Shown piece after piece: positions 1 to 45,082 of a stretch of DNA of 45,082 nucleotides. Source of the stretch: Bacilli bacterium. GTDB lineage: Bacteria > Bacillota_I > Bacilli_A > RF39 > UBA660. Made by a program: the position numbers and the translations under genes. The stretch's first letter is position 1. Each line of letters starts with the position of its first letter. The stretch is taken from positions 1 to 45,082 of the forward strand of contig JAQVNR010000002.1 in assembly GCA_028703035.1 (NCBI GenBank), in the 5' to 3' direction. The notes beneath the pieces were generated by a model that saw nothing but the letters and a program-made list of their open reading frames with translations, did no database searches and was not told where the DNA came from.

Positions 1-1440
1 ATGTCTCATTAAAAGTTGCAGCTGCAGAAATTAAGCCGTCTCTCTGAGTTGATGCTTCTCCGTCGGCTCCACCATACATATACCCAACATATTTCGCATC
101 ATATATATCGGCATTCCATAGATGTTTATCTGTTAATTTGGTATTATCACCTTCTATATTTACTGTACTGCTATCATTAAACTGAGCCTCGGTTCCATTA
201 TATACTAGTCTTATAGAGCCATCGCCATTGATTCTAACAATCTTCCACTGGAAGCTTCCCCAGATTAAATTATTATTGAGTTCAGTTTTAAGACCTCGAT
301 AGTAATATGACATGCCATAATTATCTGGTGTTGCGTATAAGCCTGTATCATCTATAGTTGCTATTTCAGAAAAATCAGGATCACCTTTTGCTTCAATTAC
401 AGCTGGGCCATCCTCTAGGGCAAGAATTGAATCTCTTAAGGTAGGTGCTGTGATTACTACAAATGGGTCAGTAGCGCTACCACTACCACTTACCTGAGTC
501 GAAGATTTGATTGATACTGCTGGCCGCACACCGAGGGTGCCGGCGACAAGACTACTGCCCAGACCGCCACTCGTATTTACATTAAACATGCTCGCATTGC
601 CACTCGAGTTCACAGAGCGAGGCGAAAGCGTCCACCAAACTTTGCTTGTATATAAATAATTGGTGATATTCTTTTCATTAAAAACTAACCCTGCCATAGC
701 TGCCTCATCGGCCGTTAATAAGCCGACTGGATATTTTAAATCTCCATTACCTTCTTCTATATCAGTATTTGTAGTGAAGCAATCATTTGGCTCGGCACAC
801 ATTAAAGTAGGAGTTTTTTTTGTATTTAGGCGGTAATATGCTGCATAATATGTCTCACTTTTCCCACAACCATCTCCGGTAGGGTCTCCGTCTACCTCAC
901 TTTGAAGCTGGCGGTCATTACAAAATAGATTATTTGCTACATCTGATTCATATGATTTATTTAATATATTTTCACTATACCAAGTTTCTAGTTCTGTTTT
1001 TATATTAGTCAATGTCTCATTTAATACAGCTCCTTCTCTTGTAGTTGAAAGAACTCCATTGTCTCCGCCATACATATATCCGACATATTTTGCATCATCA
1101 TAATTAGTTATGTTCCATGCTTGAGTACCTGTTAACTGAGTAACTGTTTCTATATTATTGACAGTGCCATTTGTATTAAACTGAGCCTCGGTGCCATTAT
1201 AAACAAGTCTTATGGAACCATTACCATTGATTCTGACTATCTTCCACTGAAAGCCTCCCCAGATTATGTTGTTATTTAGTTCATCTTTTAGACCTCGATA
1301 GTAATAAGAGGTACCATAATTATCCTCGGCTGCATATAGTCCACTTGTACCGTTTATTACACTAAAATCTGGCGTACCTTTTGACTCAATTGCTGAAGCT
1401 CCTCCATCTTGGGATAAGATTGAATCTTCTAAGGGAAGAA
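1..1440 (-). repeat. Intragenic tandem duplication, roughly 1.0 kb period (copies about 1-470 and 1012-1440)
   Basis: Long stretches align with an offset of about 1000 nt, e.g. 179-327 versus 1179-1325 and 72-102 versus 1070-1100. Most positions are identical by eye. Window position 1 (atgtctcatt) matches 1013-1022. Confidence 0.7.
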
Positions 1441-2035
1441 TTTCTAGTTCTGTTTTAGTCACACCTATAATTGATAGTCTTACTGATAATTTTTGGTCTT
1501 TTATTGTATCATCTGTCCAAATAGATTCATTATCTCCGTTTAGCCACATTCTAAAGTTATAGACATGTTCTTCTGCACCATTAAATGAACTTGTTAAAAG
1601 AGTATAGTTGTTTTCATATCCAGGTAAAGCTGGTTGAGGTTCTTCTGTTAGTTCACTTAGAAGTAATTTTCGACTAGATGTTAAACCATCTAAGTCTATT
1701 TTTACATATTCTTTATTAGTAATTGTTGATGAGGTTTCTACTGACATAATTATTTGGTATTCTACAAATGTATTACAGTTATTCTTTACAGTAAATCTAT
1801 ATGGTATTTGAGTAGTTCCTTCTTGATCGGTCATTGGATATGAATTAGTTAAATTTAGGGCATCTGTATCACCTTCAATGGATATATCGATGCAGTCTAA
1901 AGTGCTTATCATATTCTCACTTGTTTGAGTCGTACTTTTTCTAAATACTGCATAGGTTGCAATAAATATAACTGCTAGTAAAGCAATTATTCCAATGGTT
2001 AAATAGATTTTATATTTTTTAGCTGTTGTTTTCAT
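2..2035 (-). CDS. Membrane-anchored/secreted repeat protein, partial (3' end of gene lies beyond window start)
   Basis: Absent from the supplied track because it has no stop inside the window. Hand translation from ATG 2035..2033 gives MKTTAKKYKIYLTIGIIALLAVIFIATYAVF (signal anchor). The frame was checked codon by codon for 2-121 and 482-661 and has no stops. Contains two copies of a module with ...YYYRGLK..NNN(I/L)IWG.FQWKIVRING.GSIRLVYNGTEAQFN...AKYVGYMYGG. Paralogous to 26538..27617. Confidence 0.6.
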   Translation of the reverse strand, partial: MKTTAKKYKIYLTIGIIALLAVIFIATYAVFRKSTTQTSENMISTLDCIDISIEGDTDALNLTNSYPMTDQEGTTQIPYRFTVKNNCNTFVEYQIIMSVETSSTITNKEYVKIDLDGLTSSRKLLLSELTEEPQPALPGYENNYTLLTSSFNGAEEHVYNFRMWLNGDNESIWTDDTIKDQKLSVRLSIIGVTKTELEILPLEDSILSQDGGASAIESKGTPDFSVINGTSGLYAAEDNYGTSYYYRGLKDELNNNIIWGGFQWKIVRINGNGSIRLVYNGTEAQFNTNGTVNNIETVTQLTGTQAWNITNYDDAKYVGYMYGGDNGVLSTTREGAVLNETLTNIKTELETWYSENILNKSYESDVANNLFCNDRQLQSEVDGDPTGDGCGKSETYYAAYYRLNTKKTPTLMCAEPNDCFTTNTDIEEGNGDLKYPVGLLTADEAAMAGLVFNEKNITNYLYTSKVWWTLSPRSVNSSGNASMFNVNTSGGLGSSLVAGTLGVRPAVSIKSSTQVSGSGSATDPFVVITAPTLRDSILALEDGPAVIEAKGDPDFSEIATIDDTGLYATPDNYGMSYYYRGLKTELNNNLIWGSFQWKIVRINGDGSIRLVYNGTEAQFNDSSTVNIEGDNTKLTDKHLWNADIYDAKYVGYMYGGADGEASTQRDGLISAAATFNET

Positions 2036-2091
2036 ATATATATCTTCTACTTTCTTAAATAAAGTTTAACATAAAAATAGATTGAATTCAA

Positions 2092-2442
2092 TCAATCTTT
2101 TGGTTTTGTAAAAATGCTGGCAACAAATGCAAATACTACGGCGGAAACGACTCCTGCTGATACTGCGGCAAGCATTCCTGTAAAAAGTCCAAGGGTACCA
2201 TTTTCTAAATAGCCAGTATAGGTTCCGTTTAGAAGTAAATTACCAAATGAAACAATGGGAATATTTGCCCCTGCTCCAACTATGGATACTATTTTATCGT
2301 ATATATTAAATATTCCCAGGAATGCTCCTAGTACAACAAATATTGTTGTAACGTGTCCGGGAGTAAGTTTGGTATTGTCTAATATAATTTGACCGATTAA
2401 ACAAATAGTACCACAAAATAGAAAAGAATAAACTAAGGTCAT
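2092..2442 (-). CDS. spoVAE: Stage V sporulation protein AE (SpoVAEB-type small membrane protein)
   Basis: 116 aa multi-TM protein. Overlaps spoVAD by 4 nt. Position matches the conserved spoVAC-AD-AE order directly downstream of sigF. Confidence 0.7.
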   Translation of the reverse strand: MTLVYSFLFCGTICLIGQIILDNTKLTPGHVTTIFVVLGAFLGIFNIYDKIVSIVGAGANIPIVSFGNLLLNGTYTGYLENGTLGLFTGMLAAVSAGVVSAVVFAFVASIFTKPKD

Positions 2443-3386
2443 TTTTCCACCTCCAAATATATTGCGTGGGTAACTGTTGGGATTGTATTTTTTTGATTTA
2501 CTAGTACTGGGCTGTGTAAAGAACCTGTTGCTAAATATAATATTTTTTTATATTTTTTTTGATGAATATATTTTGTTACTAGCATTAGGGCTTGAGCAGC
2601 GGTTCCGCTTGCTCCGGCATATTCAAAATTTTTATAAAATTCTGCTCCAGCATCAAAATGGTTTTTTATGCTTAGGTTATATTCTTGTTTTAATGTTTCT
2701 TTAAAAATATTTTCTCCTACTTTACCAAGGTCTCCAGTTAAAATTAAATCATAATCTTTAATAGTTGTGTTTGTAATAGTTAAATGTTCGATTAAAGTTT
2801 TAACAGCTCCGAGTGCCATAACAGCTCCCATATTATGAGCATCTTTGATATAAGAATCTATTGTTTTACCTAAGGTAGCGCTTACTATTTTTATTTTTGA
2901 TGGGGTTTTTGAAAGTTTTATTCCGACAGCTGCGGTTGCTGTTGATGAGCTTCTTGCAGGTTTTGGAGCTCCATATTCAACGGGAAATCTAAATTGTTTT
3001 TCAGCAGCTAAGTTATGAGAACTAGTAATAAATATTCCTTCTTTAATAAGTTTACTTTGGATAAAAGTAGATAATGTAATAAGTGATGATGCTGAGGTTG
3101 CGCATGCTGAGTACATTCCCATTGAAGGAATATTTATATTCATAGTTGAAAGTGCAAAAGCTGTTAGTTGATTAGTTAAATCTCCGCCTACTATTAGTTC
3201 TGTTTTATTATCTATTAATTTATTTAAAATAGTCTTTTGCATTTTAGCTTCAGCTTTCTCCATAGTTTTTTCATTATAATAATCATCTTCTAAATAAAGA
3301 TCACAATTTTTAACTCCAGATTCTTTTTCAAAGGGACCAGCTACTACATAATAATCAGTTAGATAAACATCTTTAAAGTTAAACAT
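2439..3386 (-). CDS. spoVAD: Stage V sporulation protein AD (thiolase-fold)
   Basis: 315 aa. Sits between the AC-like and AE-like genes with overlapping stop/start codons. N-terminus ...VVAGPFEKES... and overall length are typical of SpoVAD as I recall it. Confidence 0.7.
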   Translation of the reverse strand: MFNFKDVYLTDYYVVAGPFEKESGVKNCDLYLEDDYYNEKTMEKAEAKMQKTILNKLIDNKTELIVGGDLTNQLTAFALSTMNINIPSMGMYSACATSASSLITLSTFIQSKLIKEGIFITSSHNLAAEKQFRFPVEYGAPKPARSSSTATAAVGIKLSKTPSKIKIVSATLGKTIDSYIKDAHNMGAVMALGAVKTLIEHLTITNTTIKDYDLILTGDLGKVGENIFKETLKQEYNLSIKNHFDAGAEFYKNFEYAGASGTAAQALMLVTKYIHQKKYKKILYLATGSLHSPVLVNQKNTIPTVTHAIYLEVEK

Positions 3387-3816
3387 AAATTATCACCTTA
3401 ATAATGGCAAAGAAAAATGCTGATACTATTCCATAAAGTAAAATACAACCAGCTAGTTTAAAAAACGATGCACCAACTCCAGTAATGAGCCCATCTGTTT
3501 TATAGTCAAGAGCACTACTGGTAATAGAGTGAGCAAACCCAGTAATAGGTACGATTAATCCACATTTATATTTCATTACTAATTTATCAAAAAAACTTAA
3601 AGCAGTAAAAATACTAGCCATTAAAATATAAATTATTAAAACCCAAGTAGTTGCATCTTTTACTGTTAAATGTAAATTATAAACAAGTAGTAGTTTTATG
3701 CCTTCGGCAATAAATCCTAATACTCCTCCCATAAGAAATGCCAGAGCAGAATTTTCTAATTTCTTTTCTTTTGGAGTTAAGTCTTTGACAATTTTTAAAT
3801 ATTTATTTTTATTCAA
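3379..3816 (-). CDS. spoVAC: Stage V sporulation protein AC
   Basis: 145 aa, four predicted TM helices. First gene of the AC-AD-AE trio immediately after sigF. Confidence 0.7.
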   Translation of the reverse strand: MNKNKYLKIVKDLTPKEKKLENSALAFLMGGVLGFIAEGIKLLLVYNLHLTVKDATTWVLIIYILMASIFTALSFFDKLVMKYKCGLIVPITGFAHSITSSALDYKTDGLITGVGASFFKLAGCILLYGIVSAFFFAIIKVIIYV

Positions 3817-3848
3817 ATTAAAATCACCTAATTATATTATGGGTGATT

Positions 3849-4493
3849 TTATAAAGCAATATACTCTTTTATCTTTTTTTTACTTTTAGTTTCAAGTCTT
3901 GAGACTTTAACTTGACTAATACCTAAAACAGTTGCTGTTTCTGTTTGTGATAAATCCTGGAAATAACGATAATCAATTACTGATTGTTCTAGAGGCTCTA
4001 AAGTTTCTATTGAGTCATTTACTAATATTTTATCATCGACATTATCTTCTACTTTAATAAAGTCTATTAATTCAGATTCTCCTAGACTTTCGAATTCATA
4101 GTCAAGGCTTAACATTGATTCAGTTAATAGTAAAACATCAGTTGCTATAGTCTCATCTATTTCAGCATATAAGCATATTTCAGTTAGAGTCGGTTCTTTT
4201 TTTAGTTTTTGAATTAATTCTTCTTTAGCAAGATTAATATTTTTTAATATTTTTAAATAATATTTATTTAATTTAATATCTCGACTTTTATTAGTAAGTT
4301 CATACATTTCCCCAAATATATATTTATAGGAAAAACTCATAAAGTTTACCCCAAGTGTTTCATCAAATTTTCTACTTGCTTTTATTAAACCAATACATCC
4401 AGCTTGAAATAAATCTGATATTTCAACATTATAAAACTTTTTAGCTATTTTATATATATAATTTTCATATTGTAATATTAACTTTTCTTCCAT
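3849..4493 (-). CDS. sigF: Sporulation sigma factor, SigF-like (sigma-70 family, short)
   Basis: Regions 2-4 are recognisable (LFQAGCIGLIKA...; C-terminal HTH TETATVLGISQVKVSRLE). Synteny spoIIAA - sigma - spoVA matches B. subtilis. Only 214 aa. Confidence 0.65.
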   Translation of the reverse strand: MEEKLILQYENYIYKIAKKFYNVEISDLFQAGCIGLIKASRKFDETLGVNFMSFSYKYIFGEMYELTNKSRDIKLNKYYLKILKNINLAKEELIQKLKKEPTLTEICLYAEIDETIATDVLLLTESMLSLDYEFESLGESELIDFIKVEDNVDDKILVNDSIETLEPLEQSVIDYRYFQDLSQTETATVLGISQVKVSRLETKSKKKIKEYIAL

Positions 4494-4494
4494 G

Positions 4495-4812
4495 TTACAT
4501 ATTTATTAGCGATAGAGCTGCTAGCTCATTTTCCACTATTTTAAATTTATTATTTAAAATAAGTTTTGTATTACAAATAAGACCTTCACCGTGATTTAGT
4601 CTAGCAGCTTCTATGCCTCTTTCTAATGATTCTTTTCCATAATTATCTATTACTGTAAGTGCTCCTAAGTTGTAAACAATATATTTAATACCATGTTTAA
4701 TAATAACTGGTATTAAGTATTCATTTAAACTTTTAACTGTCTCTTTAGTTAGATTACCTTTTAATCTTATAAAAAGTACTCCTTTTCTAAATTCCATATT
4801 TATTTTTAACAT
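4495..4812 (-). CDS. spoIIAA: STAS-domain anti-sigma-factor antagonist, SpoIIAA-like
   Basis: Gapless alignment from memory to B. subtilis SpoIIAA (VLCIRLTGELD...IVLNLEDLSFMDSSGLG versus VLFIRLKGNLT...IVYNLGALTVIDNYGKE). Its stop lies 1 nt before the sigF ATG. Confidence 0.65.
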   Translation of the reverse strand: MLKINMEFRKGVLFIRLKGNLTKETVKSLNEYLIPVIIKHGIKYIVYNLGALTVIDNYGKESLERGIEAARLNHGEGLICNTKLILNNKFKIVENELAALSLINM

Positions 4813-4918
4813 TATTTTCCGCCTTTAAAGTAATATAGGGTAATAGCCCTACTTTTTAAACAGTTTCGACAAAACTAGTTTTTATTTGTTTTTAGTATTT
4901 GTAAAGTAGTTGTAAAGT

Positions 4919-4947
4919 TTGACAAAATTAAAAACTTATACTATAAT
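4919..4947 (+). promoter_or_regulatory. Consensus sigma-A promoter upstream of rnj
   Basis: TTGACA (4919-4924), 17-nt spacer, TATAAT (4942-4947). The rnj ATG is about 120 nt downstream, preceded by AAGGAGG. Confidence 0.6.
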
Positions 4948-5066
4948 ACAAATACCAAGAAAACTTTTAATTTTTTATTTTGAAGAGAAATACTATTTAT
5001 TTATGAATTATTTTGGGTCAAAATATATTGTTTTTAGTTTAAAAAAGAAATTTTCAAGGAGGAAAC

Positions 5067-6734
5067 ATGAAAGAAAAAGAAAAAGTGACGAATGTTATTG
5101 CGCTTGGCGGCTTAGGAGAAGTCGGCAAAAACATGTATGTTATTGCTCATGATGATGAAATCATCATTCTTGATGCTGGAGTATTATTTCCAGAATCAGA
5201 ATTACTAGGAATAGATTATGTTATTCAAGATATAGCTTATCTAAAAAATAATCAAGAAAAGATTAAGGCTTTAATTATTACTCACGGTCATGAAGATCAT
5301 ATTGGTGGTATTTCGTTTTTAGTTCAAAATTTAAATATTCCAATTATTTACTCACCAGGGATTAGTACTGATCTTATTAAAAATAAACTTGCTGATCGAG
5401 GAGTTGGTTATAAAAACATTGAAACTTATAATAAAAATACGGTGATTAAGTTTAAACACTTTACAATTGATTTTGTTAATACTACTCATTCAATACCTGA
5501 TAGTTATGGAATCGTTATTAGAACACCTAATGGAATTATATTTAATACTGGTGATTTTAAGTTTGATTTAACTCCAATTGGACCAATAGCCGACATTCAT
5601 AAGATGGCGCAGCTTGGTAAAGAGGGAGTAAAATTATTATTATCTGACAGTACTAATGCTTTAAATCCAGGTTCATCACAAAGTGAGAGCTCGGTTGATG
5701 AGGCACTTGGTGATGTTTTTGCCAAAAGTACCTCAAGAATAATTCTTGCTACTTTTGCATCTAATATTTACCGAATTAAACATATTATTGAAACGTGTCG
5801 GAAGAATAACCGCAAGATTGTTACATTTGGTAGAAGTATGGAAACAGCTAAAGAAATCGCTATTAAAAATAATTTAATTACTGATAAGACTATTTTTATT
5901 GAAGCGGGTGAAGCCAAAAGCTTAAAGAAACATGAAATATGTATTTTGTGTACTGGTTCTCAAGGAGAACCACTTGCTGCTTTATCAAGAATTGCTAATG
6001 GGACTCATAGGCAAATTGAACTAATGACTGATGATATAGTTGTCTTTTCATCAAGTCCAATACCAGGCAACAGAGTTAGTATCAACCGGATAATTAATAA
6101 ATTATATTTAAAAGGTGTTAGAGTTTATACTAATACTAAATTATCTGACATTCATACATCAGGGCATGCCAATCAAGAAGAATTAAAATGGATGTTAAGG
6201 CTTATTAATCCAGAGTATTTTATGCCTGTTCATGGAGAATACCGCATGCTTAAAGCTCATGGTGATTTAGCAGAAGACTGTGGCATTCCTAAAGAAAATA
6301 TATTTATTTGTGCAAACGGAGATAACCTTGAACTAACAAAAGATGGTGTAAGACAAGGTAAAAAAGTTCAAGCTGGAGATGTTTATGTTGATGGATCTCG
6401 AATTGGTGATATTGGTTCAGTTGTTATTAAAGATCGAAAACTAATGAGCCAAGATGGCATCTTAGTGGCAATTATCAATATTAATCCTCGCACGCGAGAA
6501 TTATTAATTAGACCTAATATTACAACAAGAGGATTTGTTTTAATTAATGAAAATATTCCGCTTATTGCTAAAATAGAAAAAAAAGTTAGCGAAATAATAA
6601 CTAACTCTATTAAAACTTCTTATAACTATTTAGATTTAAAAAATCAAATTATTTTAGAACTTAATCCTTTTATTAACAATTTAACTGGAAGAAGACCAAT
6701 TATTATGCCAGTTATTATGGAAGTGAAAATTTAA
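5067..6734 (+). CDS. rnj: Ribonuclease J (metallo-beta-lactamase/beta-CASP)
   Basis: 555 aa. Has the HGHEDHIGG motif and the N-terminus ...VIALGGLGEVGKNMYV typical of RNase J1/J2. Length is typical. Confidence 0.85.
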   Translation: MKEKEKVTNVIALGGLGEVGKNMYVIAHDDEIIILDAGVLFPESELLGIDYVIQDIAYLKNNQEKIKALIITHGHEDHIGGISFLVQNLNIPIIYSPGISTDLIKNKLADRGVGYKNIETYNKNTVIKFKHFTIDFVNTTHSIPDSYGIVIRTPNGIIFNTGDFKFDLTPIGPIADIHKMAQLGKEGVKLLLSDSTNALNPGSSQSESSVDEALGDVFAKSTSRIILATFASNIYRIKHIIETCRKNNRKIVTFGRSMETAKEIAIKNNLITDKTIFIEAGEAKSLKKHEICILCTGSQGEPLAALSRIANGTHRQIELMTDDIVVFSSSPIPGNRVSINRIINKLYLKGVRVYTNTKLSDIHTSGHANQEELKWMLRLINPEYFMPVHGEYRMLKAHGDLAEDCGIPKENIFICANGDNLELTKDGVRQGKKVQAGDVYVDGSRIGDIGSVVIKDRKLMSQDGILVAIININPRTRELLIRPNITTRGFVLINENIPLIAKIEKKVSEIITNSIKTSYNYLDLKNQIILELNPFINNLTGRRPIIMPVIMEVKI

Positions 6735-7504
6735 CCTAAAGAAATATCAAGAATCATCATAATAATAAATCCAATAATTAAAAGTAAGGCCATTTGGTCT
6801 TTTTTTTCGTTTGTCATGCTTTCAGGTATTAATTCAACAACTATTACATATAACATCGCACCAGCTGCAAAAGCAAGCAAAAATGGTAATATAAACTGAA
6901 ATTTAATTGCTAAAAATAAACCCAGAAGGGCTCCTATAGGTTCAACAGCTGCTGTTGCTGCCCCAATTAAAAATGACTTTAGTTTTGAATATCCTTTTCG
7001 ATAAAGAGGGAAACTAATAGCGCACCCTTCTGGGAAATTTTGAATACCAATTCCAAGTGCAAGAGATAATGCTCCCATAACTGTTGCTCCTGGTACTCCA
7101 TATATTGCAGAACCAAAAGCTACCCCAATTGCCATTCCTTCTGGAAAATTATGCATCGTTATTGATAAAATCAACATATTCATGCGGTCGTTTTTCTTAG
7201 TTCTCTGATAAAATTTATCTCCTAAATATAATAATAGTCCGCCACTAAATATTCCTAAACCACATAAAAGCCATGAATTTAAGTGAATATTTTCCGAGTA
7301 TGATAAAGCCGGATTAATAAGGGAAAACATAGTTGATGCTAGCATTATACCTGCTGATATAGAAAGTAATTTATCCATTTTATTTTTATCAATACTTTTA
7401 AATAAGAATACCATCGCCGATCCAATAGCAGTTATAAAAAACGTTAAAAAGCTGGCTAATAATGTTTGAATAACTGGGTGTAAATTATAAAAAAAATCAA
7501 TCAT
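6731..7504 (-). CDS. zupT: ZIP-family divalent metal (zinc) transporter
   Basis: 257 aa polytopic protein with HNFPEGMAIG and QNFPEG motifs characteristic of ZIP/ZupT. Confidence 0.7.
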   Translation of the reverse strand: MIDFFYNLHPVIQTLLASFLTFFITAIGSAMVFLFKSIDKNKMDKLLSISAGIMLASTMFSLINPALSYSENIHLNSWLLCGLGIFSGGLLLYLGDKFYQRTKKNDRMNMLILSITMHNFPEGMAIGVAFGSAIYGVPGATVMGALSLALGIGIQNFPEGCAISFPLYRKGYSKLKSFLIGAATAAVEPIGALLGLFLAIKFQFILPFLLAFAAGAMLYVIVVELIPESMTNEKKDQMALLLIIGFIIMMILDISLG

Positions 7505-7769
7505 AAACTTCTCCTCTAGGATATGTTATGATTGATTTAAAAAAATGTTTTATTCAATCTTTATATTCTTCTAATTCATTTGATTTTCATAATAATCAAA
7601 TTGATTGCTTTGATACCTTTGATGTAAATTGTTTTTTCACTAGCAGTGATTATCAATGATTTTTATCTCGATATGATCATATAATGCTTTTAAATAATAG
7701 TGCTTTCCATTATCCGGCTGGTCATAGCTATCACATTAAATTTGGTATAAAAACATTTGTATTCTGCAT

Positions 7770-8120
7770 TTAAAAGCCTAATATTGATGTCGTATCAAAA
7801 AACATATTTGGAGGTAAACAAACATTATATTTTTCACCAAATGAATTTATAAATTCATCAGTTAACTTTTTATTAATCTCATATTCTTTGGCAATCTCTT
7901 CTTTTATTTTTTCTCGCTTTGCATAAGCTTCTTTTGCATCTACATAAATGATTCCATAAGATATATCATATGAAAAATATATTTCATATAAATCTTCTTT
8001 AGAAGAAAATAAGCTTACTTCTACTTGTTCATCTAACACTTCACTAATCTCTAAATAAGTATTCATATAATGTCTTGCTTCTTCTGAAAAATTTTCAGTC
8101 ACATTTACCCATTTATACAT
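7770..8120 (-). CDS. Hypothetical acidic cytoplasmic protein
   Basis: 116 aa ORF lying 22 nt downstream of the DUF4143 ATPase gene. No motif recognised. Confidence 0.4.
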   Translation of the reverse strand: MYKWVNVTENFSEEARHYMNTYLEISEVLDEQVEVSLFSSKEDLYEIYFSYDISYGIIYVDAKEAYAKREKIKEEIAKEYEINKKLTDEFINSFGEKYNVCLPPNMFFDTTSILGF

Positions 8121-8142
8121 ATTTCTTCATCTCTCATTCTAT

Positions 8143-9420
8143 TTAATCTTTTAAACAGCCAATAGGCACAACAAAGATTCCATCTTCTGTTGTATAAGCT
8201 GTGTCTCCACCAGTAATAACCATATAAAAATCAGGCTCTTTAACTAGGATTTTCTCTTTGTTTTTTTCTTCTATTAATCTCCGTACTTCCCTAAGCTTAT
8301 CTAATCCTTGGTCTATTTGACTGCTTCCTAGTTTAGTTTGAATTAAACCAAATTTACCATTATTAAAGTTAATAACATGATCGCATTCTAAACCAAATCT
8401 ATCTCTATAATGTCTTACATGACCGCCGATTTTATTAGTGTAAACACTTAAGTCACGGTTAACTAAATTTTCAAAAAGGAAACCGAATGTATTTGGATCC
8501 AGCGCTAGCTCCTTAGGAGATATTTCAAGAGTAGCGGTTGCTAGAGACGGATCTACAAAACTTTTTTTAGATGAAGTTCTAATGCTTGTTTTTGACCTTA
8601 AATTTGGATTCCAAGCTTCTATTTCTTCTATTACATATAATCTTTTTAAAGTATTTATATAATCTAAAACTGTTTGTTTGCTTACTTCACCATAACTTTT
8701 AGATACATCTTCTAATATAGCTTGATTTGATTCTATCGTAGATATGTTTCTTGCATAAGATTTTAAGATATGACGAGCTAGAATTGGATTTCTTGATACA
8801 CCATCTATGTTTGATATATCTGACTCTAACAGTACCTTAACATAATCTTTTGCAATCTCTAATGCTACTTCTTTTGACTTAGAAATAGCCCCAGGCCAAC
8901 CACCCCGACAAGTTAAATATGCTAGTTCTTGATAATCTATATTAGATTTTTGACCTCTAACTCTAATACTGCCTTGGGCTATATCTTTAAGAGAGATACT
9001 CCCATTTGAATCTCCTGATTCAAATAAAGTCATCGGTTTCATATCAACAAATGAAAATCTGCCGATGCCGGTATGAAGTGTTTTATCTTTTAGTGGTGTA
9101 GCGGATCCTGTTAAAATATATAACCCAACATCATTTTTTTCATCAATATAATGTCTAACTGCATTCCATATTTTAGGAAGCATTTGCCATTCATCAATTA
9201 AACGAGGTTTATCTCCATCCAATAATAAAGAAATATCATTTTCAGCTATTTGTTTGTTTTTTTCAAGTGTCTCAAAATTTTGTAAATCAAGAACACTTTT
9301 AGATACCTGTTTAGCGCTTGTTGTTTTACCACACCATTTAGGCCCTCTAATTACTACTCCGCCAGCTACTTTTAGTTTTAATTCAATTATTTCATCGATT
9401 ATCCTTTTTTTATATTTCAT
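8143..9420 (-). CDS. AAA-family ATPase with DUF4143-type C-terminal region
   Basis: Walker A GPKWCGKTT and Walker B-like LIDEWQ. Overall architecture matches the AAA_14/DUF4143 proteins. A paralog, broken by a stop codon, is at 37215..38435. Confidence 0.6.
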   Translation of the reverse strand: MKYKKRIIDEIIELKLKVAGGVVIRGPKWCGKTTSAKQVSKSVLDLQNFETLEKNKQIAENDISLLLDGDKPRLIDEWQMLPKIWNAVRHYIDEKNDVGLYILTGSATPLKDKTLHTGIGRFSFVDMKPMTLFESGDSNGSISLKDIAQGSIRVRGQKSNIDYQELAYLTCRGGWPGAISKSKEVALEIAKDYVKVLLESDISNIDGVSRNPILARHILKSYARNISTIESNQAILEDVSKSYGEVSKQTVLDYINTLKRLYVIEEIEAWNPNLRSKTSIRTSSKKSFVDPSLATATLEISPKELALDPNTFGFLFENLVNRDLSVYTNKIGGHVRHYRDRFGLECDHVINFNNGKFGLIQTKLGSSQIDQGLDKLREVRRLIEEKNKEKILVKEPDFYMVITGGDTAYTTEDGIFVVPIGCLKD

Positions 9421-9540
9421 AATAACCTGCCTTACATTATAATTATAATATATTTTAGATAGTTTATCAACCTTATTATATGTTTTTGAAGTGTTTTGTT
9501 ATACCTTTTTGGAGTGTTTCATTGTGTGTTTTTGGAGTAA

Positions 9541-10254
9541 TTATATTTTATAATCGTATAATTTCTTAACTTCTTTAATAGATAATTTTACATATTCTCC
9601 GCTTTTAATATTACCTGATTTTAAAAATCCATATTCAACTCTAGTTAATTTATCAACTAAATAACCCATTTCTAGAAATAGTTTTTTGATAATATGATTT
9701 CTACCTTCGATGATAGATATTTCTATCAATGATGTATCTTTATCATGGTTATTTTCTTTTATTTTAACTTTAGTTGGAATGCATTTTACTCCATCTATTA
9801 TAATACCTGATTTTAATTTATGAAAATCAGCAATAGCATAGCTTTTATTAAGTTTAGCAATATATTTTTTTTCTACTTTATTTTTAGGATGCATTAAAAT
9901 ATTAGCAAGATTACCATCATTAGTTAAAATAAGTAGTCCGGTTGTATCATAATCAAGTCTTCCAACTGGATATATTCTTTTATCAGTATCTATTAAATCA
10001 ACAACAGTCTTTCTTCCTTTATCATCAGAACTTGAAGTGATAACTCCTCTTGGTTTATTAAGAAGATAATAAACCTTATCTTCTTTTTTAAGAGTTATTC
10101 CTTTAATTGTAATATCATCACTTGCCGATGCTTTAGTCCCTAGCTTAGTAACTTTTTTACCATTAACATAAACAACACCAGATTTAATTAATTCTTCAGC
10201 TTTTCTTCTAGATGTATATCCAGATTCAGCAATAATTTTTTGTAAACGTTCCAT
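9541..10254 (-). CDS. rluB: Pseudouridine synthase, RluB/RsuA family (S4 domain plus catalytic domain)
   Basis: MERLQKIIAESGYTSRRKAEELI (S4 domain) and the GRLDYDTTGLL catalytic motif. I moved the start to the internal ATG 10254, which is preceded by GAGGG. The track start at 10335 would overlap spmB. Confidence 0.8.
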   Translation of the reverse strand: MERLQKIIAESGYTSRRKAEELIKSGVVYVNGKKVTKLGTKASASDDITIKGITLKKEDKVYYLLNKPRGVITSSSDDKGRKTVVDLIDTDKRIYPVGRLDYDTTGLLILTNDGNLANILMHPKNKVEKKYIAKLNKSYAIADFHKLKSGIIIDGVKCIPTKVKIKENNHDKDTSLIEISIIEGRNHIIKKLFLEMGYLVDKLTRVEYGFLKSGNIKSGEYVKLSIKEVKKLYDYKI

Positions 10255-10300
10255 ATCAATCCCTCTATTTAATTGTACTAAATTTTTAATATAAAATCTA

Positions 10301-10819
10301 TTAAAATAGTAAATATACAAGTAAAAAGGAAGCAATTATTCCACATAAATCAGAAAAGAGTCCAACTGATAAAGCATATCTATTTTTAGTAATACCAATA
10401 CTTCCGTAGTAAAGAGCAATTACATATAAAGTTGTATCTGATGATCCCTGAATAACACTAGCAAGTAAGCCCATTGTTGAATCAGGTCCATAAATATCAA
10501 ATATATTTACCATAATTGCTAGTGTACTGGTACCTGATATACTTCTTAAGAATGTCATTGGTAAAATATCTGCTGCTAAATTTATTTTATGAAGAAATGG
10601 TTCTAAAAATAAAAACATATCACTAATGATATTACTTTTAATTAAAATATTAATTGCAAAAATCATAGCAACTATATTAGGTATTATTTTAAAAGTGGTA
10701 ATTAATCCTTCTTTAGCACCTACTAAAAATTCATCATATATGTTTACTTTTTTTTTAAACCCATACATAATTATATATAATACTAAAAGTGGTAATAAAA
10801 TAAAACTAAGTGTTGTCAT
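10301..10819 (-). CDS. spmB: Spore maturation protein B
   Basis: Polytopic membrane protein following spmA. Start set at ATG 10819, 5 nt downstream of GGAGG (10824-10828 on the plus strand as cctcc). dacB-spmA-spmB order matches B. subtilis. Confidence 0.65.
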   Translation of the reverse strand: MTTLSFILLPLLVLYIIMYGFKKKVNIYDEFLVGAKEGLITTFKIIPNIVAMIFAINILIKSNIISDMFLFLEPFLHKINLAADILPMTFLRSISGTSTLAIMVNIFDIYGPDSTMGLLASVIQGSSDTTLYVIALYYGSIGITKNRYALSVGLFSDLCGIIASFLLVYLLF

Positions 10820-11390
10820 TTTTCCTCCTGATAAAATAATCAAGAGTAAGACCACCAATACCAGCAGATAAAGTTGCTATTATGCAGGCCGGAATAACAA
10901 TTGTTGGATTAAGGCTACCATAGGTAAGCCTTAAAGAAATAATTGTTGTCGGAATAATTGTAACACCACCAGTGTTTAAAACTAAGAATGTAATCATTGA
11001 GCTAGTTGCTCTTTTTTTATCAGGATTAAGTTCTTGAAGTTTAGCCATTGCTTTTAAACCAAAAGGAGTTGCAGCTGAGCCAAGGCCAGCCATATTAACG
11101 GCAATATTACTAGCGATATAACCTATTGATTCATGATTCTTTGGTATTTTAGGAAATAGTTTAGATAAAAGAGGCGTCATTAATTTAGCAATTTTTTTAA
11201 TTAAACCACTTGCTTCAGCTATTCTCATAAGACCCATCCATATAACAAGAAGTGGGGTCATATCTTTTATTAAATTAAAAGCGGTATTCCCACTTTCAAT
11301 TATTTCGTTATTAATAACTACTATATTACCAGTAATTAGGCCATAAATAATACCTATTATAATAAAGGCTCCCCAAATAATATTAACCAC
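10806..11390 (-). CDS. spmA: Spore maturation protein A
   Basis: 194 aa nucleoside-recognition-type membrane protein. Overlaps the dacB stop. Synteny supports the call. Confidence 0.65.
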   Translation of the reverse strand: MVNIIWGAFIIIGIIYGLITGNIVVINNEIIESGNTAFNLIKDMTPLLVIWMGLMRIAEASGLIKKIAKLMTPLLSKLFPKIPKNHESIGYIASNIAVNMAGLGSAATPFGLKAMAKLQELNPDKKRATSSMITFLVLNTGGVTIIPTTIISLRLTYGSLNPTIVIPACIIATLSAGIGGLTLDYFIRRKNDNT

Positions 11391-12435
11391 TTAATCCCAG
11401 CTTTCTAAAAAGTTTTTGAAAAAAATTTAATTTTTCGGGTTTTTGTTCTTCTAGATATATTTTTTCTGTTTGATAAACTTTTCCATTTAATTTAAGTTCG
11501 ACCTCACCGATAATATTGGTAATATTTTCATCATAATAATTAATAGTAATTTCTAGTTTTTTATATTCAGCTTTTGTTAAAGTCATTTTTAAATCGTTTT
11601 TAATAAATGTGTTATTATATTTAGTTTTTATATTTCCTTTTTTTACTATTGTATAATTCTTATAATCAGCAAAATATTTATTATATAAATTTTCATGATT
11701 TTGGAAGTCATTACTATCTTTAAATGTTACTATTGTTAAATTAATATTATCTTTTGAAGCATTAGTAACTAAAGTTCTTTTAGCAAGTTCAGTAAAACCT
11801 GTTTTACCACCAGTACAGTACTGATAAGTATTTAAAAGTCTATTTTTATTATTCCAAATATATGTTTTATAATTAGTTTTAACTATATGTTTTTTAGTAC
11901 TTGTTATCTTTTGATAAATTTTATTGTTAATAGCATAGCTTGATAATAGTCCCATATCATAAACACTAGATTTATTTCCATCTTTATTATTTTCTTCAAG
12001 TCCATGGTTATTTAAAAAGAAAGTGTTTTTCATATTAAGTGATTTTGCAGTATCATTCATAAGACTTGCAAAGCCCTCCATCGAACCACCAACATGATAA
12101 GCTAGCGCAATAGAGGCATCATTTCCGCTTCTAAGCATTAAACCATAAAGTAGATCTTCAACGCTTATTTTTTCACCTACTTCAATATAAATACCGCTAC
12201 CATAACTTTTTAAAACTTCATTTCCTATTTTTATTTCTTCTTTTAAACTCCCATTATTTATAACAACCATTGCGGTCATTATTTTAGTAGTTGAAGCAAT
12301 TAAATAAGGAGCATGAATATTATTTCCTTCTAATACTCTAATATTATCTGTATCCATGACAATATAAGCAGAGGCACTTATAGCATCAACTTTAATAGGT
12401 AAAATTAAAAGAAGTAACAGGATTATTTTTTTCAT
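11383..12435 (-). CDS. dacB: D-alanyl-D-alanine carboxypeptidase (sporulation PBP5*-like)
   Basis: Signal peptide plus SxxK (ASTTK), SxN (SGND) and KTG (KTGFT) motifs in the correct order. Confidence 0.8.
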   Translation of the reverse strand: MKKIILLLLLILPIKVDAISASAYIVMDTDNIRVLEGNNIHAPYLIASTTKIMTAMVVINNGSLKEEIKIGNEVLKSYGSGIYIEVGEKISVEDLLYGLMLRSGNDASIALAYHVGGSMEGFASLMNDTAKSLNMKNTFFLNNHGLEENNKDGNKSSVYDMGLLSSYAINNKIYQKITSTKKHIVKTNYKTYIWNNKNRLLNTYQYCTGGKTGFTELAKRTLVTNASKDNINLTIVTFKDSNDFQNHENLYNKYFADYKNYTIVKKGNIKTKYNNTFIKNDLKMTLTKAEYKKLEITINYYDENITNIIGEVELKLNGKVYQTEKIYLEEQKPEKLNFFQKLFRKLGLSG

Positions 12436-12492
12436 AAAATCACATTTAATATTATGTATAAACTTTAAAAAAATGAAATTTAGAATTAATAG

Positions 12493-13091
12493 TTACTTAA
12501 ATTTAGTTATTTGACTTAATCTTATTTCTAATTCATTAAAATCATCATTAGAACAAGTTTCAAAAGTTTTATTCAACAGTTCTTCTGATAAATTTAATTT
12601 ATTAATAATTTCCTTGCTTTTGTTTTTGGTTAAATTATAACCCCTAAGACTATAAAACTTTATTAAAGTTATTAAAACAGATTTTACTCTTGGTTGAGAT
12701 TAAAACTACTAGGAAAAATTTCTAAATACTTTGTAGTCTGAAAAAAACAATTTGTTAGAATAGACAGTTTATTGTTCTGTTTCTTTAAGATTCCATCCAC
12801 ATATTTATTTCCTACTATCATATATAACTCATTAAATTCACACTTTAACAATTTATTTATAAAAGGTTCAATAATCCTATATGGTAATGATGTAATAATT
12901 TTATCACATTTGGGAATATAGCAATTAAGGACATTGCCAAAAACCAATTCAGTATTTTTATGTTGCCTTGCTATTTCTTCAAGTTGAGTTGTTAATCTTT
13001 GATCAAGCTCTATACAAGTTACTTTCTTTGCTTTTTGGGCAATTAAATTAGTTAAAATGCCTAAACAAAGCAAATACTGCAACAATTTCAT
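12493..13091 (-). pseudogene. Decayed rRNA adenine dimethyltransferase-family gene (KsgA/Erm-like)
   Basis: The 135-aa ORF carries GILTNLIAQKAKKVTCIELD, ITSLPYRIIEPFINKLL and LEIFPSSF. The expected continuation (PRVKSVLITL...ITKFK*) is in another reading frame from about 12690 to the stop at 12493-12495. The SAM motif I is degenerate and N-terminally cut. A short GNAT-like N-terminal fragment (...NLYLLTNKDEIVAVFALF) lies just upstream at 13048-13213. Confidence 0.5.
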
Positions 13092-13213
13092 CTTTATTTG
13101 TTAACAAGTAAAGATTTTTTTCTTCTATATCCTCTTTAAACATTTCATAAGGATAATACTCATTCCAAATATTAATATTATCAGCATTCGTCTTTGCAAT
13201 AATTTTGTGATAC

Positions 13214-13972
13214 TTATATTTTATTAAATAAAGTGTTAATAAATTCAAAGAGTAAATTCCAACTACAAAAACATAAAAATAAACTAGTTGCCAAAAACGG
13301 TCCAAAAGGTAGCGTTCCATCACTGTTTTTAATTGAGATATATACTGCATAGGGAAAAGCTAAAAAAGCAGCAATTATTATGTAAAATATACCAATTGGA
13401 ATACCTAAAACCATTCCAGCAATAAATGATAACTTTATATCTCCACCGCCTAAAGACTCTTTTTTAAATAAGAAGTTTCCTAAAAGCATTAATAAATACA
13501 TCATTAAAAATATTACTAAACCATTTCCTAAACTTTGTAAAGAATATATTAAACCTTTATAAATAATATTAACTAATAAAATTAGTACCCCACTTGCTAC
13601 TAGCATTTCATCTAAAATAATCATATGTTTAGTATCTGTTATAAGTATTAAGACTACCAAACTAGATAAAATTATTGCTAAATAAAAATCATACCCTATT
13701 CCAAATAAGTTATAGCTAATTAAGAAAAGTATCCCAGTTAAAAGCTCCATAGATGGGTACATAAAAGATATTTTTTGATGACAATTTTTGCATTTGCCTC
13801 TTAAGAAAAGATAAGAAATAACAGGGATATTTTCATACCATACTAAAGTATGATTACATTTAAGGCAATGACTACGAGGAAAGAGTATTGATTCTTTTCT
13901 TAAAAGTCTGATTCCGACTACATTATAAAAAGATCCTAGTAAAAGACCTAGTATAAATATAAATACTCCCAT
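13214..13972 (-). CDS. pilD: Prepilin (type IV leader) peptidase/N-methyltransferase, A24 family
   Basis: CLKCNH...CKNCH zinc-binding pairs, a polytopic body and the catalytic GGGDIKL motif. Confidence 0.8.
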   Translation of the reverse strand: MGVFIFILGLLLGSFYNVVGIRLLRKESILFPRSHCLKCNHTLVWYENIPVISYLFLRGKCKNCHQKISFMYPSMELLTGILFLISYNLFGIGYDFYLAIILSSLVVLILITDTKHMIILDEMLVASGVLILLVNIIYKGLIYSLQSLGNGLVIFLMMYLLMLLGNFLFKKESLGGGDIKLSFIAGMVLGIPIGIFYIIIAAFLAFPYAVYISIKNSDGTLPFGPFLATSLFLCFCSWNLLFEFINTLFNKI

Positions 13973-13981
13973 AATACCTCC

Positions 13982-15595
13982 CTATTTTATTTTAGAATAT
14001 AATTCAAACATTGGTAATATTACTGCCATAACAATTCCTCCAACAACGACAGCTAAAAATATTATCATTGCCGGTTCAATAAAACTTTTCATACTATTAA
14101 TAATACTCTTATGACTCCCTTGATAATAACTAGCAACTCTAGCCATCATGTCTGCAAGTTCTCCAGTTGATTCTCCTGTAACTATCATGTAATATGCTAC
14201 ATCTGGGACAGCCCAGTGATTTTTAAATGAATCACTAATTTTATCACCCTTAGCAATATTATCTATTGTCTTAATCATTATTTCTTTATATATTTCATTA
14301 TTAGTAATATTAGTAAGTAAACTAATACTTTCAGTTATAAATACTTGACTTTTTAAAAGTGAAGAGAATGTTTTAGCAAAAATACTCATCTCTTTATATA
14401 TAATAATCTTACCAATTAAAGGTAATTTCATTAAAACTTTTTGCAACATATATCTAAAAGCTTTAATTTTTTTATAAAAAATCATTATAATTACACTAAA
14501 AATAAACATAATTAATAATATATAAGTTATATTAGAAGTTAAAAAATCACTTGAATTAATAATTAATAAAGTAAATGGATTAATTTCAGCACCAGCTGAT
14601 TCATAAACTCCTTCAAACTTTGGAATAACAAAAATTAAGATAAAAACAACAACTGCTATTGAAAACACCATTATTATTGTAGGATAACTCATCGCACTAA
14701 TCATTTGTTTTCTAGTTTGTTCTACTTCTTCATAATAATTAGCCATTTCATCTAAAGTTTCCTCAAGTTCACCTGTTGCCTCTGCTGCTCTAATCATATT
14801 AATTAAAAGCTGAGGAAAAACATTATGTTGTTTTTCTAGAGCCGAAGAAAAAGCTTCACCTAGAGTTAGATTATAAATAATTGAATCAAAAATCCTTTTC
14901 TTACTAGCCTCTTTACTCATCTGTTTACTTAGAATTCGCATTGAATCCGTTAAAGGAATACCTGACTTAATATAAGTAGATAATTGAGTAAGCCAAAATA
15001 TTAAATCTTTATTTTTAAATTTACCGGAATTAAAAGATGTCGGTCCATATAAAAATTCAATCATTTTGGAAGTTTCTATTTTTAATACTCGATAGTTTTC
15101 ATTTTCTAAATAAGTATAAACTTCTACTTTAGAATAGGCAATAAAGGTATTAACTTCTTTTTTTCCATCGCTATTAATCGCAGTATATCTATATGTAAGC
15201 GGTTTATCACTTCTACTTACATCATCTTGAAGTGAGCTAATTAAAAAAGTTCTTTCTCTTTCTTCTTTTTCTTTTTTCTTTTTAACAAAAAATAAATTAT
15301 TATAAAAATTAGTGAATTTTGATTCCTTTGGTGGTAGCTTTTCTTCAACCTCTTCATCTTGCTCTTCATCAATTTTTAAACTTACTGATTCATTAGGGGC
15401 AATATCTTCAATATTAAGTTTTCTATTTTCCTGTTTTTGATATATTTTAAATATATTATCACCTATAATTTTAAAGAATATTCTAAAAGGAGATATTATA
15501 CCATATGAAACATAGTAACAACCTAAAAAGAAATACATTAATATTAAAAAAGGAAGCTTTAAAATAGTTATAAAGATTTTGTTTATTTTCTTCAT
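13982..15595 (-). CDS. pilC: Type II secretion/type IV pilus platform protein (GspF/PilC family) with N-terminal extension
   Basis: The C-terminal ~350 aa have the duplicated GspF architecture (...AAEATGELEETLDEMANYY... and ...TGESTGELADMMARVASYY...). The first ~180 aa are an extra TM segment plus a charged region. Confidence 0.75.
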   Translation of the reverse strand: MKKINKIFITILKLPFLILMYFFLGCYYVSYGIISPFRIFFKIIGDNIFKIYQKQENRKLNIEDIAPNESVSLKIDEEQDEEVEEKLPPKESKFTNFYNNLFFVKKKKEKEERERTFLISSLQDDVSRSDKPLTYRYTAINSDGKKEVNTFIAYSKVEVYTYLENENYRVLKIETSKMIEFLYGPTSFNSGKFKNKDLIFWLTQLSTYIKSGIPLTDSMRILSKQMSKEASKKRIFDSIIYNLTLGEAFSSALEKQHNVFPQLLINMIRAAEATGELEETLDEMANYYEEVEQTRKQMISAMSYPTIIMVFSIAVVVFILIFVIPKFEGVYESAGAEINPFTLLIINSSDFLTSNITYILLIMFIFSVIIMIFYKKIKAFRYMLQKVLMKLPLIGKIIIYKEMSIFAKTFSSLLKSQVFITESISLLTNITNNEIYKEIMIKTIDNIAKGDKISDSFKNHWAVPDVAYYMIVTGESTGELADMMARVASYYQGSHKSIINSMKSFIEPAMIIFLAVVVGGIVMAVILPMFELYSKIK

Positions 15596-15703
15596 TTAGC
15601 TTCCCTCTTTCGTATTCTAAAATAATTGTATCAAAATCCTAGTCTAAAGTCTAGAACTTCTAATAACCAGATTTTGTAAAAATAATGGGCCTAAATATTT
15701 CAA

Positions 15704-16020
15704 TTATAAATCGCTGTTTATAAATTCTTCATAACTGCCTATTTCTTTAAAGGTCAAATAATACTCGCCATCTCTTTTTTTAAATAAAACGGAATCAATT
15801 CCTACTCACTGTCGTAGTACTTTATGTAATGCTCGCCATGCTCTAAGACCCCGGGGGAACCTACTATGAAGAGTATCGACTTCCGCTTATCGTATTAACG
15901 AGGCTCAATTACTTCACACTTTCGTATTACGGCTCGCATTCTTTCTTGCCTATGCTTAAACCTTATCTCACGACTTCGGCTCCAAGGCTAGATACTGACG
16001 TTTGGCTACTCTTTTGCTTT
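15704..16020 (-). pseudogene. ORF-free, locally GC-richer segment with broken reading frames (unidentified gene remnant)
   Basis: No ORF of 60 aa or more on either strand. The minus strand reads ...GIDSVLFKKRDGEYYLTFKEIGSYEEFINSDL* to a stop at 15704-15706. Upstream coding-like pieces sit in other frames. Identity unknown. Confidence 0.3.
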
Positions 16021-16045
16021 TTTTATTTGATCTAAATTTTTCATG

Positions 16046-17062
16046 TTATACCTTAATTATTTCTTCGTTCAATTTATACTTTCTTCCCTTGTTCTCACCA
16101 ATAGGAATTAATACATTTAATTTCATAAACTTGCCAAAATATTTTCTTATATTTACTTTACTTTTATTTAAAAGAGTAACTGCTGCATCAGAATCTATAA
16201 ACTCATTTTTACTAAAATGAATAACTAAAGCACTTAGTACTTCTTTTTCAGTTTTAGTTAGTTCTTTTAAATATTCTTCTTTAATCTTAATTAACGAATT
16301 ATTTGTATCAAACTTTTCTATAGTTTGAAGTATCATATCTAACATAAATTCTATAAATACTGTTGAACTAGCATCTTTTTCTGCTTTACTTAATGCATCA
16401 TAATATGCTTTTTGATTTTCATATACTAATGTTTCGATTGGTAAATATTCAAATATATTATTATACTTACAAAGAATTAATGATTGCCATAGCCTTCCTA
16501 TTCTTCCATTACCATCATTAAATGGGTGAATGAATTCTATTTCAAAGTGAATAACTGATGATTTAATTAATGGATTTAAATCACTATCTTTAGCCCAATT
16601 AAATAAGTCTTCTATTAGTTTTGGAACATATTCTGGTCTTGCTCCCATATGGATTACTTCTTTTCCATTAAATACTCCAACATCACCACTTCTAAACTTA
16701 CCACTTTCACTTATTAAATCAGTTGTTAAAACTTTATGAGCATTTAAAAATGATTCTATTTTATATGGGTCATAATTGATAATATTCGTATATGCTTCAT
16801 AAGCATTCTTAACTTCATTAATTTCATTTTGAGGAGCTAAAACTGTTTTACCATTTATAATACTAATAACTTCTTCTTCACTTAAACTATTAGCTTCAAT
16901 AGCGCATGATGAATTAACTGATTTAATCTTACTCGACTTTCTTAAAAATAAATCTTTTTTTCGATCAACATTTATTTCTAAACGAGTTAGTTTTTCAGTT
17001 ATAGTTGTTACTAAATTTAAAATGTTCTCATTTATTTCAAATGGTGGTTTATTCATAATCAT
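16046..17062 (-). CDS. Fic-family protein (AMPylase-type) with C-terminal winged-helix-like region
   Basis: Canonical Fic motif HPFNDGNGRIGR (HxFx[D/E]GNGRxxR). Confidence 0.85.
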   Translation of the reverse strand: MIMNKPPFEINENILNLVTTITEKLTRLEINVDRKKDLFLRKSSKIKSVNSSCAIEANSLSEEEVISIINGKTVLAPQNEINEVKNAYEAYTNIINYDPYKIESFLNAHKVLTTDLISESGKFRSGDVGVFNGKEVIHMGARPEYVPKLIEDLFNWAKDSDLNPLIKSSVIHFEIEFIHPFNDGNGRIGRLWQSLILCKYNNIFEYLPIETLVYENQKAYYDALSKAEKDASSTVFIEFMLDMILQTIEKFDTNNSLIKIKEEYLKELTKTEKEVLSALVIHFSKNEFIDSDAAVTLLNKSKVNIRKYFGKFMKLNVLIPIGENKGRKYKLNEEIIKV

Positions 17063-17252
17063 CTAATCCTTTCAAGCTATAAGTATTATACTACCTATCA
17101 AATAAAGTATCAATATAAGTATCGATAAAAGTATTGAAATTTTTAACTTGAATTGCATTTTTTTTAATTATGTCTTGACAATCATCACTAATTTTTAATA
17201 TAAGCTTTAGTTTCATAGTAAATCAGTATATAATATTTATAAAGGAGTAACG

Positions 17253-17440
17253 ATTATAGAAATTAAAAATATTGATAATTATTTTTCTTATGAGATATTA
17301 AGAAGAGGCTACGATTATTTAAAAAGGGAAAAGTCATTAGTATTAATAAACTCGAAAATACTTATGTTGCAAAAGTTAAAGGTACTGAAAATTATGAAGT
17401 CATAATAAATCTTGATACTAATATTGTACATAATCTTTAT
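17253..17440 (+). pseudogene. Frameshifted N-terminal fragment of a SWIM-type protein
   Basis: IEIKNIDNYFSYEILRRGYDYLKxGKVISI..NTYVAKVKGTENYEVIINLD is readable only across a +1 shift. The zinc-finger part is missing. Confidence 0.35.
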
Positions 17441-17557
17441 TCCTTCCTTAAAACCCAACTTTGTCTCTTACAAATCTATCATTATCTATAACTTTTGAAG
17501 TTATAGATTTCTTTTAATTCTTCTATTATCTCGTAAACTACTGGACATACTTCAGCA

Positions 17558-17767
17558 TTACTTATTAGGAATACATTTAGCTGTATATTCTCCATATTTT
17601 TTTGTTAAATATTTACTAATTAATTCTTCATTAGATATTTTTAAACAACTTGCTATTTTATCTAATTCATCTTCAGTTATAATGCAGTTAAGTTCTTTAC
17701 AACAATTCCTACATTTTGAGCATTCATCAATTGCCATTCCCATATCATAATATTTATAATAACTCAA
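17558..17767 (-). CDS. Small Cys-cluster protein, YkgJ-like (possibly truncated)
   Basis: CSKCRNCC matches the CxxCxxCC signature of the YkgJ/UPF0153 family. At 69 aa it is shorter than typical members. Confidence 0.35.
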   Translation of the reverse strand: MSYYKYYDMGMAIDECSKCRNCCKELNCIITEDELDKIASCLKISNEELISKYLTKKYGEYTAKCIPNK

Positions 17768-18094
17768 ACAAAATAAGACGAAATAAATGAGTCATTAAAA
17801 TTCATTTTCTATCTTGGTTAAAACAGTGCCACCAACTCATTTCCTTTATAGTATCAGTAATATATTCTATATCTCTTGGTGAATAAGAGAAATCTCTTAT
17901 ATATCTTTCATAATCTCCAATCATTATAATATCAATCATATCTTTATCATATAGTTCTTTTTCTTGATCTTTAAATTCAAATAAATTTGCTTCAGAAATA
18001 AAATTAGCAATATCAGTCGCAAAATGTTTTTTTTATAAATATTTATCTATTCAACCTATTTATATTTACACATATAATTAAATAGGTGGTTCTT

Positions 18095-18337
18095 ATGAAT
18101 AATGCTAGTAATTTTTCTTTTATAGGTATTTTATCTGGTCTTAATAAAACCTTAGGTGTTGCTAAAGAGGTAATACCTTTAATTCAGCAAACAAAACCGC
18201 TTATTAATAACGTCAGAACTGCGTATTCTTTAATTAAAGATGTTAACTTGCAAAAGACTTTGCCGGAAGTAATACCTAAAAAAGAAGTTGAAAAAACTAT
18301 TGTTAAATCAAGCAATAGTCCTCAGTTCTTTGTATAA
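18095..18337 (+). CDS. Small VrrA/YqfQ-like protein
   Basis: ATG 18095 follows AGGTGG. The segment LNKTLGVAKEVIPLIQQTKPLINNVRTAYSLIKD resembles the conserved C-terminal part of B. subtilis YqfQ as I recall it. Confidence 0.4.
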   Translation: MNNASNFSFIGILSGLNKTLGVAKEVIPLIQQTKPLINNVRTAYSLIKDVNLQKTLPEVIPKKEVEKTIVKSSNSPQFFV

Positions 18338-19677
18338 AACTCTACTAAATTTAAAAATTCTCTTTTTCGGAAGTTTAGTTCTGTTTCAGTTTTAGCCTCA
18401 AATCTTAAAGTAATATAAGAACTAGTATTACTTCCTCTTATAAGAGCAAAGCCATCTTCATAATTAACTCTTACTCCATCAATTGTTAAAACATCACTAT
18501 ACTTATTAAGCGCATATTCTTTTATTTTATCAACTATTAACCACTTATCTTCTTCAGTAGTATTAACTTTTATTTCTGGAGTACTATAATATTTTTCAAA
18601 ATGTTCATATAAATCAGAGCATTTTTTATTTGTTTCATTTAAGATGTTAAGTAGTCTAATACTTGCATATATTCCATCATCATAACCATCAAAGTCATCT
18701 CTGAAAAAAACATGACCAGAGTACTCTCCTCCAAGAAAAGCATTTCTATTGATCATTTCATTCTCAATATAGGCAGAGCCATTTTTAATCATAATAGCTT
18801 CGCCACCTATTTTATTTATTTCCTTAGCAAGACCTTTAGAACACTTTACATCAATTAAGACTTTTTTATTTTCAAGTTTGGGTATAATATTATCAGCATA
18901 TATACCAATTAATGTATCTGTTGAAACAATACTTCCATTGTTATCAATAACTCCTAAACGATCTCCGTCCCCATCAAAAGCAAGACCTAAATCCGCTTTT
19001 TTTTCTTTAACAACTTTAATAAGTTCTTCTAAGTTCACGGGATCATTTGGATCTGGATTATGGACTGGAAATGTACCATCACTTTCACTATTTAAATAAA
19101 CAACATTATTAAATAACCGATTAAAGATATCTTTAATAACAATTGATGGAGTCCCACTACCTGCATCAATAACAATGTTTAAATTAGAATTTACTTTAGC
19201 TTTATTTATTAACATATTAATATATTCTTTTTGTAAATTATTAAAATTTTTGGCACCCAATCCTTCACTATACTCACCCTTTTTTATTAAATCATAAAAA
19301 ATATTAAGCTCATTATGTTCAAGATGAGAAAAATTTTTACCAAATATTTTAAATCCATTGTGATTTGGCGGATTATGACTTGCAGTAATCATAATGCCAT
19401 ATGTTACATTTAAGTACCTAGCTGAGAAGTTAAACATTGGCGTAGTACAAAGTCCAATATCAACAACATTAATACCAGTACTAATTATCCCTTCAATAAG
19501 TTTTTGATTAAGTGATAAACTACTTAATCGATTATCATGACCAATTAAACAGGTAGCTTCCTCTTTGTTTAAAATATAAGTTCCGAAAGCTTTTCCAATA
19601 ATAATACTTAAGTCTTCATTTATTTGATTAGGATATTCTCCTCTAATATCATTTTCTCTTAAAACTGTATAATCCAT
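18322..19677 (-). CDS. Phosphomannomutase/phosphoglucomutase-family phosphohexomutase
   Basis: Active-site TASHNP, Mg-binding FDGDGDR and sugar-binding GGEYSGH. The N-terminus LRENDIRG is PMM/PGM-like rather than GlmM-like. Confidence 0.75.
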   Translation of the reverse strand: MDYTVLRENDIRGEYPNQINEDLSIIIGKAFGTYILNKEEATCLIGHDNRLSSLSLNQKLIEGIISTGINVVDIGLCTTPMFNFSARYLNVTYGIMITASHNPPNHNGFKIFGKNFSHLEHNELNIFYDLIKKGEYSEGLGAKNFNNLQKEYINMLINKAKVNSNLNIVIDAGSGTPSIVIKDIFNRLFNNVVYLNSESDGTFPVHNPDPNDPVNLEELIKVVKEKKADLGLAFDGDGDRLGVIDNNGSIVSTDTLIGIYADNIIPKLENKKVLIDVKCSKGLAKEINKIGGEAIMIKNGSAYIENEMINRNAFLGGEYSGHVFFRDDFDGYDDGIYASIRLLNILNETNKKCSDLYEHFEKYYSTPEIKVNTTEEDKWLIVDKIKEYALNKYSDVLTIDGVRVNYEDGFALIRGSNTSSYITLRFEAKTETELNFRKREFLNLVEFYTKN

Positions 19678-19805
19678 TAATCATCACCTTATAATCATTA
19701 TATAACATTAAACTATTAATTAATGTTTATTTTAGAAGTTATTTTAAACTTTACATTTTAATCATTTTTTTAAGGCTTTATAATACTATTAATTATGGTG
19801 AGATA

Positions 19806-20360
19806 ATGAAAAATGATTTAAGTGTATATCACAGTGATATGCCCTATCCGGAGATTAAAGTTTCGAGGCCTAATCTTGATTATGCTAATTTATTAATGGC
19901 TGATTATGCTGGTTTTATAAGTGAACTGAGCGCGATAAATCAGTATTACTATCATTATATAGTACTTAATGATGTCGATGCAGAAATAGCTAATATGCTA
20001 AAAAATATTTCTTATGTAGAAATAAGACATTTTGATACTTTAGCTAAAGTTATTCTATTACTAGGAGGAGACCCAATTCTTTTTGCTGATGCAAATTATT
20101 GGAATGGAGATTATATTTATTATGGTGATAACATTCTTTCTAGGTTAGAAGTAGATCTTCAAGTAGAATTAGATGCAATTGAAAATTATCAAAAAAAGAT
20201 TGAACTTATTGATGATCCATATGTTAAGAATATTTTAAGAAGAATTATTTTAGATGAAGAAGTTCATGTTAGGTTATTTAAAAAAGCTATTGAAAAAGTT
20301 AATCTTATGCAAAATCCGCCTATAACTTTAACTGATATAATTAAAGGAACATTTCCTTAA
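19806..20360 (+). CDS. Ferritin-like di-iron/Mn protein (CotJC/Mn-catalase-like)
   Basis: MPYPEIKV...SELSAINQYYY...VEIRHFDTL...ELDAIENY...DEEVHVRLF shows the paired E..H helices of the ferritin-like fold. It is collinear with CotJC from memory. Confidence 0.5.
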   Translation: MKNDLSVYHSDMPYPEIKVSRPNLDYANLLMADYAGFISELSAINQYYYHYIVLNDVDAEIANMLKNISYVEIRHFDTLAKVILLLGGDPILFADANYWNGDYIYYGDNILSRLEVDLQVELDAIENYQKKIELIDDPYVKNILRRIILDEEVHVRLFKKAIEKVNLMQNPPITLTDIIKGTFP

Positions 20361-20365
20361 AATTA

Positions 20366-20388
20366 AAAAGAGATAATCCTCTTTTTTT
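20366..20388. terminator. Putative bidirectional intrinsic terminator between convergent genes
   Basis: AAGAG-ataatc-CTCTT hairpin flanked by an A-run and a T-run. The stem is short. Confidence 0.4.
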
Positions 20389-21904
20389 ATACATCTTCTA
20401 AAATTAAAGATTTAGATTCTTTCATATCTTTAGGAATTGCAATATCCATATAATGAAGTATAGTTGGAGCAACATTAGTTAGCTCACCTTTTTCTTTTAA
20501 TACTAAATGTTTATCTAAGATAATAAATGGAACTGGAGATAATGAGTGAGTAGTAACTATATTATTTGCATCATCCAGCATTAAATCAGCATTCCCATGA
20601 TCAGATAAAATAATTGCTTTATAAAAGTTATCCTCAGCTGCGGTTATTAATTTTTTAAGTTCAGCATCTAATCCTTCTAATGCATTTATAGTTGCATCTA
20701 AATTACCAGTATGCCCGACCATATCAGGATTAGCATAATTTACTAAGATAAAATCATAGTCTTTTTCTAAACATTTAATCGTTTCTTTAGTAACATCTTC
20801 AGTGCTCATCATTGGAGTTTGATCATATGTACTAACCTTAGGACTTGGGACTAAGATATTAATTGTTCCTTTAAATTTAGGATTTTTCTCAGAGTTGAAA
20901 AATTTAGTAACATGCGAATATTTTTCGGTTTCAGCAATTCTAGCTTGAGTAAGACCAAGGTCAGAAAAATATTCCCCAATTGGATATAAATTTTCTTCAT
21001 CATATTCAAATAAAGCCTTAGTATTTTTCACATCTTCTTGTTCAAATAAATTATATACTTTAAAATTATTAATTATTTTATTTTGGAAACCAGTAAATTT
21101 TGGATTAGTAAAAGCATTTAAAATCTGTCTTGCTCTATCTTGTCTAAAGTTAAGCCATAAAAGGGCATCATGCTCATTAAAGGAAGTAAATTCAGGTAAT
21201 CTCAAAGGTGGCATATGCTCATCATAAATATTTTTTAAATAACAGTTATTGATTGCGGTTTCTAAATTAATTATATTTAAACCCGATGTTCCCATTAATA
21301 AATTATAATAAACTCCAGTCCGATTATATTTATTATCTCGATCCATTGCATAATATCGCCCACAAACTGATGCAATAACTCCTAAGTTATTTTCTGCAAA
21401 GACAGCCTTTAATTTATTAATATATTTTAAAGAAGATGTTCTTGAGGTGTCTCTTCCATCAGTAATAACATGAAACGCTAATTTTTTAACCCCTTTTTCT
21501 TTTAAAATAGGAATTAATTTTAAAATATAATCTAAATCACTGTGAACACCACCATCAGAAGCAAGCCCCATTAAATGGAGGCAAGAATCATTAGTGATAG
21601 TATGATTAATTAATTCATTTAAATTCTCATTATCATATATTTTTTTACTAGCTATTTCTTCTTTAACAACAGTTATTCGTTGTTTTATTTTTCTTCCTAA
21701 GCCTATTGCTCCATGTCCTACTTCACTATTACCAAACTGATTATTAGGTAAACCAACCGCCTCACCTGATGCTTCAAGCACTGAATGCGGATAATCTTCC
21801 CATAACTTATTAAAAAATTCCATTTTAGCTAGTTTAACCGCATTGCCTTTTTCTTGTTCTCTTAAACCAAATCCATCTAAGATAACCATTAATATTTTTT
21901 TCAT
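20387..21904 (-). CDS. gpmI: 2,3-bisphosphoglycerate-independent phosphoglycerate mutase
   Basis: About 505 aa with ILDGFG and NSEVGH motifs and typical length. Start set at ATG 21904, 5 nt after GAGGAA. The track start at 21916 is a GTG inside the RBS region. Confidence 0.85.
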   Translation of the reverse strand: MKKILMVILDGFGLREQEKGNAVKLAKMEFFNKLWEDYPHSVLEASGEAVGLPNNQFGNSEVGHGAIGLGRKIKQRITVVKEEIASKKIYDNENLNELINHTITNDSCLHLMGLASDGGVHSDLDYILKLIPILKEKGVKKLAFHVITDGRDTSRTSSLKYINKLKAVFAENNLGVIASVCGRYYAMDRDNKYNRTGVYYNLLMGTSGLNIINLETAINNCYLKNIYDEHMPPLRLPEFTSFNEHDALLWLNFRQDRARQILNAFTNPKFTGFQNKIINNFKVYNLFEQEDVKNTKALFEYDEENLYPIGEYFSDLGLTQARIAETEKYSHVTKFFNSEKNPKFKGTINILVPSPKVSTYDQTPMMSTEDVTKETIKCLEKDYDFILVNYANPDMVGHTGNLDATINALEGLDAELKKLITAAEDNFYKAIILSDHGNADLMLDDANNIVTTHSLSPVPFIILDKHLVLKEKGELTNVAPTILHYMDIAIPKDMKESKSLILEDV

Positions 21905-21925
21905 ATTATTCCTCACAATCCATAA

Positions 21926-22333
21926 TTACTCATTTATAATAAACTCGCCATTTAAATCTAAGGCTTCTATATCGTAACAAATTTTTACTTCCCCATTAAG
22001 TTTAGTATTTGTTTCTGGGTTTATAATCACTGGTCCATTTTTTTCTTCCTCAGCTACGTAAAGCCCATATTCTAAAACAAAATCATATAAATCATAATAT
22101 TTGCAACAATCTTCTTTATTAAGACAAGTATTACCAGCTGGTTTTATATCATCAATCAAATGTAATTTAGCAAACTTTAAAGTAGACTGAGTTATAACAT
22201 TAGTTTTGTTTTCTAAGCTTTTCTTCTTTATCTCATATGAAACATTTGTATAACTAGGAATAGCAATAATCATTATACCAGCTAGTATTATGATTACAGT
22301 TAAAAGTTCAATCATCGTAAATCCTTTGTTCAT
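21926..22333 (-). CDS. Prepilin-type N-terminal cleavage/methylation domain protein (pseudopilin/minor pilin)
   Basis: MNKGFTMIELLTVIIILAGI is a classic G/FTxxE class III signal. Confidence 0.8.
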   Translation of the reverse strand: MNKGFTMIELLTVIIILAGIMIIAIPSYTNVSYEIKKKSLENKTNVITQSTLKFAKLHLIDDIKPAGNTCLNKEDCCKYYDLYDFVLEYGLYVAEEEKNGPVIINPETNTKLNGEVKICYDIEALDLNGEFIINE

Positions 22334-22370
22334 AATCTTTTGCTCCTAGTATAATATTATCATAAAAATA

Positions 22371-22397
22371 TTAAAAAAAGTAGATTAACTACTTTTC
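22371..22397 (-). terminator. Intrinsic terminator after cdaR
   Basis: On the minus strand AAGTAG-ttaat-CTACTT is followed by a T7 run, immediately after the cdaR stop. Confidence 0.55.
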
Positions 22398-23762
22398 TTA
22401 TGAAGATATTCTTACTTTAACAGTTGATACTTTAGGCACTAGTGTTACTCTAATATCATCAATAAAGACACTGACAGGCACATCATGAGTACCAATGCTA
22501 TAACCACTTAAATCTATTTGAGCCTTAATTTGTGATTGTTCTATTTCTCCTAACACAGAAGTTACACCTTTAGCAATAACTGTAATTGCACTGTCTGCTA
22601 AACTTTCAGCATTTACTATATAATTATTACCTAAATTTATAGATTCTACTTGAATATCAGCAAATTCTTTACTTGATTCACTGTCCATCACGACTGAAAC
22701 TGTTGTATTTGTTTCGGTCATATATCTTACTCCAGCTGGTTTAGTTAAAGTAACATTAAATGTTTTATCATTGCTTAAACCATCTATATCAATAACCGCT
22801 TCAATAAATTTAAGTTCATCAATTATTTCTTTATCACCATAAACTTTAACTTTTGTAGTCGATGATATTGCACTTAATATAGCATATCCAACCGTTGGTT
22901 TTCCAGTTGTCATTATTTTAACTGGAAGCTCACTGTAATATGAATCTACAACAATCGATGCACTAACTTTAGTCGGAACCATTTCAACATTATTTATTTT
23001 ATTTCCACTACTATCATACGCTACTAAGACAATTGAATCAATTATATATGTTCCTTTTTCAGTAAAATTGTAGGCTTCTAAATCAACAAGAGCTCTAACT
23101 GTTGTTACCGATTCAAGAGCCTCACTTGATCCTTTGACAATTACTTCATTACGATCAAGTTCGACACTTTTAATTGATAATTTATTATCAAGTTTATCAC
23201 TATTTAATAAATCATATTTTAAAGTCTTTATCGCACTTACTTTTTCACTAATTTTAATTGTGATTGTACTTGGATCTAGTTTATAGTTAACAGACTCAAC
23301 ACTATGATTATATTTAAGTTTTACTTTATATTGACCAGTTGAATAACCACTTAAATCAAGTACTACTTTATGTTCTCCTAATTGTTTAGCTAAGTATAAA
23401 TCACTTTTACGCCCAATTAAAGTAATATCAACGGTCTCAGGAACTCCTTCAACCACATATGCTTCTTCATTATATATAATCTCAACTGGTTGCCCAGAAA
23501 TAATTTCAGCTTCTTCTGTTACTAAATTAATTGCTTTAGTATCGATAAGTAAGAAAATAATTATAGCAGAGAATAAAGATACATAAACAAGAATATTAGG
23601 TCTATTTAAAATTTTTTCAAAACGACCACTATTACTTTTAACTAGTTCACTTATTCTATATATAATTCTACTTATTGGAACTATTATTAATTTATCAATT
23701 ATATTATATATTCCCTTAAAAAGATCAGAAAAAATCTTAAATATTTTATTCATCTTCTTCAC
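22398..23762 (-). CDS. cdaR: CdaA regulatory protein CdaR (YbbR-domain repeats)
   Basis: N-terminal TM segment followed by repeated beta-rich YbbR-like modules. Overlaps the cdaA stop by 17 nt, as in cdaA-cdaR operons. Confidence 0.75.
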   Translation of the reverse strand: MKKMNKIFKIFSDLFKGIYNIIDKLIIVPISRIIYRISELVKSNSGRFEKILNRPNILVYVSLFSAIIIFLLIDTKAINLVTEEAEIISGQPVEIIYNEEAYVVEGVPETVDITLIGRKSDLYLAKQLGEHKVVLDLSGYSTGQYKVKLKYNHSVESVNYKLDPSTITIKISEKVSAIKTLKYDLLNSDKLDNKLSIKSVELDRNEVIVKGSSEALESVTTVRALVDLEAYNFTEKGTYIIDSIVLVAYDSSGNKINNVEMVPTKVSASIVVDSYYSELPVKIMTTGKPTVGYAILSAISSTTKVKVYGDKEIIDELKFIEAVIDIDGLSNDKTFNVTLTKPAGVRYMTETNTTVSVVMDSESSKEFADIQVESINLGNNYIVNAESLADSAITVIAKGVTSVLGEIEQSQIKAQIDLSGYSIGTHDVPVSVFIDDIRVTLVPKVSTVKVRISS

Positions 23763-24561
23763 CTACTTCTTCATCAGCATCGTAGAACACTTCCATCTTT
23801 GGCTTAAGTTCATCTAGTAGAAGCATTTTAAATTCTTCGAGGGTTAAATTATAGTTTAAATTACTATCTACAGCGATACTTATTTTTCCTGTTTCCTCAG
23901 ATACTACGAGCGCGATTGCATCTGTTTCCTCAGCAACTCCTAAAGCAGCTCTATGTCTTGTTCCAAGTTTTTTACTAAAATTAGGGTTCATGCTCGTTTT
24001 AAACACCGCACCTGCGCAAGTTAACTTATCTCCTTGGATTATCACACCTCCATCATGAAGTGGATTAGGCGGGAAAAATATTGCTTCAAGAAGAGCTGCT
24101 GTAATATCAGCATATACTTTATTCGCTGGCTCAATATATTCTTGCAAAGAAACATTTCTTTCAATAACAATTAGAGCACCAATTCTATTCCTCTTTAAAT
24201 ATTCAATAGCGTTCATAATCTCATAAACTACTCTTTCCCGTTCATCAACAGTTAAAACTTTATGACGCCCCAGTAACTGACTTCTACCAATTGACTCAAG
24301 TACGGCTCTAATTTCCGGCTGAAATATAATTATTAAAGCTAGAGGTCCCCAAGAGATAACATATTCTAAAAGTAAACCAATTATATATAAATTAAGAATA
24401 TTACTAAAAATTTTAATAATAACAATTATTACTACTCCTTTAAATATTAATACTAATTTAACATTTTTCCTTAAATTTTTAAGTAAATAATAAAACATAA
24501 ACCAAACAATACTTATATCAATTATTTTAGTAATTATATTTCCAATTGACAACCAAGTCAC
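23746..24561 (-). CDS. cdaA: Diadenylate cyclase CdaA (DacA)
   Basis: Three N-terminal TM helices plus a DAC domain with the DGGVII and GTRHRAALG motifs. Confidence 0.85.
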   Translation of the reverse strand: MTWLSIGNIITKIIDISIVWFMFYYLLKNLRKNVKLVLIFKGVVIIVIIKIFSNILNLYIIGLLLEYVISWGPLALIIIFQPEIRAVLESIGRSQLLGRHKVLTVDERERVVYEIMNAIEYLKRNRIGALIVIERNVSLQEYIEPANKVYADITAALLEAIFFPPNPLHDGGVIIQGDKLTCAGAVFKTSMNPNFSKKLGTRHRAALGVAEETDAIALVVSEETGKISIAVDSNLNYNLTLEEFKMLLLDELKPKMEVFYDADEEVGEEDE

Positions 24562-24599
24562 TTTAAACCACTCCTTTAAATAGTATAAATATTATATCA

Positions 24600-24970
24600 A
24601 AAAATTAAATTAAAGTATACTTTAGTTTAACTTAAAAGCCCTCACGGTCTTTTTCCTGTTTCACAGGGGGCATAACCTACTTCCTCCACAGGCACTATTA
24701 GGCGGCAGTCGCTACCGTCTTTGGGCTACTGGCATAATATCTATCTACTTTTACGAGCCGGACTTTTTTAAGTTTGGATTTATATTCTAGTTGTCTTATT
24801 AACTCGCCCCAGGAAGCATTTGTTATCTAACTTTCTCCTCAATCATTTTTTTAATATCTAATTTTTCTACAGCTATAACTTTATTTTCTTCAGTTAGTTT
24901 TTTACTGATTTCATGTAATAAATATTTTCTGGAGTTTCAAATTTTTTGATTTATGTAGAATTCTACATAA
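24600..24970 (-). mobile_element. tnpB: Remnant of an IS200/IS605-family tnpB (OrfB) gene, multiply disrupted
   Basis: The minus strand reads RKYLLHEISKKLTEENKVIAVEKLDIKKM..., then in another frame NASWGELIRQLEYKSKLKKVRLVKVDRYYASS, then a broken Cys-rich tail. This is collinear with the RuvC-II/zinc-finger part of TnpB. The N-terminal two thirds are absent. A perfect 20-bp palindrome, TTATGTAGAATTCTACATAA, lies at 24951-24970. Confidence 0.6.
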
Positions 24971-25008
24971 TTAAAAGTTCCACATAAATATAAAAAAGAA
25001 AAAGATAA

Positions 25009-25317
25009 TTATTTATTATCTTGAATTTCTTCGACTTCAGGAATCACATTTTCTGGGTTTTCTTCCTCATTTTCTGGGTTTTCTTCCTCATTTTCTAAGT
25101 TTTCTTCTGATATCTCTTCTTCTGATACAAGGTTTTCTTCTAAAATAGGTTCATCAATTTCCTCAGGTATATCATCTTTTACTTCTAAAATCTGTTCTAC
25201 TTTTTCTTCTCTTTTTTTATTTTTAAGGTTATCAACAATATAACCAATTAAAGCAAAGATAAAAAAAGCAGCAACAACCATTATTATTAAATAATGATCA
25301 ACTATAAAATCTAACAT
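25009..25317 (-). CDS. Small membrane-anchored protein with acidic repeat tail
   Basis: One N-terminal TM helix, then an E/N/P-rich tail containing EENPEN repeats. Confidence 0.5.
   Translation of the reverse strand: MLDFIVDHYLIIMVVAAFFIFALIGYIVDNLKNKKREEKVEQILEVKDDIPEEIDEPILEENLVSEEEISEENLENEEENPENEEENPENVIPEVEEIQDNK
25048..25110 (-). repeat. 3 x 21-nt in-frame tandem repeat
   Basis: attttctgggttttcttcctc occurs twice exactly (25048-25068, 25069-25089), followed by a diverged third unit (25090-25110). Confidence 0.8.
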
Positions 25318-25369
25318 TCATGGCCTTCCTTTCTATTTTATTACTCATTTAACTATATGAGTATTTTAC

Positions 25370-26425
25370 TTAGGTTATTATTAAATTTTGCCCCTTAGGC
25401 ATAATTTGGATAAATGTATTACCATCATTTACTATTAAGTCATCACCACTATCATATTTATAAACAGTAGCAGAAGCACGCGAGGATTTACTCCATGTTA
25501 TTGGGAGCGCTACTCCTTGTGATATATAATAACCAGTACCACTACCAACTGTATTTAAATTTTGCCTTCCTGATGAATCACCACTAATCTTATTATTTGC
25601 TACCTCATAAACAATAATATTTTTAAAAGTATATTGCTCTTTTGATACATAATCAACATGAGCTTTTTGATTGACACTTCTTTTGTAAACTTTATTAGTG
25701 CTATCATAATCATAAGAAGAGGTTACTGAAGATGAATATTTAATTGAAACAGAACTTGCTTCTTTACTTTCAGGTATTTTACTTAAATCTAGTGGATCAA
25801 CACTATATTTAAGTAAATAATCTTTATTTCTTTCAGTTCTTTTACTACCAATACCACTTGCAAGTTTATCAGTACTAGTAAAAAGTGTGTGTTCACTTGA
25901 CAAATTTAATGATTTATCGCGCCACCCCGTTTTTGAATTATCAACTACTATGCGATCAACATTTAAACGACTAAAATCACTCTGAGCTTGAGGTGATTGT
26001 CCATGATGAACAAATATTGCATCATTTTCTAGTACGTAATCAAGAAAATAATGTCTAGCACTTCTAACAGAGCCTATTCTTTCAACATCAGCATCAATAA
26101 ATAAAGCTAGATATCTAGTCAAACCACCTTCAACAATCATTTCATAAATAATATAAGCATCTTGAAGTCCACTTTGAACCCCTCTAGCAGCGCCTATATT
26201 ATTAATAGATACTGCGTACGGTCTACTCTTAGAATTTAAGTTAACAATATTCAACTTTTTTTCAGGTATTGTCTCTTTTACTTCTTTTCTTTCTGGTGTT
26301 TCCTTATTACTAAAAGCCATATAAATTCCTACTCCACCAATTATAAGAATAACAATAATTCCAATTATTAAATTATCTAACTTTATTTTCTTTATTTTTT
26401 TAAAAATATTTTTATTTTTTTTCAT
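25370..26425 (-). CDS. DUF3048-like secreted/anchored protein (YerB-like)
   Basis: N-terminal anchor followed by RPYAVSINN...QSGLQDAYIIYEMIVEGGLTRYLALF, which resembles the DUF3048 core as I recall it. Confidence 0.55.
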   Translation of the reverse strand: MKKNKNIFKKIKKIKLDNLIIGIIVILIIGGVGIYMAFSNKETPERKEVKETIPEKKLNIVNLNSKSRPYAVSINNIGAARGVQSGLQDAYIIYEMIVEGGLTRYLALFIDADVERIGSVRSARHYFLDYVLENDAIFVHHGQSPQAQSDFSRLNVDRIVVDNSKTGWRDKSLNLSSEHTLFTSTDKLASGIGSKRTERNKDYLLKYSVDPLDLSKIPESKEASSVSIKYSSSVTSSYDYDSTNKVYKRSVNQKAHVDYVSKEQYTFKNIIVYEVANNKISGDSSGRQNLNTVGSGTGYYISQGVALPITWSKSSRASATVYKYDSGDDLIVNDGNTFIQIMPKGQNLIIT

Positions 26426-26537
26426 AATTTCCTTCTCTTAAACTTATCATATCACAATCATATTTATTTTAAAATATAATTGTATTAATTTTGCTTTTTT
26501 GATATACTTTAAAACAGATGGAGGTATAAACTAAAAT

Positions 26538-27617
26538 ATGAAAATCGATCAAAAATTATTAAAAACAATGGGATTTGCTTTAGGATGTATAATTATTTTT
26601 ATTATTATAATAGCTTTAATAAGTAGTTGTATTAGGAATAAAAAATATACTTATGAAGAATTAGAAGCTAAATTAATTAATTTATCTAAAAACTATTATG
26701 ATAGTAATAAAGAATCTCTTCCTAAAGATGGCGAAAATACTTCTTTAAAAACCGAGTATTTTATAACAAACGGTAACTTAAAACATTTAACTTTAACAAC
26801 AGGAGAAACTTGCTTTGGAGAAATTATTGTTTCTAATTCTAATGGGTATTATTTATATTCACCTATTTTAACTTGTGGTGATATTAAAACAATAAATCTT
26901 ACTGATAAATTAAAAGAAGATGTTACTACAACCGGTGAAGGTTTATATAACTATGGTTCTTCTTATATATATAGAGGAGAAAATATTAATAATTATTTAT
27001 TAATCGGTGAAGGTTTATATCGAATTATTAAAATAAATCATAATGATGAAATTAGAATTATAGAAAATAAACGAAGCGAATCTACTTCTTGGGATAACAG
27101 ATATAATATTGATAAAAACTCAAATGAGGGTATTAATGACTTTATTTCTAATAATATAAACAGTAGAATTAAAAGTAAATTAGAAGAATCATATGATGGT
27201 GATAAGTTTACTGATGAAGAAAAAGCTTACTTTGTTAAACAAGATTTATGTATCGGTAAAAGAAGTATTAAAGATAACGTTGATGATGGATCAATTGAAT
27301 GCAGCGCGACAATTGAAAATCAAATGTTTGGTTTAATAACAGTCAATGAATACTTACAAGCTAGCTTAGATGCTAACTGTTTAAATATCACAAGTCCAAG
27401 CTGTACTAATTATAACTATTTAGCTAAACTAGAATCATCAACCTGGACACTAACTGCTGATAAAGATACTAGTTATAAAGCTTATAGACTAGATTATAGT
27501 ATCTCCCTTACTAATACATCTAACAGTAGTGGTGTGGCAATTGTTGCCCATTTAAATAAAAATACATTATATCAAAGTGGAACTGGAACATTAAATGATC
27601 CATATATCATAAAATAA
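26538..27617 (+). CDS. Membrane-anchored secreted protein, single-module paralog of the 2..2035 protein
   Basis: The N-terminal TM segment and GEGLYNYGSSYIYRGENINNYLLIGEGLYRIIKINHNDEIRII... parallel the YYYRG...WKIVRING..SIRL module. The C-terminus ...GTGTLNDPYII parallels ...GSGSATDPFVV. Confidence 0.6.
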   Translation: MKIDQKLLKTMGFALGCIIIFIIIIALISSCIRNKKYTYEELEAKLINLSKNYYDSNKESLPKDGENTSLKTEYFITNGNLKHLTLTTGETCFGEIIVSNSNGYYLYSPILTCGDIKTINLTDKLKEDVTTTGEGLYNYGSSYIYRGENINNYLLIGEGLYRIIKINHNDEIRIIENKRSESTSWDNRYNIDKNSNEGINDFISNNINSRIKSKLEESYDGDKFTDEEKAYFVKQDLCIGKRSIKDNVDDGSIECSATIENQMFGLITVNEYLQASLDANCLNITSPSCTNYNYLAKLESSTWTLTADKDTSYKAYRLDYSISLTNTSNSSGVAIVAHLNKNTLYQSGTGTLNDPYIIK

Positions 27618-27680
27618 CAATAAACCTTTCTTTATTCAATTAATAATAATATCTGTGATATAATTTTAAAAGAGGTGGAT

Positions 27681-28622
27681 ATGAAATTAGATGTAATTAT
27701 TCCTGTTTATAACGAGGAAGGTAATGTTAAATTACTTCATAAAAAATTAAGTGAAACTTTAATTGATTTAGATTATGAACTTATATTTATAAATGATGGA
27801 TCAATTGATAAGACTGCCGATAGACTTGCAAATATATATGAAGAAGATAAAAATCATGTAAAAGTAATTAATTTTAGTCGGAATTTTGGTAAAGACGCTG
27901 CTATGTATGCAGGACTTACTAGTGCAAAGGCTGAGTATTCAGTAATCATTGATGGAGATTGCCAGCAAAATCCAAAATACATTCTGACAATGCTTAAATA
28001 TTTAGAAAAAAATAAAAATATTGATCAAGTAGCGATGGTTAATAAAGAACGAAAAAAAGAGTCTTTTTTAAATAAAATTTTAAAAAAATCCTTTTATAAA
28101 TTTATTAACTCAATAAGTGATACTAAATTTATAATTGGTGCTTCTGACTTTAGAATGTTTAGAAAAAATGTCGTTGATGCAGTTATATCTTTAGGTGAAA
28201 ACAATCGTTTTTCTAAAGGGATATTTTCTTGGGTTGGTTTTAATACCCACTATTTGGAATATGAAGTTGAAGAAAGAAATAGCGGTAAAACCAACTTTAA
28301 TTTAATAAAACAATTTAGATATGCTTTTAATGGTATTATTAACTTCAGTGTTAAACCTCTTAGAATAGCAACTGTCGTTGGATTTATTACTTCAATTGGC
28401 TCTTTTATTTATTTAATTATAATATTATTAGAGACTCTAATAACTGGTATTGCCGTACCTGGTTATGCATCACTTATTAGTATAATGTTGTTTCTAGGTG
28501 GCATACAGCTTGTAGCAATCGGCATCTTAGGAGAATATATTTCTAAAACATATTTAGAAGCAAAAAAAAGGCCTGTTTATGTTACTAAAAATAAACTAGG
28601 CTTTAATGAAGAAATCTTATAA
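27681..28622 (+). CDS. Family 2 glycosyltransferase, polyprenyl-phosphate sugar transferase type (GtrB/DPM-like)
   Basis: IIPVYNEE, NDGSIDKT and DGDCQ motifs plus two C-terminal TM helices. ATG 27681 follows AGAGGTGG. Confidence 0.75.
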   Translation: MKLDVIIPVYNEEGNVKLLHKKLSETLIDLDYELIFINDGSIDKTADRLANIYEEDKNHVKVINFSRNFGKDAAMYAGLTSAKAEYSVIIDGDCQQNPKYILTMLKYLEKNKNIDQVAMVNKERKKESFLNKILKKSFYKFINSISDTKFIIGASDFRMFRKNVVDAVISLGENNRFSKGIFSWVGFNTHYLEYEVEERNSGKTNFNLIKQFRYAFNGIINFSVKPLRIATVVGFITSIGSFIYLIIILLETLITGIAVPGYASLISIMLFLGGIQLVAIGILGEYISKTYLEAKKRPVYVTKNKLGFNEEIL

Positions 28623-30008
28623 TTAAATAAAATCTTTTCTTAAATTTTTATGTTTTTTATGAAAAAGCTCATTACTTTTTTTACTAAGTGGCTTAGAAAA
28701 ATATGTTTTATAAGCCTTTTTTATTTCTGGATTTTTATATGGATACTTAACACTTGAACCATTATCTTGGTTTAGTAAACTTTTACTTCGTTTATTAAAG
28801 ATGCCATTTTGATCAACAATTGGAGTTGGTATCTGACCTCCACCACCAACACATCCGTGATTACAATTCATAACTTCAATAAATAAAAACTCATCTTTAA
28901 TAGGTAAAAACTTTTCTAGGTTTTCCATTTGATAAATAACCGCAGTTTTAACTTGTTTTTTATTAATCTTCAAATTATATTCTTTATAAAAATCTCGATC
29001 TTTAATTAGTATTTTCTCAGGAATTAAATCATTCCCAGTCTCAAGTTTATAGTAGCAGCGGAGTACTGATAACATAACTCCTCCACTTGTATTATAAATC
29101 ATTCCCGATGATGAACCCACAAGTGAGTCAAACTTACTATCATCAAGAGTTTTAAAATCAATATTGTTTTCCCTAATAGCAAGAGCTAGCTCACTAGTAG
29201 TAATAACATAATTACAATCAGAATTTAGAGTTTCATACTTCTTAGCTGGACATGAAGTAAGCGCAACTACAACTAAATCTTTACTCTTAATTTTCTTTTC
29301 TTTACTAAAAATCTTTTTTAGATAAGTTGCCTGCATTCCTATTGGAGTTTTACATGTTGAAATATTGGGAAGTATCTCAGAATGATAAATAGATGCATAT
29401 TTAACCCATGACGGGCAACAACTTGTAAACATTGGCAGAACATCATCATTATTAACTCTTTCTTGAAGTTCAGCTGCTTCCTCCATTGAAGTTAAATCTG
29501 CTCCAAAAGCCGTATCTACGACATATTTAAAACCCAGTTTTTTAAGTGCTGAAATCATCTTACCTTCAACAAACTCTCCAGGCTTTAAACCAAAAGCATC
29601 CCCTAAAGAAACTCTTACAGCTGGGCTAGTCATAACTATTACAGTTTTAGATTTATCAGAAATTAATTCTAAAACTTTATTATAATCATATTTAGGCACT
29701 AAAGCCCCAGTTGGGCATGCTAAAATACACTGTCCACAATTAATACAGATTGGTTTATCAGGATTCTTATATCTAATATTAACTGAATTAATGCATGTAC
29801 TAGAACAAGCACCACAATTAATACACTTTTCTTCAATCCTCATAAGAGAAGGATTATCAGGATCAACATAAACTCTTTTATAATTAATCTCTTCTTTACC
29901 TACAATCTCTTCGAAATCAAAAATTCCAGCCTTACATAAAGGACAATAATAACCATCAAATAATTCACCTTCATGGATAAAACCACATTTTTTACATTTA
30001 TATTTCAT
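28623..30008 (-). CDS. [FeFe]-hydrogenase-like protein with N-terminal rubredoxin-type Cys4 and two 4Fe-4S motifs
   Basis: CKKCG...CPLCK, then CINCGACSSTC and CINCGQCILACP. H-cluster motifs are FTSCCPSW, TSCPAKKYE and EVMNCNHGCVGGGGQ. Confidence 0.7.
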   Translation of the reverse strand: MKYKCKKCGFIHEGELFDGYYCPLCKAGIFDFEEIVGKEEINYKRVYVDPDNPSLMRIEEKCINCGACSSTCINSVNIRYKNPDKPICINCGQCILACPTGALVPKYDYNKVLELISDKSKTVIVMTSPAVRVSLGDAFGLKPGEFVEGKMISALKKLGFKYVVDTAFGADLTSMEEAAELQERVNNDDVLPMFTSCCPSWVKYASIYHSEILPNISTCKTPIGMQATYLKKIFSKEKKIKSKDLVVVALTSCPAKKYETLNSDCNYVITTSELALAIRENNIDFKTLDDSKFDSLVGSSSGMIYNTSGGVMLSVLRCYYKLETGNDLIPEKILIKDRDFYKEYNLKINKKQVKTAVIYQMENLEKFLPIKDEFLFIEVMNCNHGCVGGGGQIPTPIVDQNGIFNKRSKSLLNQDNGSSVKYPYKNPEIKKAYKTYFSKPLSKKSNELFHKKHKNLRKDFI

Positions 30009-30197
30009 TTACTTCACCTACTATTTCATCTGGACAATTAATATTATGATACACACGCGCATCGCACTCACTTTTATCATTACTTCTGTTTTTACTCCAA
30101 TAAAATTTTTACTGTTTTTTCCGTTCTCATTAGCCAAATCCATAGAGAAAGAATAGCCAGTATAATTGTTTCTGCTTTTTCAAGAATGAAAACGTGA

Positions 30198-30872
30198 TTA
30201 ACTAGCTTTAATTTCTTCAATATATTTATTAACTGCTACTGACCAAGATATACTAGTAGCATATTTAGGATTCATTAACTCTGGAGTAGTTAATCCTTTA
30301 CTATAATAGTTATTAAATATCATATCTAAATAGCCTATAATTCCTGCTTCAAGTGTATCATAAGATCTATATGCTGTACCATCGCATGAGGGGCTTCCTT
30401 TTATACCACCAATATTATTACAATCTTTTACAAAAACAGAGCATTCCCATTTACATCCTGTTTCATGAAGTACTATTGCTAGAGCTAAATATGGATCAAG
30501 GCCTGTTTCTTTAGTATAGTTTGCAAAATAATTTCCGGTATTTTCAAGTTTACAAGATAAATTTCTATTTAATTTTTCAGTTAATTCAGTTAAAGTTAAA
30601 TTATCGTAAATAATCTCTTCTACTGAAGTAATTGGCTCTACTACTTCAAGTTTTTTAGTTGTTATTGGCACGGTTGTGGTAGTTTCCTCTATTATTTTCG
30701 GCACCATATTAGGTGTTGCATTTTTATTAACAACCGCAATTTTTTCGATGGGCTTTTTTATTCGAGCATCAAAATAGTCTTTAATAATAAAGATACTTGT
30801 AACTGAGAGTATTAAACCAATTAATATTATTATATACTGAATCGTTTGTGTTTTCATATATTTCCTTTTCAA
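30198..30872 (-). CDS. Membrane-anchored glucosaminidase-domain peptidoglycan hydrolase
   Basis: N-terminal TM segment. The C-terminal ...LAIVLHETG...NNIGGIKG...YRSYDTLEAGIIGY resembles the LytD/FlgJ glucosaminidase (ESGxG...NNxFGIK) pattern. Confidence 0.5.
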   Translation of the reverse strand: MKRKYMKTQTIQYIIILIGLILSVTSIFIIKDYFDARIKKPIEKIAVVNKNATPNMVPKIIEETTTTVPITTKKLEVVEPITSVEEIIYDNLTLTELTEKLNRNLSCKLENTGNYFANYTKETGLDPYLALAIVLHETGCKWECSVFVKDCNNIGGIKGSPSCDGTAYRSYDTLEAGIIGYLDMIFNNYYSKGLTTPELMNPKYATSISWSVAVNKYIEEIKAS

Positions 30873-31663
30873 ATATTATTATAATTATTTACTTCACTAA
30901 ATGCAATGACATCAATGTCAGTAGCAAGTTTAAAGCTTTTATTACCTACTATATAAATTGATATAACGTTTGAATTAAAATCATTTATATTAGTCGGTAT
31001 TTCTTTGCTTAATTTTGAAAGTTTTGTAAGTTCTTCTTCTTCTAAAGTATTATAATCTATTACTAATACTGGTTTACTTGAGTTATTTGTAAGATTATAT
31101 AGGGCCCTTAAATTAAGGGCATTCTTAATAGTTTTAGTATCACTTACAAAGGCAATTAATTTTGTTTCTTTACTTTTATAAAGTAAATTTATATCATCAG
31201 ATGACGTTAAGGTATATTTATTTAAATCGATATTCATTAAATCGTTAAATTCTTCTTGTGATAAGTTATTAGTCTCCATAAATTTAGCTTCATTAGCTAA
31301 ATTTTCACTAGCATAAAATGTTTTTTCTTCACCATCTATTGTTAGAATAAGTTCTTCTTCTGTTATTTTAGTTATATATAGTTTATTTTGTCTAATATTA
31401 CAATTTAGTTTAATAACATTAATACTTTTATTAAAGCGATAATTAAGACACAATTCATAAATACTTACTGCTTCTCCAGTTGAGGCATAAAAATAAGAAA
31501 ACTTTTGATCCTTAAAACTAATAATAGTCATTTCATCTTCATAAACACTATACCAGTCATGTTCTGTTATTGAAGAATCTAATTCATCACTAAAGTCATA
31601 AATTAATAATCCAAAAATAAATAGTGCGATTAAAAGAGTAATCATAATAATATTTTGTTTCAT
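30869..31663 (-). CDS. Hypothetical membrane-anchored protein
   Basis: 264 aa with one N-terminal TM helix. Overlaps the next gene by 4 nt. No motif recognised. Confidence 0.45.
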   Translation of the reverse strand: MKQNIIMITLLIALFIFGLLIYDFSDELDSSITEHDWYSVYEDEMTIISFKDQKFSYFYASTGEAVSIYELCLNYRFNKSINVIKLNCNIRQNKLYITKITEEELILTIDGEEKTFYASENLANEAKFMETNNLSQEEFNDLMNIDLNKYTLTSSDDINLLYKSKETKLIAFVSDTKTIKNALNLRALYNLTNNSSKPVLVIDYNTLEEEELTKLSKLSKEIPTNINDFNSNVISIYIVGNKSFKLATDIDVIAFSEVNNYNNI

Positions 31664-31679
31664 TTCATTTCACCTACAT

Positions 31680-32507
31680 TTATGTTAAAAGAAAGTATGC
31701 TAGGACTACGATTCCTAAAATAATTCGGTAATATCCGAATATTTTAAAATTATTTCTTTTGATATATTTTAATAAAAATTTTATTGCTAGAATGGAAACT
31801 ATAAAAGCAGTTAACATGCCAATTATTAAAATAAGTAACTCGGGTCTTGTAAAAAGAAAGCCAAATTTAATTATTTTTAAAAATGAGGCACCAAACATAA
31901 TTGGAACTGCTAAGTAAAAAGTATAACTAGCTGCAACACTTCTATCTAGTCCAAGGATTAAGCCACCTAATATAGTAGCGCCACTTCTACTTGTTCCAGG
32001 AATTAAAGCAAGTAGCTGAAATATACCTATAAAAAGTGCTTGTTTATAAGTAATTTTATCTTCACTTTTTACTATGGGAGTTTTATTTTTATTAATATTT
32101 TCGATAATAATAAATAATATACCATAAAATATTAAGGCAATAGCTACAGTCCAGTAATTATAAAAAAGCTCATCAATTTTATCATTGAATATTATTCCTA
32201 TAATTCCAGCTGGGATACATGCAATTAATATTTTCAGCCATAAATTAAAAGTCATTCTTGTATCTTCTTTAGTTTTATTAAACCCCCAAGGAAATAAATT
32301 TTTAAAAAAGAGACAAACAACTGCTAGTATTGCTCCAAGCTGAATAACAACTAAAAACATTTCCCAAAATTCAGAACTAACATTTAATTTTAAAAATTCT
32401 TCGGCAATAATCATGTGTCCAGTGCTACTAATTGGTAACCACTCGGTGATGCCTTCAATTATTCCAATAATGATTGTTTTAATAATATCTAGATGCATAA
32501 ACATCAC
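31680..32507 (-). CDS. uppP: Undecaprenyl-diphosphate phosphatase
   Basis: GIIEGITEWLPISSTGHMII and PGTSRSGATI motifs. About 270 aa and polytopic. Confidence 0.85.
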   Translation of the reverse strand: MMFMHLDIIKTIIIGIIEGITEWLPISSTGHMIIAEEFLKLNVSSEFWEMFLVVIQLGAILAVVCLFFKNLFPWGFNKTKEDTRMTFNLWLKILIACIPAGIIGIIFNDKIDELFYNYWTVAIALIFYGILFIIIENINKNKTPIVKSEDKITYKQALFIGIFQLLALIPGTSRSGATILGGLILGLDRSVAASYTFYLAVPIMFGASFLKIIKFGFLFTRPELLILIIGMLTAFIVSILAIKFLLKYIKRNNFKIFGYYRIILGIVVLAYFLLT

Positions 32508-32570
32508 TCCTCCATAATTATATCATATTAAATATTACTTAAGTTTAAAACATAAAATTAACTGTAAAGC

Positions 32571-33218
32571 TTATTTGATTTTCTTTTTAATCAAGTTTTC
32601 CCCAAAAATATTATCTTTTTTTCCTTTCAAAATATAGGTAATAACCAAAAGTAAACTACTTGATAATAGCACTCCGGCTATAACATCTGATGCATAATGC
32701 ACTCCTAAATATACTCTACTTAAACAGATGCTTATAATTAATAATGTTAATAAAATATTAGTTATCCACTTTATTTTTTTATTTAGATTGCTATTTATAA
32801 TTAAATATATAATAAAGCCATAAAAAGATGTACTTGCCATAGCATGCCCACTGGGAAAAGAATATCCAGTTGCAATTATTTTATTTATCAATATTGGTCT
32901 AGGTCTTTGAAATATATATTTTAAAAGTTGATTAGCAATTGTTGAGATAATTATAGTTATAGTTAAATACAAAGCATCTTTTTTCTTGAAAAATAAAGTT
33001 AATAAAGACAAGACCAATAGAATAATAATTGTTTCTGTATTAGCAAAAATAGTAATTATTTTAAAATAATTAGTTAAATTTTGAGATTTAAATGAAATTA
33101 AAAAATTATAAAAAAATGTATCAAAACTATAAATTTTATCAGTTAATAAAAGTATAGTAATAACTATAAAAGCAAATAATAAAATACTTAATATAATCCA
33201 TCTTGTTTTTGTTTTCAT
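32571..33218 (-). CDS. PAP2-family lipid phosphate phosphatase
   Basis: KYIFQRPRP, PSGH and SRVYLGVHYASD form the tripartite PAP2 signature. Confidence 0.8.
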   Translation of the reverse strand: MKTKTRWIILSILLFAFIVITILLLTDKIYSFDTFFYNFLISFKSQNLTNYFKIITIFANTETIIILLVLSLLTLFFKKKDALYLTITIIISTIANQLLKYIFQRPRPILINKIIATGYSFPSGHAMASTSFYGFIIYLIINSNLNKKIKWITNILLTLLIISICLSRVYLGVHYASDVIAGVLLSSSLLLVITYILKGKKDNIFGENLIKKKIK

Positions 33219-33310
33219 ATTTTTATTATATTACCGACTTTCAAAAAAATCAAATAACAATCTATAATTCTTATAAGAAATTATTAAATCAAAGGATTTA
33301 TTAAAAATTA

Positions 33311-34375
33311 TTATTTTACCATTTTTTTAACTAATTTATTTTGAAATAATAAATTTCGTTGTTTCATTCCCATTAGTTTATCAGTTAATTCTGCATACAT
33401 TTCACTATGTTCGTTATAAAATTGGGCAAATATATCTTGGTTTCCATCACATAAATCTCTAGTTCTTTGGATTAATAATTGTTCTTCTTCCAGTGTAGTA
33501 GAAGGCAATAAAATATTAGATTTAATATTTTTTATATCTTTATGTTTTTCCAAAAAAGGTAAACTGCAATAACAAATTTTAATTCGGTCATCTTTACTAT
33601 CAGTTACAATAGATTTATCATCTTGACTTAATCTATATATTCTATTTTGTGTCGGATCTAAAATGTAGCTTTTACCATCTTTAACAGCAAGTGTTATAAG
33701 ATGATTACCAATTTGTTTAGATATGATTATACCAACTTTTTCAATAAGTTCATTAAAAACTTTTCTCATTTCTTCATTATTGATATGTTGTCTAACAAAA
33801 TTATACAATTCTTCAATAGTTTGCTCTGGTTTATTATCATCAGTATGATTAGTAATAACTGGTGGTCTTATAAAAGCTGATAGAACATTACTATTTATTC
33901 CTTTGTCATTAAAAATATCTCTTAACATTATTCCTATGTGTCTACAAACACCTTGACCACTTATAATATTGGCTCCATATAAAGTATTTATGTCCCTAAG
34001 ATTTGTATCACTAAATTCAAATTCCTTTCCTTTTGATAAATAACCTTTATATAATAAGTAATTATACATTGTATGAATTTCAATAGGATTTTCTAAATCA
34101 AATACTTTATTCATTTTATTATAATCTCTAATTATTTCATCATAAATTGCTTTTACTTTTTTTACATCTTTTGTATGAGTTTCGGCTTTTACAATATCAT
34201 TTGCTAAATAGTAAGCACAAAACATACATGCTAAAGCATACGCAACATTTGGAAATCCTATAAAATTTTTAACTAAAATTACCCCAATAGATGTCTTACC
34301 ACTTATGTCTTGAATAGTATTATAAGTATTATAGTTTATATTACCATAAATTTTATCTATATAATTCTTTTCCAT
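33311..34375 (-). CDS. Transglutaminase-like/papain-fold Cys-His-Asp protein (putative)
   Basis: GQGVCRHIG ... GNHLITLA ... YILDPTQ are spaced as in the C-H-D triad of transglutaminase-core proteins. One hydrophobic segment lies near the N-terminus. Confidence 0.45.
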   Translation of the reverse strand: MEKNYIDKIYGNINYNTYNTIQDISGKTSIGVILVKNFIGFPNVAYALACMFCAYYLANDIVKAETHTKDVKKVKAIYDEIIRDYNKMNKVFDLENPIEIHTMYNYLLYKGYLSKGKEFEFSDTNLRDINTLYGANIISGQGVCRHIGIMLRDIFNDKGINSNVLSAFIRPPVITNHTDDNKPEQTIEELYNFVRQHINNEEMRKVFNELIEKVGIIISKQIGNHLITLAVKDGKSYILDPTQNRIYRLSQDDKSIVTDSKDDRIKICYCSLPFLEKHKDIKNIKSNILLPSTTLEEEQLLIQRTRDLCDGNQDIFAQFYNEHSEMYAELTDKLMGMKQRNLLFQNKLVKKMVK

Positions 34376-34395
34376 AATAAATAACCCCTATTCAT

Positions 34396-34420
34396 TAAAA
34401 AACAATCCTAATGGGATTGT
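34396..34420 (-). terminator. Leader (attenuator-type) intrinsic terminator upstream of 33311..34375
   Basis: On the minus strand ACAATCC-catta-GGATTGT is followed by T6, only about 20 nt before the RBS/ATG. Confidence 0.5.
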
Positions 34421-34458
34421 GCTATCATTTTATATACCCAACCCCCATTGGTAAGAGA

Positions 34459-34487
34459 ATTATAGCGTATTTCTACTAATCAGTCAA
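34459..34487 (-). promoter_or_regulatory. Consensus sigma-A promoter
   Basis: On the minus strand: TTGACT (34487-34482), 17-nt spacer, TATAAT (34464-34459). Confidence 0.6.
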
Positions 34488-34502
34488 ATCGCCTTAGCAA
34501 AC

Positions 34503-34530
34503 AAAAAAAACAAGATGTTAATTCTTGTTT
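34503..34530 (-). terminator. Intrinsic terminator of the ABC transporter gene
   Basis: On the minus strand AACAAG-aattaacat-CTTGTT is followed by T8, starting at the stop codon. Confidence 0.65.
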
Positions 34531-37009
34531 AATCTGTTCTTAAAGCCTCAACTGGATCTTTTTTACTTGCTATTCTTGCTGGTATTAACCCAGCTCCTAC
34601 TGTTAGAACAACACTAATAATTATTAAGATTATTGCCCCAGTTAAAGGAAGTGCGGCAATATTGTTAACATCTAAGTAATAATATATTATTTTATTAATT
34701 GGAAAACATAATAGAAAAGTTATACCTACTCCAAAAACTCCAGCAATAAGACCTTCAATTATAGTTTCAGCTCTAAAGACTCTAGAAATGTCTTTCTTAG
34801 ATGCCCCGATTGCTCTTAAAATCCCAATTTCTTTTGTTCTTTCTAGTACTGATATATAAGTAATAATTGCAATCATAATACTAGACACTACTAATGATAC
34901 GGCAACAAACGCGACTAATATATAGGTAATTACATTAACTGCTGTTGTAACTGATGAAAGAAGCACACCAATATAATCAGTATAAAATATCATATTCTCA
35001 CTTTTATTATTTTCTTCTTGAGCGGTATTATATTCTTTAATAATATTTTCCACTTCTTTTTTTGCCTCAAAACCATTTGGATATATATTTATATTTTTAG
35101 GTGAGTCAATATTAGCAATTCCAAGGGTTTTTAAATTATTTTGATATGTACTTGTTAAACCATCAAATTTTAAACCACTAAAAATATCAATTGTATTATT
35201 TTTAATTTGATCTTTAGTTATATCTTTTTCATTAATTTTATCGATTACGTATTTGGTTAAATCATGAGTGTACCCTACATAACCACTAGTAGCTTCTATA
35301 GCCTCTTCTGATACTTTAATAATTCCGACTACTTTTAGTTCAAGACCTTCTTTTATTCTTTCTTTCATAAAAGTTGTATTTTTACTTTTATCAACCCATA
35401 AACCATTTTCTTTAACATAAAAGTCAGTATTTAATATTAAACTATAGGTTTTACCTATTAAATCATCATAAGTATAATTAATAGTTTCTAAGACTTCTTT
35501 TTCGCCTTTTTTAATATTGTCATAAATATCATTTATTTCTGCTCTATTTTCAATATCTAGTGAATACATAAGTGACAAAGGAATTACATTATCTTTATCA
35601 GCTATTAAAACTATTTCATTGAATTTAGTTGGAAGAGAGCCAGAAAGTACTTCATACTGACTCTTTAGAAGATCAAGGTTACCATTTAATTCTAAAAAAG
35701 CATTTTGAGATTGACCAGCAAACTCTGTAGTTATTCCTGATTGAGCCATTTGTTCTTGATTAGATTCAGCATATGGATTTAAATTAAGAGTATCTGGATT
35801 TACTCTTATAATCCCATTTTCTGTATTTTTACTATAAATATGAAAATCAAAATTATATGTATACTGAATATCTGTTACATAATCTTTGATTTTGTCATTA
35901 TTATTATCTAAATATTTTTTAAACTCTTCTAAGTTGTTATTAATCTTGGCTGTCTCAAGCTGGATAGAAGGACTAATAGATATATCATCTCTTGTACATA
36001 TTTTGTTTGGATTACACTCTACTTCCCCACTTTTAGTAAAACTTTGAATCATCGATGTATAATCCATAGTTGATGATTCAATTTGAATTGGATAAGATGA
36101 TAATGTTTCTTTTTCCATTCTTTCTATATAATTATTTACTCCATTTGATAAAGATAATATTAAAGCAATTCCTATTATACCTATTGAACCTGCAAAAGCC
36201 GTTAAAAAAGTTCGACCTTTTTTAGTTAGTAAATTGTTTAAAGATAGTGATAATGCTGTTTTAAGTCCCATGGATTTTGTTTTTTGTTTTTTTAAAGTAG
36301 TTTCTTTTTCTTCAATTGTATTATCTTTACCGTCATAGGAATTAGTATCATTAGTAACTTTACCATCTTTTAAATTAATAATTCTAGTAGAATAAGTATT
36401 AGCTAATTCACTATTATGAGTTACCATAATGACTAATTTTTCTTTAGCTATTTTTCTTAAAAGATTCATAATTTGGGTGCTAGTTTCTGAATCTAGTGCC
36501 CCAGTTGGTTCATCAGCCAGTAAAATATCTGGATTATTTACAAGAGCTCTAGCAATTGCTACTCTCTGCATCTGGCCACCAGATAATTGATTCGGTTTTT
36601 TATGAGTGTGTTGTGCTAAACCAACTTCTTTTAAAGCTTTCTTGGCTTTTTTTCTTCTTTCTTGAACAGAAACACCAGATAAAGTTAAAGCAAGCTCTAC
36701 GTTTGCTAAAACTGATTGATGAGTTATTAAATTATAACTCTGAAAAACAAAACCAATTCGGTGATTTCGATATGAATCCCACTGTTTATCTTTATACTTT
36801 TTAGTGCTGATTTCATTGATTATTAAATCACCGCTAGTATACTTATCAAGACCACCTATTATATTTAGTAAGGTAGTTTTTCCTGAACCAGATGGTCCTA
36901 AAATCGAAGTGAATTCATTTTCTCTAAAACAAATATCTACCTCATTTAAAGCCTTTTGTTTAAAACCACTAGTTTCATATATTTTTGTAACTTTTTTTAA
37001 TTCTAACAT
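34529..37009 (-). CDS. Fused ABC transporter ATP-binding/permease protein (MacB/FtsX type)
   Basis: Walker A GPSGSGKTT, signature LSGGQMQRVAIARAL and Walker B LLADEPTGALD. These are followed by a large extracytoplasmic region and a C-terminal FtsX-like 3-TM bundle. Confidence 0.85.
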   Translation of the reverse strand: MLELKKVTKIYETSGFKQKALNEVDICFRENEFTSILGPSGSGKTTLLNIIGGLDKYTSGDLIINEISTKKYKDKQWDSYRNHRIGFVFQSYNLITHQSVLANVELALTLSGVSVQERRKKAKKALKEVGLAQHTHKKPNQLSGGQMQRVAIARALVNNPDILLADEPTGALDSETSTQIMNLLRKIAKEKLVIMVTHNSELANTYSTRIINLKDGKVTNDTNSYDGKDNTIEEKETTLKKQKTKSMGLKTALSLSLNNLLTKKGRTFLTAFAGSIGIIGIALILSLSNGVNNYIERMEKETLSSYPIQIESSTMDYTSMIQSFTKSGEVECNPNKICTRDDISISPSIQLETAKINNNLEEFKKYLDNNNDKIKDYVTDIQYTYNFDFHIYSKNTENGIIRVNPDTLNLNPYAESNQEQMAQSGITTEFAGQSQNAFLELNGNLDLLKSQYEVLSGSLPTKFNEIVLIADKDNVIPLSLMYSLDIENRAEINDIYDNIKKGEKEVLETINYTYDDLIGKTYSLILNTDFYVKENGLWVDKSKNTTFMKERIKEGLELKVVGIIKVSEEAIEATSGYVGYTHDLTKYVIDKINEKDITKDQIKNNTIDIFSGLKFDGLTSTYQNNLKTLGIANIDSPKNINIYPNGFEAKKEVENIIKEYNTAQEENNKSENMIFYTDYIGVLLSSVTTAVNVITYILVAFVAVSLVVSSIMIAIITYISVLERTKEIGILRAIGASKKDISRVFRAETIIEGLIAGVFGVGITFLLCFPINKIIYYYLDVNNIAALPLTGAIILIIISVVLTVGAGLIPARIASKKDPVEALRTD

Positions 37010-37214
37010 TTAATTTCCCTCCCTTAACATTATATATTAAATTTATTAAAATAAAAAGTAATTTTTATAGTACTCTACTTTAAAGTAAAATAATGTCGAA
37101 TTTTAGCAACTGTAAAAACAATACTTAAAAAATCATATAAACCGTAACTTTATATATTATGTAAATACAATTGTAATAATCTTTTTAAAATTACTTTATC
37201 TTTTTTTCTGTGAA

Positions 37215-38435
37215 TTAAAACTCATCATTCATTAAAAAATCTATTGCATTAAGATGCTTTATTCCATTTCTAGTATAGTCTTCTTTATCTAAGGATATTA
37301 CATATTTTTCATGATTATCATTTATGACATTATAAGCACCAAATTCTCTTTCTATTGTTTTTTCGTTATTAGCTAGCTTATAAGAAACTTGAATATATTT
37401 TAATTCTTTGTTTTTTATGACAACAAAATCAACTTCATCTCTTTTTATTTTACCTATATATACTTCATACCCCTTTGCTATTAAATCATTATAAATCAAA
37501 TTCTCTAAGCTAGTAGAATAATTCTCGATCTTTAGATTACTTTTAATTTTTTTAACTCCTAAATCAGAAACATAATACTTATTTAATGTTTTAAGAACAT
37601 TTTTACCATCAACATCATATCTATACACTTTATTAAGTAAAAAGGTTGAACATAAAGCATCTAAATAACTATATAAAGTTGAATTTGATATTTTTATATT
37701 TTCATTTGCTAAAAATTTCATGATATTTGTAGAAGAAAATTCTTTACCTTCAATTTCTAAAAGGTACTGAAAAATTTTATTAAATGTTGTAATATCTTTT
37801 ATTCCAAGTCTTTCAACAACATCTTTTAAAACTATAGAATCATATACATTAGATATATAATTTGTTTTCATAGCGTTATCATTATAATAAAATCTTTGTG
37901 GTAAACTTCCCCACTCAAATATATCTAAAATTAAATTTTCATAATCTTCCTTAGGGGTTTTTGTTAACTCTATTATTTCTTTAAAAGTTAGTGGATTTAC
38001 TTTGAAACTGACATATCTTCCAGTCAACTCTGTTGATAATTCCGCAAATGTCATTTTACTATTAGAGCCGGTAATGAAAATACTATATCGGCCTTCTATT
38101 CTCAAAGAATTAATTGCTTTCTCAAAGTCGATAACTTTTTGAACTTCATCTAAAAATATATAATATACTTTTTTAGTCTTTGTTAATTTTTATATATATG
38201 TATCTAAAGACTTAGCATCAGTTATATTGCTGTAATCTAGTGATTCAAAATTTATATAAATTATTTGTTCATCATTTATTCCTTGTTCTTTTAATTCTTC
38301 AATTATTTGTGTTAAAATAACTGATTTTCCAGATCTTCTTAAACCATAAATTATTTTGATTAATAATGTATCTTTATAAAATCCTCTGATTTTTTTTAAA
38401 TATAACTCTCTTTTTATCATAAAGTAACCTTCCAA
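37215..38435 (-). pseudogene. AAA/DUF4143-family ATPase gene interrupted by a single in-frame TAA
   Basis: ORFs 38190..38435 (Walker A GLRRSGKSV) and 37215..38105 are in the same frame. Reading through the TAA at 38190-38192 gives ...DTYI*KLTKTKKVYYIFLDEVQ (Walker B). Confidence 0.75.
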
Positions 38436-38588
38436 AAAGATTATATCAATTAAAAACAGTTTTGTAAAGTTATTACAGTACGGTGTAATAACTTGTTGTG
38501 TTTTGTATTTATTACACTGTACTATAATAACTTGTTGTTTTTCATCTAAATAATAAATATTAATAACAATGATTATGGAAGAATTAAA

Positions 38589-39107
38589 CTACTTGAAACA
38601 AAAAAAGTGTCTAATTTTAGCAACTGTAAAAACAATATAATCAGAGTTTTTTATGGCTACATTTTTACACCCAGCTTTTCCACCAACTGTCATAGCCGAA
38701 ATAAACGCTCCAACTAAAACTGAAATAATGGGTAAAGATATATTTGTAACCATAACTATACTAGTAGTTAGAACTGCTCCTAATCCGCCACTAAGAATAC
38801 CAAATACATCGCCAAACACATCAAGACATAAATTGGCAACTTGGCCATTATTTTTAAGTAGCCAAATTGCTTCTTTAGCACCTTTAATTTTTTTAGAGTT
38901 CATTGCATGAAAAGTTGATTCTTTACTTGTAAGAACACTTGTCCCAATCATATCAAACGTTATTCCCAAAGATATAACAATCAGAAGAAGTATCCCAATA
39001 ATAATTGGATTTGCATTATATGTTATAACATTGGCAACTCCACTAAAAATAATTGATAATAAAAAAGTCAATAAAAAAACCTTATATATCCAGTTATTTT
39101 TTTTCAA
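38589..39107 (-). CDS. Small polytopic membrane protein (tentatively CNNM/DUF21-like TM domain)
   Basis: 172 aa, about 4 TM helices. The family assignment is only a weak recollection. Confidence 0.4.
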   Translation of the reverse strand: MKKNNWIYKVFLLTFLLSIIFSGVANVITYNANPIIIGILLLIVISLGITFDMIGTSVLTSKESTFHAMNSKKIKGAKEAIWLLKNNGQVANLCLDVFGDVFGILSGGLGAVLTTSIVMVTNISLPIISVLVGAFISAMTVGGKAGCKNVAIKNSDYIVFTVAKIRHFFCFK

Positions 39108-39730
39108 ATTAATAACCTCCTTATAAAGTTTTTTTGAAAAGTCATGGCTTATTATAAATTAATTTTACGGCTTTGGTCGAGTTGAATTTCTCTTATTTTT
39201 ATCCGATTTCGGTTACCCTCAGGCGATTTCTCTTTAAAAAAACAAACTATTAGTTACCTTATTAGCGACTCGATTGCCACATAGTCCGCACTACAATCTT
39301 TATAACAAATACACGCTAGAGATTTTCTCTGACACAACTAACCTATTCTTATTCGCTTTTGCAAGTACAATTTCATAATTTTTATTCATTATCTTTTCAT
39401 AATCAAATTAATTCCGAGTACCCACTCACGACATGAAGTTAAATTTTTTTAGCGACGTAGCTAGAGGGTGTTCGGCTGTATGCCATTACAGCTTTCCCTA
39501 AAGCTTTAAATTATATATTCACCCTAACTTGGGCAGATAAAGCAAATATATAAAGTGTCTAATGCTTTCAATTAATGGATTTTTAGCCCCATCTTCAAAT
39601 AGTGTTTGTGACTAGCATAATGCCCCATGACAAGAATTATAGCAAAAAATAGTGATTTTGTCTAGTATGAAATGCTTCATACTACAATATTATATGCAAG
39701 CAGTTTAAAATTTAGTATATTTGTTTTCCC

Positions 39731-39760
39731 TTGATAAACACAGTATGGGTGTGCTATAAT
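39731..39760 (+). promoter_or_regulatory. Sigma-A promoter heading the tRNA-Trp locus
   Basis: TTGATA (39731-39736), 18-nt spacer ending TGC, TATAAT (39755-39760). Confidence 0.55.
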
Positions 39761-39784
39761 TTATTTGCTTGAAAAAGCAGTCAA

Positions 39785-39821
39785 AGGGGTATGGTCTAAT
39801 GGCATGATGACGGTCTCCAAA
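39785..39821 (+). pseudogene. Decayed 5' half of tRNA-Trp (remnant 1)
   Basis: AGGGGTATGGTCTAATGGCATGATGACGGTCTCCAAA aligns with tRNA positions 1-37. Similarity stops after the anticodon loop, and there is no 3' half. Confidence 0.7.
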
Positions 39822-39918
39822 TTAGGAAGTACCATATTATAGATTAAATAAATATATATTTATTTAAGTAAGAAAATAAGGAATTTTTAATTAAAGAGTG
39901 CATCTATAAGTTAATTAT

Positions 39919-39955
39919 AGGGGCATAGTTAAATGGTATAATAATGGTCTCCAAA
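39919..39955 (+). pseudogene. Decayed 5' half of tRNA-Trp (remnant 2)
   Basis: AGGGGCATAGTTAAATGGTATAATAATGGTCTCCAAA has the same end point as remnant 1. Confidence 0.7.
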
Positions 39956-40067
39956 TTATATCACTAGGTAGAATAAAAGATATACTATTTATATAAATAG
40001 TATAAGAGTTCAAAGCCTTTAAAATAAAGGAATTGCAAGAATATTTAGAGAATTAATTTTTAGTTAT

Positions 40068-40141
40068 AGGGGTATAGTTCAATGGTAGAATAACGGTCTC
40101 CAAAACCGCTGATGCGAGTTCAATTCTTGCTACCCCTGCCA
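40068..40141 (+). tRNA. tRNA-Trp (anticodon CCA), CCA-encoded
   Basis: Folds by hand. Acceptor AGGGGTA/TACCCCT, D arm GTTC-AATGGTA-GAAT, anticodon loop CTCCAAA, T arm GCGAG-TTCAATT-CTTGC, discriminator G plus CCA. Confidence 0.9.
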
Positions 40142-40334
40142 TAATGTCAATGAAAGCTAGGTAGTTCCTAGCTTTTTTCAATGTTATATTGGGTAGTAGC
40201 TTTTGTCCATAGACCACCATTCCCCTAGCCGAGTCCATCCACTAGGTCTATGAACAAAACTCCACTTTGAATATCTTGCGGTTTGCTATTAATTTTCCTG
40301 CCTATTTATCAAAATTGAAAGGAGAGATTAAATT

Positions 40335-41384
40335 ATGGCAAGTTCTATTAGTCAAAACGCTATTAACGAATTGACAAACTTTTTAACCAATTTTGCTACA
40401 CCAGAATTGGAAAACCGCAAGAAGATAGAAAATCTATCTTTTGATACTGCGAAGTCTTACTTTTTTGAAAACATGAAAGAAAGGAGGCTGGCGGAAGAAA
40501 CTTTTAGCTTTTATAATTCGCAACTAAGATCATTTGAGAAATATCTTATTCTGATAAAGAAGAAAAATGCACTTAACGAATTAACCGAAAGTGAAATTAA
40601 GTATTATTTGAATAATAAGTACTCTAAGCATAATGTCTACACTCAAAATTGCCACATTAGGGCAATTCGTGCATTTTTCAATTACTTAGAAAAAGATGGT
40701 TATATAACCGCCAACCCAGTTTCCCATTTAAAAGTTCTTAAACAACCTAAACAAAAGATAGATTATCTATCAATAGACCAGATACGAAAACTACTTACCA
40801 GTTTTGATTTACGGAAGAAAAGCGAAATCAGAAACTTATTAATTATAATGCTGCTTTTAGATACTGGAGTTCGTATTAAAGAATTATGTAATATAAAAAT
40901 TGAAGATATTGATTTCGCTAATCGTAGTATTTATGTTTATGCTACTAAGACTCATACTTTTCGTACTGTCTATTATTCAAAAGAAACTGAAGCGATAGTA
41001 AATATTTATCGTAATGAAATTTTAAGGTCTAAAGAAAATGGACCACTGCTTTTAAAGTTTCACGCATATTTAGATATTCCATTGGATGAAGCATTACCAA
41101 AAGAAAGAGCTCAAAACTGGATAAATAAAAAAGGTAAAAAGCTATTCGGAAAAGATTTTAGGCTTCATCCACATAAATTTAGACACACTTTTGCTACTCA
41201 TTATATAATAAATGGCGGTGATCCGTTTTCTTTAAAAGATTTATTAGGCCATACTAACATTGAAACAACTAACATCTATGTAGATATGACACAAAAAGAC
41301 CTTAAAATTAAACACAATGAACATGGAATATTTGCTTCTGTTTCTAATGTGGAGCAAAAAACAGGAGATAATTATGAAGATTAA
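40335..41384 (+). CDS. Tyrosine recombinase/phage-type integrase
   Basis: LLLDTGVRIKEL (Arg I), HKFRHTFAT (HxxR) and LLGHTNIETTNIYV (His, Tyr). Located 194 nt downstream of the tRNA. Confidence 0.85.
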   Translation: MASSISQNAINELTNFLTNFATPELENRKKIENLSFDTAKSYFFENMKERRLAEETFSFYNSQLRSFEKYLILIKKKNALNELTESEIKYYLNNKYSKHNVYTQNCHIRAIRAFFNYLEKDGYITANPVSHLKVLKQPKQKIDYLSIDQIRKLLTSFDLRKKSEIRNLLIIMLLLDTGVRIKELCNIKIEDIDFANRSIYVYATKTHTFRTVYYSKETEAIVNIYRNEILRSKENGPLLLKFHAYLDIPLDEALPKERAQNWINKKGKKLFGKDFRLHPHKFRHTFATHYIINGGDPFSLKDLLGHTNIETTNIYVDMTQKDLKIKHNEHGIFASVSNVEQKTGDNYED

Positions 41385-41562
41385 AGCCACTAAAAGAAGG
41401 ATGACAATTTGCAGTGCCGATACAAATAAATCATTATTAATTATAAAAGGAAAGTGGTTTCGTAATTGCGGCTTTAATCCCGGAGATATGGTCGAATTAT
41501 CTACCACAAAATCTGGTAAATTAATAATTACTAATAAAGGTAGCAAATATCATCAAAATTGA
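41374..41562 (+). CDS. SymE/SpoVT-AbrB-like small protein (SymE-family toxin-like)
   Basis: LLIIKGKWFRNCGFNPGDMVELSTTKSGKLIIT parallels E. coli SymE [31 protein letters not shown]. ATG 41374 is preceded by AGGAG and overlaps the integrase stop. Confidence 0.55.
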   Translation: MKIKATKRRMTICSADTNKSLLIIKGKWFRNCGFNPGDMVELSTTKSGKLIITNKGSKYHQN

Positions 41563-41594
41563 GAAAGCAGAATTTAAAATAATATAAACCAAAG

Positions 41595-41648
41595 AAAAAA
41601 ACAAAAAGGTTTTTGCTCTCCAGAAGCAAGAAATATTTTTGTTTTTTT
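41595..41648. terminator. Putative bidirectional terminator (A-tract/T-tract long hairpin with inner TTGCT...AGCAA stem)
   Basis: aaaaaaacaaaaa...ttgct-ctccaga-agcaa...tttttgttttttt. Confidence 0.4.
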
Positions 41649-41722
41649 AATTAAATACTAAGTGATAATTCTGTTACTCTATTTATTATTTTGTGGCAAA
41701 TAAAATTCTCCTGTTTTTTTGG

Positions 41723-41752
41723 AGAATTGAACTCGCATCAGCGGTTTTGGAG
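41723..41752 (-). repeat. Perfect 30-bp inverted copy of tRNA-Trp positions 40098-40127 (anticodon loop to T-loop)
   Basis: agaattgaactcgcatcagcggttttggag is the exact reverse complement of ctccaaaaccgctgatgcgagttcaattct. The flanking bases mismatch on both sides. Confidence 0.9.
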
Positions 41753-41921
41753 CGTAAGCCTCGCGCTATTTTATTTTGTTAAAAAGTGCTACAATCCCTT
41801 TAATTTTGAGGGTTTGCTTATTTAATTTTATTTTCTAAAAAGGTGGAATAATCCCACTTATTTAGAATTATCCCACCAAAAACCCACTTTTATTATAAAT
41901 TTAATGGAAGAGCAAGGATAA

Positions 41922-42131
41922 TTATCCTAAATTATTATTTGTGCTTGGATCAGGATTTGAAACAGGAGTTTCTTTTCCCTTGATAACTCTTATATGGTAA
42001 TTTTCATAATTTCCTTTTTTGATTTCTTTTACAAAATCAGAAGCTTTCATTATGTTTTTATTGTAATTATCTCTAAAAAGTTCATTTCTACCCTTAGAAC
42101 CTTCTTTAATTACACTAACTCGTTTTGCCAT
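41922..42131 (-). CDS. Small DUF3892-like protein
   Basis: 69 aa. GGAGG RBS. The C-terminal ...VSNPDPSTNNNLG resembles the ...D....NNL tail I recall for DUF3892. Confidence 0.4.
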   Translation of the reverse strand: MAKRVSVIKEGSKGRNELFRDNYNKNIMKASDFVKEIKKGNYENYHIRVIKGKETPVSNPDPSTNNNLG

Positions 42132-42198
42132 ATTATCACCTCCGTGTTGCGGAAGTCATGTTGATTTACGCAAACGGGGAGAAGATTAATTAATTTTA

Positions 42199-42292
42199 TT
42201 GATCTTCCACTCATTTGTTTGTTATACTATTAGTGTCTGTGGAGACAATATTTAATATGACGATCAAACATAACTTCCGTTATGTTTTTTTG
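42199..42292 (+). ncRNA. Candidate ~60-nt plus-strand small RNA (promoter plus terminator only)
   Basis: TTGATC (42199-42204), 18-nt spacer, TATACT (42223-42228). Then a GTCT-gtgg-AGAC hairpin, followed by the ACATAAC-ttcc-GTTATGT hairpin and T7 (42268-42292). It would be antisense to the upstream part of the leader of 41922..42131, if that leader starts right of about 42292. Confidence 0.3.
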
Positions 42293-42379
42293 TTCTTTTT
42301 TGTTGGTATTTGCACTACTCTTCCATCTTTACCAACAAAGACATTATATCACATATAGTTTACAATTTTAGATTGTTAA

Positions 42380-43195
42380 CTATTTTTTTAAAGCATTTAA
42401 ATTACCTTTATGCACTTCTAAAAATACTCTTTCAAGTTCTTTATAAATGATATTAGATAATTTATCACTTTCTAAAACTTCAAGAATTCTAACACTGCCA
42501 TATAAAGAAATATATTTTGTGATATAAGTATAAATATTATGATTGTTTTCTCCCGTTTCGCACTTTTTAAAAGTTTCATGATATTTTTCATTTTTATAAT
42601 ATTTGTCGAACAATTTTTTTTCAGCCTTAATTGCACTTATTACTATATGTCTATTATTACTTCTCCATGTTAGATTTCTAATTCTTTCTATTTTTTCAAA
42701 AACAAATCTTGTCAGCTCGTACTTATCTTCTCTTGATTCATCAATTGTAAATTCTGTCCAAAAATAACTTCTTGAGTGAGGGCTGAAAAACAAAGATCTT
42801 CTCTTACCTCTTGTAAAAATCCACGTACCTGCAAAAGTTGTTTCCTTTTTTAAAGGCATTGATTGTATTGTAGCTCTATAACACTTTTCTAAGTTTATCC
42901 AAACCCAAAATCTTTCATCTGTTAATACATATCTGGGTAATTGCTTTAACGATTCATACAATATAATCGCATTTTCCGTTTCAACCTTTGAATAATCACC
43001 AGTAACATCAACTTTTAATTGAAAGTTTATGATTTTGTTTTTTCTCGCTTCAAAAATTTTACCGGAAATCATTTTTTGTAACCACTTGGAATCAAGAGGG
43101 TTCTGTCTTATGAATTCAGTTGCTTTATTATGGTTTTCATGTAAAGAATTAACTGTTTCGTCAGTAGCGAAAAAAACATTTATACTATCTTCCAT
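42380..43195 (-). CDS. Hypothetical protein, third gene of three-ORF operon
   Basis: 271 aa. Its start is 1 nt after the stop of the preceding ORF. Trp-rich segment ERFWVWINLEK and basic TRGKRRSLFFSPHSRSYFW. No catalytic motif recognised. Confidence 0.6.
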   Translation of the reverse strand: MEDSINVFFATDETVNSLHENHNKATEFIRQNPLDSKWLQKMISGKIFEARKNKIINFQLKVDVTGDYSKVETENAIILYESLKQLPRYVLTDERFWVWINLEKCYRATIQSMPLKKETTFAGTWIFTRGKRRSLFFSPHSRSYFWTEFTIDESREDKYELTRFVFEKIERIRNLTWRSNNRHIVISAIKAEKKLFDKYYKNEKYHETFKKCETGENNHNIYTYITKYISLYGSVRILEVLESDKLSNIIYKELERVFLEVHKGNLNALKK

Positions 43196-43196
43196 C

Positions 43197-44111
43197 TTAT
43201 TCCTCCTCCATTATTTCTTCTCTATTTTCAGTTACAATATTTTTAAAATCAGTAATAGCTTTTGTTACACAGTTATTAATTATTTTTTGAGAAAATGAAA
43301 GTATATCTAATTGTAAAAAGGAACTTTGCTCTAATTCTTTTCCGTACAAATTACTATAAGCTTTTTGGATGGCACCAAACCATATATATTGTTCTCTTAT
43401 TTCTTCTAATGTTCTATCTTTCATTTCTGTCTCTCTTTGAATATTATTTAAACAAATACTCAAGGCAGGAATGACTATTATAGAAAAAAATATATTCATA
43501 AAATTATCATGATATTTTAATTTGTCATAGAAATTAAACTCTTTTTCTGGCAAAGTTATTCTTATTTTTCTTTCCTCTGCAACCACTTTCATTGTGTCCA
43601 GTTTTTCATCCAAACTTTTAATGACTAAAAAAATTGAAGAGACCTTCTTGTCAACCGAATCATCATATTCTACATTAAAAACAAAACCATCATCAATTGC
43701 TAATATATTTGATTCTTCAAAAGAAAATTTATAACCATTATAATCTTCCAATAAATCATAGTTCGTATAATCTTCTATGTTTTTATTTGAATACACCAAG
43801 CTAGAAATTTCAACTCGACCATTTAAATTTTTTAAAGGGATAACGATATCTTTTGGTTCAAACGAAATTTTTTCTATGTGTTTATAGATTGTTGATGAAC
43901 ACTCCACTATAACAACTGCATTTAAAGTGTCATTTAGGATCATATTTTTTAAATCACCATTGTTTGTTTCAATGTGTACGTTTTTCAAAATATAATTATC
44001 CTTTGTTTCTTCATCAATATATTCCAAAGAATAATTTGAACTTTTATAACAGTTATAATTTTCAGCATTGTTCAAAATCGGATATGGAAATAATCGCTTA
44101 CCTATTTGCAT
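43197..44111 (-). CDS. Hypothetical protein, second gene of three-ORF operon
   Basis: 304 aa. N-terminus MQIGKRLFPYPIL. Hydrophobic helix NIFFSIIVIPALSICL. Overlaps the upstream ORF by 14 nt. Confidence 0.6.
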   Translation of the reverse strand: MQIGKRLFPYPILNNAENYNCYKSSNYSLEYIDEETKDNYILKNVHIETNNGDLKNMILNDTLNAVVIVECSSTIYKHIEKISFEPKDIVIPLKNLNGRVEISSLVYSNKNIEDYTNYDLLEDYNGYKFSFEESNILAIDDGFVFNVEYDDSVDKKVSSIFLVIKSLDEKLDTMKVVAEERKIRITLPEKEFNFYDKLKYHDNFMNIFFSIIVIPALSICLNNIQRETEMKDRTLEEIREQYIWFGAIQKAYSNLYGKELEQSSFLQLDILSFSQKIINNCVTKAITDFKNIVTENREEIMEEE

Positions 44112-44814
44112 ACATTTTCACCTCACAAGCATAAAAATCTAATAGATCAGTATCTAAATCAAAGATGTACTTTTTATTTCTTTCGATTTTAAATCCCCTT
44201 ATCACATTATTTGAAATTTTATAGTCGATATTATTTATAGTACATTTTGATATATTTGGAATATATTTGTTGCCATTATTATCTAAATAGAATAATTCTA
44301 AGTCACAGTTGGTTTCATCATAAATCGAATTAAAAATAATCAAATACTTACCTTTAGATTTGTCGGGCACTAAAATTCTATATTTTATACCACTTAACTG
44401 CACTTTTTTCATTATGTCTTTTTCGCCATCTGATGAATATCCAGTCGATTTGTCTGCTTCATGAAATTCGCCATCATTACTGTTATTAGTTCCTTCTGGC
44501 ATGATTCCTTCTTCGTTATCTTCAATAAAATCACCAACATCAGGAGATAGAGAATTATTCCCTTCTTGTGAATCTTCTCCCAATTTATTCTTAAGCTCGA
44601 CTTTCCTTTTTGAGTTTATTTTAGGTTTTTCTTCAGTATTTTTATCAGTTAGATCGGTTGAGGCTTCACCAAGTTCCTGATCCGGCAAATACTCACCAAT
44701 TTGGATATCTGGTACTATGCATAATATATACTCAATTGGGAGCACAGCTTCTAATGATTGCATATATATCGGCACCAGTTTCAATATGAGTAGAGGAGTT
44801 AAAGCTCCCTTCAA
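44098..44814 (-). CDS. Hypothetical protein, first gene of three-ORF operon (start uncertain, possibly 5'-truncated)
   Basis: 238 aa. About 100 aa of D/E/N/S/K-rich low-complexity sequence are followed by a compact C-terminal domain (MKKVQLSGIKYRILVPDK...). An alternative ATG lies at 44763. The extreme 5' end overlaps the antisense methyltransferase remnant. Confidence 0.5.
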   Translation of the reverse strand: MKGALTPLLILKLVPIYMQSLEAVLPIEYILCIVPDIQIGEYLPDQELGEASTDLTDKNTEEKPKINSKRKVELKNKLGEDSQEGNNSLSPDVGDFIEDNEEGIMPEGTNNSNDGEFHEADKSTGYSSDGEKDIMKKVQLSGIKYRILVPDKSKGKYLIIFNSIYDETNCDLELFYLDNNGNKYIPNISKCTINNIDYKISNNVIRGFKIERNKKYIFDLDTDLLDFYACEVKMYANR

Positions 44815-44963
44815 ATCTTATGAAGGAAGAAAATATAAAGACAAACGATGGTAAACAAATGAAAGATGTTTGGGAGTCTTCGTTGACCAAACCGAGTGAA
44901 AAGAAACATGGCAAACATCCAACTCAAAAACCCGTGTTTTTACTTGAAAGAATTATGATATAA
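44681..44963 (+). pseudogene. Internal fragment of an N6/N4 DNA methyltransferase, frameshifted and truncated
   Basis: 44790-44963 reads ...DGKQMKDVWESSLTKPSEKKHGKHPTQKPVFLLERIMI*. This carries the HPTQKP...L.ERI motif that normally precedes the DPFxGSGTT SAM motif, which is missing here. Upstream, ...FNMSRGVKAPFKSYEGRKYKDK is in another frame. Confidence 0.55.
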
Positions 44964-44972
44964 GAACTCAAA

Positions 44973-45082
44973 ACATCCAACCTGACCACCCAACCTCAAA
45001 AATTTCCCCAAAAACATCTAACCTGACCACTCACGAATGCTGACATCTAACTCGACCACTCGCGGGGCTATAACATCTAACC
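44973..45082 (+). repeat. Array of four direct copies of a ~19-nt motif ACATC(C/T)AAC(C/T)(T/C)GACCAC(C/T)C, cut by the window end
   Basis: Copies at 44973-44991, 45014-45032, 45043-45061 and 45073-45082 (truncated). Spacing is 41/29/30 nt. The array starts 10 nt after the truncated methyltransferase reading frame ends. Confidence 0.8.

Follow-up and report, generated by a model that had tools for sequence, protein, structure and literature searches.

The window analysed here is the whole stretch of 45,082 nt from a Bacilli bacterium (GCA_028703035.1 JAQVNR010000002.1:1-45082). Its last part contains an intact tRNA-Trp gene, preceded by two further copies of the tRNA 5′ half and followed by a tyrosine recombinase gene (int), a small overlapping open reading frame (ORF), an inverted copy of part of the tRNA and cargo genes. 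The features are the following:

39731-39760, plus strand: promoter-like site of sigma-70 type (TTGATA-18-TGcTATAAT), ahead of the first 5′ half
39785-39821, plus strand: 5′ half a (tRNA positions 1-30) with core CTCCAAA at 39815-39821, from repeat and pattern matches
39822-39918, plus strand: spacer La, putatively an earlier element's left arm, judging from the L arms of relatives
39919-39955, plus strand: 5′ half b, from another tRNA-Trp allele, with core at 39949-39955
39956-40067, plus strand: spacer Lb, left arm (L) of the resident element, conserved in L001
40068-40141, plus strand: intact tRNA-Trp(CCA), with core CTCCAAA at 40098-40104 and the left inverted-repeat arm at 40098-40127
40153-40178, plus strand: hairpin and T-run resembling a terminator, following the tRNA and kept in the family with covariation
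40201-40262, plus strand: long hairpin or imperfect palindrome in the integrase leader (z-scores of -1.6 to -4.5, six lineages)
40335-41384, plus strand: Xer-type (“simple”) tyrosine recombinase, 349 aa (Pfam Phage_integrase, 7.5e-32)
41374-41562, plus strand: small protein of SymE/AbrB fold, 62 aa, overlapping the integrase stop, with motif LKGKWL..GF
41723-41752, minus strand: inverted 30-mer, made of a core (41746-41752) and tRNA positions 39-61
41753-41900, no strand assigned: X′ arm, probable cargo-side att arm with terminator-like hairpins, extent uncertain
41922-42131, minus strand: small cargo ORF, 69 aa, weak DUF3892 match
42380-44814, minus strand: cargo, PADLOC candidate defence system PDC-M33
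42380-43195, minus strand: PDC-M33 gene C (DUF6339)
43197-44111, minus strand: PDC-M33 gene B
44098-44814, minus strand: PDC-M33 gene A, truncated to its C-terminal 238 aa (full 641-aa gene in L004)

The tRNA-Trp gene, its upstream 5′ halves and the recombinase

The original prediction comprised three copies of the tRNA 5′ half, an intact tRNA, an integrase and an inverted 30-mer, all of which were confirmed by ARAGORN, Rfam, Pfam, and pattern and repeat searches. ARAGORN detects a single tRNA-Trp(CCA), at 40068-40141 on the plus strand (Rfam tRNA score of 65 bits), and no second tRNA-Trp in the 45-kb window. A 37-nt degenerate pattern covering the 5′ half and the anticodon loop has exactly three matches, all on the plus strand (39785-39821, 39919-39955 and 40068-40104), with 0 expected from 100 shuffles. 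The promoter announced ahead of these halves is also present: the site at 39731-39760 matches at 11/12 positions and has the upstream TG, and such matches are, as a class, not enriched in this AT-rich DNA. It is probably the original promoter of the host tRNA-Trp gene.

The two upstream halves are identical to the tRNA gene at 30/37 and 33/37 positions, respectively. They had been regarded as decayed and unable to fold, a view that our comparisons overturn. Indeed, their D-stem changes are compensatory (pair 12:23 from T-A to C-G in copy a, pair 13:22 from C-G to A-T in copy b) and, once they are joined to a matching 3′ half, ARAGORN calls a tRNA-Trp. In L001, a related locus whose integrase is 96% identical, 5′half(b) is found on the left side, with a complementary 3′ half at the opposite, far-right end of the island; the acceptor and anticodon stems of the window's half b pair with that 3′ half. 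The combination of 5′b with the L001 3′b yields a cloverleaf of -19.8 kcal/mol, while 5′b with 3′c folds poorly (-13.7). The upstream copies are best read as intact halves of other tRNA-Trp alleles and not as decayed sequences, half a being probably a displaced attL-type fragment that represents the host's original 5′ half.

The spacers La and Lb each contain a perfect 24-bp palindrome (39844-39867 and 39981-40004). By analogy with L001, L012, L020, L029 and L030, these spacers of about 100 nt would correspond to the element's normal left arm (L), which extends from the core to its own tRNA, so that the deletion once invoked after a replacement of the 5′ half is not needed. An unequal inversion as the sole cause of the two upstream units was also considered and rejected: it predicts identical units, but La and Lb, as well as 5′a, 5′b and 5′c, have diverged and the tRNA changes are compensatory.

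Downstream of the tRNA, the terminator-like hairpin shows compensatory changes in 3/4 predicted pairs across the family. The long hairpin of the int leader keeps its structure from lineage to lineage with different stem sequences; consensus RNA folding of the leader recovered the tRNA terminator alone, the long hairpin being seen only sequence by sequence.

The recombinase is intact. A 34-sequence alignment showed that R180, H280-x-x-R283, H306, Y315 and the other family-invariant residues are present, and the protein has no arm-binding domain, as in the simple Xer type. Its best PDB relatives are XerA, XerC-like and XerD proteins (1e-21 to 1e-17), and it scores 152-160 bits against the NCBIfam Xer equivalogs (XerC/XerD/XerA), below their cut-offs of 220-335. 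From these scores, its likeness to the Xer dimer resolvases appears to be a resemblance of type and not membership. Simple Xer-type recombinases act on simple sites in either orientation.

The overlapping 62-aa ORF had been described as SymE-like, which holds at the level of the fold and not at that of the Pfam and NCBIfam cut-offs. Indeed, it resembles SymE and AbrB-SpoVT proteins by weak matches to SymE_toxin (9e-4 and 19.7 bits, below the 29-bit cut-off) and to MazE_antitoxin, and by its LKGKWL..GF hairpin motif; it reaches only 16.6 bits against NCBIfam PRK13605 (cut-off of 132) and, unlike SymE, overlaps the end of a recombinase gene. Precomputed PF08845 matches exist for the small ORFs of some relatives. 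The ORF is kept in every family locus, always overlapping the end of the recombinase gene, and this overlap suggests translational coupling. The small protein is probably a DNA-binding accessory or directionality factor; such a role is at least as likely as toxicity.

The inverted pseudo-tRNA and the island family

The 30-mer CTCCAAAACCGCTGATGCGAGTTCAATTCT is found at 40098-40127 on the plus strand and at 41723-41752 on the minus strand, with 100% complementarity and 0 occurrences expected by chance. A perfect 30-bp inverted repeat that includes the core flanks a segment with int inside, as in an inverton, and the outer end of the inverted copy coincides exactly with the core edge. The sequence that follows from 41753 begins with cgtaagcct and is weakly similar to the X ends of L011 and L012. 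The whole arrangement, inverted 30-mer included, recurs in two metagenome assemblies made independently, L003 (99.99% identical) and L004 (100%).

To place this arrangement in context, about 40 related loci were compared. The integrase clade is discrete, with about 69 proteins of at least 50% identity and then a gap down to about 31%, and its hosts are uncultured low-GC Bacilli/“Tenericutes”. At every locus, the recombinase gene lies 224-247 nt downstream of the tRNA-Trp core (193 nt separate the end of the tRNA-Trp from the start of int in the window), and an intact tRNA-Trp adjoins int in all relatives whose contigs include this end of the module in intact form. In the 25/25 relatives with enough sequence, an inverted pseudo-tRNA is found downstream of the int-symE pair; its inner boundary is always just past the T-loop and at the same distance after int-symE. 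These 25 relatives have integrases of 55-96% identity and different tRNA alleles, and each time the copy matches the local tRNA. Full-text literature searches returned no description of the inverted pseudo-tRNA arm or of this tRNA-Trp island family.

In 16 pairs with an intact core, the pseudo-tRNA differs from the local tRNA at 10/480 sites of the 5′ half, 102/368 sites of the 38-60 segment and 154/224 sites of the 61-74 segment; in nine loci, the pseudo-tRNA core is mutated or deleted. The window's inverted arm has no tRNA 5′ half (7/30 identity) and no L spacer. The inverted 30-mer thus looks like a truncated form of the family's conserved inverted pseudo-tRNA arm, and the window is an atypical permutation in which the arm has no 5′ half and its core is fused to the cargo-side arm.

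Two other explanations of the inverted copy are confronted by these family data. First, the original prediction rightly held that an inverted copy does not come from simple integration, and offered as alternatives the scar of a large inversion or the distal att of a second island coming from an oppositely oriented tRNA-Trp. Although a copy of this orientation, stopping at the core, is what an att site would look like, the occurrence of the same copy, with the same inner boundary and at the same distance, in all 25 relatives makes it a part of the element, and renders such an origin extremely improbable. Second, the int-symE transcript could end in 30 nt of perfect antisense to tRNA-Trp, from the anticodon loop to the T-loop, and pair with the tRNA or its precursor. 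The location of the segment in the 3′ untranslated region, 160 nt past the symE-like stop, and the terminator-like hairpin and T-run directly after it (41751-41767) would fit this idea, but in the relatives it is positions 38-60 that decay (28% mismatches) and the 5′ half that is conserved, which is the opposite of what antisense pairing predicts. We regard this function as very improbable. The truncated-arm reading is the one retained below.

Two pairs of inverted repeats, each abutting cores, are a general feature, seen in L001, L008, L012, L017, L029, L030, L034 and L036. A second module lies behind attR in L029. Most family members are on contigs of about 1.5 kb. An assembly artefact was considered for L001 and set aside, as the inner boundary of its inverted copy is common to the window and all relatives and its double inverted-repeat layout recurs in long contigs; the L001 layout is probably real. 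The layouts of L070 and L074 are not fully derived from the model proposed below.

The window closes with a rearranged stretch (44698-45082). L004 extends 2.9 kb further, and no contig carrying the window's proteins is longer. Neither the window nor L004 contains a distal direct repeat (X-core-3′half(b) or 3′half(a)), the island running past both, and the X-core junction GCGAGGCTTACGCTCCAAA has 0 exact matches in metagenome contigs. A phage origin was examined and rejected: no family member is present in IMG/VR (best identity of 33%) and PHROGs recognises the integrase alone. Altogether, the sequences point to a conserved family of tRNA-Trp-specific integrative islands with defence cargo.

Core junctions, module orientation and proposed mechanism

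All rearrangement junctions fall at the 7-nt anticodon loop CTCCAAA, whether they are attL, attR, unit boundaries, X arms or the outer end of the 30-mer. From the position of these junctions, we take CTCCAAA to be the crossover core, in line with the original proposal that the anticodon loop serves as the att core. A direct copy of the core and 3′ half (attR) is present 5-10.8 kb downstream in 19 loci. Moreover, comparison of the occupied locus L017 with the empty locus L196, whose flanks are 98.8% and 99.5% identical, showed that the insertion begins exactly at CTCCAAA and that the direct repeat consists of the core, the 3′ half and 3 nt. Defining attB from relatives without the island, as had been suggested, was thus achieved for the family and not for the window's host, whose expected empty site (29 nt, 22 nt of 5′a and the core) has 0 exact matches in genome and metagenome contigs.

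Metagenome contigs show the int module in both orientations. In L021 and L020, cargo and int are in opposite relative orientation at 99.8% identity, and the T-arm variants move with module M, which is composed of the tRNA 3′ part, the terminator, int and the symE-like gene. The arms of L021 contain two internal SNPs that leave identical stretches of 108 and 72 nt, and these are thus probably shorter than the assembly k-mer. Likewise, in L071 the Abi_2 and HtrA genes of the host's left flank precede the tRNA and point the same way, an arrangement also seen in L008 and L073 for the amidase and Hydrolase_2 genes next to them; in L009, L010 and L070, Abi_2 and HtrA are instead downstream of int, inverted and joined through 5′half-core-L units. 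The L010 arms are identical over 97 nt at most, less than k = 141. Relatives retain one intact tRNA-Trp wherever the contig includes the tRNA end of the module. The pseudo-tRNA offers a perfect 5′ half with its upstream spacer, and on this comparison the family can therefore form one intact tRNA-Trp whichever way the module lies. Inversion is nonetheless neither universal nor frequent, as a single orientation is shared by all gut-clade representatives in which host-left genes can be recognised, and nine loci have mutated or deleted pseudo-tRNA cores.

Could RecA-dependent homologous recombination or gene conversion produce the arrangement, the integrase only integrating and excising? The nearly identical arms of L001 and L020 (179-198 bp) are long enough for homologous recombination and could invert M, and gene conversion is suggested by arms whose 5′ half and L spacer are in many cases 100% identical. 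However, every structural junction falls at the same 7-nt core, arm identity is lost within a few nucleotides past the core (8 nt from the core start in L010), and the arms are only 57-63 bp with mismatches in L008, L017 and L034. We judge this explanation unlikely and infer that the integrase, rather than RecA, inverts the module.

The 1.6-kb int-symE cassette of the window itself could be an active switch inverting between its two 30-bp arms, as a perfect inverted repeat containing the core, an integrase with all invariant residues and the two orientations of the relatives would allow. Yet inversion between 40098-40104 and 41746-41752 would, given the sequence of the arm, leave no intact tRNA-Trp at the locus: the flipped state would consist of 5′half-core-23 nt-junk and X-core-3′half, and the 45 kb contain no other tRNA-Trp. 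In addition, only one orientation of this element was seen in three assemblies (window, L003 and L004), which come from different samples. As the window's arm lacks the 5′ half, inversion would destroy the tRNA, and active flipping is thus quite unlikely, the module being effectively locked and probably stuck in one orientation. The original idea of a recombinase-invertible cassette therefore stands for the family and not for the window; conversely, the warning that inversion would sever the tRNA applies to the window and not to the relatives, whose arm supplies a perfect 5′ half and upstream spacer.

Rather than an active switch, we propose, with a probability of about 0.7, that this region of the window is the tRNA-proximal end of a small integrative island, belonging to a conserved family that inserts in the anticodon loop of tRNA-Trp. 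The Xer-type recombinase would cross over at CTCCAAA, the 7-nt loop bordered by the anticodon stem. In a complete element, 3-5 copies of this core, in both orientations, would separate M, the [L spacer + tRNA 5′ half] units (one or two) and a cargo itself flanked by a 270-380-bp inverted repeat (X′/X). M would lie between the tRNA and the inverted pseudo-tRNA, and recombination of the inverted cores would flip it. The excised circle is predicted to exist as two isomers with alternative attP sites. Integration through X-core-3′half would give the classical product with a hybrid tRNA, whereas X-core-L-tRNA would split the host tRNA and bring a whole replacement tRNA from the element.

The window would be a product of this second type, 5′half(b)-core-Lb-tRNA(c)-int-symE-[23 nt of tRNA 3′ part, inverted]-core′-X′-cargo, so that the inverted 30-mer would be the pseudo-3′ part and core abutting the cargo arm. 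Alternatively, the integrase may have deleted the right-hand [5′half-L] unit of an L001-like element between two like-oriented cores. In either case, the tRNA at 40068-40141 is most likely wholly element-borne, and the stacked halves a and b would once have belonged to the host tRNA and to the tRNA of an earlier element, respectively, and been displaced by successive insertions, each into the tRNA-Trp then intact. The repeated arrival of elements carrying a surrogate tRNA, as first proposed, agrees with this order of events; replacement of the 5′ half alone does not, as elements would bring a whole tRNA made of the pseudo-tRNA arm's 5′ half and their own 3′ half.

More tentatively, at somewhat less than even odds, the family may represent a hitherto undescribed class of flip-flop islands. 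In such islands, an Xer-type recombinase would shuffle segments bounded by 3-5 anticodon-loop copies, and the circle would exist as two isomers with different attPs, one restoring the host tRNA and the other splitting and replacing it; the replacement would become the next landing pad, and the cargo bay, with its flanking inverted repeats, would allow defence modules to be swapped.

This proposal would account for stacked tRNA 5′ halves, a pattern that present island finders do not seek, and for the fact that family loci break metagenome assemblies. The hosts are small-genome, uncultured gut and anaerobic Bacilli without genetic tools. A compact recombinase with a 7-nt core set in a defined stem-loop, able to integrate, delete and invert, would be a testable and possibly useful system, and candidate defence systems can be drawn from the islands, here PDC-M33 and a type II restriction-modification system.

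Comparison with known systems

Cis-mobilizable elements (CIMEs) accrete beside ICEs in Streptococcus. As with CIMEs, short att-bounded units without recombination genes are stacked here beside an integrase-bearing element with the same target; unlike CIMEs, the units are about 140 bp, each pairing a spacer with a tRNA 5′ half, and are located 5′ of the tRNA.

Invertible systems based on tyrosine recombinases include the shufflons (Rci/R64), FimB/FimE and RecV. The family shares with them short core copies in both orientations that partition invertible segments, and a recombinase at the locus. It differs in that no variable protein C-terminus or promoter is switched: a tRNA gene is preserved in both states, with a constant 3′ part and either of two 5′ halves. 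Unlike in shufflons, deletions between like-oriented cores also seem to occur.

In the yeast 2-micron plasmid (FLP/FRT), two unique segments are split by long inverted repeats that contain the recombinase target, and two isomers exist. Here too, the inverted repeats hold the target of a simple tyrosine recombinase whose gene lies within one segment, and inversion isomers are found. Nonetheless, the family is a bacterial integrative island and not a replicating plasmid, its target is a tRNA anticodon stem-loop, its circle is predicted, and it has no evident replication function and thus no evident role in amplification.

Finally, tRNA genes are the classic landing sites of islands, with an accepted one-way layout of tRNA, integrase, cargo and direct repeat, and Williams (in 2002) reportedly distinguished an anticodon-loop sublocation class of tDNA islands. 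Classical tDNA islands with tyrosine integrases have been catalogued by Islander (PMC4383910). The family resembles them by its tyrosine recombinase gene next to an intact tRNA, its anticodon-loop crossover, the displaced 3′ tRNA fragment forming a direct repeat at the far end (seen in relatives), its occupied and empty sites, its tandem arrays and its defence cargo. It departs from them by a short Xer-type recombinase without arm-binding domain, by an integrase module found in both orientations, and by some insertions, that of the window included, in which the host 5′ half stays upstream and a complete replacement tRNA comes with the element, while classical islands restore the gene with a 3′ fragment. 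Beyond the accepted layout, the family has an inverted pseudo-tRNA within the element and another inverted repeat around the cargo, through which the module can flip with the essential tRNA intact, and the element either repairs or replaces its target.

The tRNA-Trp locus of the window

ARAGORN, Rfam, pattern and repeat searches bore out every sequence feature that the original prediction had listed at this locus. Across the 45-kb window, ARAGORN calls one tRNA-Trp(CCA), with which Rfam concurs (65 bits); a degenerate 37-nt pattern of the gene start has three matches, all on the forward strand (0 expected by chance), and the 30-mer CTCCAAAACCGCTGATGCGAGTTCAATTCT is present in two opposite orientations with 0 mismatches (0 expected).

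39785 (+), first match to the gene start (half-copy a), with a promoter-like TTGATA-18-TGnTATAAT upstream
39919 (+), second match (half-copy b)
40068-40141 (+), third match, the intact tRNA-Trp (allele c)
40098-40127 (+), first copy of the 30-mer
40335-41384, tyrosine recombinase of 349 aa, between the two 30-mer copies
41374-41562, 62-aa ORF overlapping the recombinase gene, weak SymE/MazE-fold match
41723-41752 (-), second copy of the 30-mer

The 30-mer begins with the first anticodon-loop base (tRNA position 32) and runs on for two bases beyond the T-loop, and both upstream half-copies end on the last base of the anticodon loop. Because the 30-mer starts and the half-copies end at the same loop, its seven nucleotides, CTCCAAA (the core), are the junction common to all four pieces. 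The region, including the inverted 30-mer, is reproduced base for base in two independent metagenome contigs, L003 (99.99% identity) and L004 (100%); an assembly accident in the window can therefore be ruled out as the origin of the arrangement.

A second exact CTCCAAA (41718-41724, minus strand) adjoins the inverted 30-mer at its inner end, overlapping the last 2 bases, so that the minus strand has 21 nt of the tRNA 3′ part between two cores. This may be a coincidence; the same place reads CTTCAAA in the related locus L001 and holds unrelated sequence in other lineages. A full-length OLE (ornate large extremophilic) RNA (39128-39644, minus strand; 216 bits, model positions 1-616) is directly followed by a 172-aa membrane protein gene (38589-39107, minus strand) in the position expected of an OapA-like partner; the pair lies immediately upstream of the tRNA-Trp promoter and is divergent from it.

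An island family inserted at the anticodon loop

The integrase clade is sharply bounded: some 69 proteins reach at least 50% identity, after which the values fall to about 31% (generic XerD-like proteins). We gathered about 40 loci by exact-protein look-ups and by scanning species-representative genomes with a profile. They come from uncultured Bacilli with small, low-GC genomes, labelled, among others, Tenericutes, Mollicutes, Mycoplasmatota, Erysipelotrichaceae, Candidatus Faecimonas and Onthousia, and the window's sub-clade includes one 1.49-Mb chromosome (OW818670.1, locus L008). At 27.8% GC, the window encodes RNase J, an Fe-only hydrogenase and the OLE RNA, from which we conclude that its host is an anaerobe of the Bacillota. 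A search of IMG/VR found no member of the family. In the integrase match list, most clade members are known solely from contigs of 1.2-2.5 kb, about the size of the integrase module plus partial arms, suggesting that short-read assemblies systematically break at the inverted arms and that MAG-based surveys therefore miss these islands.

A scan for cores flanked by tRNA-Trp half-sequences and a self-BLAST agree on a common plan. On the left, optional 5′ half-core-L units (L being a spacer of about 100 nt) precede an intact tRNA-Trp, its terminator, the integrase gene and the small ORF; on the right follow an inverted pseudo-tRNA, L′, an inverted core, the arm X′, the cargo, the arm X, and a core with the displaced tRNA 3′ half (attR). 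The tRNA core lies 224-247 nt upstream of the integrase gene in all loci with that module end intact and on the contig, and attR is 5-10.8 kb downstream (19 loci). Two inverted repeats abut cores: IR-1 (57-198 bp) brackets the integrase module and IR-2 (270-380 bp, 91-99.7% identity) brackets the cargo. In L001, the smallest complete island among the loci compared (4.6 kb), the cargo (region 1929-4697) is flanked by a 376-bp inverted repeat of 99.7% identity whose outer ends are cores. This cargo is a single gene for a multi-pass membrane protein with a zinc-ribbon N-terminus and a beta-propeller-like C-terminal part.

Comparison of an occupied locus (L017) with an empty one (L196), whose flanks are 98.8% and 99.5% identical, shows that the 5.2-kb island starts exactly at CTCCAAA and that the duplicated block is the core, the 3′ half and 3 nt. 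We also compared 80 species representatives, using the conserved host-left gene DUF3048 as anchor: in 27, the tRNA-Trp is followed by at least 2.5 kb free of any family integrase, and one (L165) carries a solo 5′ half-core-L unit before the tRNA.

The upstream half-copies of the window, previously described as decayed, are not decayed, as they carry compensatory changes (13:22 in copy b, 12:23 in copy a). Indeed, 5′b joined to the 3′ half from the far end of the L001 island forms a cloverleaf that ARAGORN calls tRNA-Trp (-19.8 kcal/mol), while with the resident 3′ half it folds poorly (-13.7). L001 reads 5′b-core-L-tRNA(c)...X-core-3′b; here an element carrying a complete tRNA(c) has split the host tRNA(b) at the anticodon loop. 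The window has one layer more (promoter-5′a-core-La-5′b-core-Lb-tRNA(c)). We interpret the stacked halves a and b as the outcome of serial insertion, with each newcomer entering the tRNA-Trp that was then intact. The deletion formerly proposed behind them is not required, because the spacers of about 100 nt are the usual L arm. The interpretation is supported by left-hand units in L012, L020, L029, L030, L031 and L036. A right-hand counterpart of the stacking is found in L029, where a second integrase-symE-pseudo-tRNA module (16615-18420; 93.8% identity over 1.7 kb) lies directly behind the attR of the first island, making a tandem or nested element pair at one tRNA-Trp.

Each L spacer of the window contains a 24-bp perfect palindrome (39844-39867 and 39981-40004), 22-25 nt from the core. 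Palindromes occupy the same place in the L arms of L001, L008 and L020, and 22-nt palindromes occur in the X arms of L029 and L030; we regard these palindromes as putative protein-binding sites, for a host factor or the small AbrB-like protein.

The inverted pseudo-tRNA and the orientation of the module

The pseudo-tRNA was found in 25 of 25 loci with enough sequence. In 16 distinct tRNA/pseudo-tRNA pairs with an intact core, mismatches to the local tRNA amount to 10/480 in the 5′ half, 102/368 at positions 38-60 and 154/224 beyond position 60; the loci being related, this comparison is descriptive and not a formal test. The pattern points to asymmetric constraint on the pseudo-tRNA. Its inner boundary, just past the T-loop, is identical across lineages despite differing tRNA alleles. 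In L010, the arm identity stops 8 nt from the core start.

Reading orientation from assembled contigs, we found the module in both orientations. L020 and L021, which are 99.8% identical, share the same integrase; L021 1-3134 corresponds to L020 5056-1923 reversed and L021 2937-4718 to L020 253-2033 forward. The arm with the full tRNA adjoins the cargo flank in L021, and the T-arm variants move with the module. The L021 arms differ at two internal SNPs that leave identical stretches of 108 and 72 nt. These are probably shorter than the assembly k-mer, so the linkage is likely unambiguous. In the sub-clade of the window, host-left Abi_2 and HtrA lie upstream of the tRNA and co-oriented in L071, as do the neighbouring amidase and Hydrolase_2 genes in L008 and L073; in L009, L010 and L070, Abi_2 and HtrA lie downstream of the integrase-symE-pseudo-tRNA module, inverted and joined through minus-strand 5′ half-core-L units. 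The identical arm stretch of L010 (97 nt) is below its k of 141. Contigs that include the tRNA end of the module (L021, L010; the L009 contig begins after that end) each retain one intact tRNA-Trp. It combines the constant 3′ part, carried within the module, with whichever 5′ half adjoins it from outside.

This model does not fully account for two layouts. In L074, cargo separates the tRNA from the integrase gene. L070 has no left arm and no intact tRNA-Trp on its 11-kb contig; only the last 14 nt or so of the tRNA 3′ end precede the terminator and integrase gene (430-480). This remnant is fused to tttttttggaag, which resembles the right end of the integrase module, a junction possibly formed at the T-loop boundary.

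The inverted arm of the window is atypical: its 3′ part is perfect (23/23) and its 5′ half absent (7/30), the core being fused to a sequence starting cgtaagcct with weak similarity to the X ends beside attR in L011 and L012. L001, whose integrase is 96% identical and which matches the window at 92% of nucleotides over 1.6 kb, is the closest relative; it keeps the full arm, in which core, L, 5′ half, core and 23 nt form a perfect inverted repeat of 179 bp. The window therefore corresponds to L001 minus the right-hand 5′ half-L-core unit. Such a layout could arise by deletion between two like-oriented cores, or in one step by integration through an alternative attP (X-core-L-tRNA) of the excised circle. 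By either route, recombination of 40098-40104 with 41746-41752 would now give a truncated tRNA on one side and X-core-3′ half on the other. This flipped state should be selected against because no other tRNA-Trp is in view, which fits the single orientation seen in three assemblies.

Cargo, recombinase and relation to known systems

The island in the window carries PDC-M33, a candidate defence system in PADLOC, as genes C and B plus a truncated gene A. In L004, genes for a type II methyltransferase and a restriction enzyme come next. Among relatives, the cargo includes type I restriction-modification systems, reverse transcriptases, Abi genes and the like, and one integrase, P0042, lies beside different cargo in L011 and L012. 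The window diverges from L004 at 44698, where the PDC-M33A gene is reduced to its last 238 codons. Beyond lie two inverted pieces of the downstream methyltransferase gene (44697-44741 and 44838-44956) and then, up to the window end at 45082, a stretch of 45% GC (28% elsewhere) in which a motif of about 17 nt, ACATCTAACCTGACCAC, is present in four copies (44912-45064). This array resembles the multi-site end of a Tn7/Mu-type transposon; a similar break occurs in L006.

Elsewhere in the window, a match to the Rfam group-II-D1D4-6 intron domain (15839-16029, minus strand; 53.7 bits), a partial or degenerate group II intron, lies just upstream of a Fic-domain gene (16046-17062) and beside a T2SS-F/pilus-type gene (13982-15595). 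Two AAA_14/DUF4143 ATPase genes are also present (8143-9420 and 37215-38105, both minus strand); the second is called as 401 aa in L003, whereas the window has an ORF of 296 aa beginning with TTG, perhaps through a difference in start codon or frame.

The recombinase combines a catalytic domain with a SAM-like N-terminal domain but lacks an arm-binding domain, and its nearest solved relatives are XerA, XerC-like and XerD proteins. Simple tyrosine recombinases use short symmetric sites, whose orientation sets integration, deletion or inversion, and the anticodon stem-loop is a site of this kind. We infer that the island recombinase, rather than RecA, makes the junctions, mainly because all of them fall on the same 7 nt. 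The small protein is kept in every locus, its ORF overlapping the integrase stop codon. Its AbrB/SymE-type fold suggests DNA binding, and it may be an accessory or directionality factor, or a toxin. Downstream of the tRNA terminator and ahead of the ribosome-binding site of the integrase gene, every lineage has a long hairpin or imperfect palindrome with a 12-20 bp stem (window 40201-40262). Stem sequences vary by lineage, with z-scores of -1.6 to -4.5 (window and equivalents in L001, L008, L010, L017 and L070); it may be either a structured integrase leader or a protein-binding palindrome.

Our literature search found no description of this integrase and island family, which does not prove its absence from the literature. 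The element of the window is a tDNA island in the classical sense, as catalogued by Islander (PMC4383910). Unlike classical tDNA islands, this family has an internal inverted pseudo-tRNA, a cargo bay flanked by inverted repeats and a flipping module, and its mode of insertion replaces the tRNA instead of repairing it. In function, it is most closely analogous to the FLP/2-micron flip-flop and to shufflons.

Follow-up and report, generated by a model that had tools for sequence, protein, structure and literature searches.

The Mza system (mzaABCDE) reportedly combines a MutL-like GHKL ATPase with a sigma-70-like protein, MzaA. AbiR, of the lactococcal plasmid pKR223, is said to be encoded by an abiRa-abiRb-abiRc operon beside the Sau3AI-type GATC system LlaKR2I; it reportedly stops phage DNA from replicating and, in the absence of the LlaKR2I methylase, is toxic. 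The paraMORCs have been linked to restriction-modification, mainly through superfamily-II helicases and RE-fold or Vsr endonucleases, and one group, paraMORC2, is defined by an ExxxH motif (Iyer, Abhiman & Aravind 2008, PMC2292703). VcSduA, a type I-D Shedu protein (paraMORC3-like), combines in one polypeptide an N-terminal GHKL ATPase and a C-terminal DUF4263 PD-(D/E)xK nuclease and is predicted to form a dimeric clamp; its defence against phages depends on the catalytic Glu of the ATPase (PMC12137116). VcSduA is thus an example of an anti-phage system powered by a GHKL engine (PMC12137116).

How does the operon considered here compare with these systems? It lies at 42380-44814 in a stretch of 45,082 nucleotides from a Bacilli bacterium (contig JAQVNR010000002.1), referred to below as the window. 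On balance, the window probably holds a recently inactivated copy of the candidate system PDC-M33, and the intact family is best read as a methylation-linked, paraMORC-driven defence module.

Family assignment

A sequence-only reading of the window had described three minus-strand frames, ORF1 (44098-44814, 238 aa, TTG start), ORF2 (43197-44111, 304 aa) and ORF3 (42380-43195, 271 aa), with a 14-nt overlap of ORF1 and ORF2 (44098-44111) and a single-nucleotide gap (43196) before ORF3; re-derivation gave the same coordinates, overlap and gap. That reading could assign the operon to no named family. The family exists: PADLOC models match all three proteins as PDC-M33A, PDC-M33B and PDC-M33C, a listed candidate anti-phage system (PADLOC-DB v2, PDLC04582-04587). 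The genes are adjacent on a single strand in the order A, B, C that the PDC-M33 definition requires, and the overlaps, the gene order and the lengths of B and C agree with it. A literature search for PDC-M33 and DUF6339 found no experimental study under either name.

ORF2 is an intact gene B, with a full-length match to the M33B model (4e-61; residues 1-298 align with positions 1-288 of the 289 in the model). ORF3 is an intact gene C, with matches to two M33C models (PDLC04586, 2.1e-25; PDLC04584, 1.1e-20). The statement that the operon has no recognisable domains fails for ORF3, which contains DUF6339 (Pfam PF19866, 1.4e-25; residues 72-251 on model positions 2-174 of 175) with a score of 90.5 bits where the cut-off is 23.2; in ORF1, the apparent absence of domains is due to the truncation. 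The M33A model is matched by ORF1 at positions 421-625 of 627 only (8.2e-17), so that by PADLOC search the window lacks a complete M33A (about 627 model positions) and holds just the last third of the model. The A protein of an intact allele, the metagenomic contig L001, matches the same model at positions 3-625 (8.4e-140).

Protein A in intact relatives

L001 is identical to the window over 4,688 bp (100%) and carries on one strand the genes for a DpnII-type endonuclease, an N6/N4 DNA methyltransferase (Pfam N6_N4_Mtase, 3.3e-65) directly upstream of A, then A (637 aa), B (304 aa) and C (271 aa). The earlier caveat that ORF1 may be 5'-truncated was therefore well placed, as ORF1 in intact homologues is far longer, at 637 aa. 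In the AlphaFold2 (AF2) model of intact A, pLDDT exceeds 90 across most of residues 50-420. A structured N-terminal module (residues 1-428) is followed by a disordered stretch (429-532) and a beta sandwich (533-637), which bears out the description of ORF1 as an acidic stretch and a compact C-terminal domain.

Foldseek searches with the model retrieved Hsp90 (4e-9), TRAP1, TopoVI-B and the SMCHD1 ATPase module (6e-5) at a probability of 1.00, over about 450-480 aligned columns. The second domain of A aligns with the middle or transducer domains of Hsp90, TopoVI-B and SMCHD1. Among 48 A sequences, down to 27% identity, the GHKL motifs are invariant: E42, N46 and D49/A50 (ExxxNxxDA); D117, T120 and G122 (DxGxG); G154, G157, G159 and K160 (GxxGxG); and T204 and G206 (a Thr-containing motif). 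Sequence searches gave less: HATPase_c_3 was matched weakly in 7/42 members (best 0.003), and a profile search of the PDB with the A sequence returned nothing. The predicted structure thus identifies A as a GHKL/Bergerat-fold ATPase with a transducer-like second domain.

An ExxxH motif, E385-N-P-Q-H389, is invariant near the end of the structured module, as are N386 and W392. A thereby carries the defining motif of paraMORC2, a likeness drawn from the motif and from the description in PMC2292703 rather than from the sequences of that study; no Pfam or NCBIfam model matched A as a paraMORC2. With paraMORC2 it shares an N-terminal GHKL module with intact ATP motifs, a transducer-like and possibly S5-like second domain with ExxxH at its C-terminal end, a Gram-positive distribution, linkage to a DNA methylase and occurrence in mobile islands. 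In contrast to VcSduA, A ends in a beta-sandwich tail, has no nuclease and is accompanied by two separate partner genes. The tail gave only weak Ig/FnIII-like matches; no nuclease family or fold was found in A with Pfam, PADLOC or Foldseek, and no DUF4263 match in Pfam or PADLOC. Unlike MutL, A has no C-terminal dimerisation/endonuclease domain.

A rearrangement has removed the ATPase from the window

When full-length A (P0121) was compared with the window by tblastn, residues 439-637 matched at 44697-44101 and nothing else of A was found. What remains of gene A (44098-44697, minus strand; PADLOC, tblastn and blastn) thus codes for residues 439-637 out of 637, which by the domain limits of the AF2 model comprise the disordered acidic linker and the beta sandwich at the C-terminus. 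Residues 1-438, with the GHKL ATPase and the transducer, are absent, and all GHKL motifs I-IV have gone with them. The reported lack of an ATPase signature in ORF1 is explained by this loss.

What has replaced the front of the gene? By blastn, the remnant is 100% identical to L001 from position 2904 of that contig onwards, and identity breaks at a junction at 44697/44698, which was read base by base and shows a 2-nt microhomology. The next 39 codons of ORF1, including its TTG start (44698-44814, minus strand), are a spurious 5' extension, namely the antisense of an inverted methyltransferase fragment and of part of a 96-nt stretch. As a gene, ORF1 is not real; just 44098-44697 is homologous to the A protein of the family. 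Its start is also inconsistent, gene callers having given products of 196 aa and 226 aa on sister contigs.

Beyond the junction lie pieces of the N6/N4 DNA methyltransferase gene, which match L001 in plus/plus orientation while the operon matches in plus/minus. The first piece (44699-44741, plus strand; blastn and tblastn) corresponds to L001 913-955, within a blastn match to L001 911-955. It is followed by the 96-nt stretch (44742-44837), which by alignment replaces 171 nt of the methyltransferase gene that are kept in both L001 and L002, a sister contig; blastn-short and tblastx searches of the window and all fetched loci revealed no source for it. A second methyltransferase piece (44838-44956, plus strand; 98.3% blastn identity to L001 1127-1244) encodes ...DGKQMKDVWESSLTKPSEKKHGKHPTQKPVFLLERI and is cut on its 3' side by the end of a mobile element. 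This element end (44957-45082) runs off the contig and contains direct 17-nt repeats, ACATCYAACYYGACCAC, at 44973, 45014 and 45043, with a fourth, partial one at 45072. Another metagenome contig (L092) has these 127 nt at 100% identity next to unrelated DNA (a CPBP/Rce1-like gene), and the match stops exactly at window position 44956.

In the window, an illegitimate, inversion-type rearrangement has fused A at codon 439 to the middle part of the methyltransferase gene, now inverted, and the mobile element subsequently cut the methyltransferase fragment. A single inversion junction is visible because the contig ends 385 nt beyond it. Two sister contigs, L002 and L003, carry the same junction, which places the rearrangement of A and the methyltransferase gene in at least three independent assemblies, the window included. 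With the ATPase gone and the promoter side replaced, the window locus is most likely non-functional.

Surroundings of the operon

The genomic context is as the sequence-only reading described it: a tRNA-Trp gene (40068-40141), an integrase gene (40335-41384), the methyltransferase remnant and the mobile-element end were all found, and the SymE-like frame has a weak SymE/AbrB-like match (Pfam E=0.0018, below the cut-off). Its placement of the operon inside a tRNA-Trp island is loose, in that the sole tRNA-derived repeat (41723-41752) is inverted and brackets the integrase and the SymE-like frame only. The tyrosine recombinase lies 3 kb from the operon and is bracketed by perfect 30-nt inverted repeats. 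A terminator scan located a terminator-like hairpin (41842-41877, minus strand) 3' of C and of a 69-aa frame; the transcription unit probably ends at this hairpin. The 69-aa frame (41922-42131) is lineage-specific, occurring in L001 and L002 and at 0/80 genome loci. The G+C content of the window is 26-31%.

Proteins B and C

B is identical in L001, L002 and L003, and its family comprises 2,169 clusters at 50% identity. Its predicted fold consists of a beta-rich N-terminal domain (~27-187) and a helical domain (189-304); an AF2 model of a joined B+C chain has a mean pLDDT of 80, and about 90 across most of B. The N-terminal motif M1...P9-Y10-P11 is invariant. C, modelled as mostly helical, is rich in Trp and Arg and evolves fastest of the three proteins; once distant members are added, only N75, W97, R133, R142, Y159 and F164 survive as conserved residues. 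Neither protein has a structural relative in the PDB or BFVD at E<=0.001, and no nuclease or other effector fold was recognised in B or C. A PD-(D/E)xK nuclease had been considered for B and was dropped because D140, D141 and K156 are not invariant. Both genes keep good, Shine-Dalgarno-like ribosome-binding sites (GAGGTG before B), and B and C could still be expressed in the window from another promoter.

The two partners set PDC-M33 apart from paraMORC operons, as B and C are of no known fold and a helicase was seen near the triad once only (L089, with a GIY-YIG nuclease), whereas paraMORC operons mainly have a superfamily-II helicase. They also set it apart from classical restriction-modification systems, since no endonuclease domain is recognisable in A, B or C.

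Conservation, carriers and neighbours

Are the three genes a unit? Among 80 genomes, A precedes B in 68/68 cases and B precedes C in 62/62, a strict synteny that establishes their co-conservation. The 14-nt overlap of A and B is kept in 54/68 related loci and is therefore not due to chance. Distant triads are found on plasmids (L. lactis pS127, L. salivarius pMP1046A and P. megaterium p3_GEB3) and in the temperate phage NatCom_9291, where it is located in the lysogeny region, next to the integrase and away from the morphogenesis genes. Like the intact L001 allele, these phage and plasmid homologues match all three PDC-M33 models over their full length.

The neighbourhoods are of a defence type: besides plasmids and a prophage, the triad is found near restriction-modification, Abi and toxin-antitoxin genes, including those for Mrr, GmrSD, AbiG, AbiEii and HipA. 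The idea that the operon is a defence or other conflict system is thus favoured, at the level of the family, by the candidate-family listing, the synteny and the defence neighbours; for the family we infer a defence role from these.

PDC-M33 is defined as three genes, and the comparative loci show further partners that PADLOC does not model: an ORF of ~72 aa (62/72 loci), a sigma-70 region 4 protein of ~850 aa (36 loci) and a Dam-family methyltransferase. The last (TIGR00571, above the cut-off) lies within 2 kb in 33/47 loci and is directly adjacent in 23/47. GATC specificity is assumed for these enzymes from their family membership. This linkage of PDC-M33 to Dam-family/GATC methylation is strong and so far undescribed. 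In several loci, a minority, DpnII- or Sau3AI-type systems adjoin the triad as separate neighbours; a Sau3AI-type system does so in L004 and on the P. megaterium plasmid p3_GEB3. The methyltransferase may belong to the neighbour wherever a full system of either type adjoins the triad, and this includes the window's own lineage (DpnII-type). A methyltransferase in cis is not obligatory, as in the Anaeroplasmataceae A-B-C lies among housekeeping genes and no DNA methyltransferase is nearby.

These neighbours invite comparison with two of the systems mentioned above. Like Mza, extended M33 loci combine a GHKL ATPase with a sigma-70 region 4 protein. The optional ~850-aa protein matches MzaA (PADLOC 1.6e-6; NCBIfam NF041931 1.9e-8) over about 60 helix-turn-helix residues only and is absent from the window's lineage; the PADLOC Mza models gave no match to A, B or C at E<=0.01. 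AbiR is reportedly likewise a set of three genes beside a Sau3AI-type system, and M33 triads also occur on L. lactis plasmids. No Abi model in PADLOC matched A, B or C from the window, L001 or the phage and plasmid homologues, and no pKR223-like region was found in PLSDB. If PADLOC holds AbiR models, as it presumably does, this argues against homology, and the resemblance would then be one of analogy only.

A third comparison is with MutL-MutH-Dam mismatch repair. Here too a GHKL ATPase goes together with GATC methylation, and MutH/Sau3AI-family endonucleases are recurrent neighbours of the triad, an analogy made in PMC2292703. In contrast to that system, PDC-M33 has no MutS partner and its loci are accessory and mobile.

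Proposed mechanism and alternative explanations

In the intact system, a DNA methyltransferase, usually of the Dam family or part of a DpnII- or Sau3AI-type GATC system, would mark the host DNA. A dimer of A would then act on unmarked incoming DNA by ATP-driven clamping, together with B and C. The fast-evolving, Trp- and Arg-rich C is a likely reader of DNA or of its modification, and cleavage or a block to replication are candidate executing activities.

A more specific version, which we regard as unlikely, is that defence is methylation-gated and needs no nuclease: A, as a paraMORC2-type clamp guided by B and the reader C, both with folds not seen before, would topologically trap, compact or block the replication of DNA that lacks a GATC/Dam-type mark, or else B or C would be a new type of nuclease, and losing methyltransferase and ATPase in one inversion would shed the system. 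If this is true, the nuclease-free clamp would be a bacterial counterpart of MORC/SMCHD1 silencing, and joint disruption of the two genes by one inversion would let a cell discard the system without damaging itself.

Might PDC-M33 not be an anti-phage system itself? It could be an accessory of GATC restriction-modification or Dam methylation, for example a MutL-like activator of a MutH/Sau3AI/DpnII-type endonuclease, or it could serve mobile elements for addiction, maintenance or silencing. This would suit a MutL/MORC-type GHKL ATPase in a triad with no recognisable nuclease, recurrent Sau3AI/MutH-family or DpnII endonucleases and Dam-family methyltransferases alongside, carriage by plasmids and a prophage, and the MutL-MutH analogy drawn for paraMORCs (PMC2292703). 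However, the triad cannot rely on one particular endonuclease next to it, because in many loci a methyltransferase is present but an endonuclease is not recognisable, and in some both are missing; moreover, the PADLOC listing arose from defence-island context, and AbiG, GmrSD, Mrr and AbiEii are unrelated defence neighbours. An accessory role is improbable.

It is doubtful, to a considerable degree, that the truncated locus still works, with B and C, perhaps helped by the linker and tail of A, as a self-sufficient toxin or defence pair for which the ATPase was a mere regulator, its loss making the pair constitutive or changing its regulation. Both genes are undamaged, do not differ from their counterparts in the intact allele and are each preceded by their own Shine-Dalgarno-like sequence, and the rearranged allele is not rapidly lost, as it turns up in the window, L002 and L003, at least three independent assemblies. 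Yet B and C were never found without a full-length A directly upstream (68/68, 62/62), no residues in the whole system are as strictly conserved as the ATPase motifs of A, and the locus has lost its native upstream region. Because the copy is still 100% identical to the intact allele, selection has had no time to act either way, and B and C presumably remain intact only because the inactivation is recent.

Phase variation, with the inversion acting as a reversible, programmed ON/OFF switch instead of reflecting decay, is very improbable. Both orientations do occur, L001 against the window, L002 and L003, in flanks that are otherwise 100% identical, and the tyrosine recombinase with its perfect 30-nt inverted repeats is 3 kb away. 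Against this, inverted repeats at the breakpoints are at most 6 nt (chance level) and the microhomology just 2 nt; both breakpoints are intragenic and destroy both genes, and the methyltransferase fragment has been damaged further by the 96-nt replacement and the mobile-element insertion.

Finally, an origin of the ORFs as housekeeping or prophage structural genes, or as chance frames in AT-rich DNA (at 26-31% G+C, long frames can arise spuriously, and one homologous triad is in a phage genome), is refuted by the conservation data, with hundreds to thousands of homologues of conserved length and order, no PHROG-type or structural matches in BFVD and a phage triad that sits by the integrase in the lysogeny region.

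Significance of the family

The PDC-M33 family is real and widespread, and the window copy is probably dead. By itself this copy is of little matter and would be a poor choice for cloning. PDC-M33 is already catalogued as a candidate system. The family merits attention for its thousands of sequence clusters, its strict synteny, its link to Dam-family/GATC methylation, a MORC-like ATPase and two partners without structural relatives, and its carriage by chromosomal islands, by plasmids in lactic acid bacteria and by a temperate phage. If the family is validated, the ~72-aa ORF, the ~850-aa sigma-70 region 4 protein and the methyltransferase would join the PADLOC definition as accessory genes, and PDC-M33 would offer a tractable bacterial model of how MORC-type GHKL ATPases read DNA methylation.

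PDC-M33 and the Locus in the Window

Three minus-strand ORFs lie in the window: ORF1 (44098-44814, 238 aa, TTG start), ORF2 (43197-44111, 304 aa), and ORF3 (42380-43195, 271 aa). Their coordinates, the 14-nt overlap of ORF1 with ORF2, and the 1 nt between ORF2 and ORF3 were all reproduced. The sequence-only reading had found no recognisable domains in these proteins and had considered them not assignable to any named family; neither statement holds. ORF3 is the sole ORF of the three with a Pfam match (DUF6339, 1.4e-25), and in the PADLOC library all three fall to one candidate system, PDC-M33, whose genes A, B, and C we refer to as the triad. ORF2 is M33B (full-length match, 4e-61), ORF3 is M33C (2e-25), and ORF1 is M33A, matched at model positions 421-625 of 627 only (8e-17). 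NCBIfam returned no match for the three window ORFs, no consistent match was obtained for B in Pfam and NCBIfam or for full-length A in NCBIfam, and a literature search for PDC-M33 or DUF6339 found no paper containing either term. The locus derives from PADLOC PDC-M33, yet does not carry the complete A of that system; it is a broken copy within a catalogued candidate system. On balance, the earlier observation is confirmed in part, and its reading as a defence or conflict module is supported in part. That identity and decay are both correctly called is very probable.

Origin of the Broken Allele

How did the copy become broken? An exact-sequence look-up of ORF2 led to three metagenome contigs, one of which (L001) carries the intact locus, all on one strand. 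The order is the C-terminal portion of a restriction endonuclease (DpnII family), then an N6/N4 DNA methyltransferase of 316 aa; A (637 aa) starts 16 nt past the methyltransferase and is followed by B, identical to that of the window, then by C, a 69-aa ORF, and an integrase. Window positions 44698-40011 are 100% identical to L001 2904-7591. Past 44698, the window switches from A to pieces of the methyltransferase gene in opposite orientation (L001 911-955 and 1127-1244), and the junction reads ...GGCAAATACTCACC/AATTTGGATATC..., with 2-nt microhomology. Codons 1-39 of ORF1 consist of methyltransferase sequence read in antisense, together with a 96-nt stretch (44742-44837), which stands in place of 171 nt of the methyltransferase gene kept in L001 and in the sister contig L002; a search for the source of this stretch found none. 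Within the whole window, only residues 439-637 of A are encoded, and the earlier caveat that ORF1 might be 5'-truncated and the locus a decayed copy was correct.

A programmed inversion was rejected, since no inverted repeat was found at the two inversion breakpoints; together with the 2-nt microhomology, this favours an illegitimate event of the inversion type over site-specific switching. The event is recent, as the window and the intact allele still encode identical B and C. The junction between A and the methyltransferase is common to L002 and a second sister contig, L003; thus, the rearranged allele circulates. With its ATPase module, native upstream region, and methyltransferase all disrupted, the copy in the window is most likely inert.

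Mobile Surroundings of the Locus

The proposed island context was largely borne out, with a tRNA-Trp gene (40068-40141), a tyrosine integrase (40335-41384), a DNA methyltransferase remnant just beyond ORF1 on the opposite strand, and a repeat-bearing element end at the contig edge. The small ORF described as a SymE-like toxin is also present, with a SymE/AbrB-type match that is weak and sub-threshold. The mobile-element end (44957-45082) interrupts the methyltransferase fragment a second time, at 44956/44957. This element end bears direct 17-nt repeats ACATCYAACYYGACCAC at 44973, 45014, and 45043, with a further, partial one at 45072. An identical 127 nt of this element end is found in another metagenome contig, L092 (Ga0265294_10119538, 773-899), beside unrelated DNA with a CPBP/Rce1-like gene, and the match stops exactly at the 44956/44957 boundary, which confirms that the element end is mobile. 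Its 112-aa ORF has no Pfam match, and the element end has no Rfam match. The junction pattern, searched in metagenome contigs to extend past 45082, was absent; the element end alone was found once, in L092.

Several other traces of rearrangement are visible nearby. The 3' 30 nt of the tRNA-Trp gene (40098-40127) are repeated perfectly, in inverted orientation, 1,595 nt downstream (41723-41752), and the two copies bracket only the integrase and the SymE/AbrB-like ORF (41317-41562), a layout shared with L001. These inverted att-like sites suggest an invertible or rearranged integrase cassette. Upstream of the tRNA gene, two direct repeats (39800-39824 and 39911-39955) resemble its 5' half from the D-arm to the anticodon loop, with 72-89% identity to 40060-40107; ARAGORN calls neither as a tRNA, and they may be tRNA remnants of earlier integration or recombination events. 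Within 37215-38435, what looks like one DUF4143-family ATPase gene is split into two successive ORFs on the minus strand (38190-38435, 81 aa; 37215-38105, 296 aa, AAA_14 and DUF4143) and may be another pseudogene adjoining the island.

Proteins of the Intact System

The intact triad consists of A with two obligate partners, B and C. In the AF2 model, full-length A (mean pLDDT 77.5) comprises a confident module (residues 1-428), a disordered acidic linker (429-532), and a beta sandwich (533-637). Foldseek matches the module to the N-terminal and middle domains of Hsp90 (4e-9), TRAP1, TopoVI-B, and the ATPase module of SMCHD1. The GHKL motifs (E42/N46/D49, D117-x-x-T-x-G122, G154-x-x-G-x-G-K160, and T204-x-G206) are invariant down to 27% identity, as are E385-x-x-x-H389 and W392; intact A is a GHKL ATPase that has all catalytic residues. 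That the earlier reading saw no ATPase signature in the three ORFs is explained by the loss of this module from the copy in the window. No nuclease is recognisable in the triad. In the description by Iyer, Abhiman and Aravind (PMC2292703), paraMORC2 proteins are recognised by a conserved ExxxH motif that closes the second domain; the family occurs in Gram-positive bacteria and cyanobacteria and is linked to restriction-modification genes. A fits paraMORC2 on the testable features, such as the invariant ExxxH motif.

B and C were modelled as one chain from an unpaired alignment (mean pLDDT 80). In B, which is well supported, a beta-rich N-terminal domain precedes a helical C-terminal one; the C part, which draws on 9 sequences only, is predominantly helical and has low confidence at residues 106-137. 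Neither model has a match in PDB or BFVD at E<=0.001. Searching PDB chains with sequence profiles of A, B, and C gave nothing meaningful, and profile-profile comparison among the three found no internal homology. A PD-(D/E)xK nuclease in B, guessed from E70, D140/D141, and D154-x-K156, was rejected: the beta-rich domain has no nuclease match in PDB or BFVD, and D140, D141, and K156 vary among distant members. The invariant residues of C are few (N75, W97, R133, R142, Y159, and F164), a sparse pattern that fits a specificity or sensor component.

Conservation and Genomic Context of the Triad

Homology searches yielded 182 relatives for B, 121 for C, and at least 1,053 for A; as the proposed check on ORF1 length foresaw, the A homologues are longer than ORF1 (all about 630-650 aa, as against 238 aa). 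A B profile found 2,169 clusters at 50% identity among 1.84 billion representatives, all of them stand-alone proteins of about 300 aa. An A-profile scan with one genome per species gave 80 loci, scored with our own HMMs. All classifiable loci belong to Bacillota, the hosts being uncultured Bacilli, Erysipelotrichaceae, Anaeroplasmataceae, Clostridia, Veillonella, Ligilactobacillus ruminis, and Fusibacter. The proposed check on gene order came out in favour of a conserved unit, with B directly 3' of A in 68/68 loci and C directly 3' of B in 62/62; the 14-nt A/B overlap recurs in 54 of 68.

Intact loci also carry conserved extra genes outside the PADLOC definition (L004-L087; for example, L004 5865-6086; L006 3573-6116; L005 4431-5726). 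Of 72 loci, 62 have a helical ORF of about 72 aa immediately upstream of A, and 36 loci have, between the two, an ~850-aa protein whose sigma-70 region-4 HTH is like that of MzaA. In 13 loci, a DUF6996/DUF6997/DUF7226 protein is found between the Dam methyltransferase and the ~72-aa ORF. The lineage of the window has none of the three. Between C and a hairpin that strongly resembles a terminator (41842-41877) lies a 69-aa ORF (41922-42131) confined to this lineage (L001 and L002); its DUF3892 match is weak and sub-threshold. For want of conservation, the ORF was rejected as a fourth component.

Dam-family/GATC methyltransferases are often linked to the triad, either within its operon or adjacent to it. 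A Dam-family enzyme, called by a TIGR00571 score above its cut-off, lies within 2 kb of the module in 33 of 47 loci and directly adjacent in 23, and at several loci DpnII-type or Sau3AI/MutH-type GATC systems abut the triad. This linkage is stronger than the PADLOC definition implies. The exception is in Anaeroplasmataceae, where a bare triad sits amid housekeeping genes with no DNA methyltransferase nearby.

As the check on context bore out, intact triads sit in accessory, mobile regions, plasmids and a temperate phage among them. Distant homologues, with A about 27% identical, keep the A-B-C order in four mobile elements. On L. lactis plasmid pS127, where an intact operon occupies 106588-110213 of NZ_CP061323.1, the triad is beside AlwI and AbiGI/GII; on P. 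megaterium p3_GEB3, it is beside dcm and a Sau3AI-family endonuclease. On the L. salivarius megaplasmid pMP1046A (L089, locus coordinates 4636-15956), it lies between type I hsdS/hsdM, with no hsdR in view, and a block encoding a 900-aa DNA methyltransferase, a DEAD-box helicase, and a GIY-YIG nuclease, a layout that hints at partnerships of the triad with methyltransferases outside the Dam family. In the temperate phage NatCom_9291 of [Clostridium] innocuum (PV036421.1, 1907-5986), a complete PDC-M33 adjoins the integrase. It comprises a 74-aa ORF, A (637 aa), B (294 aa), and C in its long form (354 aa), and a DNA methyltransferase lies about 1 kb downstream; the phage offers a cultured-host source of the system for experiments. 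Another intact operon is that of Ligilactobacillus ruminis DSM 20403 (L080).

Relation to Known Systems and Possible Mechanism

Does PDC-M33 belong to a known defence system? A is not Shedu, as it has no DUF4263, and PDC-M33 is not Mza, since only the HTH of the optional ~850-aa accessory protein resembles MzaA. A striking analogue is lactococcal AbiR (pKR223), reportedly an operon of three genes that depends on the GATC methylase of LlaKR2I, the Sau3AI-type system next to it; no PADLOC Abi model matches the triad, so homology to AbiR is unsupported. A tblastn search for a Sau3AI region like that of pKR223 turned up no Lactococcus plasmid, and AbiR is not mentioned in Tesson 2022.

A defence or conflict role for PDC-M33 is fairly likely. 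In a possible but rather tentative methylation-gated mechanism, the methyltransferase would mark self DNA, and a dimer of A with B and C would act on unmarked incoming DNA by ATP-driven clamping. This proposal is patterned on the model put forward for paraMORCs (PMC2292703) and on VcSduA, a validated GHKL-Shedu (PMC12137116). With no recognisable nuclease, a MORC-like ATPase, two partners without a fold match, and a link to Dam/GATC methylation, the PDC-M33 family merits more attention than the copy in the window.
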